Positions 1-64,000 are shown, counted from the stretch's first letter. The stretch: DNA of 64,000 nt from Candidatus Dojkabacteria bacterium (GCA_030583785.1 CP129475.1:1042209-1106208); one strand, 5' to 3'. The notes: a model not told the origin generated them from the letters alone. Made by a program: numbers and translations.

Positions 1-584
1 GAGATAATAACTGATCTTGTGAATCGGCTTGCATTGTTTGCAAGAATTTCTTCAAGTGCTGCTAAATCAAAATGTGGAAAAACAAGTTTTTGTTCAGAAG
101 GAAGGTTTGCAAGTCTAATTCCGTCAATAATGCTTCTGTGATTTAGTTCGTCTGAGATAACCAAGGTATTGTTATCTACTAGTGAGTCTTTACTTTGTCC
201 TTTGCTCAAACTAAAGATTGCTGCCAGATTGGCTGCAAAAGCTGAAGAAAACACGATAGCGTCTTCACGGTTATGGAATTTTGCTAGCGATTTCTCTAAT
301 TGTCTATGAATATCAAAAGAACCGGAAATAAATCTGACTGCACCCGGGCCTGTTCCGTATCTTTCTGAGGCTTCGTGTTCGGCTTCAATTAGGGATCTGT
401 TATGTCTAAGTCCAAGATAGTCGTTTGAGTTGAAGATCGTATACTTGTTGCCATCGATAATTGTCTGAGTTGGTTTGTCTTTGATAAAGCCACTGATTAG
501 CTTTTCCTGTCGTTTTGTACTGTGGGCACTATCGATTCTGGCAACTTCTGCTGCTAAGGATTTAAAGAATTTTTGTTTTGACAT
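1..584 (-). CDS. kbl: 2-amino-3-ketobutyrate CoA ligase (glycine C-acetyltransferase). The N-terminal ~194 aa are in the window; the C-terminus runs off the left edge.
   Basis: Minus-strand translation from the ATG at 584 gives MSKQKFFKSLAAEVARID...YLGLRHNRSLIEAEHEASERYGTGPGAVRFISGSF...ISDELNHRSIIDGIRL. This is the typical N-terminus of the alpha-oxoamine synthase family (Kbl/BioF). It sits next to a tdh-like gene. It is absent from the ORF track because it has no in-window stop. Confidence 0.8.
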   Translation of the reverse strand, partial: MSKQKFFKSLAAEVARIDSAHSTKRQEKLISGFIKDKPTQTIIDGNKYTIFNSNDYLGLRHNRSLIEAEHEASERYGTGPGAVRFISGSFDIHRQLEKSLAKFHNREDAIVFSSAFAANLAAIFSLSKGQSKDSLVDNNTLVISDELNHRSIIDGIRLANLPSEQKLVFPHFDLAALEEILANNASRFTRSVII

Positions 585-605
585 GTTGTTTTTGTAATTT
601 GTTAA

Positions 606-1547
606 TTATTTCTCTAGTTTTGTTTTAATGCCATTGTACAAGGCCTGAGTCATTTCTGTGATGCCAAAATTGTGTTTCCATCCCCAGTCCGTTCTTGCTT
701 GCGAATCATCGATTGAATGTGGCCATGACTCAGCAATCGCCTGTCTAAAATCCGGTTTATAAGAAATCTTAAAGTCCGGAGAGATTATTAGAATTTCATC
801 GACAAGTTCTTGAGGAGTAAAGTTAATTGCGGCAAAGTTATAGCTGGTTCTAATAGAGATCTTTTCAGATGGTGCCTGCATAAGTGCAATTGTGCCAGAT
901 ATAGCATCATCCATGTACATCATCGGTAGTCGTGTGTCTGCTTTCAGGAAGCATTGATAGGAATTATTTTGCAACAATCCATAAAAGATATGTATTGCAT
1001 ATTCTGTAGTTCCGTCACCGGGTTTTGCTTTGTAACCGTTTAGTCCCGGATACCTAAGGCTACGAACATCGACCCCGTATTTCTTGTGGTAGTATTGGCA
1101 GAGAAGTTCGCCACTGACCTTATTTACTCCGTACATTGTGGTTGGTTCAAGTACGGTATGTTGAGGGACATTTGTTTTGGGAGTAGTTGGACCAAAAGCT
1201 GCAATTGAACTTGGCCAAAAAACTCGAAGTTTATGTTCTACTGCCAGATCCAGTACATATCTTAATCCATTAACATTGACATCCCAAGCTAGGGATGGAT
1301 TCTTTTCTCCACCGGCAGAAAGAAGCCCTGCTAGATGATATATTTCGTCAATGTCGTATTTTTTAATTAGCGATTCTAATAAGGTCTTGTCGGTTACATC
1401 GCCTTTTTCTAGGATTCCGTCAAATTCTTCACTTATGGTTTCGCGAGCCAGAGCAACAACACTTTCTTTACCATGTATCTTTTGTAGCTCAGGAACAAGA
1501 TCGCTGCCTACAAGACCAAATGCACCGGTAACTAGGATTCTGGACAT
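606..1547 (-). CDS. tdh: NAD-dependent epimerase/dehydratase family protein, probably L-threonine 3-dehydrogenase (SDR type). The ORF track's start at 1589 is an alternative.
   Basis: Rossmann motif ILVTGAFGLVGSDL next to an internal Met. The YxxxK region and overall pattern resemble UDP-glucose-4-epimerase-like TDH. It is adjacent to kbl, the classic tdh-kbl pair. Start at 1547 versus 1589 is uncertain, and 1589 lies inside a perfect palindrome. Confidence 0.7.
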   Translation of the reverse strand: MSRILVTGAFGLVGSDLVPELQKIHGKESVVALARETISEEFDGILEKGDVTDKTLLESLIKKYDIDEIYHLAGLLSAGGEKNPSLAWDVNVNGLRYVLDLAVEHKLRVFWPSSIAAFGPTTPKTNVPQHTVLEPTTMYGVNKVSGELLCQYYHKKYGVDVRSLRYPGLNGYKAKPGDGTTEYAIHIFYGLLQNNSYQCFLKADTRLPMMYMDDAISGTIALMQAPSEKISIRTSYNFAAINFTPQELVDEILIISPDFKISYKPDFRQAIAESWPHSIDDSQARTDWGWKHNFGITEMTQALYNGIKTKLEK

Positions 1548-1567
1548 AGATAGAGGATAACAATTAA

Positions 1568-1593
1568 GGTCATGGCGCAATTGCGCCATGACC
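1568..1593. promoter_or_regulatory. Perfect 26-bp inverted repeat GGTCATGGCGCAATTGCGCCATGACC in the divergent tdh / M20 intergenic region. Candidate operator or RNA hairpin.
   Basis: Read directly from the sequence. It has an 11-bp stem with a 4-nt centre and is GC-rich in an AT-rich spacer. Confidence 0.4.
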
Positions 1594-1697
1594 TATCTTA
1601 CAACTTACCCAGATTAATTTCCAGTCACTAATAAGTTGCTGAGAATTAAGCTATTAGGAGAGTTTGTTATATAATCTGTCTATTAAAATGCATTGCT

Positions 1698-3104
1698 GTG
1701 GGAATCGATCGGTTGCTAGGAACTCACAATCAATTATATGAACATAAGCCTTCAGCAGGTCTTAGTTTGGTTCCGCCAATTGATGCAGATCAGGTCAGAA
1801 GCTTTCTTGGTAAAAGTCATTTCTGGGAAGATGAAAATCTTCCTAATATTATTGCGGGTATTCTAGCAAGACTAGCTTTTTTCGATACCCAAACTACAAT
1901 ATATACTGATCCAAAACCTGGAGAAACAATTGGTAGAAGAAAAGATAATATGGTCGGTGGAAGCGACTTTGAAAGAGCTTATCTATTTCTCGAAGAAATA
2001 TTCGGAATCCACGAAGCTGATTCTGAAGTCGGAATTCAGTATTTTCCAGGGACGATTAATCCTCAAAGAAAGGGAGCTATTATATATCCCAAAGATTTGG
2101 AAGAAATAATCGAAAGGGTTGATAGTGTCTATTTCGCAGATGATGAAGTTGAGCCAATTGATCTATATCGACCAGTTATCCATTTTCATCTGGATACGGT
2201 AAGTGTAAATAATCAGAAAGGAAGTCTAGCGACACTTGAGACTCATATTGATAAGGAAACTGGATTAATCTATACAAGAGGAGCAAATGATATGAAAGGC
2301 CAAACTGCACTTGCGGCAGTTGTGATGGAAATGTGCAAACAAAACAACCTTCCGTTGCCCGTATTTCTAATTACCACAGACGAAGAGAAGGCAGGCAAAA
2401 ATGGAGGAACCAAACTAGCAAATTCTGTTAAGGGTAATGTATTCATAGATTGGGAGCCGGTTGCCGGGCTTGCAGGATGTTTTGTAAACGAAGTTGAACC
2501 AGTGCTGGGCGTAGGGCTAGGCACCTCCAGACAACTGGATTTAAAAGCTATGAAGCAAATACAATTAACTATCGGTCAGTTCTATTCTTCAGACCCGATA
2601 GCAAGTTGTAATGATCATGAGGTATTTGTATCTGTGAATCCTTCAAATTTTAATGAGCCTTCTAGAGCTACAATGGGAACCCTGCTTGCGATTCTTAGGA
2701 AGTATGCTAAGGGTGTTGAAGATCCAGGTATTTGCTATTATATCGATAATGAAAAGAAAAGGACCTCATACCTCAAAAAGCCACTTCTTTCAATTGTCGC
2801 TCAAGCTCTCAAGAACCACTATCCTTTACAAAAATCAGATCGACAGATCACTCGAGGTTCAAACACTAAGTTGCTAGGTGGTGTTTTTGGTCGTAGATTC
2901 AGGAGAGGAGCTTTTACAGGTAACATCAATACAATAGGTTTCTTTAATAAAGAGAGTATAAGTAATTATCTTGTCATGGGCGTTGACGAGGCGGGAGGTG
3001 GAAGGCACAGTAGTACAGAAGCTGTTTATCTACATCAATTAGTTCAGCTTCTTTTTACGACCTATAAGATTATTGAGCTTCTGAAGGCAGAAGATCAGAT
3101 TTGA
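1698..3104 (+). CDS. M20 family metallopeptidase/deacylase-like protein. The GTG start is uncertain; an internal Met start is possible.
   Basis: M20 motifs are present: HFHLDTVSV (HxDxV), GANDMKGQ (metal-binding Asp) and ITTDEEKAG (catalytic EE). Confidence 0.65.
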   Translation: MGIDRLLGTHNQLYEHKPSAGLSLVPPIDADQVRSFLGKSHFWEDENLPNIIAGILARLAFFDTQTTIYTDPKPGETIGRRKDNMVGGSDFERAYLFLEEIFGIHEADSEVGIQYFPGTINPQRKGAIIYPKDLEEIIERVDSVYFADDEVEPIDLYRPVIHFHLDTVSVNNQKGSLATLETHIDKETGLIYTRGANDMKGQTALAAVVMEMCKQNNLPLPVFLITTDEEKAGKNGGTKLANSVKGNVFIDWEPVAGLAGCFVNEVEPVLGVGLGTSRQLDLKAMKQIQLTIGQFYSSDPIASCNDHEVFVSVNPSNFNEPSRATMGTLLAILRKYAKGVEDPGICYYIDNEKKRTSYLKKPLLSIVAQALKNHYPLQKSDRQITRGSNTKLLGGVFGRRFRRGAFTGNINTIGFFNKESISNYLVMGVDEAGGGRHSSTEAVYLHQLVQLLFTTYKIIELLKAEDQI

Positions 3105-3146
3105 GTCTTTGTAAGCAGCCATTGTATAATGTCCTGCCATGAAGTT

Positions 3147-3218
3147 GGCCCTATCGTCTAACGGTTAGGACACAAGATTCTCAATCTTGCAATCGGGGTT
3201 CGATTCCCCGTAGGGTCA
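3147..3218 (+). tRNA. tRNA-Glu (anticodon CUC)
   Basis: Cloverleaf folded by hand: acceptor GGCCCTA/TAGGGTC, anticodon stem CAAGA/TCTTG with loop TTCTCAA, T-arm CGGGG-TTCGATT-CCCCG, 4-nt variable loop, and no encoded CCA. Confidence 0.85.
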
Positions 3219-3242
3219 TATAATCTTAAAGGTTTAATTAGA

Positions 3243-3755
3243 ATGGATTACACATTTCTTTTACTGCTTGTCGCTATTGCCTTCCTTGTATTTATTTTTC
3301 GAGAAAAGCTTTTGGGATCTAAGGTGCAAGAGCTATTTCCGTATAGTAAAAAGGAATATTTCTTAAATATTCCAGAGAGGAAGTTGTACTCCGAAATCAA
3401 TTCTATACTTCCTACTGATTTTGTTATCGTTCCCCAAGTCTTAATGAGTAGCATTGTTCAAGTTACGACTAAGAATAAAGATTTCTGGACATACCAAAAT
3501 AAAATTAATCGGAAAACAGTAGATTTCGTCATTTTTGATAGTATTTATCTAAAACCAATCTTAGTGATTGAATATGACGGTAAGAGTCACGCTCGAAAAG
3601 ATAGAGTATCTAGAGATACTTTTGTTGAAACAGTATTACAGAATGTTGAGATAGAATTTGTACGCATTGCTCACCATAAAAATCTTAACTATAAGGATAT
3701 CGCTGGACAAATCGTAGATTTTCTAAATAGTGCGGAGCCTCAGCAAGCTAACTAA
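3243..3755 (+). CDS. DUF2726-like protein (restriction-endonuclease-like fold) with an N-terminal transmembrane helix
   Basis: KTVDFVIFD...PILVIEYDGKSHARKDRVSRDTFVETVLQNVEIEFVRI matches the DUF2726 core pattern (DFv...IElDdssH...rD.fvd..l...gi.l.R). Confidence 0.55.
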   Translation: MDYTFLLLLVAIAFLVFIFREKLLGSKVQELFPYSKKEYFLNIPERKLYSEINSILPTDFVIVPQVLMSSIVQVTTKNKDFWTYQNKINRKTVDFVIFDSIYLKPILVIEYDGKSHARKDRVSRDTFVETVLQNVEIEFVRIAHHKNLNYKDIAGQIVDFLNSAEPQQAN

Positions 3756-3788
3756 CACCCCTTGCATCTTTTTTAGTTAAATAATATT

Positions 3789-3809
3789 ATATCCCCTATA
3801 GGGGGATAT
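3789..3809. promoter_or_regulatory. Candidate CsoR operator: inverted repeat ATATCCCC-TATA-GGGG(G)ATAT ending 3 nt before the csoR start
   Basis: A GC-core pseudo-palindrome flanked by AT, the style of known CsoR operators. Its position is consistent with autoregulation of the csoR-HMA-copA operon. Confidence 0.5.
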
Positions 3810-3811
3810 TT

Positions 3812-4087
3812 ATGAATCATAAACACGATAAAAGCGCTAAAACACGAGCCATTCACAGGATTAAAATCGTTAAAGGTCATTTGACTAAAATCCAGAAAAT
3901 GCTGGATAACGATGAGTACTGTGTTGGTATTGTGCATCAATCTCGCGCTGTGCAAAGTGCGCTTAAAAAACTTGATAGCCTGATCATCGAAAACCATCTT
4001 AAGACTTGTGTAATCGATCAAATACAAAATGGAGAAGAGGATCGAGTTGTGGCTGAACTGTTAAAATTATTTGATTACAAAGATTAA
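3812..4087 (+). CDS. csoR: CsoR/RcnR-family metal-sensing transcriptional repressor (copper)
   Basis: RAIHRIKIVKGHLTKIQKMLDNDEYCVGIVHQSRAVQSALKKLDSLIIENHLKTCV matches the CsoR pattern (R.RRIeGQvrgi.rMie.d.YC.diL.Q..Av..AL......ll.H...C). Confidence 0.85.
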   Translation: MNHKHDKSAKTRAIHRIKIVKGHLTKIQKMLDNDEYCVGIVHQSRAVQSALKKLDSLIIENHLKTCVIDQIQNGEEDRVVAELLKLFDYKD

Positions 4088-4091
4088 TAAT

Positions 4092-5501
4092 ATGTCAAAA
4101 CTTAAGGAATGCGTGTTATATGTGGATGGAATGCACTGTGCTGCCTGCGAAGTTTTAATCGAAAAAAAATTACTGGAGCAGTCCGGAGTAGAATCAGTAG
4201 ATGCCTCCTTGAAGGGCGCAAAAGTAACAGTACACTATTCTGGTGATAAAAAACCAAGTTTGCAAAGACTTAACAAGGAATTCGCAGGTTCGGGTTATGT
4301 GTTTTCTGAACAAAAAAGCTTCTCTAAAAGGCAAAGCTTAATATCAATCAAGAACGGTAAGCTGGTTTTGGATAAAGCCAGTTTCTATGGATTTTCAAGA
4401 GCTATCCTTCTAGCTGCAATTATCCTTGCTGCTTTCTTTATATTTGAAAGTCTTCACATCGGTCAGTTTGTAAGTATAGATGCATCATCTTCTCTGCCTG
4501 CATTTTTTGTTCTTGGGCTTGTAGCAGGAATATCTAGTTGTGCGGCTTTAATTGGCGGGTTGCTCTTGTCAATGACCAAGCAATGGCACGAGATTTACGC
4601 TCAGGCAGATGCCAGGACAGAAAGATCCAAACCGCATATAATGTTCCATCTCGGTAGAATAGTATCTTTTGCACTGCTTGGTGGTTTGTTAGGGCTTGCA
4701 GGTGAAACTATCTCGTTAAGTAATACAGTAGTTTTCTCTCTGTTAACTATTCTTGTATCACTTGTAATGTTGATCTTAGCTTTGCAAATGATAGGCGTTG
4801 AGTGGGCTCATAAATTTAGGTTAACCACTCCGAAATTTCTTTCCAGATTTGTTGCTGACGAGACCAATTTTCAAGGAAGGTATATGCCGGCAGTGATTGG
4901 AGCACTTACATTTATTCTTCCTTGTGGCTTTACATTAACAGCGCAAACAATTGCGCTGGCAAGTGGCTCTTTCCTACAGGGATCTCTAATTATGTTGTTC
5001 TTTGCACTGGGAACCTTTATTCCTCTAATGGGAATAAGTCTGGGCGGACTAATCTTCAACTCAAAAAAATCGTTAAGTCATAAATTTAATCTTGTTGCAG
5101 GAATCCTGGTTTTGTTTTTTGTTGTATACAACATCAATGGTCAGCTAAATGTCCTTGGACTCCCAAGTCTAAGCGATTTAATGACAACTTCACAGCAGGA
5201 TCAAGGTGTTGCTGGTAACGATGAGGATGGGGTGCAAATAATTTCGATTACAGCTCAAGGATTTGAATATACGCCTACCAGCTCTTTAACCATAAAAGCA
5301 GGACTCCCAGCTAAATTGATTGTTGATAATCAAGGTATTCAAGGTTGTGGAGCATTTATTGCCGCAAACGGTTTGATAGATGACTTCGTTGCCTTGAAAA
5401 AAGGAATTAATGAAATCGATTTAGGTTTACCTGCCAAAGGAAGTTACAAACTTACCTGTTCTATGGGCATGGTTAAGCCACTTACTATAAATGTTATTTA
5501 A
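4092..5501 (+). CDS. Heavy-metal-associated (HMA) domain membrane protein with a DsbD/CcdA-like polytopic core and a C-terminal Cys/Met-containing soluble domain. The ORF-track start at 4071 overlaps csoR.
   Basis: N-terminal LYVDGMHCAACEV (GMxCxxC HMA motif). About six TM segments carry conserved Cys (ISSCAAL, ILPCGF) in a DsbD-like arrangement. A C-terminal domain ends ...YKLTCSMGMV. Confidence 0.6.
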   Translation: MSKLKECVLYVDGMHCAACEVLIEKKLLEQSGVESVDASLKGAKVTVHYSGDKKPSLQRLNKEFAGSGYVFSEQKSFSKRQSLISIKNGKLVLDKASFYGFSRAILLAAIILAAFFIFESLHIGQFVSIDASSSLPAFFVLGLVAGISSCAALIGGLLLSMTKQWHEIYAQADARTERSKPHIMFHLGRIVSFALLGGLLGLAGETISLSNTVVFSLLTILVSLVMLILALQMIGVEWAHKFRLTTPKFLSRFVADETNFQGRYMPAVIGALTFILPCGFTLTAQTIALASGSFLQGSLIMLFFALGTFIPLMGISLGGLIFNSKKSLSHKFNLVAGILVLFFVVYNINGQLNVLGLPSLSDLMTTSQQDQGVAGNDEDGVQIISITAQGFEYTPTSSLTIKAGLPAKLIVDNQGIQGCGAFIAANGLIDDFVALKKGINEIDLGLPAKGSYKLTCSMGMVKPLTINVI

Positions 5502-5508
5502 ATGTTAG

Positions 5509-7818
5509 ATGGTTAAAAAGACTTTTCCAGTGATCGGTATTCATTGTGCTGCATGTAAGCAACTTCTGGAGAAAAGCGTCGGGTCGCTTGACGGTGTGTC
5601 CAAGGTCCATGTCAATTTTGCCACAGAAAACATAACCATTGAGTTCGACGAAACAAAAGTAAGCAATGGTGATCTTGAGCTTGCAGTTAGTAGCGTCGGA
5701 AAATACAGGTTGATCATCGAAGACCAACCTAAAGATCATCATGCCAAAATGCTCAAACAAGATGAATATAAAAGACAACTGAAAATCTTCAGATATGTTC
5801 TTCTAGGTAGTCTCCCGTTCTTTGTGATTATGCTCTTAATGTTTCTATCTCAGCTTGGACTTATAGAACTTGATCATAAACCTTTAGGAAAAATTATGTT
5901 CAGCGGAAGTGATTACGAAATCAATCTCTTTTTCCTAATTCAATTTCTGATTGCCACTCCATTGGTTTTTCTGGGGGGCAGGGATATTTTTGTGAGCGCT
6001 TATAATGCCTTGCGTGCAAGGACGGCAAACATGGACAGCCTGATTGCTCTGGGTACGGGCGCAGCGTGGTTGTTTTCGACTATCGTTACCTTTGTGCCTG
6101 ATGCTTTTTCCGAAATAAATGCCGATGTCTTCTTTGAAGCTGCGGTTTTTATCATCCTGTTTATTTTGCTTGGCCGACTTCTTGAAGCTAAGGCTAAAGG
6201 GCAGGCAAATGATGCAATCACAAAATTGCTTGAATTGCAGGCAAAAGATGCGACGGTAATTAGAGATGGCATAGAGGTCAGAATCCCAATCGAGCAGGTA
6301 ATAGTCGGAGATATTATTGTTGTTAGACCTGGTGAAAAAATCCCGGTTGATGGTGTTATCACTGAAGGTTCATCTACTCTTAACGAATCAATGGTTACCG
6401 GCGAATCTATTCCGGTTACAAAAAGTGCAGGAGATCAAGTAATAGGCTCCACAATTAACAAAACGAGCAGTTTTAAGTATAAGGCTGAAAAAGTTGGCAG
6501 CGATACTATGCTTGCCCAGATTATACAATTAGTTGAAGAAGCTCAAGGCACTACTGCTCCAATTCAAAAACTAGCCGATCAGGTATCTTCGGTTTTTGTC
6601 CCAATAATTATCCTTATCTCTATTACGGCTTTAGTATTTTGGTTGCTGATCGCTCCGCAGCTAGGTCTGATATATCCAGAAATAAATCCACTTAGACTTG
6701 CAGTTTATATTGCCGTAACAATTCTAATCATAGCCTGTCCCTGTGCTTTGGGACTAGCAACTCCAACGGCTTTAATGGTTGGAACAGGAAAAGCAGCCAG
6801 CAAGGGGATTTTAGTTAAGAATGCTCAGGCCTTAGAATATGCTCACAAAATAGACACCTTAATCTTTGATAAGACTGGTACTCTCACCAAAGGGTTCCCC
6901 GAAGTAAAAGAATTCATTTCTATCGATTCCAGTAAAAATGATGAAATCCTAAATCTGGCACATGCGGTAGAACATTTATCCGAACATCCTCTGTCTTTAG
7001 CAATAGAGAAATACGCGTTGGCAAATACAAAATCAATAGATAAGCAATCAAAAGTAAATGATTTTAAAATGCTTGAAGGACTTGGAGTCGAGGGAAAAGT
7101 TGGTAAAAACTCTGTTTCCATAGGGAACGCCAAACTAATGAATCTAAAACAAGTCTCTATTCAGCCAGAACTTGGTAAAAAGTCAGAAGAACTAACAAGA
7201 CTCGGCATGACAGTTATTTATCTGGCAGTGAATAATAATCATCTGGCAATTTTTGCCATTGCCGACACTATAAAAGAAGAATCTAAAGAAATAATTGAGA
7301 AGATTAAAAGCTTTGGGATTAAAACGGTCATGCTTACCGGAGACAATGAAGGTGCAGCAAATTACATTGCCAGGTCGCTTTCCTTGGATCAAGTATATGC
7401 AGATGTTTTGCCTGCAGAGAAATCACAGATAGTAAGCAGGTTGCGAGCAGAAAAAGGAGGGATAGTGGCAATGGTTGGTGACGGGATTAACGATGCTCTA
7501 GCACTTGCCAACGCAGATATCGGTATTGCTCTTGGTACAGGCACTGATATTGCTATTGAAGCTGCCGATATAGTTCTAATTAAAGGGAATTTACGAAAAG
7601 TATTGCAGACAATAGAACTATCGAATTCAACTCTAAGAGTAGTTAAACAGAACTTGATCTGGGCTTTTTCCTACAATGTTCTTGCGATTCCACTTGCTGC
7701 AGGAATATTATTTCCATTCACAGGGATTCTGCTTTCGCCTGTAATTGCAAGCGCAGCTATGGCATTCAGCTCTGTTTCGGTCGTTCTAAACAGCATAAGA
7801 TTAAAAGGCAAGATATAA
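5509..7818 (+). CDS. copA: Copper-translocating P1B-type ATPase
   Basis: N-terminal HMA (GIHCAACK), TM CPC motif ([13 protein letters not shown]), DKTGTLT phosphorylation site, and the GDGINDAL hinge. Confidence 0.95.
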
Positions 7819-7895
7819 GACTCTAAATAAATCTCAATGAAGCGATTATGTTCTGGCGCATCCTCTGGATAACCTGTTCGGTAGGTTCAAAACAG

Positions 7896-8669
7896 CTAAT
7901 TGGTTCCCTCTTTTTTTGACTTTGCCAATTCTTCCTTTAATTCTTTCATTTTGAGTTCTCGATGTACCATAGTTTTGGCAATCTCTGCTGATTCAGCCGA
8001 TACTCTTTCTAACTCCTGATTCTTTTGAAGTAGCTCTGAACTAGTATACTCAAGTTTCTTGATGTATTCTCCAAGTCGCTTATTTGCTGCAGAAATCTCA
8101 TCTTTTTGTTTTTCTAAAGATCTCTCGCTTGCCTTCCAAGCAGTTGCAAGAAGGTATATTAAAACTGCTAAGGATAAGTAACTGGCTAGATATGATAAGA
8201 AGGCTCGTATAGAGAATCCGGAAATCTCTGAAATATTAAGAGCGAAGAAATGTGTTGTAATAACAAACAAATATGTGAATACTGCTAATAGGGATAGGCG
8301 ATTTCTATTCATAAAGATTACTACTGCCGGAAATAGAAATGTCCAATAGACATCTTCGCTGAAGAGTCCTCCGGTAAAGTAGATTACAAACGATGAGTAG
8401 AAAAAAAGAATTATAAGTAGATATTTCTCTGGTCGTTTGTAATTATCTCTGATCATTCTTAGGCTGAGGATTAAGCTTATTACGGTGGATATCCCTATGA
8501 GAAGTGCTAGGAAGTAGTCTGAGAATAAGATTGAGATAACGACATAAACAACCTGTGATATTGCTCCTATGAGCATGAATATACCGAAATACTTGTTTTG
8601 CATTGACTTTATATTGCTTACCACAAATAGTCTAATAATCGTATAGAAATATTCTTGCATACAATTCAA
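7896..8669 (-). CDS. Polytopic membrane protein (~6 TM) with a C-terminal coiled-coil tail. Function unknown.
   Basis: A hydrophobic N-terminal 170 aa is followed by a heptad-rich K/E tail (EKQKDEISAANKRLGEYIKKLEYTSSELLQKNQELERV...). Confidence 0.5.
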   Translation of the reverse strand: MNCMQEYFYTIIRLFVVSNIKSMQNKYFGIFMLIGAISQVVYVVISILFSDYFLALLIGISTVISLILSLRMIRDNYKRPEKYLLIILFFYSSFVIYFTGGLFSEDVYWTFLFPAVVIFMNRNRLSLLAVFTYLFVITTHFFALNISEISGFSIRAFLSYLASYLSLAVLIYLLATAWKASERSLEKQKDEISAANKRLGEYIKKLEYTSSELLQKNQELERVSAESAEIAKTMVHRELKMKELKEELAKSKKEGTN

Positions 8670-8816
8670 CCGATGTCATTAACGGTGATTATTGTATTTA
8701 TTTGTTTTATGTTATAATCTTTTCAGCTACTGAAGCGTGTTAATAAAAATGACTGCTTTGAGTGAATTCTCCCAAGTAATTTGGCGTAGCGTGATTTTAT
8801 TTAATTTAGTTAAACG

Positions 8817-9122
8817 ATGAACAGCAAATTATTTGTTGGAAATCTTAGCTGGAATGTCGACAACGAAATGCTTCGTGAGGCATTCAGCGCCGTAGGTACT
8901 GTTGTAGAAGCAGTAGTCATTGTTGACAAATTCAAGAACCGATCAAAAGGTTTCGGATTTGTTACCATGTCTTCAGCCGCAGAAGCAGAGGCAGCAGTTG
9001 CCGAGCTTAATGGCAAAGAGGTAGACGGCCGCCCAATCCGCGTTTCAATCGCAGAAGAGCGTAAAGACCGTGGTCCAAGAAACAACAATCGTGGAAACGA
9101 TGGTTTCAGCCTCGAAGGCTAA
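8817..9122 (+). CDS. RRM-type glycine-rich RNA-binding protein
   Basis: RNP2 LFVGNL and RNP1 KGFGFVTM, with an RGG/RNNNRGNDG tail. Confidence 0.9.
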   Translation: MNSKLFVGNLSWNVDNEMLREAFSAVGTVVEAVVIVDKFKNRSKGFGFVTMSSAAEAEAAVAELNGKEVDGRPIRVSIAEERKDRGPRNNNRGNDGFSLEG

Positions 9123-9141
9123 TCCACAACCGCAATTAAAA

Positions 9142-9164
9142 GGCCGGCTATGCCGGCCTTTTTT
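9142..9164. terminator. Bidirectional rho-independent terminator (GGCCGGC-TAT-GCCGGCC + T6) between the convergent RRM gene and carD
   Basis: A perfect 7-bp GC stem flanked by an A-run upstream and a T-run downstream. Confidence 0.7.
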
Positions 9165-9182
9165 ATGCTTTACATCTTTTTC

Positions 9183-9650
9183 TTAGAGTTTGTCTGCAGC
9201 TCTTTTTCCAAGCACCATTTCAACTTCTAGTTTTAAGAAGTTCTCTGCTTTTTCGAGCGTATCTTGTTGAAAGCTGTTGAGCTTTTTGTCTTCTTTAGCC
9301 CGTTTTTTTGATAGTGATTTTAAAAAAGCAATAACCCAAGCAGCATCGGTTAAAGAGCCTGATTTCATTTTTAAGTCGATCTCAAGTTCTATTGCCTCAA
9401 GCTCGGAATCTTTGATTCGAAACTGTCTATCTAGTTCTTTAAGAGCATCTTTTACAGCAGCTTTGCTGGAAAGAGTTCTGATTCCAAAATCTGCAAATTT
9501 ATCCATAGGCACTGCTACAGATAAATTGGTGTTTTTAAACTCGATATGGCAATAATTTAAAGACTTGTCTCCAACTTCTTCGAGAGATATATCTGTTACG
9601 GTGCCTGGCCCGTATATGGGATACATTACGGTCAGTCCTTTTTTCAACAT
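9183..9650 (-). CDS. carD: CarD/CdnL-family RNA-polymerase-binding transcription regulator
   Basis: The N-terminus LKKGLTVMYPIYGPGTVTDI...YCHIEFKNTNLSVAVPMDKFADFGIRTL matches the CarD_CdnL_TRCF RNAP-interaction domain pattern. Confidence 0.75.
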   Translation of the reverse strand: MLKKGLTVMYPIYGPGTVTDISLEEVGDKSLNYCHIEFKNTNLSVAVPMDKFADFGIRTLSSKAAVKDALKELDRQFRIKDSELEAIELEIDLKMKSGSLTDAAWVIAFLKSLSKKRAKEDKKLNSFQQDTLEKAENFLKLEVEMVLGKRAADKL

Positions 9651-9762
9651 AATTCCATATTAATAAATTATTCCGGAAACTTTATTGGGGAGTACTCTTC
9701 TATTATACCATAATTTTAAGTAGTAAATTTGTATATCAATAATAGAATTCATTAAGTTATTA

Positions 9763-9792
9763 TTGTAAATAGGTGACATAGCCTGCTATAAT
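9763..9792 (+). promoter_or_regulatory. Candidate sigma70-type promoter for fusA (TTGTAA - 18 nt - TATAAT)
   Basis: Read from the sequence. It lies about 55 nt upstream of the fusA start. Confidence 0.3.
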
Positions 9793-9847
9793 ACACTGCC
9801 TCGAATTTGAGGAATATTGCAATTTCACTTTTTCAAGTCTAAATATT

Positions 9848-12001
9848 ATGGCTAATAAGGTTGACTATAACTCGGTTAAAGATTTGCAGCACTACAGAAA
9901 TATCGGCATTATCGCCCATGTAGATGCTGGTAAAACAACTACCACAGAAAGAATTCTTTACTATACAGGTAAAAAACATACAATCGGCGAAGTTCACGAT
10001 GGTGCATCCGAAATGGACTTCATGGACCAAGAAAAAGAAAGAGGCATTACTATTCAATCAGCTGCTACAACTTGTTTCTGGAGTCTTAACGATGTGCTTT
10101 ACAGAATCAATATTATCGATACTCCAGGTCATGTAGATTTCACTGCAGAAGTCGAAAGATCTCTTCGGGTTCTCGACGGAGCAGTTGTCATCTTCGACGG
10201 TAAAATGGGTGTAGAACCACAATCCAGTAAGGTATGGGGACAGGCAGACAAATATAATGTACCTAGAATGTGTTTCGTTAATAAGCTCAATCTTGTTGGA
10301 GGTAGCTTCGATATGAGTCTTAAATCCATTCAAGAAGAGCTAAGCGATGATGCCGTCGCAATTACATATCCTATCGGAATTGAGCACGAACTTCGTGGAT
10401 ATGTTGACCTTATCACCATGAAAGCCTATGAGTATGCAGAAGGTTCAGATAAACAAGAGTTTAAAGAAATCGAAATACCAGCAGACATTAAAGATAGAGT
10501 TCACGAATTACACGAAAAGTTGGTCGAAAAGCTTGCAGAAGCAGATGATGTCCTAATGGAAAAATATCTCGAAGATGGAGTGCTAGAAGTTGAAGAAATG
10601 TATACAGCACTGCGCATCCTTACTCTTGCCAGAAAAGTATTCCCAGTCACAGGCGGAGACTCCAGAATGGCAGACACAAAGGTTCTTCTTAATAATATTG
10701 TCAGATATCTTCCTTCTCCTTATCAAAAGGTTTATGCCTACGAAAATGCAGAAACCGGAGAAATGGAAGAATATACAGGTCAAATCGTTGGAATTAATCC
10801 TGACAACGACGAAAAAGTTGTTTGGGATGTTTCTGATACATCAGAATTCTGCGGTCTTGTCTTTAAAATTGCCGTAGATCCTCATGTCGGTCAAATTGCA
10901 TTTGCTCGTGTCTATAGCGGAAAGCTTGATGCCGGAAGTTTCGTTTATAACTCATCCAGAAGAAAGAAGGAAAGAATCGGAAGACTTCTTATGATGCACG
11001 CTAACGACAGAGAAGATATAACTTCAGTTAGAGCCGGAGACATTGTCGCCATTGTTGGACTTAAAGAGTCGTACACTGGAAACACAATATGTAGCGACTC
11101 TAAACCAATTTTAGTTGAAAGTATCGATTTCCCAGATCCAGTTGTTAGCTTGGCAATCGAGCCAAAAACAAAATCTGACCAAGAAAAAATGGGAGAAGCA
11201 TTACGCAAACTCATGCAAGAAGATCCAACCTTTAAAGCAGAGTCAGATAAAGAAACTGGACAAACAATTATTATGGGAATGGGAGAACTTCATCTTGATA
11301 TCAAAGTTGATATCATGAGAAGAACATACGGAATAGATGTCATTACCGGTGCTCCACAAGTTGCCTATCGCGAAACCATAGAAGTCGAAACAGAACACCA
11401 TGAACTCCTCAAAAAACAAACCGGAGGTTCTGGACAATTTGCTGACATTACTATTGTAGTTATGCCTCAAGAAAGAGGGAAAGGTTACGAGTTCATCAAC
11501 GAAATTAAAGGGGGAGCAATTCCTATGGAATTTATTCCATCAGTAGATAAAGGAATTCAAGAATCTCTACATAGTGGAGTACTTGGCGGATATCCCGTAG
11601 TTGATGTGGCAGTTAGATTAACAGATGGTTCTTACCACGAAGTTGACTCAAATACTGATACATTTAGAATTGCCGGATCAAGAGGCTTTAAAGAAGCTTG
11701 CAGAAAAGCCAAGCCAATCTTGCTCGAACCTATAATGAAGGTTGTCGTTACAACTCCAGATGATTACGCTGGAGATGTTACAGGTGCGCTATCATCAAAA
11801 AGAGGAGTAATTAAAGGAATGAATCCTAAAGGTAAGGTGCAAGAAATCACAGCATATGTTCCACTTGCAAATATGTTTGGCTGGATTAACGATTTAAGGT
11901 CTATGTCTAAAGGAAAAGCCAATAGTGTCATGGAATTTGGACACTACGAGAAGGTACCTGAGAATATAACTAACGAAGTACTTGGGGTTAAGACTAAATA
12001 A
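9848..12001 (+). CDS. fusA: Elongation factor G
   Basis: The G-domain AHVDAGKTTTTERIL, DTPGHVDF and NKLD. Full-length EF-G domain order is present. Confidence 0.97.
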   Translation: MANKVDYNSVKDLQHYRNIGIIAHVDAGKTTTTERILYYTGKKHTIGEVHDGASEMDFMDQEKERGITIQSAATTCFWSLNDVLYRINIIDTPGHVDFTAEVERSLRVLDGAVVIFDGKMGVEPQSSKVWGQADKYNVPRMCFVNKLNLVGGSFDMSLKSIQEELSDDAVAITYPIGIEHELRGYVDLITMKAYEYAEGSDKQEFKEIEIPADIKDRVHELHEKLVEKLAEADDVLMEKYLEDGVLEVEEMYTALRILTLARKVFPVTGGDSRMADTKVLLNNIVRYLPSPYQKVYAYENAETGEMEEYTGQIVGINPDNDEKVVWDVSDTSEFCGLVFKIAVDPHVGQIAFARVYSGKLDAGSFVYNSSRRKKERIGRLLMMHANDREDITSVRAGDIVAIVGLKESYTGNTICSDSKPILVESIDFPDPVVSLAIEPKTKSDQEKMGEALRKLMQEDPTFKAESDKETGQTIIMGMGELHLDIKVDIMRRTYGIDVITGAPQVAYRETIEVETEHHELLKKQTGGSGQFADITIVVMPQERGKGYEFINEIKGGAIPMEFIPSVDKGIQESLHSGVLGGYPVVDVAVRLTDGSYHEVDSNTDTFRIAGSRGFKEACRKAKPILLEPIMKVVVTTPDDYAGDVTGALSSKRGVIKGMNPKGKVQEITAYVPLANMFGWINDLRSMSKGKANSVMEFGHYEKVPENITNEVLGVKTK

Positions 12002-12028
12002 TTTTTTTAGCAAAGAATAGCCAAAAGC

Positions 12029-12057
12029 ATTGCACTAAATGGTAAAATTTGCTATAA
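12029..12057 (+). promoter_or_regulatory. Candidate promoter for tuf (TTGCAC - 17 nt - TATAAA)
   Basis: Read from the sequence in the 196-nt fusA-tuf spacer. Confidence 0.3.
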
Positions 12058-12196
12058 AGACTACTCAAGTTGTAGTATTAACTGCTTGTTGCCTTATTGA
12101 GTGATTACTTTTTTGTATTCTGCCCAATCCATCTGGCAGAGAAGTAAATACTCAATCGGTACAAGCTTTGTAATTTTAATTCTGTATTAACATACA

Positions 12197-13393
12197 ATGG
12201 CAGATAAAAAGTTTGAGAGAACAAAGCCTCATGTTAATGTCGGTACACTTGGTCATATTGACCACGGTAAAACAACATTAACTGCTGCTCTTATCGCTTA
12301 TGCAAAGCGATCCGGTCGAATTTCTTCAGAAAAAGGTTACGAAGAAATTGCCAAAGGTGGAGTCGTTCGTGACAAAACCAAAATTGTTACAGTTGCTTCA
12401 TCACATGTCGAGTACGAATCAGAAAAAAGGCACTATGCCCATATCGATTGTCCTGGACACAAAGATTACATTAAAAACATGATCACCGGTGCCGCCCAGA
12501 TGGATGGTGCAATTCTTGTTGTATCTGCAACTGATGGTCCAATGCCTCAAACAAAAGAGCATATCATTCTTGCAAGACAGGTTGGTGTTCAATACTTGGT
12601 AGTCTTTATCAATGTCTTCGATGACAGTATGGACGAAGATCTACTTATGCTTGTAGAAGAAGAGATCAGAGATCTACTTAGTAAGTACGAATACCCAGGC
12701 GACAAAATTAAAGTTGTTAAGGGTAGCGCACTTAAGGGATTAAACGGTGGCGACGAAGGAGATGCAACCATGAAAGAACTTATGGATGCATTAGATGTAG
12801 AAGTACCAGATCCAGTTCGCGAAATTGACAAACCATTCTTAATGTCAGTAGAAGATGTTTTCTCTATCGAAGGTAGAGGTACAGTTGCTACAGGTAGAAT
12901 CGAAAGAGGAGTTGTCAAAGTCGGAGAAGATGTCGAACAAATCGGTCTTGCAGAAGATGTTAAGAAATTAACAATCACTGGAGTAGAAATGTTCAACAAA
13001 CAGTTAGACGAAGGTCAAGCTGGAGACAATGTCGGTCTTCTAATCAGAGGTATTAAAAGAGACGAAATTAAAAGAGGTCAAGTTCTTGCTAAACCAGGAT
13101 CAATCAAACCTCATACAGAATTCGAAGCAGAAGCCTATATTCTTTCCAAAGATGAAGGTGGAAGACATACTGCATTCTTTACTGGATACAAACCACAGTT
13201 CTATATCAGAACAGCTGATGTTACTGGAGATGTTACACTTCCAGAAGGAACAGAAATGGTTATGCCTGGCGATAATGCAACTTTCGTAGTCAAGCTAAAT
13301 ACACAAGCTGCTATCGAAGAAAAGATGCGCTTCGCAATTCGTGAAGGTGGCAGAACAGTAGGAGCTGGTGTTGTTACAAAGGTGATTAAATAA
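12197..13393 (+). CDS. tuf: Elongation factor Tu
   Basis: [21 protein letters not shown], and an NKxD-equivalent. 398 aa. Confidence 0.97.
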
Positions 13394-13404
13394 ATGATTT
13401 TACT

Positions 13405-13433
13405 AAGGGGAGGTTGCAACGCCTCCCCTTTAG
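13405..13433 (+). terminator. Hairpin AAGGGGAGG-TTGCAACG-CCTCCCCTT between tuf and rpsJ. Probably a leaky terminator or attenuator, since its U-tract is weak.
   Basis: A 9-bp GC-rich stem followed only by TTT. Its position is analogous to an S10-leader attenuator. Confidence 0.4.
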
Positions 13434-13446
13434 ATCAACTAATAAA

Positions 13447-13746
13447 ATGCAGAGAATAAGAATCAAAATAAAAGGATATGACAGCAAAGTGGTTGACAAA
13501 GCCACAGAGCAAATAATTGATACAGCAGTTAGAACAGGTGCTAAGACTTTTGGCCCTATTCCTTTGCCTACCAAAAGTCGTCGATTTACTGTCCATAAGT
13601 CACCACATGTGGATAGCAAATCGAAAGATCATTTTGAACTTAATACACATAAAAGGCTTATTGATATTGTAGATCCTACAAGTAAGACAATCGACTCACT
13701 GACCCATCTACAGCTTGCTGCCGGTGTGTGGATAGAGATTAAATAA
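13447..13746 (+). CDS. rpsJ: 30S ribosomal protein S10. The ORF-track start at 13414 adds a spurious 11 aa.
   Basis: MQRIRIKIKGYD...GPIPLPTK...HKRLIDI is canonical S10. Confidence 0.95.
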   Translation: MQRIRIKIKGYDSKVVDKATEQIIDTAVRTGAKTFGPIPLPTKSRRFTVHKSPHVDSKSKDHFELNTHKRLIDIVDPTSKTIDSLTHLQLAAGVWIEIK

Positions 13747-13807
13747 TTTACTAGATAATTAACAGAGTCTTTCGGAATTTACCGAAAAGACAGCTAACCG
13801 AATAATT

Positions 13808-14419
13808 ATGAAAGCAATAATTGGCGAAAAAAAACAAATGACAAGAATCTTCAATGAAGATGGTCAAGTTGTTCCTGTAACAATTATTGATGTTAAAGGA
13901 TCAGTAATAGCCTTAGAAAAAACATTAGACAGAGATGGTTATAATGCCGTAGTTATCGGATTTGGTAAAAAGAATAAAGCAACAAAGGCAGAAACCGGAA
14001 AATACAAAAAACTTGGATTTGTTCCAATGGTTTCTATGGAAGCAAGAGACTTTAAACTAGATGCAGACGCAGGAACAGAATTAAAAGCAGGAATATTTGA
14101 AGTAAACGAAAAAATTGATGTTTCAGGTGTTAGCAAAGGAAAAGGCTTTCAGGGAGTTGTTAAAAAATGGGGTTTTAGCGGAGGACCAAAGACACATGGA
14201 CAATCAGATAGACATAGAGCTGCTGGTTCTATCGGCTCAGGTACTACTCCAGGTAGAGTCTATAAAGGCAAGAAAATGGCAGGAAGAATGGGTGGAGATA
14301 ACAAAACAGTAAAAAATCTTAGAATTGTTGCTATCGACGAAGCTAATGGATTGATTGCAGTTAAGGGTGCAATCCCAGGTGCTAAGGGATCAATAGTTAT
14401 GATTAAATCGGTAAATTAA
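13808..14419 (+). CDS. rplC: 50S ribosomal protein L3
   Basis: Sequence similarity to L3 and its position after S10. Confidence 0.95.
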   Translation: MKAIIGEKKQMTRIFNEDGQVVPVTIIDVKGSVIALEKTLDRDGYNAVVIGFGKKNKATKAETGKYKKLGFVPMVSMEARDFKLDADAGTELKAGIFEVNEKIDVSGVSKGKGFQGVVKKWGFSGGPKTHGQSDRHRAAGSIGSGTTPGRVYKGKKMAGRMGGDNKTVKNLRIVAIDEANGLIAVKGAIPGAKGSIVMIKSVN

Positions 14420-14420
14420 T

Positions 14421-15119
14421 ATGCAAGCTCAAACATTTACAAAAACTGGAACAAAAGCAAAAGAAGCAGTAAAGCTTGATAAGTCTGTCTTCGGAGCAGA
14501 AATTAATCAAGCATTGATTGATCAGTCTGTGTATGTATACTTAAGCAACCAAAGACAGGCTAATGCTCATAGCAAGAATCGTGGAGATGTCAGCGGTGGT
14601 GGAAAGAAACCTTGGAGACAAAAAGGTACAGGCCGTGCAAGACATGGATCAAGCAGAAGTCCAATCTGGACAGGAGGAGGAGTCACATTTGGTCCAACCA
14701 ATAACAGAAACTACAAAAAATCGTTATCTAAAAAAATGAAAAAGGCTGCTATGAGATCAGCACTTTCATACCTACAGGCGAATAATAAGGTATCTGTTTT
14801 TGAAGGATTTGATATCGCAGAAACAAAGAAAACAGCAGGATTAAAAGCAATTCTTAATAAAGCCGGAATAGAAGGCAAAACAATTGTCCTGCAAGGTAAG
14901 CTTGATGACGAACTATTGCTTGCAGCTAGAAACATTAAGTCGATTATTATGAGTCATGTCGGAGAAATTAATGTTTACAGCTTACTTAATGCAGATAATG
15001 TCATAATAATTGAATCCGCTCTAGAAGAAATAACTAACAAATGGGGAGAAAAGCAGGCTGTTGTTAAAGAAGAAAAGCCTAAAGTAGTAAAAGTATCTAA
15101 CAAATCAGAAAAGAAATAA
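14421..15119 (+). CDS. rplD: 50S ribosomal protein L4
   Basis: L4 pattern and its position in the S10 operon. Confidence 0.93.
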   Translation: MQAQTFTKTGTKAKEAVKLDKSVFGAEINQALIDQSVYVYLSNQRQANAHSKNRGDVSGGGKKPWRQKGTGRARHGSSRSPIWTGGGVTFGPTNNRNYKKSLSKKMKKAAMRSALSYLQANNKVSVFEGFDIAETKKTAGLKAILNKAGIEGKTIVLQGKLDDELLLAARNIKSIIMSHVGEINVYSLLNADNVIIIESALEEITNKWGEKQAVVKEEKPKVVKVSNKSEKK

Positions 15120-15121
15120 TT

Positions 15122-15409
15122 ATGAAAGTGGTACTTATCAGACCAATAATTACAGAAAAAACACTTATGCTTGCCGATAAGAATAATCAATTTACTTTTT
15201 TGGTAAATTCTAATGCAGGCAAGATAGAAATAGCTAAAGCAGTAACCGAAAAGTTCAATGTTAGTGTCCTATCAGTTTCTGTTGCTAACACTCTCGGAAA
15301 AAGAGTTAGATTCGGCAAAGCAAGAATAGAAGGACAAAGAGAGACAGCTAAAAAAGCAGTAGTCACTTTGAAAAAAGGAGATAAAATCTCAACTTTTGAA
15401 ATCAAGTAA
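15122..15409 (+). CDS. rplW: 50S ribosomal protein L23
   Basis: Size and position (L4-L23-L2), plus L23-like sequence. Confidence 0.9.
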   Translation: MKVVLIRPIITEKTLMLADKNNQFTFLVNSNAGKIEIAKAVTEKFNVSVLSVSVANTLGKRVRFGKARIEGQRETAKKAVVTLKKGDKISTFEIK

Positions 15410-15411
15410 TA

Positions 15412-16281
15412 ATGGCACTGAAATTATACAAACCAACAACACCAACTAGAAGACACACGATTCTTATAGATCACAGCAGTCTTACTAGGAAACAACCAGA
15501 AAAAAAACTGACAACTAAGATCGGTTACAATGCTGGCAGAAATTCTAGAGGTGTAATCACTATTAGACACAGAGGAGGCAGAGTTAAGAGAAAATACAGG
15601 CTTATTGACTTTGCAAGAGATAAGCATAATATTCCTGCAGTCGTAGAAGCTCTAGAATATGATCCAAATAGAACATCTTTCATTGCTCTATTAAAGTATG
15701 CAGATGGTGAAAGACGCTATATACTTGCACCAAACGGAATAAAAGTCGGGGACAAGCTTATGTCAGGAGACAAGGCAGAAATTAAAGTCGGAAACGCATT
15801 GCCATTAAAAAAGATTCCTGCAGCTACATTTGTACATAATGTTGAAATTCTACCAGGGAAAGGCGGAACGCTTGGAAGATCAGCTGGAACATTCATTCAG
15901 ATACAAGGTGGAGCTAAGGGGTACATTCAATTAAAAATGCCAAGTGGAGAAGTCAGACTTGTAAGAGAAGAATGTTATGCTACAATCGGGTCACTTAGTA
16001 ACGCAGAGAATAAAAACAAGAAACTTGGAAAAGCTGGCAGAAAAAGAAAGATGGGTTTTAGACCTACTGTCAGAGGTGTTGCAATGTCAGGCGGTACTCA
16101 CCCTCACGGAGACGGACAGGGTAAAAGCGGTAGACACGGCACAGGAGGACCAGCAAAAGATAAGTGGGGTAATACAGTTGGTACAAGAACTAGAAAAAAC
16201 AAGAGAACAAATAAATTCATTGTTCACAGAAGACCAAATAAAAAGGGTCGAAAAAGTAAGAAATATAAGACCATAATTTAG
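15412..16281 (+). CDS. rplB: 50S ribosomal protein L2
   Basis: The GGTHPHGDGQGKSG...G L2 signature. Confidence 0.97.
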   Translation: MALKLYKPTTPTRRHTILIDHSSLTRKQPEKKLTTKIGYNAGRNSRGVITIRHRGGRVKRKYRLIDFARDKHNIPAVVEALEYDPNRTSFIALLKYADGERRYILAPNGIKVGDKLMSGDKAEIKVGNALPLKKIPAATFVHNVEILPGKGGTLGRSAGTFIQIQGGAKGYIQLKMPSGEVRLVREECYATIGSLSNAENKNKKLGKAGRKRKMGFRPTVRGVAMSGGTHPHGDGQGKSGRHGTGGPAKDKWGNTVGTRTRKNKRTNKFIVHRRPNKKGRKSKKYKTII

Positions 16282-16293
16282 TAATAACATAGA

Positions 16294-16602
16294 ATGTCTA
16301 GATCAAGTAAAAAAGGGCCATTTGTTGACGAAAAGCTCGTAAAAAAAATTCATAAAATGAAGCAGACAGCTAAACATATGCCAATCAAAACTTGGGCAAG
16401 ATCTTCATCGATCTCTCCTGAGATGGTAGGTTTAACTTTCGAAGTTCATAACGGAAAAGAATTTATTAAAGTATTTGTTACAGAGTCCATGGTCGGTCAC
16501 AAGCTTGGGGAGTTTTCCTTGACTCGCAAATTCCAGGGTCACAGTAAAAAAGGTAAAATCGCTAAAGCAACCGGTACTGGTGGAAGAGTATTATCTGAAT
16601 AA
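16294..16602 (+). CDS. rpsS: 30S ribosomal protein S19
   Basis: [15 protein letters not shown]...[23 protein letters not shown]. Confidence 0.97.
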
Positions 16603-17078
16603 TGAACAATACAGTTTACGCTAAAACAAAATATGTCAGAATGTCTGCACAAAAGGTCAGACTTGTGGTGGATATGGTCAGAGGAAAGAATGCACTAGAA
16701 GCACTTGTAGAACTTAAGTTCGTTAACAAGTACGCAGCATTACCAGTGATTAAAACTATCGAATCTGCTGTTGCAAACGCAGTAAACAACGACGATGCAG
16801 ACAGAAAATCTCTAGTTATCGTTGAAGCTTTTGTTAACGAGGCTCCAACATTTAAACGAGGAAGAGCTGTCTCAAAGGGCCGATATCACAAAATTCTTAA
16901 GAGAAACAGCCATATTATAATTGGTGTTTCAGATCAAAAAAAAGAAGATACAAAGAAAGTAAAGAAAGAAGTAGCACCAGAAGCAAAGGTCGAAGTTAAA
17001 GAAATCAAGAAAAAATCAGAAACAAAAACAAAGTCAAAAGCTAAATCTAATTCTAATTCTAAGAAGAAACAAGACTAA
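16602..17078 (+). CDS. rplV: 50S ribosomal protein L22 with a Lys-rich C-terminal extension
   Basis: L22 core; the start overlaps the S19 stop (TAATG). Confidence 0.93.
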   Translation: MNNTVYAKTKYVRMSAQKVRLVVDMVRGKNALEALVELKFVNKYAALPVIKTIESAVANAVNNDDADRKSLVIVEAFVNEAPTFKRGRAVSKGRYHKILKRNSHIIIGVSDQKKEDTKKVKKEVAPEAKVEVKEIKKKSETKTKSKAKSNSNSKKKQD

Positions 17079-17728
17079 TGGGTCAAAAAGTAAACGCACA
17101 TGGATTCAGGTTAGGAGTTAATAAAGGCTGGAATTCAGTGTGGTACGCACCAAAAGATCAATACGCAGACTTACTTCTTGAAGATGTCAAAGTCAGGGAG
17201 TTTATTCGTGAGAAACTGCAGAATGCAGGTGTAGATACCGTAAAAATCAAAAGATCAATGAATAGAATTACAATAGAAGTTACGGTTGCCAGACCAGGAG
17301 TTGTTATTGGTAGAGGCGGAGCAAGTATCGAGGATCTAAAAAAGAAAGTTAGCAGAATGGTTAAGGGCGATGTAGATTTGAAAATCTTTGAAGCCAAAAG
17401 ACCAGAAACACTTGCCAGATTAATTGCAGAAAATGTAAAAAATCAGGTTGCCAGGCGTATAGTTCCCAAATATGCTATGAGCAGAGAAATCGAAAACGCT
17501 AGGAATTCTGGACAAGTTAAAGGAATTAGAATTTGGGTCAGTGGAAGAATTAAAGGTGCAGAAATTGCCAGAACAGAAAAATCACAATGGGGATCAATTC
17601 CATTGCAGACTCTTAGAGCAGATATTGATTATGCATTCACAGAAGCCCAGGTGCCAAACGCCGGTAAGCATGGTATTAAAGTCTGGGTATATACAGGTGA
17701 AAAAATGGGAATAGAGGATTCTGAATAG
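17078..17728 (+). CDS. rpsC: 30S ribosomal protein S3
   Basis: MGQKVNAHGFRLGVNKGWNSVWYA with a KH domain. Confidence 0.97.
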   Translation: MGQKVNAHGFRLGVNKGWNSVWYAPKDQYADLLLEDVKVREFIREKLQNAGVDTVKIKRSMNRITIEVTVARPGVVIGRGGASIEDLKKKVSRMVKGDVDLKIFEAKRPETLARLIAENVKNQVARRIVPKYAMSREIENARNSGQVKGIRIWVSGRIKGAEIARTEKSQWGSIPLQTLRADIDYAFTEAQVPNAGKHGIKVWVYTGEKMGIEDSE

Positions 17729-17746
17729 TTAGTTAAATAAGAAATT

Positions 17747-18154
17747 ATGTTACAACCAAGGAAAACAAAACATAGAAAAGAATTCAGAGGCCAAATGAAA
17801 GGTCAGGCTATGAAGGGAAACAAAGTTACCGTAGGTGACTTTGGACTACAAGCCACTACCAGAAGCTGGATTAATGGGAGACAAATAGAAGCAGCTAGAA
17901 AAGTAATCGTTCGCGAGATGAAAAGAAAAGGTAAGCTGTGGATCAGAATCTTTCCACATAAACCATATACCAAGAAACCAGCAGAAGTAAGAATGGGTAA
18001 GGGTAAAGGTGATGTAGAAGGTTATGTAGCAGTTGTCAAACCAGGAAGAGTTATGTTTGAAATCGGTGGAGTTACAGAAGAAACAGCTCATGAAGCTCTC
18101 AGAAAAGCAGCTCAGAAGCTACCGGTTTTAACAAAAATAATTGAAAAGAATTAA
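17747..18154 (+). CDS. rplP: 50S ribosomal protein L16
   Basis: [15 protein letters not shown]... is canonical L16. Confidence 0.97.
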
Positions 18155-18156
18155 TC

Positions 18157-18429
18157 ATGAAATCAAAAGAGCTAATTAAGCAAACAAAATCACAATTGCA
18201 AAATAGATTGGCAGACAAAAAGAATGAGCTTGCATCTGTTTTGTATGATATAAAGATTGGTCAAGAAACCAACTTTAGTGTTACCAGAAAGATTAGAAAA
18301 GAAATAGCTCGAATAATGACAGCTCTAAACATGAATACTTTTAGTAAAGAAGAAGTTACTGAACCTAAAGAAACAAGTAAAAAAGATAGCAAAAAGGTGT
18401 CTAAATCTGATAAAATCACGAAGTCCTAA
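18157..18429 (+). CDS. rpmC: 50S ribosomal protein L29 with a K/S-rich C-terminal tail
   Basis: Size, position (L16-L29-S17) and L29-like helical sequence. Confidence 0.85.
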   Translation: MKSKELIKQTKSQLQNRLADKKNELASVLYDIKIGQETNFSVTRKIRKEIARIMTALNMNTFSKEEVTEPKETSKKDSKKVSKSDKITKS

Positions 18430-18437
18430 ACATAATA

Positions 18438-18719
18438 ATGAAAGCAGATAAAAGAAAAACAACAACAGAAAATCGAAAACCTAAGTGGTTCGTAGGTGAA
18501 GTCGTAAAGAATTCAGCAGAGAATACTATTGTAGTAAAGGTTGAATCTAAATATGCACATCCAAAATATGGAAAAATCATTAAAGTGCATAAAACATATC
18601 AGGCACACTGTGAAGATAAAACTGTTACAGTCGGTGATATCGTTATGATCGAAGAAGGTAGACCAGTAAGTAGACATAAGTCATTCTATTTTAGAAACAA
18701 GGTAGAGAAGAAAAGCTAA
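18438..18719 (+). CDS. rpsQ: 30S ribosomal protein S17
   Basis: S17 OB-fold pattern ([17 protein letters not shown]...). Confidence 0.92.
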
Positions 18720-19102
18720 TGGTACAATCATTATCCAGATTAAAAGTTGCAGATAATAGCGGTGCCAAAGAAATCATGGTTATTCAGGTTCTAGGCAGAA
18801 AAAAGGGTGGTATGTATCAAAGATATGCTCATGTTGGTGACATTGTGAGTGCATCTGTAAAGAAAGCTCTTCCAAACGGAAACATGACACCAGGTGATGT
18901 CGTACACGCTGTCATTGTTAGAACAACAAAAGAGACAAGAAGAAAAGATGGCTCATATATTCGGTTTGACGACAATGCAGCAGTAATAATTGATAAAGAT
19001 AAAAAAGATCCAAAAGCAACTCGTATTTTTGGACCTGTTGCTCGAGAACTCAGAGAAAAAGGATTTATGAAAATTGTTAGTTTAGCACCAGAGGTACTGT
19101 AA
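18719..19102 (+). CDS. rplN: 50S ribosomal protein L14
   Basis: [24 protein letters not shown] is canonical L14. Confidence 0.97.
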
Positions 19103-19407
19103 TGAAAATTAAAAAAGGAGACACAGTAAAAGTAATAACAGGAAAAGAAAAAGGCAAAACCGGAAAAGTTAACAGAGTATTTCGTGAAAGCGAAAGAGTT
19201 GTTGTAGAGGGTGTGAATATTGCAAAGAGGCACAGAAAAGCAACTTCGCAAAATACAAAATCAGGAATAATTGAATTTGAATCACCAATCGCAATTTCCA
19301 ATGTGATGCTGATCGACTCTAAGACTGGTAAAACAAGTAGAGTCGGATTCAAGTTTGAAAACAATAAAAAATTTCGTGTAGCTAAGAAATCAGGAGAGAA
19401 AATATAA
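19102..19407 (+). CDS. rplX: 50S ribosomal protein L24
   Basis: [23 protein letters not shown] is the KOW domain of L24. Confidence 0.95.
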   Translation: MKIKKGDTVKVITGKEKGKTGKVNRVFRESERVVVEGVNIAKRHRKATSQNTKSGIIEFESPIAISNVMLIDSKTGKTSRVGFKFENNKKFRVAKKSGEKI

Positions 19408-19985
19408 TGTCCAAAGATAAATCAAGACTACAACTTAAGTACGAAAACGAAATAAGACAAGATTTAATGAAAGAGCTTGGTATAACTAATGTTATGGCTG
19501 CTCCAACAGTAACCAAAATTGTTGTAAACTCAGGACTTGGAGAAGCAAAAGTTGATCATGGAGTAATCGATGAAATGGTCAGAGATATTGCATTAATTAC
19601 AGGTCAAAAGCCAGTAGTTACTCGAAGTAGAAAAGCAATATCAAACTTTAAAATCAGAGAAAACATGGATATCGGAGTTAAAGTCACACTCAGAAATGAT
19701 ATGATGTGGCATTTTCTAGATAGACTTATTTCGATTTCTTTACCTAGAATCAGAGACTTCAGGGGAATATCTGACAGAGCTTTTGACAAGAAAGGAAATT
19801 ATTCTTTAGGAATCAAAGAGCATACTGTTTTCCCAGAGGTTGATGCTACAAAAGTTTCTAAGCTTAGAGGTTTGCAGATAATAATTAATACATCTGCAAG
19901 GAACGATAACGATGCTCTACTTCTCTTAAAGAAGCTTGGAATGCCTTTTGTTAAAAGAGAGAAAAAAAATAATCAAGCTGAATAA
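19407..19985 (+). CDS. rplE: 50S ribosomal protein L5
   Basis: L5 pattern and its position in the spc operon. Confidence 0.95.
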   Translation: MSKDKSRLQLKYENEIRQDLMKELGITNVMAAPTVTKIVVNSGLGEAKVDHGVIDEMVRDIALITGQKPVVTRSRKAISNFKIRENMDIGVKVTLRNDMMWHFLDRLISISLPRIRDFRGISDRAFDKKGNYSLGIKEHTVFPEVDATKVSKLRGLQIIINTSARNDNDALLLLKKLGMPFVKREKKNNQAE

Positions 19986-19994
19986 TAAATAACA

Positions 19995-20189
19995 ATGTCA
20001 ACAACAGCTCAAGAAGCAAAAGAAAAAAGATTAAAAAAGAAAAGCAAATACTCATCCCGAGTATTTAATAGATGTCAAATGTGCGGCAGAGCCAGAGGCT
20101 ATCACCGTATGTTTAAATTGTGCAGAATTTGTCTTAGAGACAAAGCACTCGCTGGAGATATTCCAGGTTTGCGTAAATCATCTTGGTAA
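19995..20189 (+). CDS. rpsZ: 30S ribosomal protein S14 type Z (zinc-binding)
   Basis: A 64-aa protein with a CxxC...CxxC zinc motif (CQMCGRARGYHRMFKLCRIC). Confidence 0.95.
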   Translation: MSTTAQEAKEKRLKKKSKYSSRVFNRCQMCGRARGYHRMFKLCRICLRDKALAGDIPGLRKSSW

Positions 20190-20206
20190 TTAATTAGAAA
20201 GAAATA

Positions 20207-20608
20207 ATGGTAAACGATCCAATAGCAGACATATTAACAAGAATAAGAAATGCAGTTATGCGAAACCTTAAAGAGGTTAGAGTTCCTAAATCAAGGATGG
20301 TTGAATCTATAGTCAAGATTCTTGAACAAGAAAATCTAATTGAAGGGTTCACTGTTGCTTCTGAAACAACAGGAAATCAAGCAGAATTGGTAGTAAATTT
20401 GAAGTACAACGAAGATGGCTCATCTGTAATCAGTAAATTGATCCGTGTTTCAAAGCCCGGTCTAAGAGTCTATACAGGTTACAAAGATATTAAACCAGTA
20501 CTTAATAACATGGGAATTGGGATTTTTTCGACACCCAAGGGTATATTGACTAACAAACAAGCAATAGCCGAAAAAGTCGGAGGAGAATATTTGTGTCAAA
20601 TTTGGTAA
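20207..20608 (+). CDS. rpsH: 30S ribosomal protein S8
   Basis: MVNDPIADILTRIRNA is canonical S8. Confidence 0.97.
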   Translation: MVNDPIADILTRIRNAVMRNLKEVRVPKSRMVESIVKILEQENLIEGFTVASETTGNQAELVVNLKYNEDGSSVISKLIRVSKPGLRVYTGYKDIKPVLNNMGIGIFSTPKGILTNKQAIAEKVGGEYLCQIW

Positions 20609-20610
20609 TA

Positions 20611-21171
20611 ATGTCAAAGATCGGAGAAAAACAAATTAATATTGATTCAGCAAAGATTTCTGTAGAAATCACTAAGGGTGGAGATTTCAATCATCTATTG
20701 GTGACAATCAAGGGACCAAAGGGAGAACTTAAGCAATCCATAGAAAAAGGAATTGAAGTCAAATTAGAAGACGGAATATTAACAGTAGAAAGAAAGTCTG
20801 AAGAAAAAGAAATAAAAAGCCTACATGGTCTATACAGATCACTCTTGGCAAATATGGTTGAAGGTGTAACTAACGGATATGAAAAGAAACTAGAAATTCA
20901 TGGAGTAGGTTTTAGAGGTGTCCAAAAGGGAAAGGCAATTGAATTCGCACTTGGATTTAGCCATCCAGTTCTTTATGAAGCACCAGAAGATATCGAGATC
21001 ACTATGGAAGGTCAAGAAATTGTTATTGTTAGAGGAGTTGATAAGCAAAGAGTTGGTCAAATTGCTGCCGAAATTAGAGCTATCAGAAAACCAGAACCAT
21101 ATAAGGGTAAAGGCGTAAGATACCAGGGCGAGCAAGTTAAGAGAAAGGCCGGTAAAGCCGGAGGATCATAA
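20611..21171 (+). CDS. rplF: 50S ribosomal protein L6. The ORF-track start at 20593 overlaps S8; the internal ATG at 20611 is preferred.
   Basis: MSKIGEKQINI... shows the two-domain L6 pattern. Confidence 0.93.
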   Translation: MSKIGEKQINIDSAKISVEITKGGDFNHLLVTIKGPKGELKQSIEKGIEVKLEDGILTVERKSEEKEIKSLHGLYRSLLANMVEGVTNGYEKKLEIHGVGFRGVQKGKAIEFALGFSHPVLYEAPEDIEITMEGQEIVIVRGVDKQRVGQIAAEIRAIRKPEPYKGKGVRYQGEQVKRKAGKAGGS

Positions 21172-21187
21172 TCTAGAATTTAAAGTA

Positions 21188-21532
21188 ATGAAAAATCTTA
21201 AAACAGAAAAAAGATTAAGAAGAAAAAGTAAGATCAAGAATAGAATCAGAGGCACGAAAGAAATGCCTAGATTAACTGTATATAGATCGAATAAGCATAT
21301 TTATGCTCAATTAATAGATGATTCTATCGGAAAAACAATAGTTGCCGCTTCTGATGCAAAAGTAAAAAAAAGATCTGCGACAGAAAAAGCAATTAGTGTC
21401 GGAGCTGATATTGCCAAAGCAGCTCTTGCTAAAAAAGTGAAAAAAGTTCGATTTGATAGAAACGGATACAAGTATCATGGTAGAGTTAAAGCTTTAGCAG
21501 ATGCTGCTAGAGGAGAAGGTTTATCATTCTAA
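21188..21532 (+). CDS. rplR: 50S ribosomal protein L18
   Basis: L18 pattern (RLTVYRSNKHIYAQLIDD). Confidence 0.93.
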   Translation: MKNLKTEKRLRRKSKIKNRIRGTKEMPRLTVYRSNKHIYAQLIDDSIGKTIVAASDAKVKKRSATEKAISVGADIAKAALAKKVKKVRFDRNGYKYHGRVKALADAARGEGLSF

Positions 21533-21545
21533 ATTAATAATTAAC

Positions 21546-22163
21546 ATGGCCGATCAAGACAAGAAAAATACAAAACCAGAAGTTAAGAAACCTGATACAA
21601 AGGGGACTGCAGAAAATGCTCCTGTAAGAGGTGATAGAAGAAATATGCAGACCCAGAAAAGAAGACCAGATTCAAGAGGCAGAAGAGGTAAAAAGGAGAA
21701 CTCAGACGGTGTAGACAAAAAGATTGTTTCAATTAGAAGAGTCTCAAGAACATATTCAGGAGGAAAGCGTATGAGACTTAGTGTCTTGGTTGTCGCAGGG
21801 GACAAAAACGGAAGAGTTGGAGCAGCCCTTGCTAAAGCTGCCGATGTTAGAACAGCCGAGGATAAAGCATTCAGTTTAGCCAAAAAGAAGATGGTAAAAG
21901 TTTCTCTTCGCGGAGGAACAATACCTCATCAAGTAACTTACAAAAAAGGTGCAGCCAGAATCTTTATGAAACCAGCAGCACCTGGAACTGGAGTTATTGC
22001 CGGTGGAGCTATGAGAGCAGTATTAGAACTTGTAGGTGTTAAAGACATTCTTACAAAAGTAATCGGATCATCTAACAATATCTCAAATGTATATGCAGCT
22101 ATAGAAGCTTTGCAATCACTTAAACCAGTTAAGAGAAGCAATAATGTTAAAGAATCTAAGTAA
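21546..22163 (+). CDS. rpsE: 30S ribosomal protein S5 with a basic N-terminal extension. The ORF-track start at 21501 is probably spurious.
   Basis: S5 dsRBD and C-terminal domain (VVAGDKNGRVGAALAKAADV...). Confidence 0.93.
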   Translation: MADQDKKNTKPEVKKPDTKGTAENAPVRGDRRNMQTQKRRPDSRGRRGKKENSDGVDKKIVSIRRVSRTYSGGKRMRLSVLVVAGDKNGRVGAALAKAADVRTAEDKAFSLAKKKMVKVSLRGGTIPHQVTYKKGAARIFMKPAAPGTGVIAGGAMRAVLELVGVKDILTKVIGSSNNISNVYAAIEALQSLKPVKRSNNVKESK

Positions 22164-22593
22164 ACATTCACAAAAGAAATCAAAAAGAGTAGGTAGAGGC
22201 TATGGCTCTGGAAAAGGAGGACACACTTCCTCACGAGGTCAAAAAGGTCAAAAATCAAGAGCAGGTTATAAACCAGCCAGAAAAGCTTTTGAAGGAGGCT
22301 CAATGCCACTTTCCAGAAGATTACCTAAATTCAGAGGATTTAGAAGAGGATATTTCAAATCAAGATATAATCAAATAATACTTTCGTTAAGTGATTTAGA
22401 TGTATTCAAATCTGGCGAAACTGTATCTTTTGAAACACTTACATCTAAGAACATGATACCTGCAAAGAGCAAAAAAAATTCAATAAAAATTCTTGGAAAC
22501 GGTAAACTCAACAAAAAACTAAACATTAGCGGTATTGAACTATCCGAATCTGCAAAAGGTAAAATCTTGGCAGAGGGTGGCAGTGTCGAGTAA
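22144..22593 (+). CDS. rplO: 50S ribosomal protein L15. It overlaps the 3' end of rpsE, and no L30 gene lies between S5 and L15.
   Basis: KRVGRGYGSGKGGHTSSRGQKGQKSR is canonical L15. Confidence 0.93.
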   Translation: MLKNLSKHSQKKSKRVGRGYGSGKGGHTSSRGQKGQKSRAGYKPARKAFEGGSMPLSRRLPKFRGFRRGYFKSRYNQIILSLSDLDVFKSGETVSFETLTSKNMIPAKSKKNSIKILGNGKLNKKLNISGIELSESAKGKILAEGGSVE

Positions 22594-22614
22594 TTATTTT
22601 AGTGATCGCCAATA

Positions 22615-24087
22615 TTGAAAAAGCGACTAGGATCTATTCTCAAAGCTCCTTTATTATTATTAAAACGCCCAGGTGGGGTGGTGACAAAGAAATTTGCTAA
22701 GGCTACCGGTAGTATCTCTCTTTTTGATTCTCTTAAAAATCCAAGTATCAGAAAAAAAATCCTGTTCACATTTGGTATTCTTGTTGTTTATAGAATACTA
22801 GCAGCTATTCCTTTGCCGGGCATTGATGTTCGCTTATTTACCGAGGTATTTGGGAATAATCCTTTAACAAATATTTTTACTCTAGTTACGGGCGGAAGAC
22901 TTGATAATCCATCGCTTGTCGCTATAGGTCTTGGTGCTTACATTAATGCTTCAATTATCATTCAGCTATTACAGACAGTAATTCCTAAGTTCGAAGAACT
23001 TTCCAAAGAGGGTGAAAGAGGCAGGCAAACATTAAATCAATATACCCGACTACTCGCAGTTCCATTAAGCGCTGTTCAAGCATTCGTAATCTTCACTATT
23101 CTGCAAAATGCTGGCTCTTCTGTACCACAGTTGGCCGGTATTGTAGATAACATTACTACACTCGAAATCGTAACCATGATTGTTGCTCTCACAGCAGGTA
23201 GTATAGTTTTGATGTGGCTTGGTGAATTAATCACAGAAAATGGTATTGGTAATGGAATCTCAATTCTAATTACTGTTAGCATTCTAACAGCCGTTCCGGG
23301 GCTTATCGCCAGAGATTTCTTTTTTGTTTCTCAAGATTTACAACTTCTCGCTGCCGGTAATTTCAATGTACTATTGAATGAAAACTTTACTTTGATATAC
23401 GCAGTTACTATTGGTCTGGTACTTCTGGTACTAGGAGTAGTAGCTATCAATGAAGCGGTACGCAAAATATCTATACAATATGCACGCAGGTTTAGAGGAG
23501 ATGGTGCGCAAAGTAGTTACCTGCCTTTAAAAATCAATCAGGCCGGAGTTATTCCTGTAATCTTTGCATCAGCTTTGCTTACATTCCCACAAATTATTGC
23601 GCAGTTTATGATAAGTTCAGCAGACATGGATTCGTTCATATTTAAATTAGGAACTCGGATTAATGAGTCATTTTTAGGTGCTTCGATAGTCGATAGAACA
23701 GCAGAACAGGATTTCTATTACTTCGCATTCTACGCGATTTTAATCATAGCTTTCGCTTTCTTCTATACATTCGTAACTTATAAGCCGTCAGAAACTGCAG
23801 ACAATCTTAAAAAGAGCGGTGGATTTATCCCTGGACTAAGGCCAGGCAAGGCAACACAAACATTCATTACTAATGTATTAATAAGATTAACATTTGTCGG
23901 TAGCATATTTCTTGCAGTTATTGCCCTGATTCCTCAGTTGGTAACCTTAACTCCCCAAGGAGCTAATCTTACTCTTTTAAGCGCTGTTGGAGGGACGAGT
24001 TTGTTGATTATCGTTGGCGTGATTCTTGATACAATCAGGCAAATGAAATCATTAACCGTTTCGATTAGTTACGATCAGTACAAATAA
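22615..24087 (+). CDS. secY: Preprotein translocase subunit SecY (TTG start)
   Basis: Ten-TM SecY pattern and its position after L15. Confidence 0.95.
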   Translation: MKKRLGSILKAPLLLLKRPGGVVTKKFAKATGSISLFDSLKNPSIRKKILFTFGILVVYRILAAIPLPGIDVRLFTEVFGNNPLTNIFTLVTGGRLDNPSLVAIGLGAYINASIIIQLLQTVIPKFEELSKEGERGRQTLNQYTRLLAVPLSAVQAFVIFTILQNAGSSVPQLAGIVDNITTLEIVTMIVALTAGSIVLMWLGELITENGIGNGISILITVSILTAVPGLIARDFFFVSQDLQLLAAGNFNVLLNENFTLIYAVTIGLVLLVLGVVAINEAVRKISIQYARRFRGDGAQSSYLPLKINQAGVIPVIFASALLTFPQIIAQFMISSADMDSFIFKLGTRINESFLGASIVDRTAEQDFYYFAFYAILIIAFAFFYTFVTYKPSETADNLKKSGGFIPGLRPGKATQTFITNVLIRLTFVGSIFLAVIALIPQLVTLTPQGANLTLLSAVGGTSLLIIVGVILDTIRQMKSLTVSISYDQYK

Positions 24088-24089
24088 TT

Positions 24090-24842
24090 GTGGCCGCAGT
24101 AATAAAGACCAAAGCAGAGATTGCATCTATGCGCAAGGGAGGAAGGCTACTTGCAGAAATATTGTCTGATATAGTTGCAGAAGTGAAACCTGGAATAACT
24201 ACAGAAGACTTAGATAATCGTGCCAGAGCTCTTTGTAAAAAACATAGTGTTAAACCTGCATTTTATGGTTATTTTGATTATCCTGCTTATATTTGTGTTG
24301 GGATAGACGATGTTGCTATCCACGGGATGCCAAGTAAAAGCGATGTGCTAGTCGAAGGTCAGATCATAAGTATTGATATGGGTATTATCTTTGAAGACCT
24401 GTATTTAGATCATGCAACCACCGTTGCTGTTGGATCAATTGATTCAAAGGCAGAAAGGTTTTTAAGTTCTTCAAAACTTGCTCTTCAGGCAGGTATTAAG
24501 AATGCGAAAGTAGGTGGCTTTGTCGGTGATATTAGCAATGCCATCGAGACGGTAGCTTCCATGTCTGGATATTCAGTAATAACCGAAATGACCGGCCATG
24601 GAGTTGGACGAAGTCTCCATGAAGATCCTTCAATACCATGTTTCGGCAAAAAAGGTACCGGAGAAATGCTTAAAGAAGGAATGACACTTGCAATTGAGGC
24701 CATGATTAACGAAGGTGACTCAGAGTTAATCCACCTCGATGATGGATGGACTACTCTGACAGCAGATGGGAAACGGTCTGCTTTGTATGAACATACTGTT
24801 TTGATAAGTAAAAAAGGACCCGAAATTTTGACAATTAGGTAG
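24090..24842 (+). CDS. map: Methionine aminopeptidase type I. It follows secY directly with no adk in between.
   Basis: MAP pita-bread motifs. 250 aa. Confidence 0.93.
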   Translation: MAAVIKTKAEIASMRKGGRLLAEILSDIVAEVKPGITTEDLDNRARALCKKHSVKPAFYGYFDYPAYICVGIDDVAIHGMPSKSDVLVEGQIISIDMGIIFEDLYLDHATTVAVGSIDSKAERFLSSSKLALQAGIKNAKVGGFVGDISNAIETVASMSGYSVITEMTGHGVGRSLHEDPSIPCFGKKGTGEMLKEGMTLAIEAMINEGDSELIHLDDGWTTLTADGKRSALYEHTVLISKKGPEILTIR

Positions 24843-24869
24843 TATAAGTGTTGTATGTGGAAGCCGCAT

Positions 24870-24878
24870 TTGCTATAA
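24870..24878 (+). promoter_or_regulatory. Possible internal extended -10 promoter element (TGcTATAAT) upstream of infA
   Basis: Read from the sequence in the map-infA spacer. Confidence 0.25.
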
Positions 24879-24947
24879 TCTGCGGAGCGCTTTATTAGCG
24901 CTATTTCATTTGCGCACCAAGTGATATTTGCTTTTTGTAGATTATTA

Positions 24948-25202
24948 ATGGCAATAGTTAAAAACTCAAATAAAAGTTTAGATCCTAAGAAAACCTTCAA
25001 GGTTAGAGGAACAATTATTGAAACTATGCCAGGTACCAAATTTAAGATAGGTATTAAGCTGCAAGAACAAGAGCACGAAATCACCGGATACATATCCGGT
25101 AAAATGAGAATGCACTATATTAAATTACAAGTAGGAGACGAGGTTGAAGTCGAAATGACACCTTACGATCTCAAAAAGGGAAGAATAATTTATCGATACT
25201 AA
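24948..25202 (+). CDS. infA: Translation initiation factor IF-1. The ORF-track start at 24921 adds a spurious 9 aa.
   Basis: [11 protein letters not shown]...VRGTIIE...[34 protein letters not shown] is canonical IF-1. Confidence 0.95.
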
Positions 25203-25333
25203 TGAAAGTAAAAGCATCTGTAAAAAAACGCTGTGAATATTGTTACCTTGTTAAAAGAAGAAATTCGAAAGGGGTCACAGTAACTTATGTATATTGCAAG
25301 CGCAATGCTCGCCATAAGCAAAGACAAGGTTAA
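25202..25333 (+). CDS. rpmJ: 50S ribosomal protein L36. This small gene is not in the ORF track.
   Basis: Translated by hand: [43 protein letters not shown], with C-x2-C...C-x-x-x-x-H zinc-ribbon spacing. Its ATG overlaps the infA stop (TAATG). Confidence 0.85.
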
Positions 25334-25354
25334 TTATTTATTATTAATTAATAA

Positions 25355-25735
25355 GTGGCACGTATAGCAGGAGTAGAACTACCAATCAATAAAAGAGTTG
25401 AAATCGCTCTAACTTATATTCATGGAGTTGGTTTAACAACTTCTCAAAAGATTTTAAAGCAAACTAATATCTCAACAGATATCAGGGTTAAAGACCTTTC
25501 GGAGGCACAGATTAAAAGAATCTCAAGCGTTTTGTCAGGAATGCCACTAGAAGGAGAGCTTAAAGAGATTGTATTTAGAAATGTGAAACGCTTAAAAGAT
25601 ATTCGAGCATACAGAGGTATCAGACACAAATTAGGTCTTCCTGTTAGAGGACAAAGGACGAGAACAAATGCAGTTACTCGAAAGGGAAGGAATAACGCTG
25701 TCGGAGGACTAAAGAGAAAACTCGAAAAAACATAA
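25355..25735 (+). CDS. rpsM: 30S ribosomal protein S13 (GTG start)
   Basis: MARIAGVELPINKRVEIALTYIHGVG is canonical S13. Confidence 0.95.
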   Translation: MARIAGVELPINKRVEIALTYIHGVGLTTSQKILKQTNISTDIRVKDLSEAQIKRISSVLSGMPLEGELKEIVFRNVKRLKDIRAYRGIRHKLGLPVRGQRTRTNAVTRKGRNNAVGGLKRKLEKT

Positions 25736-25757
25736 TTTGAATTCTTAACATAATTAA

Positions 25758-26195
25758 GTGGCAAAAAAGTCAGAAAAAAAAGCAAAAAAAGAGAACACAA
25801 TGAAGGCGAAAGCCGTTGCACCAGCAAAGAAAAAAAAGAAGATACAGGTGCAAAAAGGTACAGTGTTCGTAAAATCAAGTTATAACAATACTATCATCTC
25901 GATTTCAGATCAGGCAGGTAATGTTCTTTCTTGGAGTAGCCCTGGAGTAATCGGTTTTACCGGTTCCAAAAAGAGCACAGCTTACGCTGCTACAAGAGCA
26001 GCAGAGGATGCTGTAGAAAAGGCTCAAAAATACGGACTAAAAGAAGCGAATGTAATCATTAAAGGTACAGGACTTGGAAGACAGGCAGCAGTCAAAGGTT
26101 TGCGTTCTGCAGGACTTAGAATATCAACTCTATCGGATCATACTCCTATTCCCCATGGAGGTACAGTTCCTAGAAAGAAACCAAGGGGATCATAA
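25758..26195 (+). CDS. rpsK: 30S ribosomal protein S11 with a Lys-rich N-terminus
   Basis: S11 core (GTVFVKSSYNNTIISISDQAGNVLSWSS...). Confidence 0.95.
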   Translation: MAKKSEKKAKKENTMKAKAVAPAKKKKKIQVQKGTVFVKSSYNNTIISISDQAGNVLSWSSPGVIGFTGSKKSTAYAATRAAEDAVEKAQKYGLKEANVIIKGTGLGRQAAVKGLRSAGLRISTLSDHTPIPHGGTVPRKKPRGS

Positions 26196-26220
26196 ATTAA
26201 TTATCGGTAATTATTGAACA

Positions 26221-26805
26221 ATGGCAAGATATACAGGACCAAAATGGAAGATCAGCAGAAGAGAAAACGCTGATGTTTATGGAAGCGAAAAATGGAGAAA
26301 AAGATCAACTGCTCCAGGTGTTCATCCTGTCTCAAGAGGAAGATCATCTGAGTATGCGGTGCAGTTTAGAGAGAAGCAAAAGGTTAAAAGGACATACGGA
26401 CTTTTAGAAAGACAATTTCACAATCTTTATAAGAAAGCTATTCGACTTGATGGAAACTCAGGAACTAACCTGCTTCAGCTATTAGAAACCAGATTAGATA
26501 ATGTTGTCTACAAACTTGGACTTGCAAAAACAAGACAACAAGCAAGACAATTTGTAACACATGGACATATCAAGGTAAATGGAAATAAAGTTGATATCGC
26601 ATCTTACAGTGTTAAGGTCGGAGACGAAATCAGTTACTCCGATAAATTTGCAAAATCAGACATTGCAAAGGTAATAAAAGCAGAAAATAAAAATGTTCAG
26701 GTTCCTGAATGGTTGACTGGTAACCAGTTAAAAAGTATACCAACCAGGGATTTGCTCGATCAATCAATTAACGAACAGTTAATAATCGAGCTTTATTCTA
26801 GATAA
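26221..26805 (+). CDS. rpsD: 30S ribosomal protein S4
   Basis: MARYTGPKWKISRRE is canonical S4. Confidence 0.95.
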   Translation: MARYTGPKWKISRRENADVYGSEKWRKRSTAPGVHPVSRGRSSEYAVQFREKQKVKRTYGLLERQFHNLYKKAIRLDGNSGTNLLQLLETRLDNVVYKLGLAKTRQQARQFVTHGHIKVNGNKVDIASYSVKVGDEISYSDKFAKSDIAKVIKAENKNVQVPEWLTGNQLKSIPTRDLLDQSINEQLIIELYSR

Positions 26806-26826
26806 TTTTATAAAGGTTTGTAAATT

Positions 26827-27768
26827 ATGATCAAACTAGACCAGTTTAAAGTAACAGCTCAACAAGAGACAGATACATTCGGAGCTTTTCAGATTGGACC
26901 ATTGCCAAGAGGTTACGGTCATACTCTAGGAAATTCTCTTAGAAGAATTCTTCTCTCATCAATTCCAGGTGCTGCAGTAACGGCAGTTAAAATTGATGGA
27001 GTTAAGCATGAATACAGCACACTAGATGGATTACAAGAAGATATCATTTCCATTTTGCTTAGACTTAAAGAGCTTGCAATTAAAAACTATTCAGAAGATC
27101 CACAAATAATCCGCTTAAAAGTTAAGGGAAAAAAGGGTGATTTAGTAAAAGTTACAGCAGATGATTTTGAACTTCCAAGCGAGGTAGAAATTGTTGACAA
27201 GGATTTCGAGCTGGCAACACTAACCAAAGATGTAAGCTTGGATATGGAAATAACTGTCGAGTCCGGAGAAGGTTATGCTTATGCAGACGAGGCAAAAAGA
27301 AAAGAAATCGGGATAATTCCTTTGGATTCTGTCTTTAGTCCTGTCAAGCTTGTGCGAGCCGATGTTGTTCCTGCCCGTGTAGGTCAGTATACAAACCTCG
27401 ATCAAATCAATATCGAGATTACAACTAACGGAACAATCAAGCCATCAGAAGCTTTGTTACAAGCTGCAAACATCTACGACGAAATTGCAAACAGACTTGT
27501 AGACATGTTAGGCGGTGATTCTCAATTAGCACAAGAGCAATTAAAGAAAGAATCGTTCGAAGTTCAAGAAACAGAAAAGGTTCTAGTGAGCGATCTTAAT
27601 CTTTCCACTAGATTAACAAATGCTTTACTAAATGCTGGAGTTACAGATTTGCATGATCTAAGTGCTCACAGCAGAGATGAAGTTGCCAATTTCAGAGGAA
27701 TGGGCAAAAAATCTCTTACAGAATTAGATGATATTATGGCTGAGCATGCTGTCAGCTTTGGTAAATAA
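26827..27768 (+). CDS. rpoA: DNA-directed RNA polymerase alpha subunit
   Basis: Alpha NTD and CTD, and its position between S4 and L17. Confidence 0.95.
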   Translation: MIKLDQFKVTAQQETDTFGAFQIGPLPRGYGHTLGNSLRRILLSSIPGAAVTAVKIDGVKHEYSTLDGLQEDIISILLRLKELAIKNYSEDPQIIRLKVKGKKGDLVKVTADDFELPSEVEIVDKDFELATLTKDVSLDMEITVESGEGYAYADEAKRKEIGIIPLDSVFSPVKLVRADVVPARVGQYTNLDQINIEITTNGTIKPSEALLQAANIYDEIANRLVDMLGGDSQLAQEQLKKESFEVQETEKVLVSDLNLSTRLTNALLNAGVTDLHDLSAHSRDEVANFRGMGKKSLTELDDIMAEHAVSFGK

Positions 27769-27770
27769 TA

Positions 27771-28301
27771 ATGAACTCAAAAATATCTACAAAAAAACTT
27801 GGTGTAAAAAAATCTCATAGAAAGGCATTAAAGGCTAATCTACTTACGAGCTTAGTTTTGTATGAGCATATTACAACTACTCGAGCAAAGGCAAAAGCTG
27901 TTCTGCCAATGTTTGACAAGCTTATTAAGCAGGCAAAAAAAGGTGGCTATCTTGCTTCGAGAAGTTTAGAGCAGTCGTTAAACGATGCAAATGCTGTACG
28001 CAAGGTACAAGATGTTTATCTTGAAAGATTCAAAAAAGATAACAACGGATTAGTTCATGTATTCAAGCTTGGAAACAGAAAAGGTGATAATGCACCTATG
28101 GTAAAACTTATGGTTAAGGGTTACGAGTATAAAGAGATCGGAACAAAGAAAGATAAAAAGGCTGACAAAAAAGAAGAAAAGCAAGACACAGTAGAAGTTA
28201 AACAATCAAGACCTATCGATGCTAAGAAGGATTTGACTGCAAAAAGTCAGACAAGTTCTGCTTCTGCACTAGGAAAAGCTAAATCAAGATCAGGAATATA
28301 A
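27771..28301 (+). CDS. rplQ: 50S ribosomal protein L17 with a K/E-rich C-terminal extension
   Basis: L17 pattern (HRKALKANLLTSLVLYEHITTT). Confidence 0.93.
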   Translation: MNSKISTKKLGVKKSHRKALKANLLTSLVLYEHITTTRAKAKAVLPMFDKLIKQAKKGGYLASRSLEQSLNDANAVRKVQDVYLERFKKDNNGLVHVFKLGNRKGDNAPMVKLMVKGYEYKEIGTKKDKKADKKEEKQDTVEVKQSRPIDAKKDLTAKSQTSSASALGKAKSRSGI

Positions 28302-28303
28302 CT

Positions 28304-28738
28304 ATGAACCATACAAGATCAATTAAAAAGAGTGAAGTCAGTCAAGCTTGGTTTCTAGTGGATGCCAAGGGAGTTAGACTAGGCAAACTAGCATCAGAAA
28401 CTGCTAAACTTCTTCTCGGAAAGCATAAAGTTACTCGAGCAGAAAATATGATTACTGGTGATGCAGTAGTTGTAATTAATGCATCAGAGGTAGATGTTCA
28501 TACAAGAAAACTTTCTCAAAAGAAGTATTATAAGCATTCGGGTTACATCGGGGGCTTGAAAGAAGAATCACTTGAAGAATTACTGAAGACTAATCCAACA
28601 AGAGTCATCGAAACTGCCATAAAAGGCATGCTTCCTAAGACAAAACTTGGTCGTGCAATAGCAAAAAATTTATATGTATACGCAGGTGATGAGCACAAGC
28701 ACGAAGCTCAACAACCTTCTAAACTAGAGATTAAATAA
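28304..28738 (+). CDS. rplM: 50S ribosomal protein L13, contiguous with the alpha operon
   Basis: L13 pattern. Confidence 0.93.
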   Translation: MNHTRSIKKSEVSQAWFLVDAKGVRLGKLASETAKLLLGKHKVTRAENMITGDAVVVINASEVDVHTRKLSQKKYYKHSGYIGGLKEESLEELLKTNPTRVIETAIKGMLPKTKLGRAIAKNLYVYAGDEHKHEAQQPSKLEIK

Positions 28739-28740
28739 CA

Positions 28741-29145
28741 ATGGCAGATACAAAATTAGAAAAATATACTTACGCAATTGGTAGAAGAAAAACAGCAACA
28801 GCTACTGTTAGACTCTTTCTTGGAAAAGGAGTTTCTACAGTAAATAATAAGCCAGTCAACGAGATGTTCCCATCAAAGATTGATCAGAAAAAAATTGCTT
28901 CTCCATTCAAGGCAATTGGCAAAGAAACAGATTTCTACTTCACTGCCGTTACTAACGGAGGCGGAACAACTGGTCAATCAGGAGCAGTTAGACATGCCCT
29001 ATCAAGAGCTCTCGCCGAACTTAATCCAGACTATCGTCTTGCGTTAAAACCTCTCGGATACCTAACAAGGGATCCTCGAATGGTTGAAAGAAAGAAAACC
29101 GGTCTGAGAAAAGCTCGCAAATCAGAGCAGTACTCCAAGCGTTAA
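28741..29145 (+). CDS. rpsI: 30S ribosomal protein S9
   Basis: S9 C-terminus GLRKARKSEQYSKR. Confidence 0.95.
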   Translation: MADTKLEKYTYAIGRRKTATATVRLFLGKGVSTVNNKPVNEMFPSKIDQKKIASPFKAIGKETDFYFTAVTNGGGTTGQSGAVRHALSRALAELNPDYRLALKPLGYLTRDPRMVERKKTGLRKARKSEQYSKR

Positions 29146-29160
29146 TCTACAGATCATATA

Positions 29161-29189
29161 TTCACTTAGCAATCTTCAATTGCTATAAT
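29161..29189 (+). promoter_or_regulatory. Candidate promoter (TTCACT - 17 nt - TATAAT) immediately downstream of rpsI, in front of the PEGA/secretion-like cluster
   Basis: Read from the sequence. Confidence 0.3.
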
Positions 29190-29208
29190 TTCACATACCC
29201 TATTTGGG

Positions 29209-29904
29209 GTGAAATTTTGCGTAAACATGCTTAAAAAACTGCTTGCCGTAATCATTTTAATAATTATTCTTGCGGCTCTTGCGTTTTGGTCTCCTTGGCA
29301 GAAATGGGATTTGAGTTTTTCAAGACTGCTCGGGATTGATGCCAGAGAAGAGTTTGCTGCACTCAAGGTTAAATCATTAGCCGGGGATCTTGATGTATAT
29401 CTGGACGGAGAGCTTGTGGGTCAAGTTTCAGCAGAAGAGGACTTTCTAGAAGTATTTCCCATTGACCCTGGTGAGCATACAGTAAAACTAGTAAGAAATT
29501 CTACAATCTCTTATCCAGAAGTTATTAAGAAGCTGAACTTTGAGCCTGCAGTGGATGTGATTATCGGTTACGAGATTGGCCCAAATGAAGCCTTCTCAGA
29601 GGGGCATATCTTATATGCCAGAAGAAGTTATACAGCTAACGAAAATCCACTTCTAGAGATATATTCTGTACCAGAAGCTGTTCGGGTTCTATTAAATGGC
29701 GAAGAGATCGGACAGACACCTCTAAGAAGCATTTCTCTACCTTTAGACACAAAACATAAGCTTAGATTCGAAAAAGATGGATACGATTCTTTAGAAATCG
29801 AGATATTGCCCGACAATCAATCAGATAGAGAAAAACTTAAAAATACAGTCTTAACATTAGAGGTAAACTTATTTGCCCAGCCTATACCAATTGTTGAACA
29901 ATAA
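29209..29904 (+). CDS. Membrane-anchored PEGA-domain protein. The start may be the ATG at 29227.
   Basis: An N-terminal TM helix followed by two PEGA-like beta modules (YSVPEAVRVLLNGEEIGQTPL; DVYLDGELVGQVS). Confidence 0.55.
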   Translation: MKFCVNMLKKLLAVIILIIILAALAFWSPWQKWDLSFSRLLGIDAREEFAALKVKSLAGDLDVYLDGELVGQVSAEEDFLEVFPIDPGEHTVKLVRNSTISYPEVIKKLNFEPAVDVIIGYEIGPNEAFSEGHILYARRSYTANENPLLEIYSVPEAVRVLLNGEEIGQTPLRSISLPLDTKHKLRFEKDGYDSLEIEILPDNQSDREKLKNTVLTLEVNLFAQPIPIVEQ

Positions 29905-32900
29905 TGTCGCAAAAACTAAACAATACAAGTAAATACCCAACCTCTCTGTTAGTTTCGGGAGGCGATGCCTTGGGGATAGAAATTGCCAAATCATTACTAG
30001 AACAGGGTGGATATGTAATTATAATTGACAATATTTCTCAGAGAGCTCAAGAGATTTATTCTCAGCTCGGGAGCTATGAATTATTGACACTTCTAGATTA
30101 TGATTCGATTGCTACTCTGGACGACGACCTGCGAAGGCTTGATTATGTTTTCTATTTTAAACATCAGTCGAGCGATCTGTTTGAGTCGTTATCATCCCAA
30201 GATTTTTTGCAGGCATCCAATTACCTTGATGCAGTTCTAGATCTAACAACAAAATTTGAGGCAAAGTTCTTGCTGACAACCTCGATCAAGGCTCATCAAT
30301 TTGCCATTGAATCAGGAGAGACAAAAAAAACAAATAAATACTCAGATATTGAAATACAAAAGTACAGCGAAGGATTGGTCGAGGAGTATCGAGATCAAGT
30401 TGGTATAGATGCCAGAATAGTTAGGCTCGGTGAACTACTGGGCAAGGGAATGGATATTGCAGCGAATACAAAGCTAGTAAAAATGATGTATCAAGCCATA
30501 AACGGAGAACATCTTACATTACCTGGCGATGGCCTTGAAAGTGATTACTATGTTCATTATCTTGATGCTGCCTACGGCATATTAAAGGCACAATTCTCTA
30601 TGAACACGAGAGCAAAAACATTCTCTTTGGCGAATGACGAAGAAGTCACCTTGCTGTCAATAGCCTATAAACTACTTGAACTAGAGCCTGATGCTAAAGA
30701 GATTATCTTTAACCAAAACGATAATAAACTTCCACCAATCAAGATTTATCATCCTGCCCCGAATCTTAATACCATCGGCTGGAAGCCGAGAGTTAGTCTT
30801 GAACGGGCTCTAGTTCAGTCTTTGGACTACATGCGAATAGAACAAGAAAAAGAGACAAAGGTTCCAGATGCCCCTTCTGGCGATAATCAACCAGAAGCTA
30901 GAATCGAAAAAAAAGGCTTCTTAGAACTAATTCGTGGTTTTTTTTTCGTTCAAACTAAGCAAAGCAAAAATGAGAGCGAAGAAGATCAATCAATAGACGG
31001 GGCTCTGCAACGACTTGTTCAGGAGAGAAAGATGCAAGAAAGAATGCGCAAAGGAAGTATTGTCCTTGCCAATTCCAAAATCCGTCAAAGACTAAAACCA
31101 CAAAAGCAACTTACTACCCTCGAAAGATTTGCAAAACAGTTGAATAAGTCATTTTCTTCACTAAAAAAGCATTTCTATTTTTTAAGAAATATTACTCTCG
31201 GCGATTTTGCACTTATCATTGGGGGTTTAATTGCCTTTTCAATTCTCTATTTTTTGATAGTTTCCCCGATTTTAAGTCTGGGTAGAAATATATATTTCAT
31301 CTCTACAAATTCAGACGGTCTTGTTAATGCCCTTCAGGCTTATGATATCGATTCCGCCACAGAGCGTGCCGAAAACATAAATACTAATCTTGCTGAGGCG
31401 CAACTCCGATTAGCAGACATAAACTTTCTTTTCGGCCTCTTGCAACAAAGGGACGAGTACCTTCAATACCAAACTCTACTTGCAGATGGGAAAGAGTATT
31501 CTGCTGGTTTAATCGATACCTTAAGAGCTCTTCAACCCTTTTCCCAACTAGTTAAAGAGTTTGAGCCAAATGTTGTCTATCGCATTAGTGAAGGAAATTT
31601 ACTCGCCGCAAGTCCTGCTCCTATCATGGCCACTTTAATTGAAGATATTAATAACAATTCTGCGGCAATTCGAATCGGGGTCGCCAGAATGGAGAAAAGT
31701 AAAGAACGATTAATTGCTGGTATCGAGAACTCACCAGATTTTCTTAAGCAGATTATTAAACCTTCGATTATTGATATTAATGGCTATTATCAAAACTTTT
31801 CTTCCTTAGCGACCTCCTATGAGTTTATGCCAAAGCTATTAGGCAGAAATTCTCAAAAAGCATATCTTCTTGTTGTCCAAGATAATGCAAGATATACAGC
31901 TGGAGGTGGTGAAATTGTCGGGTTTATATATTTCCAGGTGAAAGATGGATCTTTAGCGGGAATATCTGCGATTCCTATCTCCAGTAATCTAAATGCAGAT
32001 CTTCCCTTGTCCAGTAAGGCAATTTCCTCAATAAATCTTCTCTCGAACAAAGATGTTAATTCAGAAAATGCATTACTTAGCGATGTGGCACTTATTGGAA
32101 ACACTGATTTGCGATTACAGGCCTTAAAAGAAATATTTATGGCTAATGAAAACAAACCTGTCGATATCATTGCTTCTGTTAATCTTAATCTTCTTGAAGA
32201 GTTTTTAAGATACAGAGGTGCGGTTGAATATCAGCAGGTAAATTTTTCTGATGATAACTTACTGTCAGGTATAAACTTATTAATGGGTTCAACACAAACA
32301 AAGAGTAATAGGGATAATATCATTCTGAACTTGTATTCAAAAACAATTGCTCGAGAGTTTAATAATCTGAGTGACGACTTTCTAAATACAGTTCAGATTG
32401 TTGCTCAAGCAAGAGAATCTGGTGATTTGCACCTTTACTCAGAAGAGATTGATCTAAAAAATTATTTGATAGCTACATCAACTTCTCCTTCTCAGGCATC
32501 AGATAGAATTAGTTTCGGACTAAATTATGATCAAGAGAAAATCCTGATTAATAAATATCCGATTATTAATATATCTGTGATTGTTGATGTAAACAAAGAC
32601 TTAAGTACTAGTAAGCAAATAATAGTATCTGCAGCTGGCACAGAAGGCTTGCAGAATATTTATGTTTGTAATCCTAACGGATCGAAAAACTTCACTTATC
32701 CAGGGGTAGATCCCTTGCTTGTTACAAATACTTTCAGTTCCGACATCTTTTGTACTATCTTCCTAGAAGACGATGATATTCGCTATGAAATGTTCTTTGA
32801 TACTCTGACCTTTGAAAATAGTTCCTCAACAGGTTATAATTACAATCTGGAGTTAGTAAAGAATCCAGGGATAAGCGCAAACTACGACATAGAGTTTCGC

Positions 32901-33020
32901 TTTAATCCTGAACTAGAGGTAAACCCCCAAAGCGTAGACTATTTAGAGCAGGGTGGTTCATTCATTTACTCCGGCGTCCTTAAAGGCGATTTAAGATTTA
33001 GATTTGATATTAAACAATAA
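29904..33020 (+). CDS. 1038-aa bitopic protein of unknown function. It has a degenerate Rossmann/epimerase-like cytoplasmic domain, a single TM near aa 430-455, and a ~580-aa extracytoplasmic domain.
   Basis: N-terminal LLVSGGDALGIEIAKSLLEQGGYVIIID is a GxGxxG-like Rossmann motif. The central hydrophobic helix is FALIIGGLIAFSILYFLIVSPIL. The large C-terminal region has no recognisable motifs. Confidence 0.6.
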   Translation: MSQKLNNTSKYPTSLLVSGGDALGIEIAKSLLEQGGYVIIIDNISQRAQEIYSQLGSYELLTLLDYDSIATLDDDLRRLDYVFYFKHQSSDLFESLSSQDFLQASNYLDAVLDLTTKFEAKFLLTTSIKAHQFAIESGETKKTNKYSDIEIQKYSEGLVEEYRDQVGIDARIVRLGELLGKGMDIAANTKLVKMMYQAINGEHLTLPGDGLESDYYVHYLDAAYGILKAQFSMNTRAKTFSLANDEEVTLLSIAYKLLELEPDAKEIIFNQNDNKLPPIKIYHPAPNLNTIGWKPRVSLERALVQSLDYMRIEQEKETKVPDAPSGDNQPEARIEKKGFLELIRGFFFVQTKQSKNESEEDQSIDGALQRLVQERKMQERMRKGSIVLANSKIRQRLKPQKQLTTLERFAKQLNKSFSSLKKHFYFLRNITLGDFALIIGGLIAFSILYFLIVSPILSLGRNIYFISTNSDGLVNALQAYDIDSATERAENINTNLAEAQLRLADINFLFGLLQQRDEYLQYQTLLADGKEYSAGLIDTLRALQPFSQLVKEFEPNVVYRISEGNLLAASPAPIMATLIEDINNNSAAIRIGVARMEKSKERLIAGIENSPDFLKQIIKPSIIDINGYYQNFSSLATSYEFMPKLLGRNSQKAYLLVVQDNARYTAGGGEIVGFIYFQVKDGSLAGISAIPISSNLNADLPLSSKAISSINLLSNKDVNSENALLSDVALIGNTDLRLQALKEIFMANENKPVDIIASVNLNLLEEFLRYRGAVEYQQVNFSDDNLLSGINLLMGSTQTKSNRDNIILNLYSKTIAREFNNLSDDFLNTVQIVAQARESGDLHLYSEEIDLKNYLIATSTSPSQASDRISFGLNYDQEKILINKYPIINISVIVDVNKDLSTSKQIIVSAAGTEGLQNIYVCNPNGSKNFTYPGVDPLLVTNTFSSDIFCTIFLEDDDIRYEMFFDTLTFENSSSTGYNYNLELVKNPGISANYDIEFRFNPELEVNPQSVDYLEQGGSFIYSGVLKGDLRFRFDIKQ

Positions 33021-33027
33021 ATAAACG

Positions 33028-33492
33028 ATGCAACCAAAATTATTACTTACACAAGAAGGGTTTGATGAGCTAGAAAAAGAGCTAAACGAAAGGATTAGCG
33101 TGACACGCAACAAGATTGCAGATGATATCGATCATGCTAGACAGCAGGGAGATCTTTCTGAAAACGCTGCCTATAAGGCAGCTATGGAGGCTAAGGAATT
33201 CAACGAAAATCGTATTGCTAAAATCGAAGACATGCTAAAGAATGCAGAAATTTCTGTTGCTTCTAAAGGCAAAAAGGTCGATATCGGAAAAACTGTCACT
33301 CTAGTAATTAAGGGGGACAGCAAACCTATAGAATTTCAAATTGTCGGCCACAGCGAAGCTGATCCAGCTCAAAGAAAAATCTCGCCAGAGTCTCCAATTG
33401 GTTCTGCTCTTATGGGTAAAAAAGAAGGAGACAAAGTTTTAGTAGAACTTCCTGCTGGCTCTGTTGAATATCTCATAAAAAAGGTAAACTAG
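33028..33492 (+). CDS. greA: Transcription elongation factor GreA
   Basis: LTQEGFDELEKELNE... coiled-coil plus FKBP-like C-terminal domain. Confidence 0.9.
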   Translation: MQPKLLLTQEGFDELEKELNERISVTRNKIADDIDHARQQGDLSENAAYKAAMEAKEFNENRIAKIEDMLKNAEISVASKGKKVDIGKTVTLVIKGDSKPIEFQIVGHSEADPAQRKISPESPIGSALMGKKEGDKVLVELPAGSVEYLIKKVN

Positions 33493-33519
33493 GATTAGTA
33501 AATAGAGTAACCAATACAA

Positions 33520-34758
33520 ATGGAACGACATTCTGTCCCACAGAACATCATGGATGTTGAATTCAAGTTGTTCGGATCGTTCACTATCAAACAATTTGCT
33601 TATCTTGCAGCAGGCTTCATTGGAGCCTTGGTTGTATTCGTGTCGCCATTTCCTGACTTACTAAAGATGATACTGTTGCCTATGAGCATGATTCTAGGCA
33701 TATTTCTTGGAGTAATAAAAATTAATGGCCAACCATCAAGTGTGTTCTTGAGTAATTTCATAGCAGCTCTTTTCTCATCTCAAACAAGAATTTGGCAAAA
33801 GAGCTCAAAGACACCAGAAATGCTTCAAGAAGCTAGGGCTGCAATTAACCCAAAAGATGTTGAGGTTTTACAAGTTGCTACAAAAACATTAAATCGAAGC
33901 TCTAAACTGATGCCACTGCAGAGTCTAGTTATTGAAGAAGAGAACGAACTAGATAAAGAGGAATCAGATCGTCTTGAACAGATTGAAAAGCATTTCAATT
34001 TTGCCGTTGGAGATCTAGAAAAGGAGACAATGAGAGCTGAAATTGAAACAAAAAAAGTAAGTCCTCCAAAGTTGCCATCTCCTCCAGATACAGCAATAGA
34101 GCAGCCTCCGATTTTTCATATTGATCCCGAAGCCGATAATTTGGCAGGATCTATTGCACATAAAGAATTACAAGGTGAGCCAATTTTAAGAACAAATAAA
34201 TATGCAACCATCTATAAACAGATGCAGTCGCAAACAAATAGACCAATTGTTGAGGAAACTTCACAGCCTAAAGCTGAAGAAATAGTACAAGAACAGTTAC
34301 CAGAGCAGGTACAAGGGCAGGTACAAGAGCAGGTAAAGGAACAAGAAGTTGTAACCGACTCGGTGACTAATGCAGATGCTCAAGTTCAGGCAGAGCCCTC
34401 AGTATCTGTAGAAACCGAGAATAAGGTGGAAAATAAAGAGGCAATTGTGACACAAGTTCAGACAAATATTCCAAGTCCACCACTTATTCCTCAGCACAGA
34501 AAACCAAATATTGTTGCTGGAATTGTTGTTGATAAGAACGACAAGCCTATTGCTCATGCCACCATCGAGTTTAAAGATGAGAGAGAACAACTTCTAAGAA
34601 AGGTCACGACAACAGTAAATGGTACATTTGGATTAAGTACCCCTCTTCCTAACGGAACATACCGGGTTGATATTAATGCTGAAGGCTTTAAGTTTAATCG
34701 TTTTGAGCTTATACTTTCAGGAACGGCATTGCCTAATTATAAATTTAAGGCCAAATAA
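33520..34758 (+). CDS. PrgI/VirB3-like two-TM conjugation/T4SS protein fused to a long low-complexity (Q/E/V-repeat) region and a C-terminal carboxypeptidase-regulatory-like beta-sandwich domain
   Basis: N-terminal VPQNIMDVEFKLFGSFTIKQFAYLAAGFIGALVV...MILLPMSMILGIFLGV matches the PrgI/TcpE/VirB3-like hairpin-TM pattern. A QVQGQVQEQVKEQ repeat follows. The C-terminal domain is IVAGIVVDKNDKPIAHATIEFKDE...VNGTFGL...GTYRVDINAEGF. Confidence 0.5.
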   Translation: MERHSVPQNIMDVEFKLFGSFTIKQFAYLAAGFIGALVVFVSPFPDLLKMILLPMSMILGIFLGVIKINGQPSSVFLSNFIAALFSSQTRIWQKSSKTPEMLQEARAAINPKDVEVLQVATKTLNRSSKLMPLQSLVIEEENELDKEESDRLEQIEKHFNFAVGDLEKETMRAEIETKKVSPPKLPSPPDTAIEQPPIFHIDPEADNLAGSIAHKELQGEPILRTNKYATIYKQMQSQTNRPIVEETSQPKAEEIVQEQLPEQVQGQVQEQVKEQEVVTDSVTNADAQVQAEPSVSVETENKVENKEAIVTQVQTNIPSPPLIPQHRKPNIVAGIVVDKNDKPIAHATIEFKDEREQLLRKVTTTVNGTFGLSTPLPNGTYRVDINAEGFKFNRFELILSGTALPNYKFKAK

Positions 34759-34763
34759 GATAG

Positions 34764-35480
34764 ATGGGACTTTTCACACAATCAACAGTTAGCACACAGG
34801 CTCATCTACCTATCGAAGATGTTAGAGATGACCTAGTTGTATTAAAGAATGGGAATGTATCTTTAGTACTAGAAACAACTGCACTTAACTTTGAACTCCT
34901 TTCAGAAAGAGAACAAGATGCCAAGATCCTATCTTTTGCAGGGTTACTAAATTCTCTTGGTTTCCAAATGCAGATTGTAATTATGACCGAAAGAACAGAC
35001 ATGTCAATATACATTGACAGGCTTAGAGCTTATAGGGAGTCACAAATATCAAATTCGTTGCGAAAACAGATCGATATTTACATGAGGTTCATCAATAATC
35101 TAACTATTAATACAGAGGTTTTAGATAAAAGGTTTTTTGTGATAATTCCAGAAATTGTTGCAGAAGTCCAAAGAACTAGTATGATCAAACAGCTATTTGG
35201 CAAACCTGTCAAGATCACAAATATTAGAAGTATTCTTGATAGAGCCAAAGCTAGGGTCTATCCAAAAAGAGACCATTTGATCAAGCAATTCCAAAAAATG
35301 GGTATTTCAGCGCGGCAATTAAATAACGAAGAATTGATTCGTTTGTACTACTCAATCTACGATCCAGATAAGGCGGGAGTTTCAAAGTTAGAGCTCAATC
35401 CATCAGAGATAACAACAGGAATGGTTGGCGCCCTCAAGACAGAGATAGAAGATAAACAATTATCAGAAGTAAAAAAATAA
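34764..35480 (+). CDS. Hypothetical protein between the VirB3-like and VirB4-like genes. It may be related to the VirB4 N-terminal domain.
   Basis: Tightly packed with its neighbours (6-nt and 1-nt gaps). The motif LVVLKNGNVSLVLETTALNFELLSEREQDAKILSFAGLLNSLGF...QIVIM resembles the early-partition region of TraC/VirB4 proteins. No catalytic motifs are present. Confidence 0.4.
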   Translation: MGLFTQSTVSTQAHLPIEDVRDDLVVLKNGNVSLVLETTALNFELLSEREQDAKILSFAGLLNSLGFQMQIVIMTERTDMSIYIDRLRAYRESQISNSLRKQIDIYMRFINNLTINTEVLDKRFFVIIPEIVAEVQRTSMIKQLFGKPVKITNIRSILDRAKARVYPKRDHLIKQFQKMGISARQLNNEELIRLYYSIYDPDKAGVSKLELNPSEITTGMVGALKTEIEDKQLSEVKK

Positions 35481-35481
35481 G

Positions 35482-37440
35482 ATGGGATTAATTCCTTTTA
35501 TCGGAAAAAAGAAAATACAGAAACCTGAAGTCCAAAACGGAAATTTGGCTCAGTCGACTGCATCTCAAGCAAAAAATCATACAAACTCTGTAAGTGTGCA
35601 AATGCAAGGTCAGCCGATAGCTCAAGAAAATAAAGCTGTACAAATGTTCTCTCAGGGCGTGCTGGATGTAAAGGATATAATTGCACCACCGGCTATTGAA
35701 ATTGACTTTAACCATCTTCTTGTAGGAGGAACTTACTTTCGAACTTTCTTTGCTACCGGATTTCCTAGATGGGTAGGCGCTAATTGGTTAGCACCACTGA
35801 TCAATTTTGAGAAACCTTTAACAATTAGTACATTCTATTATCCTGTGGATTCTGCGTTAATAATGCAAAGGTTAAAAAGAAAGATTGCAGAAATGCAGGC
35901 GACGCTAAATCTTGATATTGAGGCCGGAAAAATTCCTGATCCAAGCGTTAAAGTTGCGCTCAGAGACGCAGAAGATTTGCAGGATCAAATAGCCAGTGGC
36001 AACGAAAAGTTCTTCCACTTCGGCTTGTATGTTACTGCGAGAGCAAAGAATCTTAAAGAGCTTGAAAGAATATCCAGAAATGTAGAGTCAACTCTATCTG
36101 CCATTGGTGTTATTGTGAAAATTGCCTCACTTCAACAAGAAGAAGGGTTCATTACTTCTATGCCGTTAGCAGAAGATCGAATTCATTTGACCAGAAATAT
36201 GGATACGACTTCTCTGGCAACAACATTTCCTTTCGTCTCTTCAGAGCTCAGCATGGATGACGGCATTATGTATGGCGTAAACAAGCACAATAAAAGCCTT
36301 ATTGTCTTTGATCGCTTTCAGATGCCGAATGCAAATATGGTAATCTTTGCTACATCCGGAGCAGGAAAATCATACTTTGTTAAACTCGAGGCGATGCGAA
36401 GCCTTATGCTTGGAACCGATGTCATAATTATTGACCCTGAAAAAGAATACGAAAAGATGACCACCACAATAGGTGGAGAATATATTTCCTTCAGCCAGGA
36501 TGGAGATCAGAAACTTAATCCGTTCGAGTTATCAGGAATGTTTGATAAAGATGAAGACGAACTTCGTTTCAAGATTCTTTTCCTTCAGGGTTTAATAAAG
36601 ATTATGGTTGGTGGAAGTCTTAGCCCGATTGAAACGGCAATCTTAGATAGAGCTTTAATCCTTACCTACAAAGAAAAAGGTATTTCCCCTGATCCGGCAA
36701 CTCAAAGAAGAGAACCACCACTGCTAGAGGATCTTTATAAGGTACTCAATGCGATGGCCGAACCGGAAGCACATAATCTTGCTCAGCGACTTGAAAGGTA
36801 CCTTAAAGGTAGCGCAGCAGGTATCTTTGATAGAAGGTCAAATGTAGAAATCAAAAATACTTTTACGGTATTTAGTATTCGAGATCTGACCGATGAAATG
36901 CGACCTATCGCAATGGCAATGATGCTTGATTATATCTGGACTAGAGTTAAAAAAGATCGTCGACAAAGAATATTGATAATTGACGAGGCATGGTGGATGA
37001 TGCAGTATCCTGATGCTGCAAGATTCGTATATTCTGTTGCCAAAAGAGCTAGAAAATATGCACTTGGGCTTACTACGATCAGTCAGGATGTTGAAGATTT
37101 TCTTGATTCAGATTTTGGAAAAGCAGTAGTAACTAACTCGTCTATTCAAATCCTTCTTAAACAAAGTCCTGCAGCCGTTGATCGAATTAAAGAGGTATTC
37201 TACCTTTCAGATGGAGAGAGAGATTACTTGTTAAGTGCAGGGGTTGGAGAGGGATTATTCTTTGCAGGAAACAATCATGTTGCAATGCAGGTAATTGCCA
37301 GTGAGAACGAACATAATCTTATCACTACAAATCCAAAGGAGTTGCTTAAGAAAGAAGCAGAAGAAAAAGCGCTGGCTGGGCAGGCAGAGAATGCTCAACC
37401 GGCAAGGGCAGACTTAGCTTTAAATAGTAGCGAGCAATAA
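35482..37440 (+). CDS. VirB4/PrgJ/TrsE-family type IV secretion ATPase (Gram-positive conjugation type)
   Basis: Walker A FATSGAGKSY, Walker B RILIIDEAWWMM, and an N-terminal APPAIEIDFNHLLVGGTYFRTFFATGFPRWVGANWL block typical of TrsE/PrgJ/VirB4. Confidence 0.8.
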   Translation: MGLIPFIGKKKIQKPEVQNGNLAQSTASQAKNHTNSVSVQMQGQPIAQENKAVQMFSQGVLDVKDIIAPPAIEIDFNHLLVGGTYFRTFFATGFPRWVGANWLAPLINFEKPLTISTFYYPVDSALIMQRLKRKIAEMQATLNLDIEAGKIPDPSVKVALRDAEDLQDQIASGNEKFFHFGLYVTARAKNLKELERISRNVESTLSAIGVIVKIASLQQEEGFITSMPLAEDRIHLTRNMDTTSLATTFPFVSSELSMDDGIMYGVNKHNKSLIVFDRFQMPNANMVIFATSGAGKSYFVKLEAMRSLMLGTDVIIIDPEKEYEKMTTTIGGEYISFSQDGDQKLNPFELSGMFDKDEDELRFKILFLQGLIKIMVGGSLSPIETAILDRALILTYKEKGISPDPATQRREPPLLEDLYKVLNAMAEPEAHNLAQRLERYLKGSAAGIFDRRSNVEIKNTFTVFSIRDLTDEMRPIAMAMMLDYIWTRVKKDRRQRILIIDEAWWMMQYPDAARFVYSVAKRARKYALGLTTISQDVEDFLDSDFGKAVVTNSSIQILLKQSPAAVDRIKEVFYLSDGERDYLLSAGVGEGLFFAGNNHVAMQVIASENEHNLITTNPKELLKKEAEEKALAGQAENAQPARADLALNSSEQ

Positions 37441-38009
37441 TGGACCAATTATTTCAGCAAGAATTCACTTTTACTCTAACCGGAACCGCTCTTTTAGGAG
37501 TTGTTCTATTTTTTATCGTTGCATCGCTTGCATTGGTAATACTGATTTTCTCTTTGATTCGAAAAATTCAGTTATTGCAAAAACCAAAGTACGGTTTTCT
37601 TGGAAAACCTATCTTCTCTGTGCTTGCACTTGTTGGAATTGCTACCACAATGATCTATTTTAGCTACTCCTTCTCAAATCAACCGGATTTTCAAATCAGT
37701 GCGAATCGAACTGTTAATGCAAGTATAGAATACAGGCAGGTTGGAATTAGTGGCACAAAGAAACTTGTGGAATTTCAAGCAGTTCCAGTCGTAGATAATC
37801 GCGAGTATGGATTAAGCTCTGATCGCTTCGAGATTCTTTGGAGGGTAAATAATGTCGATGGAACAGAAAGAATTGAGTATGAACGAACTAAGAATAACCC
37901 CAGTGCCGTATATATTGAACTTGATCCAGGTTCGTATACAGTAAGTGCTATAATCGTTTTTGAGGGTAAATCATATCAGTTTGTTGAACCGGTTATAATA
38001 AATCCCTAA
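37440..38009 (+). CDS. Small two-TM protein with a beta-rich ectodomain, translationally coupled to the VirB4-like gene
   Basis: Its ATG overlaps the VirB4-like stop. N-terminal hydrophobic helices are followed by a soluble C-terminal domain. Confidence 0.5.
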   Translation: MDQLFQQEFTFTLTGTALLGVVLFFIVASLALVILIFSLIRKIQLLQKPKYGFLGKPIFSVLALVGIATTMIYFSYSFSNQPDFQISANRTVNASIEYRQVGISGTKKLVEFQAVPVVDNREYGLSSDRFEILWRVNNVDGTERIEYERTKNNPSAVYIELDPGSYTVSAIIVFEGKSYQFVEPVIINP

Positions 38010-38026
38010 TTAGCCCAGAAGTGTTA

Positions 38027-38396
38027 TAATTATTGCACCAATTCAGGCAGCTGCGCATTCATTTATGAATGTGAGGAAAGTCCGGACTCCTTCGTTGGCA
38101 ACAGCGAAATGGGCACTGTGGAGACACAGGTGGGCGTGAGCTTACGGAATAAAGGGCAACAGAAAAGATACCGCCTCTTGTTTGAGGTAAGGTTGAAAAG
38201 GTGAGGTAAGAGCTCACCGGTCGACTTGGCAACAAGTCGATGCATTGTAACCCCTGCTCGGAGCAACCTGGCAAATTCAGGGCATCCTTAGGGAACCTTA
38301 GGTAATTACAGAAGCTTAGTAATTTCCGCAGGTAGAGAAATAGCTGTCTAGTTCAAGCAAAGCTTGAATCAAACAGAATCCGGCTTATGAATTGGT
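38027..38396 (+). ncRNA. rnpB: RNase P RNA (bacterial type A)
   Basis: P4 strands GAGGAAAGTCCGGACTCC and ACAGAATCCGGCTTAT are present. GGTAAGGTTGAAAAGGTGAGGTAAGAGCTCACC matches the conserved P10-P12 region. A P1 helix forms by ACCAATTCA/TGAATTGGT. The ORF-track ORFs at 38059-38274 (-) lie inside this RNA and are artifacts. Confidence 0.85.
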
Positions 38397-38403
38397 TAAA
38401 GAA

Positions 38404-38435
38404 AGAACCCGCTTTTAAAGCGGGTTCTTCGTTTT
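38404..38435. terminator. Bidirectional terminator hairpin (AGAACCCGC-loop-GCGGGTTCT + T-run) between rnpB and the convergent yugP-like gene
   Basis: A 9-bp stem with TTCGTTTT downstream and an A-run upstream. Confidence 0.6.
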
Positions 38436-38436
38436 A

Positions 38437-39135
38437 TTAATCGTTTCTGCGCACTCCAGATGCTTGCATGGCAAAATATGCGAGCTGACCAAGAGATTGC
38501 AAAACTGCCGCAACATATGTTAGAGCAGCCGCAATTAGAACCTTTCTAACTCCTCCAAGCTCGGTTGCATCAAGAAGTCTAAGTTCGGTAATCATGCGCA
38601 TTGCTCTTCTGCTGGCATCTAACTCTATTGGTAGGGTGATCAGTGTGAATAAAGTAGTACCGGCAAAGAATAAGACTCCTATCCAAGCAAGTTGAGAAAT
38701 GCCAATAACAATACCGGCCATAAGTAATATCATTCCTAGGTTGCTACCGATTGATACAACTGGGGCAATAGTGGTTCGAATTGCCATGAGAGCGCTTCCG
38801 CTAATGTGTTGCTCAACATGACCAAGTTCGTGAGCAGCGATTCCAACAGAAGTTATTGAGCGTTCATTGGCAACTGCCATTGAAAGAGTAACGGTTTTGT
38901 TTAGCGGGTTGTAATTGTCTCCGAGTTCTTGGTCTGTGATTGCCATGCTTATCGGAAAACCTTTAGCTTGAGCAATCTTTTGGAGGACATCGGCGCCGCT
39001 AAGACCTTGAGAATTGATTCTTCTTCGATTCTCGTCGGTCCAGATTCTAAGCAGGAACATAGCAACAATGGTTACTAATAACCCCGGCAGTAAAAAGATA
39101 ATATATAAAGGGTCTATAAACGGAACGAATGGCAT
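38437..39135 (-). CDS. YugP-family membrane zinc metallopeptidase
   Basis: HELGHVEQH (HExxH), an N-terminal TM and hydrophobic C-terminal helices. The pattern matches Zn_peptidase_2/YugP. Confidence 0.8.
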   Translation of the reverse strand: MPFVPFIDPLYIIFLLPGLLVTIVAMFLLRIWTDENRRRINSQGLSGADVLQKIAQAKGFPISMAITDQELGDNYNPLNKTVTLSMAVANERSITSVGIAAHELGHVEQHISGSALMAIRTTIAPVVSIGSNLGMILLMAGIVIGISQLAWIGVLFFAGTTLFTLITLPIELDASRRAMRMITELRLLDATELGGVRKVLIAAALTYVAAVLQSLGQLAYFAMQASGVRRND

Positions 39136-39249
39136 GTCTATTAATTAATATATAATTTCATTCTTTTGCATCCTGCAATTATTATGGCTTCACAGAAAGC
39201 CTCTTAATGAGTTAGAATGTACAATCATTTTAGCAGTTAGACTCATTTT

Positions 39250-39930
39250 ATGAAAAATCTATCTACCAAAACCGTGCTGTTTGCATCATTAATTATCGGT
39301 GTTTTGTTCCTTGCCGGTATTGTGCTTGCAGCAGGTAATCAAAAAGATTCGGGTCCTGCACCAACGCTTCCCATACTCCTCGAAGAGTTCAGCGACTTTC
39401 AGTGTCCTGCTTGCGGTGCTTACTTTGGACTCATCGAAGAAGTGCTTGATGAATATGGTTCAGATATTGAATTCGTCTACAAGCATTTTCCTCTAAGAAC
39501 AATCCATCCAAACGCTTTCGCTGCAGCAATTGCTTCAGAAGCAGCCAGAGAACAAGGTAAATTTATGGAGTACGCAGAAGAACTATTTGCCAACCAAAGA
39601 AACCTTGGAGATGAAACTTATGTAGCAATCGCAGCCAAACTCGAGCTAGATATAGACAAATTTGAAAGTGACCGTAAAAGTCCAGATATTATTGCCCGAG
39701 TTAATGCAGATATTGCAGACGGAAACTCAAGAGGTGTTAATGCAACACCAACTTTCTATATTGAAGGTAAAAAAGTTAATTTCGGAACAAGCGATCCTGC
39801 ACTTAAACTCAGAGAGCTTCTTGACGAACAAATCCGAAAGGCAAAAGAGGCTGTTAGTTATACAGATTCAATAACTCCAACCGAAGTAGATCAGCTAGGT
39901 GAAGAAGAATCCGTTGAAGATAATCAATAA
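39250..39930 (+). CDS. Membrane-anchored thioredoxin-fold thiol:disulfide oxidoreductase (DsbA-like)
   Basis: An N-terminal TM, the FSDFQCPACGAY CxxC active site, and a DsbA-family pattern. Confidence 0.75.
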   Translation: MKNLSTKTVLFASLIIGVLFLAGIVLAAGNQKDSGPAPTLPILLEEFSDFQCPACGAYFGLIEEVLDEYGSDIEFVYKHFPLRTIHPNAFAAAIASEAAREQGKFMEYAEELFANQRNLGDETYVAIAAKLELDIDKFESDRKSPDIIARVNADIADGNSRGVNATPTFYIEGKKVNFGTSDPALKLRELLDEQIRKAKEAVSYTDSITPTEVDQLGEEESVEDNQ

Positions 39931-39932
39931 AA

Positions 39933-40493
39933 ATGAATGTATATTTTGCGGCATCAACTCGCAACTTAAGTCAAAACAGAACAAAGTTTGTTAAGCTTTT
40001 AGAAGTGTTTAAAGAGCTTGGTCATGTCGTACTTCCTTCGTGGATAGTAGAAAAACTTTACAGTAAAGAATCTTCAGATAAAAGACCTCAAGAGCTGGTT
40101 CTAGATAATACACAACTTGTTCAGGAATCTGATCTTGTTGTTATAGACTTAAGTACTCCGTCTTTTGGAGTAGGCTATCTTTTTGGACAGGCACTGGCAA
40201 ATCATAGACCTATACTCTGCTTGTATCCAGAAACAGTTTCTTTGGAGAGTATTTCGGAAATTGTAAAAGGCTCCACTTCTTCGCTTGTTACGCTCAAGTC
40301 TTATTCGGAAAGCAATGTCCGTGATATAATCAGGGACTATTTAGCAGGAATGAGTTTAGATTCTCTTCGCAAGTTCAATTTTATTGCATCCGAAGAAATC
40401 ATGAGATTCATAGAAGATGGATCAGTCAAAGAAGGTAAATCTAAATCCGAATTCTTGCGAGATAAAATACTTAATGAATTGATTACAAAATAA
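39933..40493 (+). CDS. 2'-deoxynucleoside 5'-phosphate N-hydrolase (DNPH1/Rcl)-like protein of the nucleoside 2-deoxyribosyltransferase superfamily, with the catalytic Glu apparently replaced
   Basis: VYFAASTRNLSQNR...DLVVIDLSTPSFGVGYLFGQALANHRPILCLY aligns with DNPH1 IYFCGSIRGGR...DVVVAEVTQPSLGVGYELGRAVAFNKRILCLF. The GYELG nucleophile Glu is Leu here (GYLFG). Confidence 0.6.
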   Translation: MNVYFAASTRNLSQNRTKFVKLLEVFKELGHVVLPSWIVEKLYSKESSDKRPQELVLDNTQLVQESDLVVIDLSTPSFGVGYLFGQALANHRPILCLYPETVSLESISEIVKGSTSSLVTLKSYSESNVRDIIRDYLAGMSLDSLRKFNFIASEEIMRFIEDGSVKEGKSKSEFLRDKILNELITK

Positions 40494-40517
40494 TATCTGC
40501 CCGATATTTTTTTTGAT

Positions 40518-41327
40518 ATGGAACGGGCAACTTCGCAATACCCAAAAATTGATCTAGGTTTGGTCAACGCTTCTTCAAATAGACAGCTAATGATATTACC
40601 ACGGGAAATTAAGCCAGAACCAGCTTTTGAACAAACTAGAGGCAATGCAATAGTTAGATTGAGTGGCAATATTATTGATTATGAACTATCTGGACTCCCC
40701 TATAGAGATCATCCTTTTTATGGATATCAGCCTGCTTGGGGAGAGTTCCGCGAATTTGTTCTAGCAGGGTGTCTCTTTAATGGAATTCATCTCGTGTGTA
40801 ATCTTGCTGATCGAATTCATGTGGACAGAATGAACCATTTTATCGAAGATGGTGCAAAAGCAGATATTGAATATAATTTCTCAATACCTCAACAAGGTTT
40901 CCCCTTTGAGCCTGAATATATGTCTTTGCGAGTAATAACATATCCAGAAGGTATTGTTCGTGAGTATCATGGTGATGGAGGTAAAGTATTCGTTTCTTTG
41001 TTGGATACTTTTAACATTGTGCGCTATTATCATGCCGTTAATGAGATCGCTTCAGATGGAGCAGAGATTATTATTGATGAATTTATAGGTCCAGCAGGTT
41101 TTACGACCACTTCAGAATTCAGGGCGATTCTTGAGGAAGCCGGTTTCGAAATTGTAGAAGAAGCTAGATATCTCCAAGATGAAGAAGTACCAGAACAGAT
41201 AAGGGATAAAAATTGTCAACCTAGATATGGTGCCATTGCTCGAATCGTCTGCCGAAGACCTCAAGATGACGATGATGTAGATGATTACTCAACCATTCCA
41301 GATGGTGGAATTGGTGTTTTTGCCTAG
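40518..41327 (+). CDS. Hypothetical protein, a paralog of the next gene. Acidic C-terminus.
   Basis: Shares a C-terminal block with 41403..42167 (IIIDEFIGPAGFTTTSEFRAILEEAGFEI versus SISSEDFIGPGGYSSREQCLQLFRNAGFTC). No other motif was recognised. Confidence 0.45.
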   Translation: MERATSQYPKIDLGLVNASSNRQLMILPREIKPEPAFEQTRGNAIVRLSGNIIDYELSGLPYRDHPFYGYQPAWGEFREFVLAGCLFNGIHLVCNLADRIHVDRMNHFIEDGAKADIEYNFSIPQQGFPFEPEYMSLRVITYPEGIVREYHGDGGKVFVSLLDTFNIVRYYHAVNEIASDGAEIIIDEFIGPAGFTTTSEFRAILEEAGFEIVEEARYLQDEEVPEQIRDKNCQPRYGAIARIVCRRPQDDDDVDDYSTIPDGGIGVFA

Positions 41328-41402
41328 AAAATTTTCTTGACCAAGATTTATATACAGGATATAATACCCATTACTTTTTATGGCGCCATGGCGCAATGAA
41401 TA

Positions 41403-42167
41403 GTGGCTGGTGTAGCAACATTAGAAACAAGTGTCGATAATCTCACGGACTACCTAAGGTATCACTCGGGGAAAGAAGTTATCTTGTCAATTGGTTGTGG
41501 TAGAGAAATAACAACACCTAGACATTTTGACCCGAAAAACCAAGTATTAATCGGAATGGATCCACAATTGGACTACCATGATGCAGATGGATCTATAATA
41601 GGAATAAAGGATGGTTATTGTCATGTTGATCGTAGACTTAATATACCATCTCGTATTGCTGATAGAGTTGAGACTCATGCAACCATTGCTTACATTGCGT
41701 CTTATCCTCTGGATCCCTTTTCGTCGAATAGCTATTCTATGGAAATTTTTGAGGAAATTCGATCATTAGATAATAATGGTCTTTACCGAGAGTCTAGAAC
41801 AAGATATAACACTAGCAGGATATACGATATTCAAGGTATGCAGGTCGTCTATCAGCGAAGCGTTATGACAGGTAACGATCAATGGAGAGTTATTGACGCT
41901 TCTCATATGATTAATTGGACTCGAGAGCTTGCAAGAATAATTAAGCATGGTGGTTCAATCTCAAGCGAGGATTTTATTGGACCTGGAGGTTATTCATCGC
42001 GAGAACAGTGTCTACAATTATTTAGAAATGCTGGGTTTACTTGTCCGACATTGAGGGAAATAAGGGATCCTCAACAATCTGCTTCTCAGACAATAAGGGA
42101 TAACCAAATTGAAGGAAACGGTTATGGTCAACCCGTTAGCATTTCAGCTAGAGTATTCCATCCTTAG
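41403..42167 (+). CDS. Hypothetical protein with a divergent class I SAM-methyltransferase-like pattern
   Basis: VILSIGCGRE (motif I-like), an acidic VLIGMDPQ (motif II-like), and a C-terminal HGGSISSEDFIGPGG...AGF region. Confidence 0.4.
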   Translation: MAGVATLETSVDNLTDYLRYHSGKEVILSIGCGREITTPRHFDPKNQVLIGMDPQLDYHDADGSIIGIKDGYCHVDRRLNIPSRIADRVETHATIAYIASYPLDPFSSNSYSMEIFEEIRSLDNNGLYRESRTRYNTSRIYDIQGMQVVYQRSVMTGNDQWRVIDASHMINWTRELARIIKHGGSISSEDFIGPGGYSSREQCLQLFRNAGFTCPTLREIRDPQQSASQTIRDNQIEGNGYGQPVSISARVFHP

Positions 42168-42176
42168 TTCAATTTG

Positions 42177-45116
42177 CTAGTTTCTTACCAGAACTGCCTT
42201 ACCGTTGGCTACATCGGCTTCAACCTTTTTGTACTTGACATCTTTTTTAACGGTACCGTCGCTGTAGCGCACAGTAACCTTATCGTTGCGACCTATTTGA
42301 GTCTGTTTATCTTTTTTGACTGTGGCTTGTGTTTTTCCAAGCGTTTTGGCCTGTTCTTGCAGCTCTTTTCCCTTATGAAGCAAATCGGTAAGTCTGGCAG
42401 TCATCTCTCTGGTTCCTGTGTTTACATCTGAGACTTCGTCTTCGTTTGTTCTGATTTGCACTTGGGGCATTTGTCTGGCAACTCTTTGAATCTTGAGAAT
42501 TCTTCTGGCAATTTGATTATTAATTGCTCCAATAAACCTTTCGAAAAGAATGAAAGCTTCGTTCTTGTATTCAACCAAAGGATCCTTTTGAGCATAACTT
42601 CGTAAACTGATTCCTTCTCGTAGGTCTCCAATGGCATTAAGATGTTCTGTCCACAACTCGTCCATGCTTTGCAGGGCGGTTATTCTGTAGATTTCCGGAA
42701 GCGATGCTGCAAACTCTTTGACTTTTTCGTCAAGGATTACGCGAATAATTTTGCTTAAGGCATCTATAATCTCTTCTGGCCCAAGTTTTTCTAGAATAGA
42801 GACAAGCTTATCTGTTGGGGTATTTTGGAGGGCATCTTTATAGGTTACTTTGATGGCTTTGTCTATCAGATTGTCGTCTGCGAGATCCAAGAAGTCTTTG
42901 ATTAGTTGTTTATGATCGAATTCATCGCTTTCTGCTGCAAAGAAATGCTTTTTGACAATTGCTTCAATTTCGTCAACAAGAATTTTGTCGATGTCTGTTT
43001 TTATTTCGGATAACATTTCGACCTTTGTATCTTCGCTATCTGCTTTAACTGCCATTTCTGCTTTTCGCAGGATGTTGTATCTGCGGGTATAGAAGATTTC
43101 GCGCTGTTGATTCATTACATTGTCGTAGTCGACAAGTCGTTTTCGTACATCAAAATTGTGACCTTCCATCTTTTTTTGAGCAGATTCGATTGTTCTGCTG
43201 ATGATTGGATTTTGGATTGGAATGTCGTCTGGAATCTTTGTCGCATTCATGATTTTTTGCACAATCTCACCACCTTGAATGCGCATGATTTCGTCGTTAA
43301 GTGCCACAAAGAATTGCGTTGTTCCCGGTTGTCCTTGTCTTCCGCCTCGACCTCTAAGCTGGTTGTCAATTCTTCTGGCTTCGTGTCGTTGTGCACCAAT
43401 TATGTAAAGTCCGCCAAGCTCTTCTACGCCTTTTCCAAGTGGAATATCTGTTCCTCGACCTGCCATATTTGTGGCAACTGTAACTGCGCTCATTGCACCG
43501 GCTTTGGCTACGATTTGAGCTTCTCGTTCGTGATACTTGGCATTGAGAACCTCGTGTGTGATTGCTTTTTTATCGAGTAATCCAGATAAGTATTCAGAAT
43601 CTTCTATTGAGGCTGTTCCGACAAGAATAGGCCTTTTTGTTTTGTTTATGGTAATGATTTCTTCGACGATTGCTTTAAACTTTGCTTCTCTATCTTTGTA
43701 GATTTTATCCTGCTTGTCTGAGCGTACTACGGGCTTATTTGTTGGAATTGCGTAGGACTCTAAATTGAAGATTTTGGCAAATTCTTCTGCTTCGGTAATG
43801 ATTGTTCCTGAACCTCCGGCAAGCACTTTGTAAAGCTTAAAGAAGTTCTGGAAAGTGATAGTTGCCATGGTTCTTGAAGCTCGTTTGATTTCGACACCTT
43901 CTTTAGCTTCTATCGCTTGATGAAGTCCTTCTGAGTAGCGTCTACCTGGCAGTACTCTTCCGGTGAATTCATCTACAATAAGGACTTCGCCATTGTCTAC
44001 TATGTATTCGTCATCAATCTTATAGAGGACTTCTGCCTTGAGTGCATTGTCTAGGTGGTGAGCATTTTGGTAATCTTCCCACAGGTTAGTTACACCGAGT
44101 AGTTGTTCTGCGTAAGCAACGCCTTCTTCGTTAAGAGTTACTGATCTTGTTTTCTCGTCTACATCGTAGTGCTTATCTTTAGTAAGCTTTTTCACCATGC
44201 GTGCAAACTTTTCGTATAAATCATTTGATTGCTCAGCAGGTGCTGAAATAATTAAGGGAGTTCTGGCTTCGTCTATTAGAATTGAGTCTGCCTCGTCGAC
44301 AATTACAAAATATAGCTCTTTTTGAACTCTATCTGCTGTGTTGTAGGCCATATTGTCGCGCAGATAGTCAAAACCGAATTCGTTGTTGGTTCCATAGACG
44401 ACATCGCAAGAGTAGGCATCTTCTTTAGAGCAGGTGATAAGATTAACGCCTTTCATGTCTGCCAGTTCGGCAATATTTATACCTTTTCTTTCTTCGGCTG
44501 CTTCTTTACCCTTTACGGATTCTAATTCGCTGTCTGGAACAAATTTATATGATGATTGCGGAGTGATAATACCGACGCTAATACCTAGGTCAGCCATTGC
44601 GTGTCCTGCGTATTCACCGTCTCTACGGGCAAGATAATCGTTAACTGTAATTACATGAGAACCTCTGCCGGTAAGTCCATAAAGTGCTGCTGGCAAATGA
44701 AATACCTGAGTTTTTCCTTCTCCTGTTTTAAGTTCTGCAAGTTTATTGCCTTGTGCCAAAATAACTGAAGCGATTAACTGTACTCGAAAATGGGGTTTCC
44801 CGAATTTTCGTCTATTTACTTCTCGAAGAATTGAAAATAGCTGAGGTATGTGCTTTTGAAGCTCTGCCACAACTTCTGATTCAAGAGATTTGTACTTTTC
44901 TTTATTGTCTTGGCTAAGAGCTGTTCTGGCTTCTTCGGGGATCTTATCGAGGATCGGTTGAATGGATTTTCTGATATCCGTAACTTTGGCTCGCAGGTCT
45001 TCGAGAGATAGATTTTTAAGTTCTTCTTCGAGAGTAAAAATTGAATCAACAACCGGAGTAGCCTCGCGAATTGCTGCCTCGGCAGGGTCGAACATTTTTT
45101 TTAAGAAACTAAGCAT
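42177..45116 (-). CDS. secA: Preprotein translocase ATPase SecA (979 aa) with an atypical Lys-rich C-terminal tail lacking the Cys-rich zinc finger
   Basis: DEAD motor motifs, PPXD and HWD regions, and the start MLSFLKKMFDP. The C-terminus is ...VTVRYSDGTVKKDVKYKKVEADVANGKAVLVRN. Confidence 0.97.
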   Translation of the reverse strand: MLSFLKKMFDPAEAAIREATPVVDSIFTLEEELKNLSLEDLRAKVTDIRKSIQPILDKIPEEARTALSQDNKEKYKSLESEVVAELQKHIPQLFSILREVNRRKFGKPHFRVQLIASVILAQGNKLAELKTGEGKTQVFHLPAALYGLTGRGSHVITVNDYLARRDGEYAGHAMADLGISVGIITPQSSYKFVPDSELESVKGKEAAEERKGINIAELADMKGVNLITCSKEDAYSCDVVYGTNNEFGFDYLRDNMAYNTADRVQKELYFVIVDEADSILIDEARTPLIISAPAEQSNDLYEKFARMVKKLTKDKHYDVDEKTRSVTLNEEGVAYAEQLLGVTNLWEDYQNAHHLDNALKAEVLYKIDDEYIVDNGEVLIVDEFTGRVLPGRRYSEGLHQAIEAKEGVEIKRASRTMATITFQNFFKLYKVLAGGSGTIITEAEEFAKIFNLESYAIPTNKPVVRSDKQDKIYKDREAKFKAIVEEIITINKTKRPILVGTASIEDSEYLSGLLDKKAITHEVLNAKYHEREAQIVAKAGAMSAVTVATNMAGRGTDIPLGKGVEELGGLYIIGAQRHEARRIDNQLRGRGGRQGQPGTTQFFVALNDEIMRIQGGEIVQKIMNATKIPDDIPIQNPIISRTIESAQKKMEGHNFDVRKRLVDYDNVMNQQREIFYTRRYNILRKAEMAVKADSEDTKVEMLSEIKTDIDKILVDEIEAIVKKHFFAAESDEFDHKQLIKDFLDLADDNLIDKAIKVTYKDALQNTPTDKLVSILEKLGPEEIIDALSKIIRVILDEKVKEFAASLPEIYRITALQSMDELWTEHLNAIGDLREGISLRSYAQKDPLVEYKNEAFILFERFIGAINNQIARRILKIQRVARQMPQVQIRTNEDEVSDVNTGTREMTARLTDLLHKGKELQEQAKTLGKTQATVKKDKQTQIGRNDKVTVRYSDGTVKKDVKYKKVEADVANGKAVLVRN

Positions 45117-45203
45117 TTGAGTACGATAATCTATTAAGATAGCAGGCAGAATACCGTATATAATAGCACAGTAGTAAATGCTTTTTTAAGGGGGATTAAA
45201 TGC

Positions 45204-46040
45204 TTAGATTCTCTTTCCGATTGTAATTAATCGATGAGAACTGCTTCCCAGAGGTGTGCAGGTGATAATTTTTACCAGATCGTCGTCTGCTGCGTTAAAG
45301 ATAGCCATGTCGTCACCCTCGCGAACTGCTTGAGCCACAATTGAGTATTCATAGGATTGGCCATTGTCTGATTCTAGTCTAATGACATCGCCGACTTTGG
45401 CTCTATCAATGAACCAGCATGATCTTGGATCGTTAGGTCCAAAGTATCTACGATGGCAGAGAAGTATCTTTTCCCCTTTGGCGTAAGATGTCGGGTATAA
45501 CCACATTCCCTGATCGAGTGCAGCATCTCCATCTGAACCTTGTATTACAGGTGAGTTAATATTAATAGAGTCGATTACAATGCGAGAGATTCCTGTTGCT
45601 AAAGGATGAGGAGTAGATTTTACAGTTTCGGCATATGCTTTGATTTCTGTGGTTACAAGATTATCACGAATTCCGGATACTACAACCTCTTGTTGCTTAG
45701 GTAACTCAACCTGATTATTGGTGCTGATTCCTGCAACATTTTGGTCATATCGAGATAGTGACTCAGCTCTCGCAACAACAGAAGTTGCATTGAATGTTTT
45801 ATACGGAATAAAGAATCCGTAATCGAACTGAGCGTTAGTTTCGATGGCTAAAGGTGCATACTGCTGAACTTGTTGATTTTCGTTGTTGCTGGAATATGTT
45901 GGTCTTACGCCAATAATTGATGGTAAATCTGCTCCACCAAGCATGCCTAGGACAATGGAGAGTATGCCAAAGAAGGCAACCAACAATGCCCCAATCATTA
46001 TGAAGATGAAGAATATTCCAGATTTATTCGAATTTTCCAT
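45204..46040 (-). CDS. Sortase-family transpeptidase (membrane-anchored)
   Basis: An N-terminal TM, a His in LLCHRRYFG, the catalytic-Cys motif LVKIITCTP (TLxTC-like), and a downstream Arg. Confidence 0.6.
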   Translation of the reverse strand: MENSNKSGIFFIFIMIGALLVAFFGILSIVLGMLGGADLPSIIGVRPTYSSNNENQQVQQYAPLAIETNAQFDYGFFIPYKTFNATSVVARAESLSRYDQNVAGISTNNQVELPKQQEVVVSGIRDNLVTTEIKAYAETVKSTPHPLATGISRIVIDSININSPVIQGSDGDAALDQGMWLYPTSYAKGEKILLCHRRYFGPNDPRSCWFIDRAKVGDVIRLESDNGQSYEYSIVAQAVREGDDMAIFNAADDDLVKIITCTPLGSSSHRLITIGKRI

Positions 46041-46175
46041 ATCTTATAGTAATCAGATACTACTTATTATAGCATAATCGGCATTTTCTAAATAATCATC
46101 ATATATATAGATTATGGAGATAGCCTATAATGTGATATAATCAAATATATTTATTATGTATCTGTTTTATATCCT

Positions 46176-47660
46176 ATGAAAACAGTCATATTTGAGTCAC
46201 ATAAAGACAAACAACTTCGTAAAGGGCTTATCGCTTATTCGGTTGTCCTTTTGGCAGGCTTGTTTGTCGCACTATCAGCAGTTCTATTTGCTGGAAGTTC
46301 AGAGGCCTTAGTTGTAGACAGGGGAATCTCTTGTAGCGGTGCCGCTAGAAGTGGAGCTGAATGCAATGTTTTAGGCTATCCCCAAAATGTAAACCACATG
46401 TTTGGTTGCTATAACAAAGGTGCAGGTTTTAAGTGTTACGAAGTTCCTGCAAACTCTAACGAAGCTTTGCCAGGCTGCTTCCTTGACACAGATGGTCAAT
46501 GGAAGAACTGCGGTTGTGATATTGCAGCTTGCGAAAATGCCTGCAGAAATAACAATGCCAACAATCCAGGTAGCCATACCCAAGGATGGACATGTAATGG
46601 CTGCGGACAAAACTTCTTATGTGGATGTACTGTATCTCCAACAATTGTTCCAACTACAGGCACACCAACTCCACCACCTCAGGGATGTCCAAGCACACAA
46701 GCTAGATTTTTGGTCGGAAATAGCGGTCTTGTAAAAAGTGGTCAGTTCCAGTTAACTTCTGTCCCACCTTTTGAATATAGTGTTCTTATTAATGGAGATG
46801 TTAACCAGAAGTTTCAGGGAACTGTAGTATTAACTACACCAAATACATCCAGAACACATAATAATGGTGATACCAGACAAGTACCAACACCTCATGTTGC
46901 CGGGAACTACAGATTAGTTGCCAGTCTAAACGGCGAGGTTTGCGATACTGCAGAAGTTAGACTCATTAACGCAGAGATTACTAATCTGCAATGCTGGGAA
47001 ACAGGATGTAACGATTCTGATAAACAATGTGCTCCTGGATCGGGACTTAGCTGTGTAAATAATCGCTGTGTAAATCCACAGTATCCAAACAATCCCGATT
47101 GTAAACCAGATGTCACTCTCAAGTGCTGGGAAACAGGATGTTCAACTCAAGGTAATGTTTGTGAGAACGGCCTGAGCTGTTTAAACAATCGCTGTGTAAA
47201 CCCGCAGTATCCTGAAAATCCAACATGTGAGGCTGTTCCAGGCATTACATTAGATAAAATGACACCAAATGGTCCCGGACCATACAATGTCGGTCAAATT
47301 GTTCCGTTTAGAATTACAATTACTAATACAGGACAAACAACCTATTCAGTAATTAGTTTTAGAGACAGCTGGAATACAAGTAGGCTCGATTTCATTCGAA
47401 TAATAAATAACGCCAACGGCAACGATGTAACTTCTAACTTCACAATAAACCGAACTATGGGAGTTGTGAGTAGTAATGACATCACCACATTTCTTGGAGA
47501 TCTTGGACCAGGACAGTCTTACAATCTGAGATTCGAGTTTAGAGCATTGGCAGCTACAAATCGAACCTGTAATGATGTTTCGATAGTGCCAAACGGAGGA
47601 AATCAAATGACTGACGATGCTTGTGTATCGATAAATCAACCTCCACCAACAGATATGTAA
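46176..47660 (+). CDS. Signal-anchored Cys-rich secreted/surface protein with two tandem 44-aa CWETGC...NNRCVNPQYP modules and a C-terminal DUF11/CARDB-like beta domain. No LPXTG motif.
   Basis: An N-terminal TM (LIAYSVVLLAGLFVALSAVLFAG), about 40 Cys, tandem repeats, and a C-terminal ITITNTGQTTYSV...GPGQSYNLRFEF segment. Confidence 0.6.
   Translation: MKTVIFESHKDKQLRKGLIAYSVVLLAGLFVALSAVLFAGSSEALVVDRGISCSGAARSGAECNVLGYPQNVNHMFGCYNKGAGFKCYEVPANSNEALPGCFLDTDGQWKNCGCDIAACENACRNNNANNPGSHTQGWTCNGCGQNFLCGCTVSPTIVPTTGTPTPPPQGCPSTQARFLVGNSGLVKSGQFQLTSVPPFEYSVLINGDVNQKFQGTVVLTTPNTSRTHNNGDTRQVPTPHVAGNYRLVASLNGEVCDTAEVRLINAEITNLQCWETGCNDSDKQCAPGSGLSCVNNRCVNPQYPNNPDCKPDVTLKCWETGCSTQGNVCENGLSCLNNRCVNPQYPENPTCEAVPGITLDKMTPNGPGPYNVGQIVPFRITITNTGQTTYSVISFRDSWNTSRLDFIRIINNANGNDVTSNFTINRTMGVVSSNDITTFLGDLGPGQSYNLRFEFRALAATNRTCNDVSIVPNGGNQMTDDACVSINQPPPTDM
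46986..47249 (+). repeat. Intragenic tandem duplication (2 x ~132 nt) encoding the Cys-rich CWETGC modules
   Basis: Read from the sequence: ...TGCTGGGAAACAGGATGT...AATCGCTGTGTAAATCCACAGTATCC... occurs twice in succession. Confidence 0.6.
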
Positions 47661-47677
47661 TTGAGATTTATTAAGAG

Positions 47678-47712
47678 AAGGGGTTTGCAAGCTTTGCTTG
47701 CAAACCCCTTTA
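47678..47712. terminator. Strong bidirectional terminator (AAGGGGTTTGCAAGC-TTTG-CTTGCAAACCCCTT + T-run) between convergent genes
   Basis: A 14-15-bp perfect stem. Confidence 0.75.
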
Positions 47713-47721
47713 AGTTTCTGC

Positions 47722-48321
47722 CTAAAGAGCAATTCTTTGTATTTCTTTGTAAGTAGATCCTTTTGCGTTAAGTGTACTTGCAACCAGAGAGAAATGCTGC
47801 GGTTCAAAACTTGGAACCTCTCCGAAATTCGTCTGTTCGATTTTTGCTTTTATTGCTCTACTTTGTGCTCTGCTCATTCCTCGTTTGGTTCGTGCAATCG
47901 TGATGTGATGAATGAGCTTGGCATGGTCTTTGTAGCGTTTGATGTCTTCTACATTAAGCGATCTGGCAATATCATGAACCTGCGTAGTAAGGTCTTTCAG
48001 CTCTTTGTTTTCGACTATATCCCAGAAGAGGAGAGAAGGCATGTTCTGAGAAGGAAAGCCAAAATTAAGAGTAGACAATGTAAGTTTCGGTTTGGCAAAA
48101 TTTCCGGATTGTTGTTGCAGGGCTTCGGTAAGCAAGTCTAGACTATCGTTTGATACTGAATTGCCAAGAAATTCGAGTGTAAGATGAAGTTGGTCAATAG
48201 GTACAAAATTGAAATTTCTGGCATCTTTACTGAATGTGCGAATAGAGTCTCGCAGATATGAACGCATATTTTCATCTGGAAAAATGGCGATGAAGAGCCT
48301 ATTATGCTGAGATTGATCCAT
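47722..48321 (-). CDS. thpR: RNA 2',3'-cyclic phosphodiesterase (2H phosphoesterase, LigT/ThpR)
   Basis: Two H-x-T-x motifs (HLTLEFLG and HITIAR). Confidence 0.8.
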   Translation of the reverse strand: MDQSQHNRLFIAIFPDENMRSYLRDSIRTFSKDARNFNFVPIDQLHLTLEFLGNSVSNDSLDLLTEALQQQSGNFAKPKLTLSTLNFGFPSQNMPSLLFWDIVENKELKDLTTQVHDIARSLNVEDIKRYKDHAKLIHHITIARTKRGMSRAQSRAIKAKIEQTNFGEVPSFEPQHFSLVASTLNAKGSTYKEIQRIAL

Positions 48322-48324
48322 TGT

Positions 48325-48906
48325 TTAGCCGTTCTTAGGTTCAACCAGACCGTATCCACCGTTTTCGCGCTTGTAAAGCATTGAATACTTGCCTGATTCA
48401 ATATTCTTAAATAGAAAGCTATTGTATCCTAGAAGCTCCATTCGTTCAATGGCCTCTGCTGGGTAGATCGGAGATTCGTCTTCGTATTGTTTGCGCTTAA
48501 TTTGTGGAACATAATCTAAATACGTATCTGGTTCGAGAGGGGCTGAATGCTCATCAAGAGTTTCTTGTATTTCTGTTGCCTTCCAAGGAGTTTCTTTTGA
48601 CCAGCGCTTGAATTGGTCGTTATATCTTTTTAGTTTGCGTTTAAGTATGTAGTCAATGTTATCAGTAATGCTTTCAATGTCTGAACCCTTACTCGAAGCC
48701 TTGATATAAGCATGAGGCATGTTTACCAGTAGTTCGATTTTTATTCTGGAATCTGCATTACTATGAGAGCTATGGTGTTCTACAACAACAGAAATTGAGG
48801 TAGCTTTGTCTAGGAGCTTTTTATGCTTGCCAATTTTTTTAATGATATGCTTTTGCTGGGCAGAAGAAAGGGAAATATTGCGAGTAGAGAAGGTTACTTC
48901 AGTCAT
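48325..48906 (-). CDS. hpf: Ribosome hibernation-promoting factor (long HPF)
   Basis: An N-terminal RaiA/HPF fold (TFSTRNISLSSAQQKHIIKKIGKHKK...) plus the C-terminal dimerisation domain. Confidence 0.85.
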   Translation of the reverse strand: MTEVTFSTRNISLSSAQQKHIIKKIGKHKKLLDKATSISVVVEHHSSHSNADSRIKIELLVNMPHAYIKASSKGSDIESITDNIDYILKRKLKRYNDQFKRWSKETPWKATEIQETLDEHSAPLEPDTYLDYVPQIKRKQYEDESPIYPAEAIERMELLGYNSFLFKNIESGKYSMLYKRENGGYGLVEPKNG

Positions 48907-48922
48907 TAAGAAAGAATAAAAA

Positions 48923-49738
48923 TTAAACTACTCCATACATTAAAACGATAAAGATTAAAAATACTACAAAATATTCTCCGATAATTGCCTTGCTCAGCGA
49001 ACTTACTTGCTGATGGTGGAATACAGCTACAACGAAATAGAATAGTAATGTGGATAACAAGGCAACTGCAAAGTTATTAAATCTAAATGACTGAAGTACT
49101 AATAGAAATGCAATTAATAATAAAGCACCAACGACAAGTGTTTGCAGGCTTCTATTGTTAATCTGCTGTTTTCTAATTAATAACAGCATTGAAAGAACTG
49201 TGTAGGCGATCAAGATCGCTGCTAGAGTTACCCAGCCACTGCTACCCAAAAATCCGAATGTTTGCAGTGCCGAATCAGAAGAGACGAACATCATGATTAT
49301 GACAATGATGTCGTAAATTGCGTGTGTACCTTGCTCAAGTTTGAATTTGTCTTCGTAGTAGGCCCTTACATTGGTAAATAATATCGAAAAGATAATGAAT
49401 ATTATTGCCAGAATTATTAAGTGGGTGGATTTCTGGTGATTGAAAAAGACGAATAGAACAAAAGAGAAGTATGCAAAGCTAGGCAGAATAAAATGATGGA
49501 TTAAATGGATTAGTTTATCTTTCTCGTCAACTTGTGGTAATTGAAATTGATCGAGTAGTCTTCTGGCGTAGTACTTAGTACTATAAAGCTCGAATAATAG
49601 AATTAGATATAGAAATACACTACCAACAAAATAAAATCTATCTGGAAGGTTTTCTAGCAAGGAAATTAAAAACCAAAAACCAGAAGTGATTACTAAAGCA
49701 TAAACTAGGGGGCGTTTTTTCCAATTTATAATATTCAT
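48923..49738 (-). CDS. Polytopic membrane protein (about 7-8 TM), function unknown
   Basis: Hydrophobicity pattern only. Confidence 0.5.
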   Translation of the reverse strand: MNIINWKKRPLVYALVITSGFWFLISLLENLPDRFYFVGSVFLYLILLFELYSTKYYARRLLDQFQLPQVDEKDKLIHLIHHFILPSFAYFSFVLFVFFNHQKSTHLIILAIIFIIFSILFTNVRAYYEDKFKLEQGTHAIYDIIVIIMMFVSSDSALQTFGFLGSSGWVTLAAILIAYTVLSMLLLIRKQQINNRSLQTLVVGALLLIAFLLVLQSFRFNNFAVALLSTLLFYFVVAVFHHQQVSSLSKAIIGEYFVVFLIFIVLMYGVV

Positions 49739-51165
49739 TATGACCCTAATCCAGTAAGAATATTTCCACTAATACTTCCAATTAAAACTACAATCAAAAG
49801 AACGGCTAGTATTGAAAAATGCAGATGCGAGCTGTTCCTTTTGGGGACTCCACTCATACCGGTTTTGTGCAGAACATAAAAATCAATGCCGAATAGTGAC
49901 ATAAGAAAGACAATAAACATCATATTTATTTGCACTTTTGCATCTTGACTCGTGATATTTGCGGCTAATGATTCCAGCACACCTTCGGAAAATGTAGTGG
50001 GTTTTGGCGATATTGTTTCTATTGATAAGACCTGTGCCATTAGTTGTCCTGTCGGTAGTTCTATGCTGGAACTGTTTCCGGCAAGATCAATTGCGGTCAA
50101 CTTTATGTTGCTAACCTGTCCAAGCAGGCTTTTTGAGGCTTCCCCTTCCCAGTTGTTGAGCGATCCTCGAAAAGTAAGTCCGGGAATGTTCGACTCGATC
50201 ACTGAAGCATCTGAATCTGTCTTTAGATTGATTATTACAGCATCATCTTCGTTGTAGCTAAGAGAAGCGACCCTTATGCTTTCTTTAATAATTTCAGGAG
50301 CGACCGTATCGACAGTAACTTGTACTTCGTTAGAAAAAGCTTGCAAGGTGTTGTTTTGGTAGGCTAATGCCTTAAATATGCTTGCTCCGTCTGGATAGGG
50401 CTCTGAAGGTCTAAAGGTAAATGATTCTCCTTGTGCTTCAACTCTCCCTTGTAGTTCGTTGTTGCGTTCAATTGCAACTTCTGAGTTAGGAATTGTCTTT
50501 CCGGAAATAGGAAAAGAATTGTCGTTTGTTACATATCCATTTTCAGGATTGTCGATTGTGATTTTGTTGCTACCCTGTAGAGTGTTGCCGTCTGATCCAG
50601 GCAGGTTTGATCCACTAAAGCTTCGTGAACCAAAATGGACAACTACTATTGTGTTATTGCGAACTCCTTGATAATTACCATAGGCAAAACCAATTCCAAT
50701 CTCTGTGAACTCGCCTTTAAGAACATTTTCACGATGGGTAGGACTGTTCATCCAGGCATTCATAACTGCACCGTTTTCTCTAAAGCCTTCGGCAAGGTTC
50801 TCTCCGGCAAAAACATAGGTGTATCCTGCGCTGTCAAAGAAATCCCAAGGTGATTTGCCTTCTGGACAGAAATGTGACCAGCAATCGGCTTGAAGCATCG
50901 CATTGGCCTTGTTTGTGGCTGAAACTATTAGGGAAGTATTGACACTTAAAGGTTTTAATCCAAATCTTTGTCTTTCTTCGTTATGCAATTGATATAGAGC
51001 CGATGCATCGACTGCAGCAGATACCGGGCTGACGATAGACCCGCTGAAAACAACATTAATTAGGATAAGCGCTACAAGGTAAAGCGACAAAGTAGCACTT
51101 CTGATTAGATACGGATGATAATTGTTATGTTCGTTTGGAATAACGAGAGAAATGAGCTTATTCAT
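49738..51165 (-). CDS. CAP/SCP/PR-1 domain protein with an N-terminal signal anchor and C-terminal TM helices
   Basis: CAP-domain motifs (HNEERQRFGLKPL...NAWMNSPTHRENVL...EIGIGF...VVHFG), then a beta-rich region and a hydrophobic C-terminus. Confidence 0.7.
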   Translation of the reverse strand: MNKLISLVIPNEHNNYHPYLIRSATLSLYLVALILINVVFSGSIVSPVSAAVDASALYQLHNEERQRFGLKPLSVNTSLIVSATNKANAMLQADCWSHFCPEGKSPWDFFDSAGYTYVFAGENLAEGFRENGAVMNAWMNSPTHRENVLKGEFTEIGIGFAYGNYQGVRNNTIVVVHFGSRSFSGSNLPGSDGNTLQGSNKITIDNPENGYVTNDNSFPISGKTIPNSEVAIERNNELQGRVEAQGESFTFRPSEPYPDGASIFKALAYQNNTLQAFSNEVQVTVDTVAPEIIKESIRVASLSYNEDDAVIINLKTDSDASVIESNIPGLTFRGSLNNWEGEASKSLLGQVSNIKLTAIDLAGNSSSIELPTGQLMAQVLSIETISPKPTTFSEGVLESLAANITSQDAKVQINMMFIVFLMSLFGIDFYVLHKTGMSGVPKRNSSHLHFSILAVLLIVVLIGSISGNILTGLGS

Positions 51166-51261
51166 GTCTCCTATTGTACTGCCTGTTTAAGCTTAAATCC
51201 ATATTATTAGAATGCATCTGGAGCAAAATTGCAAAATACGATATAATTGTGTTGCTTCTAC

Positions 51262-51333
51262 GCGGGCGTAGTATAGCGGTCATTATGTCAGTTTTCCAAA
51301 CTGAAGATACGGGTTCGATTCCCGTCGCCCGCT
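51262..51333 (+). tRNA. tRNA-Gly (anticodon UCC). CCA is encoded at 51334-51336.
   Basis: Hand-folded: acceptor GCGGGCG/CGCCCGC, U73 discriminator (Gly identity element), anticodon stem TCAGT/ACTGA with loop TTTCCAA, a 4-nt variable loop, and T-arm ACGGG-TTCGATT-CCCGT. The ORF at 51174-51428 is spurious. Confidence 0.85.
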
Positions 51334-51438
51334 CCAAAAAATTATCCCTACACAGTAAACCGATTCAGCTTTATGGTAATCGTCCGCTCGAACTTCTTGG
51401 TTGTTTGATTTATAATAACCTTAGTTAAAAATTGAAAT

Positions 51439-52476
51439 ATGCCATTCAAAAAATTACACAAACTTATGCGCGGAGATAAAGTAGCAATATTATCTCCATC
51501 TTTCGCCGCACCTGGTAAATGGCCGCATGTATATGAATTAGGACTTAAGAGAATCAGAGAGGTTTTCGAACTAGAACCTGTGGAATTTCCAACAACATCA
51601 AAGATAGGTGCTTCTAAAGAAGAAAGGGCAAAAGATTTAATCGATGCTTTTGAAAATAAAGAAATAAAGGCTGTTATAGCCTCACTCGGTGGTAATGATC
51701 AAGTAACTTATGTAAAGAATCTGCCTTCCGAACCTTTCGTGAATAATCCGAAACCATTTTTCGGTTTTTCAGATAATACTCACTTCATGAATCATCTCTG
51801 GCTGAATGGAGTTCCTTCCTATTATGGAGGAGCTGTCCTAACTCAATTTGCTATGCAAGGAGAGATGGATGAGTTTACGGTAAATTATCTAAAAAAAGCT
51901 TTATTTGAAGAAGGGGAATTTGAACTTAATTCTAGTAAAAAATATAACGATATTGGGTTAAATTGGAATGATCCAGAAACATTAAAAGCTAGAAGGACTT
52001 ATGAAGATAATGATGGCTGGTTTTGGGACGGAGCTCAAAGTGCAGAAGCTATCACTTGGGGTGGTTGTCTCGAATCTATTGATGAATTATTAAGGCATGG
52101 GATAGATATTCCAACATTGGAGCAATTTGAAGATATCGTTCTTTTTGCTGAGACATCAGAAGAGATTCCTAGCCATGAATATGTTCGAAGAGTTTTTAGA
52201 GCTTTAGGAGAGAGAGGAATTTTGGCAAGAGTAAAGGGCGTATTAATTGGAAGACCAAAAGCATGGGAATTCGATAAACCTAATATAGCTGAAGAAAAAG
52301 TTAGGTATAGAGAAAATCAGAGAAATACAATTCTTGAGACTGTAAGAGTTTACAATGAGTCAATACCAATCGTGCAGAATTTAGATTTTGGGCATTCTGA
52401 TCCTCAGATATGTTTACCTATGGGCATGACGACTAAAATTGATGTAGACTCAAAGACTATCAAGATTAACTTTTAA
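51439..52476 (+). CDS. LD-carboxypeptidase (peptidase S66, LdcA-like)
   Basis: Nucleophile-elbow GFSDNTHF, AVIASLGGNDQ (the GGYGS-equivalent region), and an N-terminal GDKVAILSPS substrate-pocket pattern. Confidence 0.65.
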   Translation: MPFKKLHKLMRGDKVAILSPSFAAPGKWPHVYELGLKRIREVFELEPVEFPTTSKIGASKEERAKDLIDAFENKEIKAVIASLGGNDQVTYVKNLPSEPFVNNPKPFFGFSDNTHFMNHLWLNGVPSYYGGAVLTQFAMQGEMDEFTVNYLKKALFEEGEFELNSSKKYNDIGLNWNDPETLKARRTYEDNDGWFWDGAQSAEAITWGGCLESIDELLRHGIDIPTLEQFEDIVLFAETSEEIPSHEYVRRVFRALGERGILARVKGVLIGRPKAWEFDKPNIAEEKVRYRENQRNTILETVRVYNESIPIVQNLDFGHSDPQICLPMGMTTKIDVDSKTIKINF

Positions 52477-52628
52477 GAATTATCTATATAGAAGCGCAGT
52501 TCGAACTTCGTGCAGTAGCCCGCTCCAATCCTTAATATTGCTTTCTATTTTCAGATTCTTACATCTTGGATCAAGGCATATCAATCTTAAATCTAATGAG
52601 TTAAGAAGTATCGTGTATAATAAATCTA

Positions 52629-52982
52629 ATGAAAGAACACAAGATTTATACTATGAGTTTTGGCAGAGTTTACCCTCTATATGTTGCGAAACTTGCTAGA
52701 AAAGGGCGAACTCAACTAGAGCTTGACGAGGTCATATTCTGGTTAACAGGATACAGCAAGCAAGACATAAATCGAATACTTCAAGAAGAAACTGACTTTA
52801 GATCCTTCTTTGCTAATGCACCAAGATTGAATCCAAAAAGAAAAGAAATTACAGGCAAAATCTGTGGTGTAAAAGTTGAAGAAATCGAAGATCCGCTTAT
52901 GCAAAACATTCGTTACCTAGATAAACTGGTTGATGATTTAGCAAGAGGAAAGAAACTTGAGGCTTTGCTTAAGAATCGCTAA
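52629..52982 (+). CDS. DUF2200-family protein
   Basis: IYTMSFGRVYPLYVAKLARKGRTQLELDEVIFWLTGY...GVKVEEIEDPLMQNIRYLDKLVDDLARGK matches my recollection of the DUF2200 family pattern. Confidence 0.5.
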   Translation: MKEHKIYTMSFGRVYPLYVAKLARKGRTQLELDEVIFWLTGYSKQDINRILQEETDFRSFFANAPRLNPKRKEITGKICGVKVEEIEDPLMQNIRYLDKLVDDLARGKKLEALLKNR

Positions 52983-54546
52983 GCTCTTGAATTAACAAAC
53001 TCTCTCCGCTCATTATCGCTGGCTTTTTAATCCCCATGAGATCTAAGATTGTTGGAGCAACATCTGCTAATGTCTCTCGAGGATCGAGTTTAACATTCAA
53101 GTTACTGACTAAGATAAAGGGAACAGGCGCTGTTGTATGCTGAGTATGAGGCTGATTATTTTCAAAGTCCCACATCATGTCTGAATTGCCATGATCTGCA
53201 GTAATTATCAGTGCATAGTCATCGAGTCGACCTTTAATTGCATTATAGATTCTGCCCAGACAGTAGTCGATTGATTCAGCAGAGATAACTGCTGCGTGGT
53301 AATTTCCTGTATGACCCACCATATCAGGAGAGGGTAGGTTGGCAATAATGAAGTCGAACTCGTCTGCGTCGATTGCTTGGATGATTCTTTTGGTGATGTC
53401 AAAATTCCTCATGCTAGGCTCGTAGTTATAGAAAGGTTTTACATATCTATTTGATTCGACCATAACCCATTCTTCGCCACTTAATTCTTTTTCGCGTTCT
53501 CCATTCAAGAAGAAAGTTAAATGAGCATATTTCTCGGTTTCGGTAATATGTAGTTGTTTCTTGCCAGCTTTGGAGACTGTCTCAGCTAAGGTTGATTCAA
53601 TTCTTTCTTTTGGAAAAGCTACATTAACAGTTTTAAATTCGTCGCTGACTTTAACAAAGGTCGTGAAGTTAACAGACTTTGGTGCAGATGTCAGCATCTG
53701 GCTTACCAGCTGATACAGTCTATCTGTTCGATAATTGAAAAAAATAACACTATCATTTTCTTGGAGCTTTGCTTGATTGTTAAGAACATATTGCGGAAAG
53801 AACTCATCAGTAATATTTTGATTGTATTCAAAGTTGATAATCGCTCTCCAGTCAGAAGCTTCTTTGCCGTTGCCGTTAATGATTAGTTCAACAGCGGTTT
53901 TGGATTTGTCCCAGTCACGATCTCGATCTAGAAAATATCTTCCTTGGATTGTTGCAATCGATATTTTCAGATTCTTGAACTTTTGAATTTCTTGATCAAG
54001 TCTTTGCAGGTATTTCTCGGCAGATTTAGGTGGAGCATCTCGACCATCTGTGAAAAGATGTAAATAAACATCATTTGAAAATTTAGATCCATCGATGAGC
54101 TTGAATAAAGCAAATAAATGCTTATCAAGTGAATGGACTCCACCATCTGACAAGAGTCCAATAAGGTGCAAAGCACCATTGTTATCTTCTGCTTTGGCGA
54201 TTGAGTCTTTTAGTATCTGGTTCGTAAAGAAGGTGCCAGTTGCAATGTGGTCGTTGATTTTTGGAAGTTCTTGTAATATGACTCGTCCTGCACCGATTAT
54301 TGTATGATTGACTTCAGATGTACCAGGTTGACCTTCTGGTAAACCTACAGCAAGCCCATCGGATTTTAATCGAGTATTAGGGTATTCTCGAACGAGTTTG
54401 TCGTAGTTTGGTGTTTTAGCGTTATCGATTGCATTAAATTCTCCTGCAGGGGATAATCCCCATCCGTCGATAATTAGACAGATTACTTTCTTACTTTTAC
54501 TCATTGTTCGATAATAACAAATCAGAATACAAAGCAATCTTATCAT
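52969..54546 (-). CDS. gpmI: 2,3-bisphosphoglycerate-independent phosphoglycerate mutase
   Basis: IIDGWGLSP...; the catalytic Ser and Mn-binding pattern; 525 aa. Confidence 0.93.
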   Translation of the reverse strand: MIRLLCILICYYRTMSKSKKVICLIIDGWGLSPAGEFNAIDNAKTPNYDKLVREYPNTRLKSDGLAVGLPEGQPGTSEVNHTIIGAGRVILQELPKINDHIATGTFFTNQILKDSIAKAEDNNGALHLIGLLSDGGVHSLDKHLFALFKLIDGSKFSNDVYLHLFTDGRDAPPKSAEKYLQRLDQEIQKFKNLKISIATIQGRYFLDRDRDWDKSKTAVELIINGNGKEASDWRAIINFEYNQNITDEFFPQYVLNNQAKLQENDSVIFFNYRTDRLYQLVSQMLTSAPKSVNFTTFVKVSDEFKTVNVAFPKERIESTLAETVSKAGKKQLHITETEKYAHLTFFLNGEREKELSGEEWVMVESNRYVKPFYNYEPSMRNFDITKRIIQAIDADEFDFIIANLPSPDMVGHTGNYHAAVISAESIDYCLGRIYNAIKGRLDDYALIITADHGNSDMMWDFENNQPHTQHTTAPVPFILVSNLNVKLDPRETLADVAPTILDLMGIKKPAIMSGESLLIQELSDS

Positions 54547-54622
54547 AATTACATCAAGTTAGTAGACTTGCCTTGAACATGGATTGAAGTAGTAATATAC
54601 TCTAACCACTTATTTAGCAAAT

Positions 54623-55933
54623 ATGGCAGACTCAATTCAGCATAAAGAGACACAAAACGCAATTCGTAACTTTCCGAATACATTGCATCCGGCTCTTCCA
54701 GAGCTTGTTAACGCTTTAATCATGATCAAGAAAGCTGCCGCTCTGGCCAACAAGAAAGCCGGAAATTTAGAAGGTAAGATCGCAGATGCAATAGTCGAAG
54801 TCTCTGATCAGTTGCTAAATAGAAGAGACGATTCAAAATTCCAGACCCATGCAATTCAAGGTGGAGCAGGAACTTCAATAAATATGAATGTAGACGAGGT
54901 GATCGCAACTTTAGCATCAGAAAAAGTCGGATTGAATGTCTTACCACTTGATCATGTCAATCTTAGCCAATCAACCAACGATGTAAATCCATCCGCTCTA
55001 AAGCTGGCTCTGTTGATTATTCATCAGTCATTACTAACAGAAATTGATCAGTTGGTTTCGGTTTTAAACGAAAAAGCCACAAAGTTTCAAGATGTAATCA
55101 AGCTCGGGAGAACGCATCTGCAAGATGCGGTTCCATTCAATCAGGGACAGGAATTTAAGGCATTTGCCGATACGATTTCCAGAGATACACAAAAACTCAA
55201 AGCCTCTGCTGAGTATTTGTTAGAACTAAATCTGGGTGGGACTGCTGTTGGAAATTCCGTTAATGCTTCCAAAGAATACATTAAACAGGTCTATATAGAA
55301 CTAAACGAGCTTACTGGCCTTGATTTTAAGCCTGCTTTGAATATGATTGCCCTAACGAGCTCGGGTTCAGATTTTACAAGTTATCAATACAGTTTACTTG
55401 TTCTATTTTCTGATCTGTCTAAAATGGCCACAGATCTACGGGTGTTAAGTAGCGGTCCTGCAGGCGGGATCGGAGAAATTATTTTACCAAGAGTGCAGGC
55501 TGGTTCATCAATAATGCCCGCCAAGGTTAATCCGGTTATGCCAGAATACATTAATCAGGTTTTTTATTATATAGCAGGAAAATCTCAAACCGCTTTACAA
55601 GCAGCTGAAGCCGCAAGTTTGCAACTAGGTATTATGTTCCCCGTTCTAGCTGATTCATTGTTAAATTCTGCAAAACTTGCCCATGATTCCATTCGTGCAT
55701 TTAGGGAAAACTGTGTTTCTGGAATTGAGTTAAATATTGAAAGAATTGAGAGAAATCTTCATGGTTCGTTTGCCTATGCAGCTTTACTGACTCCGGTCCT
55801 TGGTTATGAAAAGGTCGCAGAATATGTATCTAAAGCTATCAAGCAAAGCAAAGAGCTTAGAACGATTGTTCTAGAAAACGAAGAACTTACCGCAGAAGAA
55901 TTTGATAAACTTTTATCTATAGATAATTCTTAG
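54623..55933 (+). CDS. Class II fumarase/aspartase-family lyase (aspartate ammonia-lyase-like)
   Basis: The GSSIMPAKVNPVMPE signature (GSSxMPxKxN). Confidence 0.8.
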   Translation: MADSIQHKETQNAIRNFPNTLHPALPELVNALIMIKKAAALANKKAGNLEGKIADAIVEVSDQLLNRRDDSKFQTHAIQGGAGTSINMNVDEVIATLASEKVGLNVLPLDHVNLSQSTNDVNPSALKLALLIIHQSLLTEIDQLVSVLNEKATKFQDVIKLGRTHLQDAVPFNQGQEFKAFADTISRDTQKLKASAEYLLELNLGGTAVGNSVNASKEYIKQVYIELNELTGLDFKPALNMIALTSSGSDFTSYQYSLLVLFSDLSKMATDLRVLSSGPAGGIGEIILPRVQAGSSIMPAKVNPVMPEYINQVFYYIAGKSQTALQAAEAASLQLGIMFPVLADSLLNSAKLAHDSIRAFRENCVSGIELNIERIERNLHGSFAYAALLTPVLGYEKVAEYVSKAIKQSKELRTIVLENEELTAEEFDKLLSIDNS

Positions 55934-55943
55934 GGCAAATATA

Positions 55944-56696
55944 TTGACCGCTTCAGACTTTTCACTACATGATGCACTGTCTTTAAAGAAGAGTGACACC
56001 ATATTCGAGGTTCTTGGCAAGATGCAGTATCTTGAATCTACAATTTTACAAACGAGAGAATATTCTAATATCTTGCCATTTCACCATACATACTTCTTGA
56101 TTACAATGTCAGTTGTGGATCATACCTATCGGGCAGACGACTTTACAGGAGAGAAAGCTATCCAAAAGTTAGATGTGATTTTTGCAAAAAAGTATTTAGA
56201 CGCACTGTCTGCTTTTATCAATAATGGTGAGCTAAAAAGCCCTTGGAAGCAATTCTTTACTCTTGTATCTGAAACTGATCCTGATCCATTTGCTGTGCTA
56301 CTTGCTGGAATAAATGCTCATATCAATGGAGATCTTGCTATGAGCCTGGTGGATGCAGATTATCTACATTACGAAAAAGATTTCAAGTATGTGAATTCAA
56401 TTTTGTTGGACGAAATACCAAAGGTGATGTCCTTCTTGGTCAAGAATCAACAAAGTATTTTAGCTGCTGGGGCGTACATGTTGCCTTCATTAACAAAATA
56501 CGAATTTGAAAAGATAATCGTCAGATGGCGAAATGAGGCCTGGATAAACGCTGGACAGCTTCAATCTAAGAAGATAAATATCGAACAGATTCATGATAGA
56601 GCCGAAGAAATAGGAAAGCAGATTTGTAGTATCGTCAAGATTACCAAATTACCCGGTTTTCTATCGGATCTTGAACGATTAAGTTCGCTTGTCTAG
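55944..56696 (+). CDS. Hypothetical protein
   Basis: The ORF has no recognisable motif. Its start is uncertain. Confidence 0.4.
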   Translation: MTASDFSLHDALSLKKSDTIFEVLGKMQYLESTILQTREYSNILPFHHTYFLITMSVVDHTYRADDFTGEKAIQKLDVIFAKKYLDALSAFINNGELKSPWKQFFTLVSETDPDPFAVLLAGINAHINGDLAMSLVDADYLHYEKDFKYVNSILLDEIPKVMSFLVKNQQSILAAGAYMLPSLTKYEFEKIIVRWRNEAWINAGQLQSKKINIEQIHDRAEEIGKQICSIVKITKLPGFLSDLERLSSLV

Positions 56697-56709
56697 TCAG
56701 TAGTCTGTA

Positions 56710-57552
56710 TTAGCTAGTTACAGGTTGAATAAAGTCGAAATCCGGTTCGTCCTCTTTAATATCGCTGTGGTATTCTGCCTTTGCTGCCAAATTATTGATC
56801 ATACCTTTTGTTATACCTGGAAAGAAACGATACATAAGTGCAAAGTTTCTGGTTAATGCAGGAATTAGTAAGCGTTGCTTTTTTGTAAAGGCAAGTTTAT
56901 GAATGGCATTAGATAGATCTCGGACTTCAATAGCTTCTCCCATTTTTGAGATATCGATATTTGCTTTGTCGGCGTCAAAGAACTCTGTCTTAACTGGACC
57001 TGGATGAACAGTACTAACAAGAACTCCGTGAGGTTCAAGCTCTGGTCTAATACAATCTGCAAAACCTGTGATTGCCCACTTTGACGCAACATAAATTGAC
57101 CATTCTGGCAGTGTCACTAGCCCGGCCAAAGAAGATACCATAATCAGGTGCCCATGCTTTTGTCTTGTAAATACCTCTGTAGCATATTTTGATACCATTA
57201 TCATTCCTGTAATGTTGACATCGATTACGCTTTGGATTTGCTCGGTCGAAAGTTGGTAAATCTTCCCGATGTGTCCAAGTCCAGCATTATTTAATACCAA
57301 GTCTAATGTCCTGCCACTTTTTGCTATATGAAGGAACATACTTTTAATTTGATCGACTTTAGTTACATCGCAGGCAATAACTTCGGCAGTTCCTCCGACT
57401 TTTTCAACTTCTGCTTTAACAGATTCAAGCTTGTCGATGCTTCTAGATGCAAGATAAATGTGGGCGCCATCTTCGGCAACTCTAAGGGCAAAGTCTTTTC
57501 CGATGCCACTTGATGCACCGGTAATTAATACAGTCTTACTCTGGAATTTCAT
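56710..57552 (-). CDS. Short-chain dehydrogenase/reductase (SDR)
   Basis: TVLITGASSGIGK Rossmann motif, NAG, and a Y-x3-K (YVASKWA) active site. Confidence 0.85.
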   Translation of the reverse strand: MKFQSKTVLITGASSGIGKDFALRVAEDGAHIYLASRSIDKLESVKAEVEKVGGTAEVIACDVTKVDQIKSMFLHIAKSGRTLDLVLNNAGLGHIGKIYQLSTEQIQSVIDVNITGMIMVSKYATEVFTRQKHGHLIMVSSLAGLVTLPEWSIYVASKWAITGFADCIRPELEPHGVLVSTVHPGPVKTEFFDADKANIDISKMGEAIEVRDLSNAIHKLAFTKKQRLLIPALTRNFALMYRFFPGITKGMINNLAAKAEYHSDIKEDEPDFDFIQPVTS

Positions 57553-57605
57553 TAAGAATAGATAAAGAATTACAACATTATAGCGAATAAATAATCCCTG
57601 TCTAG

Positions 57606-57947
57606 TTATCGGTTGGGATAGGAATCGGGAGTATTTGATGGGTTTTGGTTGTTGCCTCCATCAATCTGTTGAATTTGATAATCAATGATTTTACTTATAC
57701 CTGTTTGATCGAGAAGATCATTGATAATCGGAACGGCAGATAATGAATTTACAAAAGATGCGAGGTAGAAGAGTACTAAGGTAAATCCGATGGTCGCCCC
57801 AAGTGCTGTAAAGATTCCGGTAAGTAGACTGCGAATAATTACTTGTCCTCTAGAATAATACTTGTTCTGCCTTTCTAGGTTTCTGTTCATTCTGAGAAGC
57901 TGATCTTTAAGATCAAGTTTTTCTGGAGTGGTTTCGGATTTCTTCAT
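57606..57947 (-). CDS. Small membrane protein, unknown function
   Basis: A single strong TM helix (IFTALGATIGFTLVLFYLASFV). Confidence 0.4.
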   Translation of the reverse strand: MKKSETTPEKLDLKDQLLRMNRNLERQNKYYSRGQVIIRSLLTGIFTALGATIGFTLVLFYLASFVNSLSAVPIINDLLDQTGISKIIDYQIQQIDGGNNQNPSNTPDSYPNR

Positions 57948-57968
57948 AGCAAATATTAGCAGAAAGTT

Positions 57969-57992
57969 AGGGGCGGCGCGAGCGCCGCCCCT
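57969..57992 (-). terminator. GC-rich hairpin (AGGGGCGGCG-CGAG-CGCCGCCCCT) just downstream of the thrS stop
   Basis: A perfect 10-bp GC stem in an AT-rich context. The following U-tract is weak. Confidence 0.35.
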
Positions 57993-57998
57993 AAACAG

Positions 57999-59768
57999 TT
58001 AAAACCCAAGTTCAATTTCGCTATCTCTAGATGCAATATTATCCTTGAGTTGTGAAAGTAGCTTTTCAAAATCTACTCCTCTGACTTCTTTTCCGTTTCT
58101 GTAGCGAAGGGATACAGTGTTATCTGCTTCTTCTTTCTTGCCAACGATAAGCATATATGGAACCTTCATTTTTTGTGCTTCTCGAACTTTTGCCTGCATT
58201 CTTTCGCTGTTAGAATCAACACTGCTTCTAATTCTAGCTTTGTTCAGTTCAGAGTTTAGTTTTTCTGCATAAGTTAGGTTGTCTTCAGAAATTGGAATTA
58301 TTCGGACTTGCTCAGGTGCCAACCACGCCGGAAAGTTTCCTCCGAAATGCTCAATTAAGAATGCCATAAACCTTTCATGAACTGATAATGGAGCCCTATG
58401 TATAACAAATACCTCGTTATTGTCTTGGCCGTCTTTATCGGTATAGCTGAGTCCGAATCGTTCTTTGGCGAGAAAGTCTAACTGGATTGTGCTCATAGTT
58501 TCTTCTCGTCCAATAACCGACTTAAATTGGACATCAACTTTTGGTCCGTAAAATGCAGCTTCGTCATCTGCCTCAATAAAATTTACATCCATCTCCTGAA
58601 GCACTTCACGGAGAATCTGTTCAGAGTATTCCCAGTTTTTTGGCTCGTTAATGTATTTTTCAGTATGTTTTGGATCCCATTTAGAAAGTCTGAACCAGAA
58701 ATCTTTTAGGTTAAAGAGTTCAAAATAATCTGTTGTAAGTTTAAGAACTTTCTTAAACTCATCTTTGATCTGGTCCTTTCTCAAATAAATATGTGCATCG
58801 TTCATTTCTAGCCCTCTGACTCGAAGTAGTCCTGCCAATGTCCCGGATAATTCGTTTCTATAAACCATACCGTATTCTGCAATTCTTAACGGTAAATCTT
58901 TGTAACTTTTTGGCTTATGTAAATAAATCTGATGATGATGGGGACAATTCATTGCTTTGAGATAGTAGGTGCCGTCATCCATCTCCATTCCTGGATACAT
59001 ATCCTTCTCATAATAAGGAAGATGTCCGGATTTTAAAAAGAGTTCTTTCTTCGCAATGTGCGGAGTAGAGACTCTAACATATCCTGCCTTTTCTTCCATT
59101 TCACATGCCAGCTTTTCGACCTCGTTCTTCATTATGGTTCCATTTGGAAGCCACATGACAAGACCTTTTCCTACGACCTCGTCGATATAATATATTTCTA
59201 GTTCTTTACCAATCTTGCGATGATCTCTTTCTTTGGCCAGTTCTTTTTGTTTCAGAAACTCGTCTAGGTCTTCTGAGGTTGTGAAAGCAGTTCCGTATAT
59301 TCTCGTGAGCATTGTGTTTTTTTCGTCGCCTCTCCAGTAGGCACCAGCCAGTGATAATAATTTAAAATGCTCTAATTCTTTTGATGGATTTTCGACATGG
59401 CCACCTCTACAAAGGTCGCTGAATTCTCCGGAATCATAGAACGAGATAATTTCCCCTGCTTGCGAGAATTCATTTATCAATTCAGTTTTGTATTCGTTTC
59501 CTTTACATTCTTTAAGTGCTTCGTCTTTTGAAAGCTCTCTTCTTTTGAAACCTTTCCAATTTTTGACGATTTCTTTCATTTTCTTTTCGATGCTTTCTAG
59601 ATCATCGGCAGATATTGGGTTGCTAAACTCAAAGTCATAGTAAAAGCCATCATCTATTGCCGGCCCGATAGTTCTTTTGGTATCTGGCCATAAATCCATA
59701 ACGGCGGCTGCAAGCAGATGTGCAGCAGAATGTCTTAGTTTCTCAAGATACTCTTTGTCTTTGTTCAT
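57999..59768 (-). CDS. thrS: Threonyl-tRNA synthetase (589 aa), short N-terminus with no TGS domain
   Basis: Starts in the second additional (SAD/editing) domain with RHSAAHLL. Class II motifs 1-3 and a C-terminal anticodon-binding domain are present. Confidence 0.95.
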   Translation of the reverse strand: MNKDKEYLEKLRHSAAHLLAAAVMDLWPDTKRTIGPAIDDGFYYDFEFSNPISADDLESIEKKMKEIVKNWKGFKRRELSKDEALKECKGNEYKTELINEFSQAGEIISFYDSGEFSDLCRGGHVENPSKELEHFKLLSLAGAYWRGDEKNTMLTRIYGTAFTTSEDLDEFLKQKELAKERDHRKIGKELEIYYIDEVVGKGLVMWLPNGTIMKNEVEKLACEMEEKAGYVRVSTPHIAKKELFLKSGHLPYYEKDMYPGMEMDDGTYYLKAMNCPHHHQIYLHKPKSYKDLPLRIAEYGMVYRNELSGTLAGLLRVRGLEMNDAHIYLRKDQIKDEFKKVLKLTTDYFELFNLKDFWFRLSKWDPKHTEKYINEPKNWEYSEQILREVLQEMDVNFIEADDEAAFYGPKVDVQFKSVIGREETMSTIQLDFLAKERFGLSYTDKDGQDNNEVFVIHRAPLSVHERFMAFLIEHFGGNFPAWLAPEQVRIIPISEDNLTYAEKLNSELNKARIRSSVDSNSERMQAKVREAQKMKVPYMLIVGKKEEADNTVSLRYRNGKEVRGVDFEKLLSQLKDNIASRDSEIELGF

Positions 59769-60040
59769 GATAATAAAATAATAAAAAAAATGACCCCTAG
59801 CTATAGAGCTAAGGGTCTTTGAAAATCATCGACGGTCCCACCTAATTTTTAACTTGATTTGCTATTAAGTTGTTGGTATTTCCCGATTTAACTTTCGGGA
59901 TAAGCTTAGGAAATTCGCACCTTACTATTTCCTTCTCTGGTAATAATGGATATTATAATATATATCCGTTTCAAATAAAACAGGGTAGTTATGTGCCGAG
60001 TTTTCGGTTCTAATGAATTGAATATCAAAATCATCGTAAT
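59769..60040 (-). promoter_or_regulatory. Candidate T-box riboswitch leader of thrS. It has a T-box-like sequence AAAUUAGGUGGGACCGUCG (minus strand, plus coordinates ~59830-59848) and an intrinsic terminator GACCCUUAGCUC-UAUA-GCUAGGGGUC + U8 ending 4 nt before the ATG.
   Basis: Read on the minus strand. The T-box consensus is AAUUAGGGUGGUACCGCG. The terminator-then-aaRS arrangement is typical. Stem I and the specifier loop were not resolved, and antiterminator pairing was not convincingly found. Confidence 0.4.
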
Positions 60041-60049
60041 TACTGCCGT

Positions 60050-61282
60050 ATGAACAAATTGAAAGTACTAATGTTCGGCTGGGAATATGCGCCAATCGTT
60101 TCTGGCGGACTTGGCGTCGTTTGCCGCTCCATTGCTCAAAACCTCATCAAGCAAAATGTTAAGCTAACATTTGTGCTTCCCCGCTTGCCAAGTAAGATTT
60201 CTGTAGACAACATGACCTTAATCAATGCCAATGAAACGCAGTATCATGTTCAAGCCGACACAATTATTGAGATTGAAACACAAATCTCTCCTTATATGAG
60301 CAAAAAAGAATTTGAAGAAATTAAGAATTCTCTCAGACTAAAAAGGGAAGCTGGTGATTCTAACGACATGTACGGAGTTGATCTATTCGAAGAGGTGATT
60401 AAATACGCAGCCAGAGCAACTGAAATAGCTGCCAATAATCCTCACGATGTTATTCATGCTCATGACTGGATGACAGCACAAGCCGCAATTAACGCTCGGT
60501 CAGTTTCTAACAAACCTTTTATCCTTCACATTCACTCCACAGAGATAGAGCGAACCGCAGGAAGCCCTCATCCAATAATCTTCAACTACGAAAAAGAAGG
60601 AATGTTAAAGGCCGATAAAATAATCGCCGTCAGTGAAAGAACCAAAGAAATTATTTCAGATAGTTACGGGATTGATCGTAACAAGATTGAAGTAGTTCAC
60701 AATTCTGTCGACGATTGTTCTACGAATCTGGATAGTAATACTATCCCAGAAAATGTCAGCCCATCAGTGCTATTTTTAGCCAGACTTGCTCCATCTAAAG
60801 GCGCAGATTATTTGCTTAGAGCAGGACAAAAGGTGATACAGGTAATGCCCGATGTTAAGTTCATATTTATCGGAAAAGGTAGTATGAAAGACGAATTGGT
60901 AGATCTTAGCAGAGAGCTTGGTATAGAAGATAATGTGATCTTTCCCGGTTTCTTAAACCATGAACAAGTGGATATGGCATACAAAAGAGCAAGCTTGTTT
61001 GTTATGCCTTCAATTTCTGAGCCCTTCGGGATAACAGCCTTAGAGGCAATCAGAAATGGTACACCGGTACTTATGTCTAAACAATCCGGAGCAGGAGAAG
61101 TTGTCCGAAATGTATTAAAGGTTGATTTCTGGGACACTGATGAAATGGCTAATAAGATAATGGCAGTAATAAAGCATAAAACTCTAGCCTCGGAGCTTAG
61201 AAAAAACAGCATAAACGAATTACAAAGACTTAATTGGGAACAACAAACAGAAAAGATTATTCAGATTTACCACACTCTTTAG
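60050..61282 (+). CDS. Glycogen/starch-synthase-like glycosyltransferase (GT5/GT4 type)
   Basis: N-terminal WEYAPIVSGGLGVV resembles the E-x-AP-x-x-KTGGLGDV motif of glycogen synthases. It has a GT-B C-terminal half and is followed by GH57 and debranching-enzyme genes. Confidence 0.65.
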   Translation: MNKLKVLMFGWEYAPIVSGGLGVVCRSIAQNLIKQNVKLTFVLPRLPSKISVDNMTLINANETQYHVQADTIIEIETQISPYMSKKEFEEIKNSLRLKREAGDSNDMYGVDLFEEVIKYAARATEIAANNPHDVIHAHDWMTAQAAINARSVSNKPFILHIHSTEIERTAGSPHPIIFNYEKEGMLKADKIIAVSERTKEIISDSYGIDRNKIEVVHNSVDDCSTNLDSNTIPENVSPSVLFLARLAPSKGADYLLRAGQKVIQVMPDVKFIFIGKGSMKDELVDLSRELGIEDNVIFPGFLNHEQVDMAYKRASLFVMPSISEPFGITALEAIRNGTPVLMSKQSGAGEVVRNVLKVDFWDTDEMANKIMAVIKHKTLASELRKNSINELQRLNWEQQTEKIIQIYHTL

Positions 61283-61291
61283 TATTAATAC

Positions 61292-62494
61292 ATGCCCAAG
61301 AGTCAAGCAAAGAAAGTACTTATATACTTCAAGGTACATCAGCCATATTATCTTGCTGATTATAAATTCTTTCAAAAAAGATCATTTGCAAAGTACGATG
61401 CATATTTTAAGACACTGAATAAGCAAAACGGCTTTGCTCGAAGAATTATTGAAGAGAACTATTATCCTTTAAATGAACTACTTCTTAGGTTGTTAAGCAA
61501 TAATGAAAACCTGTACTTACATTTCGGGTTTTCCGGAGTGACTTTAGAACAATTTCAGAAGTATGACCCTGAGCTTATAACCGGTTTTAAGCAGATGGTA
61601 TCTACCGGTAGAGTCAATGTTGGAGCATCTACTTACTATCACTCTAGAAGTTGGGATTACTCTCGCCAAGAGTTTGTCAAGCAAGTTATTATGCAGCGGA
61701 ATCTGATCTGGGACATATTTCGAGTTAAGGCTAACTGGTTTACCGATTCGGTTCATCACTATAGTAACGAGCTTGCAAAATTCCTAAAAGGTATTGGATT
61801 TGATAGCTATTTAACCACATCAAATCTTGGTGAGTCTCTAATTTACGAGAATCAAGATGTTCAATTAGACGATGAAACACAAGAAATTATGTTAAAAAAC
61901 AGGTTTTCGGACAAAAGAAGTAAAAGGCTACATGTATTCAATCTAGGTAGGGTCGGTGCTTTAGATAAAGTCATTTTTGACCAATCTCTCCTGGATACAT
62001 TTCTTAGCACCACAGAAGTTTCTGACATTGGAATAACATTTGATTACAATTATGCTGCATTCGACCCTTCAAAAAGAAATAGGTACTTTAGATTTATTAC
62101 AGATCTTCTTGAAAATGATAATTTTAATATAAATAGTATTTCGGTCACCGATAAACAACACAGAAATAATCAAGTTACGGAACACAATGTATCTTCATAT
62201 AACGACTTAACAAAAAGCAATCAGCTTCAATTAGAAGCTATCTCTGAGCTTTACAAACTTGAAGAGTACTTATCCAGAATAGAAAGGAAGCGAAAACCTT
62301 TAGCTGTTAAGAGAAATGTATTTGAAGCCTGGAGAAGGCTACAGAGTTTCGATCATATTGAATTCATGGACACACATAACTGGGAATCAAAACAAAATGA
62401 GAGCAGAATACCTTATGATTCACCTTATGATGCCTATATCAATTTTATGAATATCGTTCAGGACTTTAATGAAGAGCTTAAAAAAATTACCTAA
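61292..62494 (+). CDS. Glycoside hydrolase family 57-like protein
   Basis: N-terminal ...LIYFKVHQPYY (the HQP region of GH57). It is in a glycogen-metabolism context. Confidence 0.5.
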   Translation: MPKSQAKKVLIYFKVHQPYYLADYKFFQKRSFAKYDAYFKTLNKQNGFARRIIEENYYPLNELLLRLLSNNENLYLHFGFSGVTLEQFQKYDPELITGFKQMVSTGRVNVGASTYYHSRSWDYSRQEFVKQVIMQRNLIWDIFRVKANWFTDSVHHYSNELAKFLKGIGFDSYLTTSNLGESLIYENQDVQLDDETQEIMLKNRFSDKRSKRLHVFNLGRVGALDKVIFDQSLLDTFLSTTEVSDIGITFDYNYAAFDPSKRNRYFRFITDLLENDNFNINSISVTDKQHRNNQVTEHNVSSYNDLTKSNQLQLEAISELYKLEEYLSRIERKRKPLAVKRNVFEAWRRLQSFDHIEFMDTHNWESKQNESRIPYDSPYDAYINFMNIVQDFNEELKKIT

Positions 62495-64000
62495 AAATAT
62501 CGAGAAAGAGTATTTGGTTACAAATGCACTCGGTGGATACTGTTCTTCGGATCCATTGCAGGGAAATACTCGAAAGTATCATGGCTTGTTAGTAGTTGCA
62601 GATTCTGATCTAAATAGAATCAATCTCGTCAACAGGCTAGATGAACGCATTGAACTTGAAGGAAGAGAATTCAGTTTAACTGCTAGTCATTTCCAGAATG
62701 TATTCAAGACTGATTTAAAATACATTCTCTCTGATTACACTAATAATTCTTATCCTGAGTGGACCTATAACCTTCCTGGGTTAGTTATACAGAAGGCATA
62801 TGTTATGGAACGGCTGGCTAATCGAACTGTTGTTCGCTATACATTTTCTGCCGACAGAGAGGCGACAATGAATGTTGTGCCATTAATCACATACAGAAAT
62901 ATGCATGATCTGCGAAAGTTCTCTACATATAATTTCGGACAATTCAACGGCAATAATTCTGTAGTGATTAAAACCCAGCAAGAAAAGTATCTGCGTATAA
63001 ATTACAAAGGTTTTCGTTATATTCAGGATCAAGATGTCTATCACGATTTCTTCTATCCAATCGAAGAGGCCAGAGGATATGAAGCAAACGAGGATCTATT
63101 AAAGCCGGGTTTGTTTCAAGCAAGAATCCCTGCCGGTCATTCTGAAATGTTTATTTCGTTTTTATGGACAGATAATTACTCTGAGACTGAAACAGAGAAT
63201 TACGGAGATTACTTTTCTGCATTTGCAAACAGATCACAGCTTCTTTCTGATTATTATCATGACGCCAAGGATATTCGCAGGAGTAAATTGTCAGAATTAC
63301 TCAGTAGGCAGACCGATCAGTTCGTGATCAATACAGAAACAGGGATTTCCGTTATTGCCGGATATCACTGGTTTGAAGATTGGGGGAGGGATACATTCTT
63401 ATCTTTTCAAGGACTATTTCTCACAACTAATCGCTTCAGCGAAGCTGCAAATCTTCTTTTACGATGGTCAAAGTTATTTAAGAACGGACTATTGCCTAAT
63501 CGTCCTTTTGTAGAGGATTATAATTCGATTGATGCAGTCTTTTGGTATGCAGTAGCGGTATATGAATACTACCAAGCAACCGAAGATACAGATACAGTAT
63601 CGAAAATTATACCTACACTTGAGACCGCCTTTCTCTATCTCCAAGAAGACGACGAAAGTCTATCGATAACTCCTGACGGATACTTATACGATCATACAAA
63701 TTCCGCAATGACTTGGATGGATGCAAAGATTGACAATGTTCCTGTTATTGATCGTTCTGGTAAAGCTGTTGAAATTCAGGGGCTTTGGTACAACTTTTTA
63801 AGAACAGTTATCTATTTGAAAGAAAGTATTGGTGATCATACGCATCTTGTTCCAATGAGATCAATAGCAGCCAAGTTAGAAAGAAATTTTGAACAGGATT
63901 TCTTCAATCCGGACACCGGTTGTTTATTTGATTCGATTAAAACTGATAAAAAAGATCCGTCTATCAGACCTAATCAAATTATTCTCCTGTCACTTCCTTA
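62469..64000 (+). CDS. Glycogen debranching enzyme (amylo-alpha-1,6-glucosidase, GDE_N/GDE_C type). The 3' end runs off the window.
   Basis: Translated by hand: MKSLKKLPKNIEKEYLVTNALGGYCSSDPLQGNTRKYHGLLVV... and GYHWFEDWGRDTFLSFQGL... and MTWMDAKIDNVPVIDRSGKAVEIQGLWYN. The reading frame is open to position 64000, so it is absent from the ORF track (no stop). Confidence 0.85.
   Translation, partial: MKSLKKLPKNIEKEYLVTNALGGYCSSDPLQGNTRKYHGLLVVADSDLNRINLVNRLDERIELEGREFSLTASHFQNVFKTDLKYILSDYTNNSYPEWTYNLPGLVIQKAYVMERLANRTVVRYTFSADREATMNVVPLITYRNMHDLRKFSTYNFGQFNGNNSVVIKTQQEKYLRINYKGFRYIQDQDVYHDFFYPIEEARGYEANEDLLKPGLFQARIPAGHSEMFISFLWTDNYSETETENYGDYFSAFANRSQLLSDYYHDAKDIRRSKLSELLSRQTDQFVINTETGISVIAGYHWFEDWGRDTFLSFQGLFLTTNRFSEAANLLLRWSKLFKNGLLPNRPFVEDYNSIDAVFWYAVAVYEYYQATEDTDTVSKIIPTLETAFLYLQEDDESLSITPDGYLYDHTNSAMTWMDAKIDNVPVIDRSGKAVEIQGLWYNFLRTVIYLKESIGDHTHLVPMRSIAAKLERNFEQDFFNPDTGCLFDSIKTDKKDPSIRPNQIILLSLP

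What the first reader, a model, noticed from the sequence alone, without database searches (positions are those of the whole stretch)
39933..42167. Uncharacterized three-gene cassette: DNPH1/Rcl-like protein lacking the catalytic glutamate plus two paralogous methyltransferase-like proteins
The 186-aa protein aligns convincingly with 2'-deoxynucleoside 5'-phosphate N-hydrolase family members (phosphate-binding loop, SxGVGYxxG motif). The nucleophilic Glu of the GYELG motif is Leu here (GYLFG). This suggests a non-hydrolytic nucleotide-binding or altered-chemistry role. It overlaps the stop of the upstream DsbA-like gene by spacing of 2 nt. Two mutually homologous proteins follow (shared C-terminal DEFIGP.G...AGF block). 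One shows class-I SAM-MTase-like motifs (SIGCGRE / LIGMDPQ). Local composition looks somewhat GC-richer than the ribosomal region. This needs computing and was not verified. The combination (nucleotide-sugar/nucleotide binding module plus duplicated MTase-like proteins) is not a pathway I recognise. It could be a nucleotide- or nucleic-acid-modification or defence-related module.
Basis: partly seen in the sequence, partly recalled or inferred. Interest (0 to 1): 0.7.

Follow-up and report, generated by a model that had tools for sequence, protein, structure and literature searches.

The report
Dead DNPH1-like sensor fused to DNA-binding domain
The 186-aa protein is most likely not an enzyme but a nucleotide-sensing gene regulator (a catalytically dead DNPH1-like domain fused to a ribbon-helix-helix DNA-binding domain); it appears to control, through a conserved 16-bp DNA site, a strain-variable slot of accessory genes that includes the two methyltransferase-like proteins.

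Summary
The ORFs, the DNPH1 similarity, the Glu-to-Leu change and the weak paralogy of the two downstream proteins are all real. The higher-GC claim is not.

The window is from a Candidatus Dojkabacteria (CPR) genome.

**Protein A (39933-40493).** It has a DNPH1 fold but lacks the nucleophile Glu in every homolog, and the general-acid Asp as well. It keeps the phosphate-binding Ser.

**Candidate operator.** Two tandem 8-bp boxes (TKGCGCMA x2) lie between a promoter and gene C. The same motif lies next to A homologs in most other loci. A metagenome search with the motif alone recovered distant A homologs inside nucleotide-metabolism operons headed by the motif.

**Proteins B and C.** They belong to a tiny Dojkabacteria-only family. 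C models as a class I SAM-methyltransferase fold. B-type members lack the SAM-binding motifs.

**Not a fixed cassette.** A is coupled to DsbA in a conserved housekeeping backbone. The genes between A and SecA vary between species. In sibling strains gene C is replaced by an unrelated 88-aa ORF.

**Best reading.** A is a nucleotide-responsive repressor controlling a swappable cargo slot. DNA and ligand binding are inferred, not shown.

The parts
39250..39930 (+). DsbA-like thioredoxin-fold protein with an N-terminal membrane anchor. It is tightly coupled to A (2-nt spacer).
   Evidence: Pfam Thioredoxin_4 E=2.8e-19 and DSBA E=1.5e-17. DsbA sits immediately upstream of the A homolog in L001/L011, L007, L009, L012, L013, L014 and L137.
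39933..40352 (+). Protein A, N-terminal domain (aa 1-140). It has a DNPH1/nucleoside 2-deoxyribosyltransferase fold and is catalytically dead. It is the predicted nucleoside-5'-phosphate sensor.
   Evidence: PDB phmmer E=4e-10 to DNPH1. Foldseek TMt 0.77-0.87. Glu104->L83, Asp80->N59, Glu55/His56->P35/S36, Tyr24->Y4 (Y/F in the family). The Ser98 equivalent S77 is invariant, and the Ser128 equivalent S108 is invariant in the Dojkabacteria group.
40353..40493 (+). Protein A, C-terminal domain (aa ~141-186). It is ribbon-helix-helix-like: 'LRKFNFIAS' is the putative strand, followed by helix 1 and then 'GKSKSEFLRDKI', the N-cap of helix 2. It is the most conserved part of the family.
   Evidence: L145, K147, F148, N149, F150, S172, L175 and R176 are invariant down to 25% overall identity. 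Pfam RHH_1 is hit by 14 of 17 members (best E=4.7e-4) and NikA-like by 13 of 17 (best E=1.2e-4). AF2 gives two helices at 154-167 and 171-184. The strand region is modelled as helix at low confidence (pLDDT 59).
40518..41327 (+). Protein B, a B-type member of the B/C family. It has the MTase-like C-terminal half, no glycine-rich motif I, no acidic post-I residue, and an acidic C-terminal tail. It is probably co-transcribed with DsbA and A (24-nt gap, no terminator predicted).
   Evidence: The only hit among 5.8 billion clusters is an identical copy.
41337..41365 (+). Promoter-like site TTGACC-17-TATAAT (11 of 12 consensus positions), upstream of gene C.
   Evidence: It lies in the sequence shared with the sibling strains.
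41381..41396 (.). Candidate operator TGGCGCCA-TGGCGCAA: two tandem 8-bp pseudo-palindromic boxes with consensus TKGCGCMA. It lies 15 nt after the -10 box and 6 nt before the GTG of C. Its right end is the left breakpoint of the strain-level swap.
   Evidence: There are 2 sites in the window against 0.13 expected. The same motif lies next to A homologs in L001, L007, L008, L009, L013, L014, L015, L016 and L137. A motif-only metagenome scan recovered A-like genes.
41403..42167 (+). Protein C, a C-type member of the B/C family. It has a divergent class I SAM-methyltransferase fold with a partial motif I (IGCGRE) and a post-I Asp (GMDPQ).
41398..42180 (.). Strain-variable segment. In four contigs of the same species (flanks 99.5-99.97% identical) these 783 bp are replaced by an unrelated 290 bp encoding an 88-aa ORF.
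1568..1593 (.). Second operator-like site in the window: a perfect 26-nt palindrome GGTCATGGCGCAATTGCGCCATGACC (core 1573-1588). It lies 26 nt upstream of the likely true start (ATG at 1547) of a minus-strand NAD-dependent epimerase/dehydratase gene.

Best explanation
**What protein A is.** Protein A is a one-component transcription regulator, not a hydrolase. Its N-terminal domain is a DNPH1/NDT-fold module. That module has lost the catalytic machinery but keeps the phosphate-binding serine. It therefore probably binds a nucleoside 5'-monophosphate-type ligand without cleaving it. Its C-terminal domain is a ribbon-helix-helix DNA-binding module.

**How it likely works.** DNPH1 domains and RHH domains both function as dimers, so ligand binding at the DNPH1-like dimer interface could set the geometry or affinity of the RHH dimers. 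The predicted target is a 16-bp operator made of two tandem 8-bp pseudo-palindromic boxes (TKGCGCMA-TKGCGCMA). By my recollection this arrangement resembles the MetJ met-box; it was not tested here. The operator sits at or just after the transcription start of the regulated genes, which is a repressor position.

**What it controls in this window.** The operator controls the gene slot between B and SecA. That slot holds gene C here and an unrelated 88-aa ORF in sibling strains. A second site controls an epimerase gene at 1.5 kb.

**What B and C are.** They are cargo, not pathway partners of A. They belong to a small, fast-evolving Dojkabacteria-specific family with a class I methyltransferase fold. 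C-type members may still bind SAM. B-type members probably cannot.

**Shown versus inferred.**
- Shown: the fold, the residue losses, the domain conservation, the motif and its co-occurrence with A, the synteny and the strain swap.
- Inferred: DNA binding by A, the identity of the ligand, the direction of regulation, and any enzymatic activity of C.
For: **(1) Dead active site with a conserved binding site**
- In DNPH1 alignments E104->L83, D80->N59, E55/H56->P35/S36.
- The Glu column is L/I/Q/C/F/V and never acidic in 19+11 homologs. S77 (=S98) is invariant.
- Residue roles come from PMC10603095.

**(2) RHH-like C-terminal domain**
- KFNF and S..LR are invariant at 25% overall identity.
- There are consistent sub-threshold hits to RHH_1, NikA-like, SeqA_N, TacA1 and HicB antitoxin.
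- The alignment to Arc and CopG is in the RHH register.

**(3) The motif**
- The window has 2 sites against 0.13 expected.
- It lies after a strong promoter-like site.
- It sits inside the promoter spacer in L014 and directly after the -10 box in L076 and L137.

**(4) Motif-A linkage from the protein side**
- The motif lies within 13-2113 nt of the A homolog in 9 of 11 distinct loci. These include the non-syntenic L008 and L015.

**(5) Motif-A linkage from the DNA side**
- A metagenome scan with the motif alone gave mostly high-GC noise.
- Three low-GC loci (L076, L099, L110) also encode distant A homologs: 27-31% identity by tblastn, same two-domain architecture, Glu->Q.
- In L076 the motif heads a same-strand gene string: Ham1, aminotransferase, ThyA-like, P-loop kinase, dCTP-deaminase-like, QueC-like, Ham1, A-like, PfkB.
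- L099 holds largely the same gene set.
- L026 shows the motif 12 nt from the start of a Ham1-like gene.

**(6) The periodic box is conserved, not a hairpin**
- Sites in L008 and L015 are direct repeats that cannot fold back.

**(7) B/C-family genes follow the motif in five lineages**
- These are window C, L016 (P0023), L013 (P0024), L007 (261 aa) and L137 (P0028).
Against: - There is no direct evidence that A binds DNA or any nucleotide.
- RHH assignment rests on sub-threshold profile hits. AF2 modelled the putative strand as low-confidence helix, and a profile search of PDB found no RHH.
- The hhalign probabilities against Arc and CopG are low (10% and 30%).
- Many motif-A co-occurrences are in syntenic loci and are not independent events.
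- Two A-homolog loci (L010, L012) have no dimeric site within the DNA held.
- In L076 and L099 the perfect site is ~5.7 kb from the A-like gene.
- Another regulator could bind the motif.
- S108 (=S128') is not conserved in the most distant homologs.
Confidence: 0.55

Rival explanations
1. A is still an enzyme of the DNPH1/NDT superfamily with altered chemistry, using a different nucleophile or a substrate-assisted mechanism. In this reading B and C methylate its product or substrate, giving a three-enzyme nucleotide-modification pathway.
For: - A has the DNPH1 fold and keeps the phosphate-binding Ser.
- C has a methyltransferase fold.
- A and B/C-family genes recur in the same region.
- Distant A-like genes sit in nucleotide-metabolism operons.
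Against: - No acidic or other candidate nucleophile is invariant in the N-terminal domain.
- The best-conserved part of A is the non-catalytic C-terminal domain.
- B/C genes are absent next to A in L001 and L009, and C is dispensable in sibling strains.
- In L013 an opposite-strand ABC exporter separates A from the C-like gene.
- B-type members lack the SAM motifs.
Confidence: 0.1
2. A is a nucleotide-binding protein whose C-terminal domain serves oligomerisation or protein binding (antitoxin-like) rather than operator binding. The TKGCGCMA motif belongs to another regulator, or is a general promoter-proximal element of Dojkabacteria.
For: - The RHH evidence is sub-threshold and no strand is modelled.
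- A second motif site lies 38 kb from A.
- Syntenic loci inflate the co-occurrence count.
Against: - The motif-only search recovered distant A homologs in non-syntenic operons.
- The putative DNA-reading strand KFNF is invariant wherever the motif is invariant.
- No toxin-like partner gene is conserved next to A.
Confidence: 0.2
3. The motif acts at the RNA level, as a 5'-UTR hairpin controlling translation or stability, independently of A.
For: - The motif lies 4-26 nt upstream of start codons, where a Shine-Dalgarno sequence would be.
- Inverted versions such as UGGCGCAAUUGCGCCA could form a 6-7 bp GC-rich hairpin.
Against: - Several sites are direct repeats with no hairpin potential: L008 GCGCCATTGCGCCA and L015 TGGCGCAATGGCGTAA.
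- In L014 the motif lies in the promoter spacer, upstream of the transcript.
- What is conserved is the 8-bp periodicity.
Confidence: 0.08
4. B and C are decaying or spurious ORFs, lineage-specific junk in a recombination hotspot with no function.
For: - They are nearly orphans in 5.8 billion and 1.84 billion protein sets.
- C is replaced in sibling strains.
Against: - Full-length homologs at 25-49% identity exist in other Dojkabacteria, with conserved blocks.
- A confident MTase-fold model was obtained from only 6 sequences.
- Codon usage is native.
- C has its own promoter.
Confidence: 0.07

Closest known systems
DNPH1 / Rcl (2'-deoxynucleoside 5'-phosphate N-hydrolase; 5-hydroxymethyl-dUMP N-hydrolase) and the Pfam PF05014 nucleoside 2-deoxyribosyltransferase family
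   Same: - Same fold: Foldseek TMt 0.77-0.87 and E=1e-9.
- Sequence similarity at E=4e-10.
- It shares the P-S-x-G-V-G-Y loop with the phosphate-binding Ser.
- A dimeric enzyme family is the likely template.
   Different: - The nucleophile Glu104, the general acid Asp80 and Glu55/His56 are all replaced.
- Tyr24 is only partly kept.
- An extra ~45-aa C-terminal RHH-like domain is present.
- The Pfam score is just below the gathering threshold (28.4 vs 28.8).
- Public annotation as 'nucleoside 2-deoxyribosyltransferase' is probably a misnomer.
MetJ-type ribbon-helix-helix repressors (MetJ, Arc, Mnt, CopG, NikR)
   Same: - It has the RHH sequence pattern: a strand with alternating polar residues, then helix 1, then a G-x-S-K-S-E-F-L-R helix-2 N-cap.
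- The candidate operator is built of tandem 8-bp palindromic boxes, like met-boxes.
- It would be a small-molecule-dependent regulator. MetJ uses SAM, and NikR uses Ni through a fused domain.
- The comparison rests on established knowledge.
   Different: - The sensor domain is a DNPH1/NDT fold, which I have not seen described for RHH regulators. No paper in the library combines the terms.
- The RHH is C-terminal.
- DNA binding is untested.
SLOG / TIR / deoxyribohydrolase-fold sensor domains in nucleotide-signalling systems (Burroughs et al. 2015, as cited in PMC7159879)
   Same: A related Rossmann-like fold is used to bind, not cleave, a nucleotide-derived ligand. Catalytically inactive versions act as sensors.
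   Different: - Those sensors are coupled to effectors in conflict or defence systems.
- Here the output is an RHH domain in a housekeeping neighbourhood.
- There are no PADLOC hits.
Class I SAM-dependent methyltransferases (Methyltransf_11/23/25-like small-molecule MTases, e.g. BH2331 1vl5, Coq5 4obw, CmoA 4gek)
   Same: - C has motif-I-like IGCG, a post-I Asp, and the block 'hGG.h...DF.G' followed by 'AGF'.
   Different: - Identity is 12-19% and no Pfam or NCBIfam family reaches threshold.
- About 100 residues lie outside the common core, including an extra beta-rich insert (aa ~129-164).
- B-type paralogs lack the SAM-binding motifs altogether.

Membership tests
DNPH1 / nucleoside 2-deoxyribosyltransferase (PF05014) enzymes | Rossmann-like NDT/DNPH1 fold | tested here: met
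   AF2 pLDDT 88. Foldseek top 50 hits are all DNPH1/Rcl, with TMt 0.77-0.87.
DNPH1 / nucleoside 2-deoxyribosyltransferase (PF05014) enzymes | Pfam gathering score reached | tested here: not met
   28.4 bits against a cut-off of 28.8. The distant homolog L099 scores 28.6. The shortfall is marginal.
DNPH1 / nucleoside 2-deoxyribosyltransferase (PF05014) enzymes | Catalytic nucleophile Glu (human E104, GYELG) | tested here: not met
   It is Leu83 in the window protein. The column reads L/I/Q/C/F/V in all 22 homologs examined, and no shifted acidic residue is conserved.
DNPH1 / nucleoside 2-deoxyribosyltransferase (PF05014) enzymes | General acid Asp (D80) and Glu55/His56 | tested here: not met
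   D80 aligns with N59, and E55/H56 with P35/S36. Roles are from PMC10603095.
DNPH1 / nucleoside 2-deoxyribosyltransferase (PF05014) enzymes | Phosphate-coordinating Ser (S98; S128' from the partner subunit) | tested here: met
   S77 is invariant in all homologs. S108 is invariant in the 19 Dojkabacteria homologs but is Pro in two distant ones.
Ribbon-helix-helix (CopG/Arc/MetJ) DNA-binding domains | Significant profile match to RHH families | tested here: inconclusive
   RHH_1 is hit by 14 of 17 members (best E=4.7e-4) and NikA-like by 13 of 17 (best E=1.2e-4), all below gathering scores. hhalign versus CopG and Arc gives P=5.6e-4 and 3e-3 in the correct register, but probabilities of only 30% and 10%. 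A PDB profile search found no RHH.
Ribbon-helix-helix (CopG/Arc/MetJ) DNA-binding domains | Strand-helix-helix secondary structure forming an intertwined dimer | tested here: inconclusive
   The monomer AF2 model gives the two helices (154-167, 171-184). The putative strand 145-152 is modelled as helix at pLDDT ~59. A dimer could not be modelled with these tools.
Ribbon-helix-helix (CopG/Arc/MetJ) DNA-binding domains | Cognate operator of tandem or inverted repeats near the regulated promoter | tested here: met
   A TKGCGCMA x2 motif lies at promoters next to A homologs, and the reverse search recovers A homologs. Binding itself was not tested.
Ribbon-helix-helix (CopG/Arc/MetJ) DNA-binding domains | Sequence-specific DNA binding | not testable with these tools
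   This needs EMSA, DAP-seq or a structure.
Class I SAM-dependent methyltransferases | Seven-stranded Rossmann-like MTase fold | tested here: met
   [not shown]
Class I SAM-dependent methyltransferases | Motif I glycine-rich loop (E/DxGxGxG) and an acidic residue after strand 2 | tested here: inconclusive
   C-type members have IGCGRE / IGCGRN / FGTGYT and MDPQ / MDPQ / IDPN, which is partial. B-type members have LPREIK / QPHTNGE / RPHTEGE and no acidic residue, so the feature is not met for B.
Class I SAM-dependent methyltransferases | Family-level profile match | tested here: not met
   The best Pfam hit is Methyltransf_23 at E=0.052, 13.7 bits against a cut-off of 27. NCBIfam gives nothing.
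Known anti-phage defence systems (PADLOC) / phage families (PHROGs) | Profile match of any of A, B, C or the 88-aa ORF | tested here: not met
   There are no PADLOC hits at E<=1. PHROG hits are only insignificant.

The most novel reading that the evidence does not exclude
A previously undescribed family of one-component regulators in CPR bacteria. A catalytically dead DNPH1 domain senses a non-canonical (deoxy)nucleoside monophosphate. DNPH1's natural substrate is 5-hydroxymethyl-dUMP, and distant family members sit in operons with ThyA-like, dCTP-deaminase-like, kinase, QueC-like and Ham1 genes. An RHH domain then represses met-box-like TKGCGCMA operators. The regulator would control both nucleotide-modification operons and a promoter-plus-operator 'docking slot' whose cargo genes are exchanged between strains.
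Probability: 0.35. Interest if true: 0.7.

Novelty: new variant of a known kind. Interest (0 to 1): 0.55.

Why it matters
- **New sensor module.** If correct, this adds a ligand-sensor module, a dead DNPH1/NDT fold, to the repertoire of bacterial one-component regulators.
- **A rare CPR regulon.** It provides one of the few predicted regulator-operator-regulon sets for the uncultured Candidate Phyla Radiation.
- **Annotation correction.** It corrects a database annotation. These proteins are labelled 'nucleoside 2-deoxyribosyltransferase' but cannot use the family's mechanism.
- **A swappable cargo slot.** It documents a conserved promoter-plus-operator followed by cargo genes that are swapped between strains. 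This is a simple way for reduced genomes to keep accessory genes under one nucleotide-responsive switch.
- **Directly testable.** The hypothesis can be tested with one purified 186-aa protein and a 16-bp DNA probe.

Tried and rejected
- **GC or codon anomaly.** A, B and C have native composition.
- **Defence or phage origin.** There are no PADLOC or PHROG matches.
- **Conserved operator upstream of DsbA.** The alignment of five Zn-peptidase/DsbA intergenic regions showed nothing convincing.
- **RHH via PDB profile search.** Only designed proteins appeared, at E>0.1.
- **Word-indexed homolog searches for B and C.** They returned only near-identical (99-100%) copies. The full HMMER scan for C gave only three real relatives.
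- **Isoprenoid or cytokinin link.** MVD-like and GHMP kinase genes follow A in L001, IspH and UppS neighbour it in L008, and MiaA in L010. DNPH1 also crystallises with N6-isopentenyl-AMP. I considered this but did not pursue it. The neighbours differ in every locus and no test was available.
- **afdb50 fold search for the A architecture outside Dojkabacteria.** The library was unavailable.
- **Metagenome motif scan.** About 95% of the hits are chance matches in high-GC DNA or 8-mer microsatellites.
Full report
**Source and layout**

The window comes from a Candidatus Dojkabacteria (WS6, Candidate Phyla Radiation) genome. The 186-aa protein is 100% identical to an NCBI entry from that phylum on a 1.17-Mb contig.

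- DsbA-like, 39250-39930
- A, 39933-40493
- B, 40518-41327
- C, 41403-42167
- SecA on the opposite strand, from 42177

The 2-nt DsbA/A spacer is real.

The suggested higher GC is not real. A, B and C have GC 0.357, 0.395 and 0.392 and GC3 0.25-0.28. The window mean is 0.382 +/- 0.023 for GC and 0.297 +/- 0.041 for GC3. The only local GC bump falls on the block holding the RNase P RNA gene at 38038-38399 and the Zn-peptidase gene.

**Protein A, N-terminal domain**

The similarity to DNPH1/Rcl is solid:
- phmmer against PDB sequences gives E=4e-10 over residues 3-136.
- An AlphaFold model built on 19 homologs has pLDDT 88.
- Its 50 best Foldseek matches in the PDB are all DNPH1/Rcl, with TMt 0.77-0.87.
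- Pfam PF05014 scores 28.4 bits, just under the 28.8 cut-off.

According to PMC10603095, the following residues matter in human DNPH1:
- Y24, D80 and E104 form the catalytic triad.
- E55 and H56 assist catalysis.
- S98 and S128' (from the partner subunit) hold the phosphate.

The HMMER alignments pair these residues with A as follows:

| DNPH1 residue | Residue in A |
|---|---|
| E104 | L83 |
| D80 | N59 |
| E55 / H56 | P35 / S36 |
| Y24 | Y4 |
| S98 | S77 |
| S128 | S108 |

In an alignment of 19 Dojkabacteria homologs (43-64% identity) the Glu column reads L, I, Q, C or F. With more distant homologs added (25-40% identity) it also reads V and Q. It is never acidic, and no acidic residue of this domain is invariant, so there is no shifted Glu. 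S77 is invariant throughout. S108 is invariant in the closer group.

This is a family-wide loss of the catalytic apparatus with the phosphate site retained.

Residues ~141-186 are absent from DNPH1 and are the best-conserved part of the family. L145, K147, F148, N149, F150, S172, L175 and R176 are invariant even at 25% overall identity.

The pattern 'LRKFNFIAS - helix - GKSKSEFLRDKI' is that of a ribbon-helix-helix domain. The supporting evidence is consistent but sub-threshold:
- 14 of 17 members hit Pfam RHH_1 (best E=4.7e-4).
- 13 of 17 hit the RHH family NikA-like (best E=1.2e-4).
- Single members hit other RHH families.
Arc 'QFNLRW' pairs with 'KFNFIA'. The hhalign probabilities are low (30% and 10%).

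The monomer model gives the two helices but draws the putative strand as low-confidence helix. A PDB profile search was uninformative. I rate RHH membership as probable, not proven.

**A conserved operator-like motif**

Directly upstream of gene C lies a strong promoter-like site, TTGACC-17-TATAAT, at 41337-41365. Fifteen nucleotides further on lies TGGCGCCATGGCGCAA, at 41381-41396.

The motif is best described as two tandem 8-bp pseudo-palindromic boxes, TKGCGCMA-TKGCGCMA. The 64-kb window has two sites with up to 2 mismatches, against 0.13 expected. The second site is a perfect 26-nt palindrome at 1568-1593. It lies 26 nt upstream of the probable true start of an NAD-dependent epimerase/dehydratase gene.

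The same motif occurs next to A homologs in other Dojkabacteria whose intergenic DNA is otherwise unalignable:
- L001/L011: two sites, 13 and 53 nt after A
- L007: 70 nt after A
- L015: 55 nt after A
- L008: two sites, 42-83 nt before A
- L014: 833 nt after A, inside the spacer of TTGACA-18-TATAAT
- L137: directly after the TATAAT of a TTGACG-18-TATAAT promoter-like site that follows A
- L009 and L013: about 2 kb after A, 10-20 nt from start codons

L010 and L012 have none.

Some sites are inverted repeats and others are direct repeats (L008, L015). What is conserved is therefore the 8-bp box periodicity, not a hairpin.

**Reverse test of the motif-A link**

I scanned the metagenome collection with ATKGCGCMATKGCGCMAT alone. 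Most of the 120 hits are chance matches in high-GC DNA or microsatellites.

However, three low-GC loci (L076, L099, L110) also encode distant A homologs (tblastn E=1e-14 to 3e-26). These share the two-domain architecture, with 'PSSSVGFQVG' (Glu->Q) and 'KFNFII...SKSDFLRE'. Given how rare the family is (20 clusters among 5.8 billion), this cannot be coincidence.

In L076 the motif follows TTGACA-17-TATATT and precedes, by 4 nt, the first gene of a same-strand gene string. The string runs: Ham1-like, aminotransferase, thymidylate-synthase-like, P-loop kinase, dCTP-deaminase-like, QueC-like, a second Ham1-like, the A-like gene, and a PfkB kinase.

L099 carries largely the same gene set next to a large serine recombinase. 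L026 shows the motif 12 nt from the start of another Ham1-like gene.

This is the classical picture of an autoregulated operon. It also places the dead DNPH1-like sensor among enzymes that make or clean up non-canonical nucleotides.

**The 'cassette' is not a fixed unit**

The backbone is conserved in five other lineages. It runs: VirB4-like, hypothetical, RNase P RNA, Zn-peptidase (-), DsbA, A, [slot], SecA (-), sortase (-). DsbA is adjacent to A in seven lineages.

The slot content differs between lineages:

| Locus | Slot content |
|---|---|
| Window | B + C |
| L001 | small ORF + MVD-like + GHMP kinase |
| L007 | B-type gene + 245-aa ORF |
| L009 | 75-aa ORF, then (-) CYTH + 236-aa ORF |
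| L013 | (-) ABC exporter, C-type gene, Cys-rich 148-aa ORF |
| L137 | 75-aa ORF, B-type gene, Cys-rich 144-aa ORF |

Four contigs of the same species have flanks 99.5-99.97% identical to the window. In them, window 41398-42180, which is exactly gene C, is replaced by an unrelated 290 bp encoding an 88-aa ORF. The left junction falls immediately after the motif.

The promoter plus operator is therefore kept while the cargo is exchanged.

**Proteins B and C**

They are real paralogs, but distant ones (E=3e-6 over 89 aa). The L007 261-aa protein bridges them.

The family is tiny. An exhaustive HMMER scan of 1.84 billion representatives with C found only P0023 (49%), P0024 (37%) and P0028 (25%).

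Two subtypes exist:
- C-type members have IGCGR-like and MDPQ-like motifs.
- B-type members have no glycine-rich loop and no post-I acidic residue, and carry an acidic tail.

C is thus a divergent MTase-fold protein of unknown substrate. B is probably a non-catalytic relative.

B/C-family genes lie behind the motif in five lineages: window C, L016, L013, L007 and L137.

**Conclusion**

A is a nucleotide-sensing RHH repressor built on a dead DNPH1 scaffold. It is encoded with DsbA in a conserved backbone. It controls, through TKGCGCMA x2 operators, a strain-variable accessory slot and, in relatives, nucleotide-metabolism operons.

Fold, residue losses, motif statistics, co-occurrence, synteny and strain variation are shown. 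DNA binding, the ligand and repression are inferred.

I found no description of a DNPH1/NDT-RHH fusion in the literature library. I class it as a new variant of a known kind: a one-component RHH regulator with a new sensor domain.

Noticed in passing
window 41398-42180 vs L002:6881-7170 (also L003-L005): Strain-level replacement of gene C by an unrelated 290-bp segment encoding an 88-aa acidic ORF. The breakpoints are sharp, right after the operator-like motif and at the SecA stop codon. The 88-aa ORF is weakly similar (E=0.01) to the small ORF that follows the motif in L001.
   Followed up: partly
L076:1513-8677, L099:545-6847, L026:1552-2141: Motif-headed gene clusters, of unknown organism, for non-canonical nucleotide metabolism: two Ham1-like, aminotransferase, ThyA-like, P-loop kinase, dCTP-deaminase-like, one or two QueC-like, PfkB and NUDIX genes. 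In L099 the cluster lies next to a large serine recombinase. It may be a DNA or nucleotide hypermodification pathway on an integrative element.
   Followed up: partly
window 38038-38399 (+): Bacterial class A RNase P RNA (166 bits). A strong terminator-like hairpin follows at 38403-38429. It lies in the 38-39 kb block that shows the local GC rise.
   Followed up: yes
window 606-1589 (-) and L001:6581-6934, L099:6274-6840: ORF starts called at an ATG inside the palindromic motif ('MAQLR...') are probably artefacts. The likely true starts lie 14-25 codons downstream, for example ATG at window 1547.
   Followed up: partly
window ~29900-38009 (+) and L001/L002/L007 upstream regions: A conserved type IV secretion/conjugation-like cluster (PrgI-like, TraC-like, VirB4/TraG-like ATPase at 35482-37440) lies just upstream of the locus in several Dojkabacteria.
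   Followed up: no
L013:9482-9928 and L137:4804-5238: A Cys-rich ~145-aa protein family without Pfam hits recurs as the last gene of the motif-controlled slot, next to B/C-family genes.
   Followed up: no
L009:7160-8421 (-): The motif-preceded pair in this species is a 236-aa unknown protein plus a CYTH-domain protein (triphosphate tunnel metalloenzyme). This is another nucleotide-related candidate regulon member.
   Followed up: no
L136:100-330, L077:7600-7700, L027:100-200, L047:1800-1900: Tandem 8-nt microsatellites (GGCGCAAT/GGCACAAT-like) in unrelated low-GC contigs match the motif pattern by chance. They are a source of false positives for any future motif scan.
   Followed up: yes
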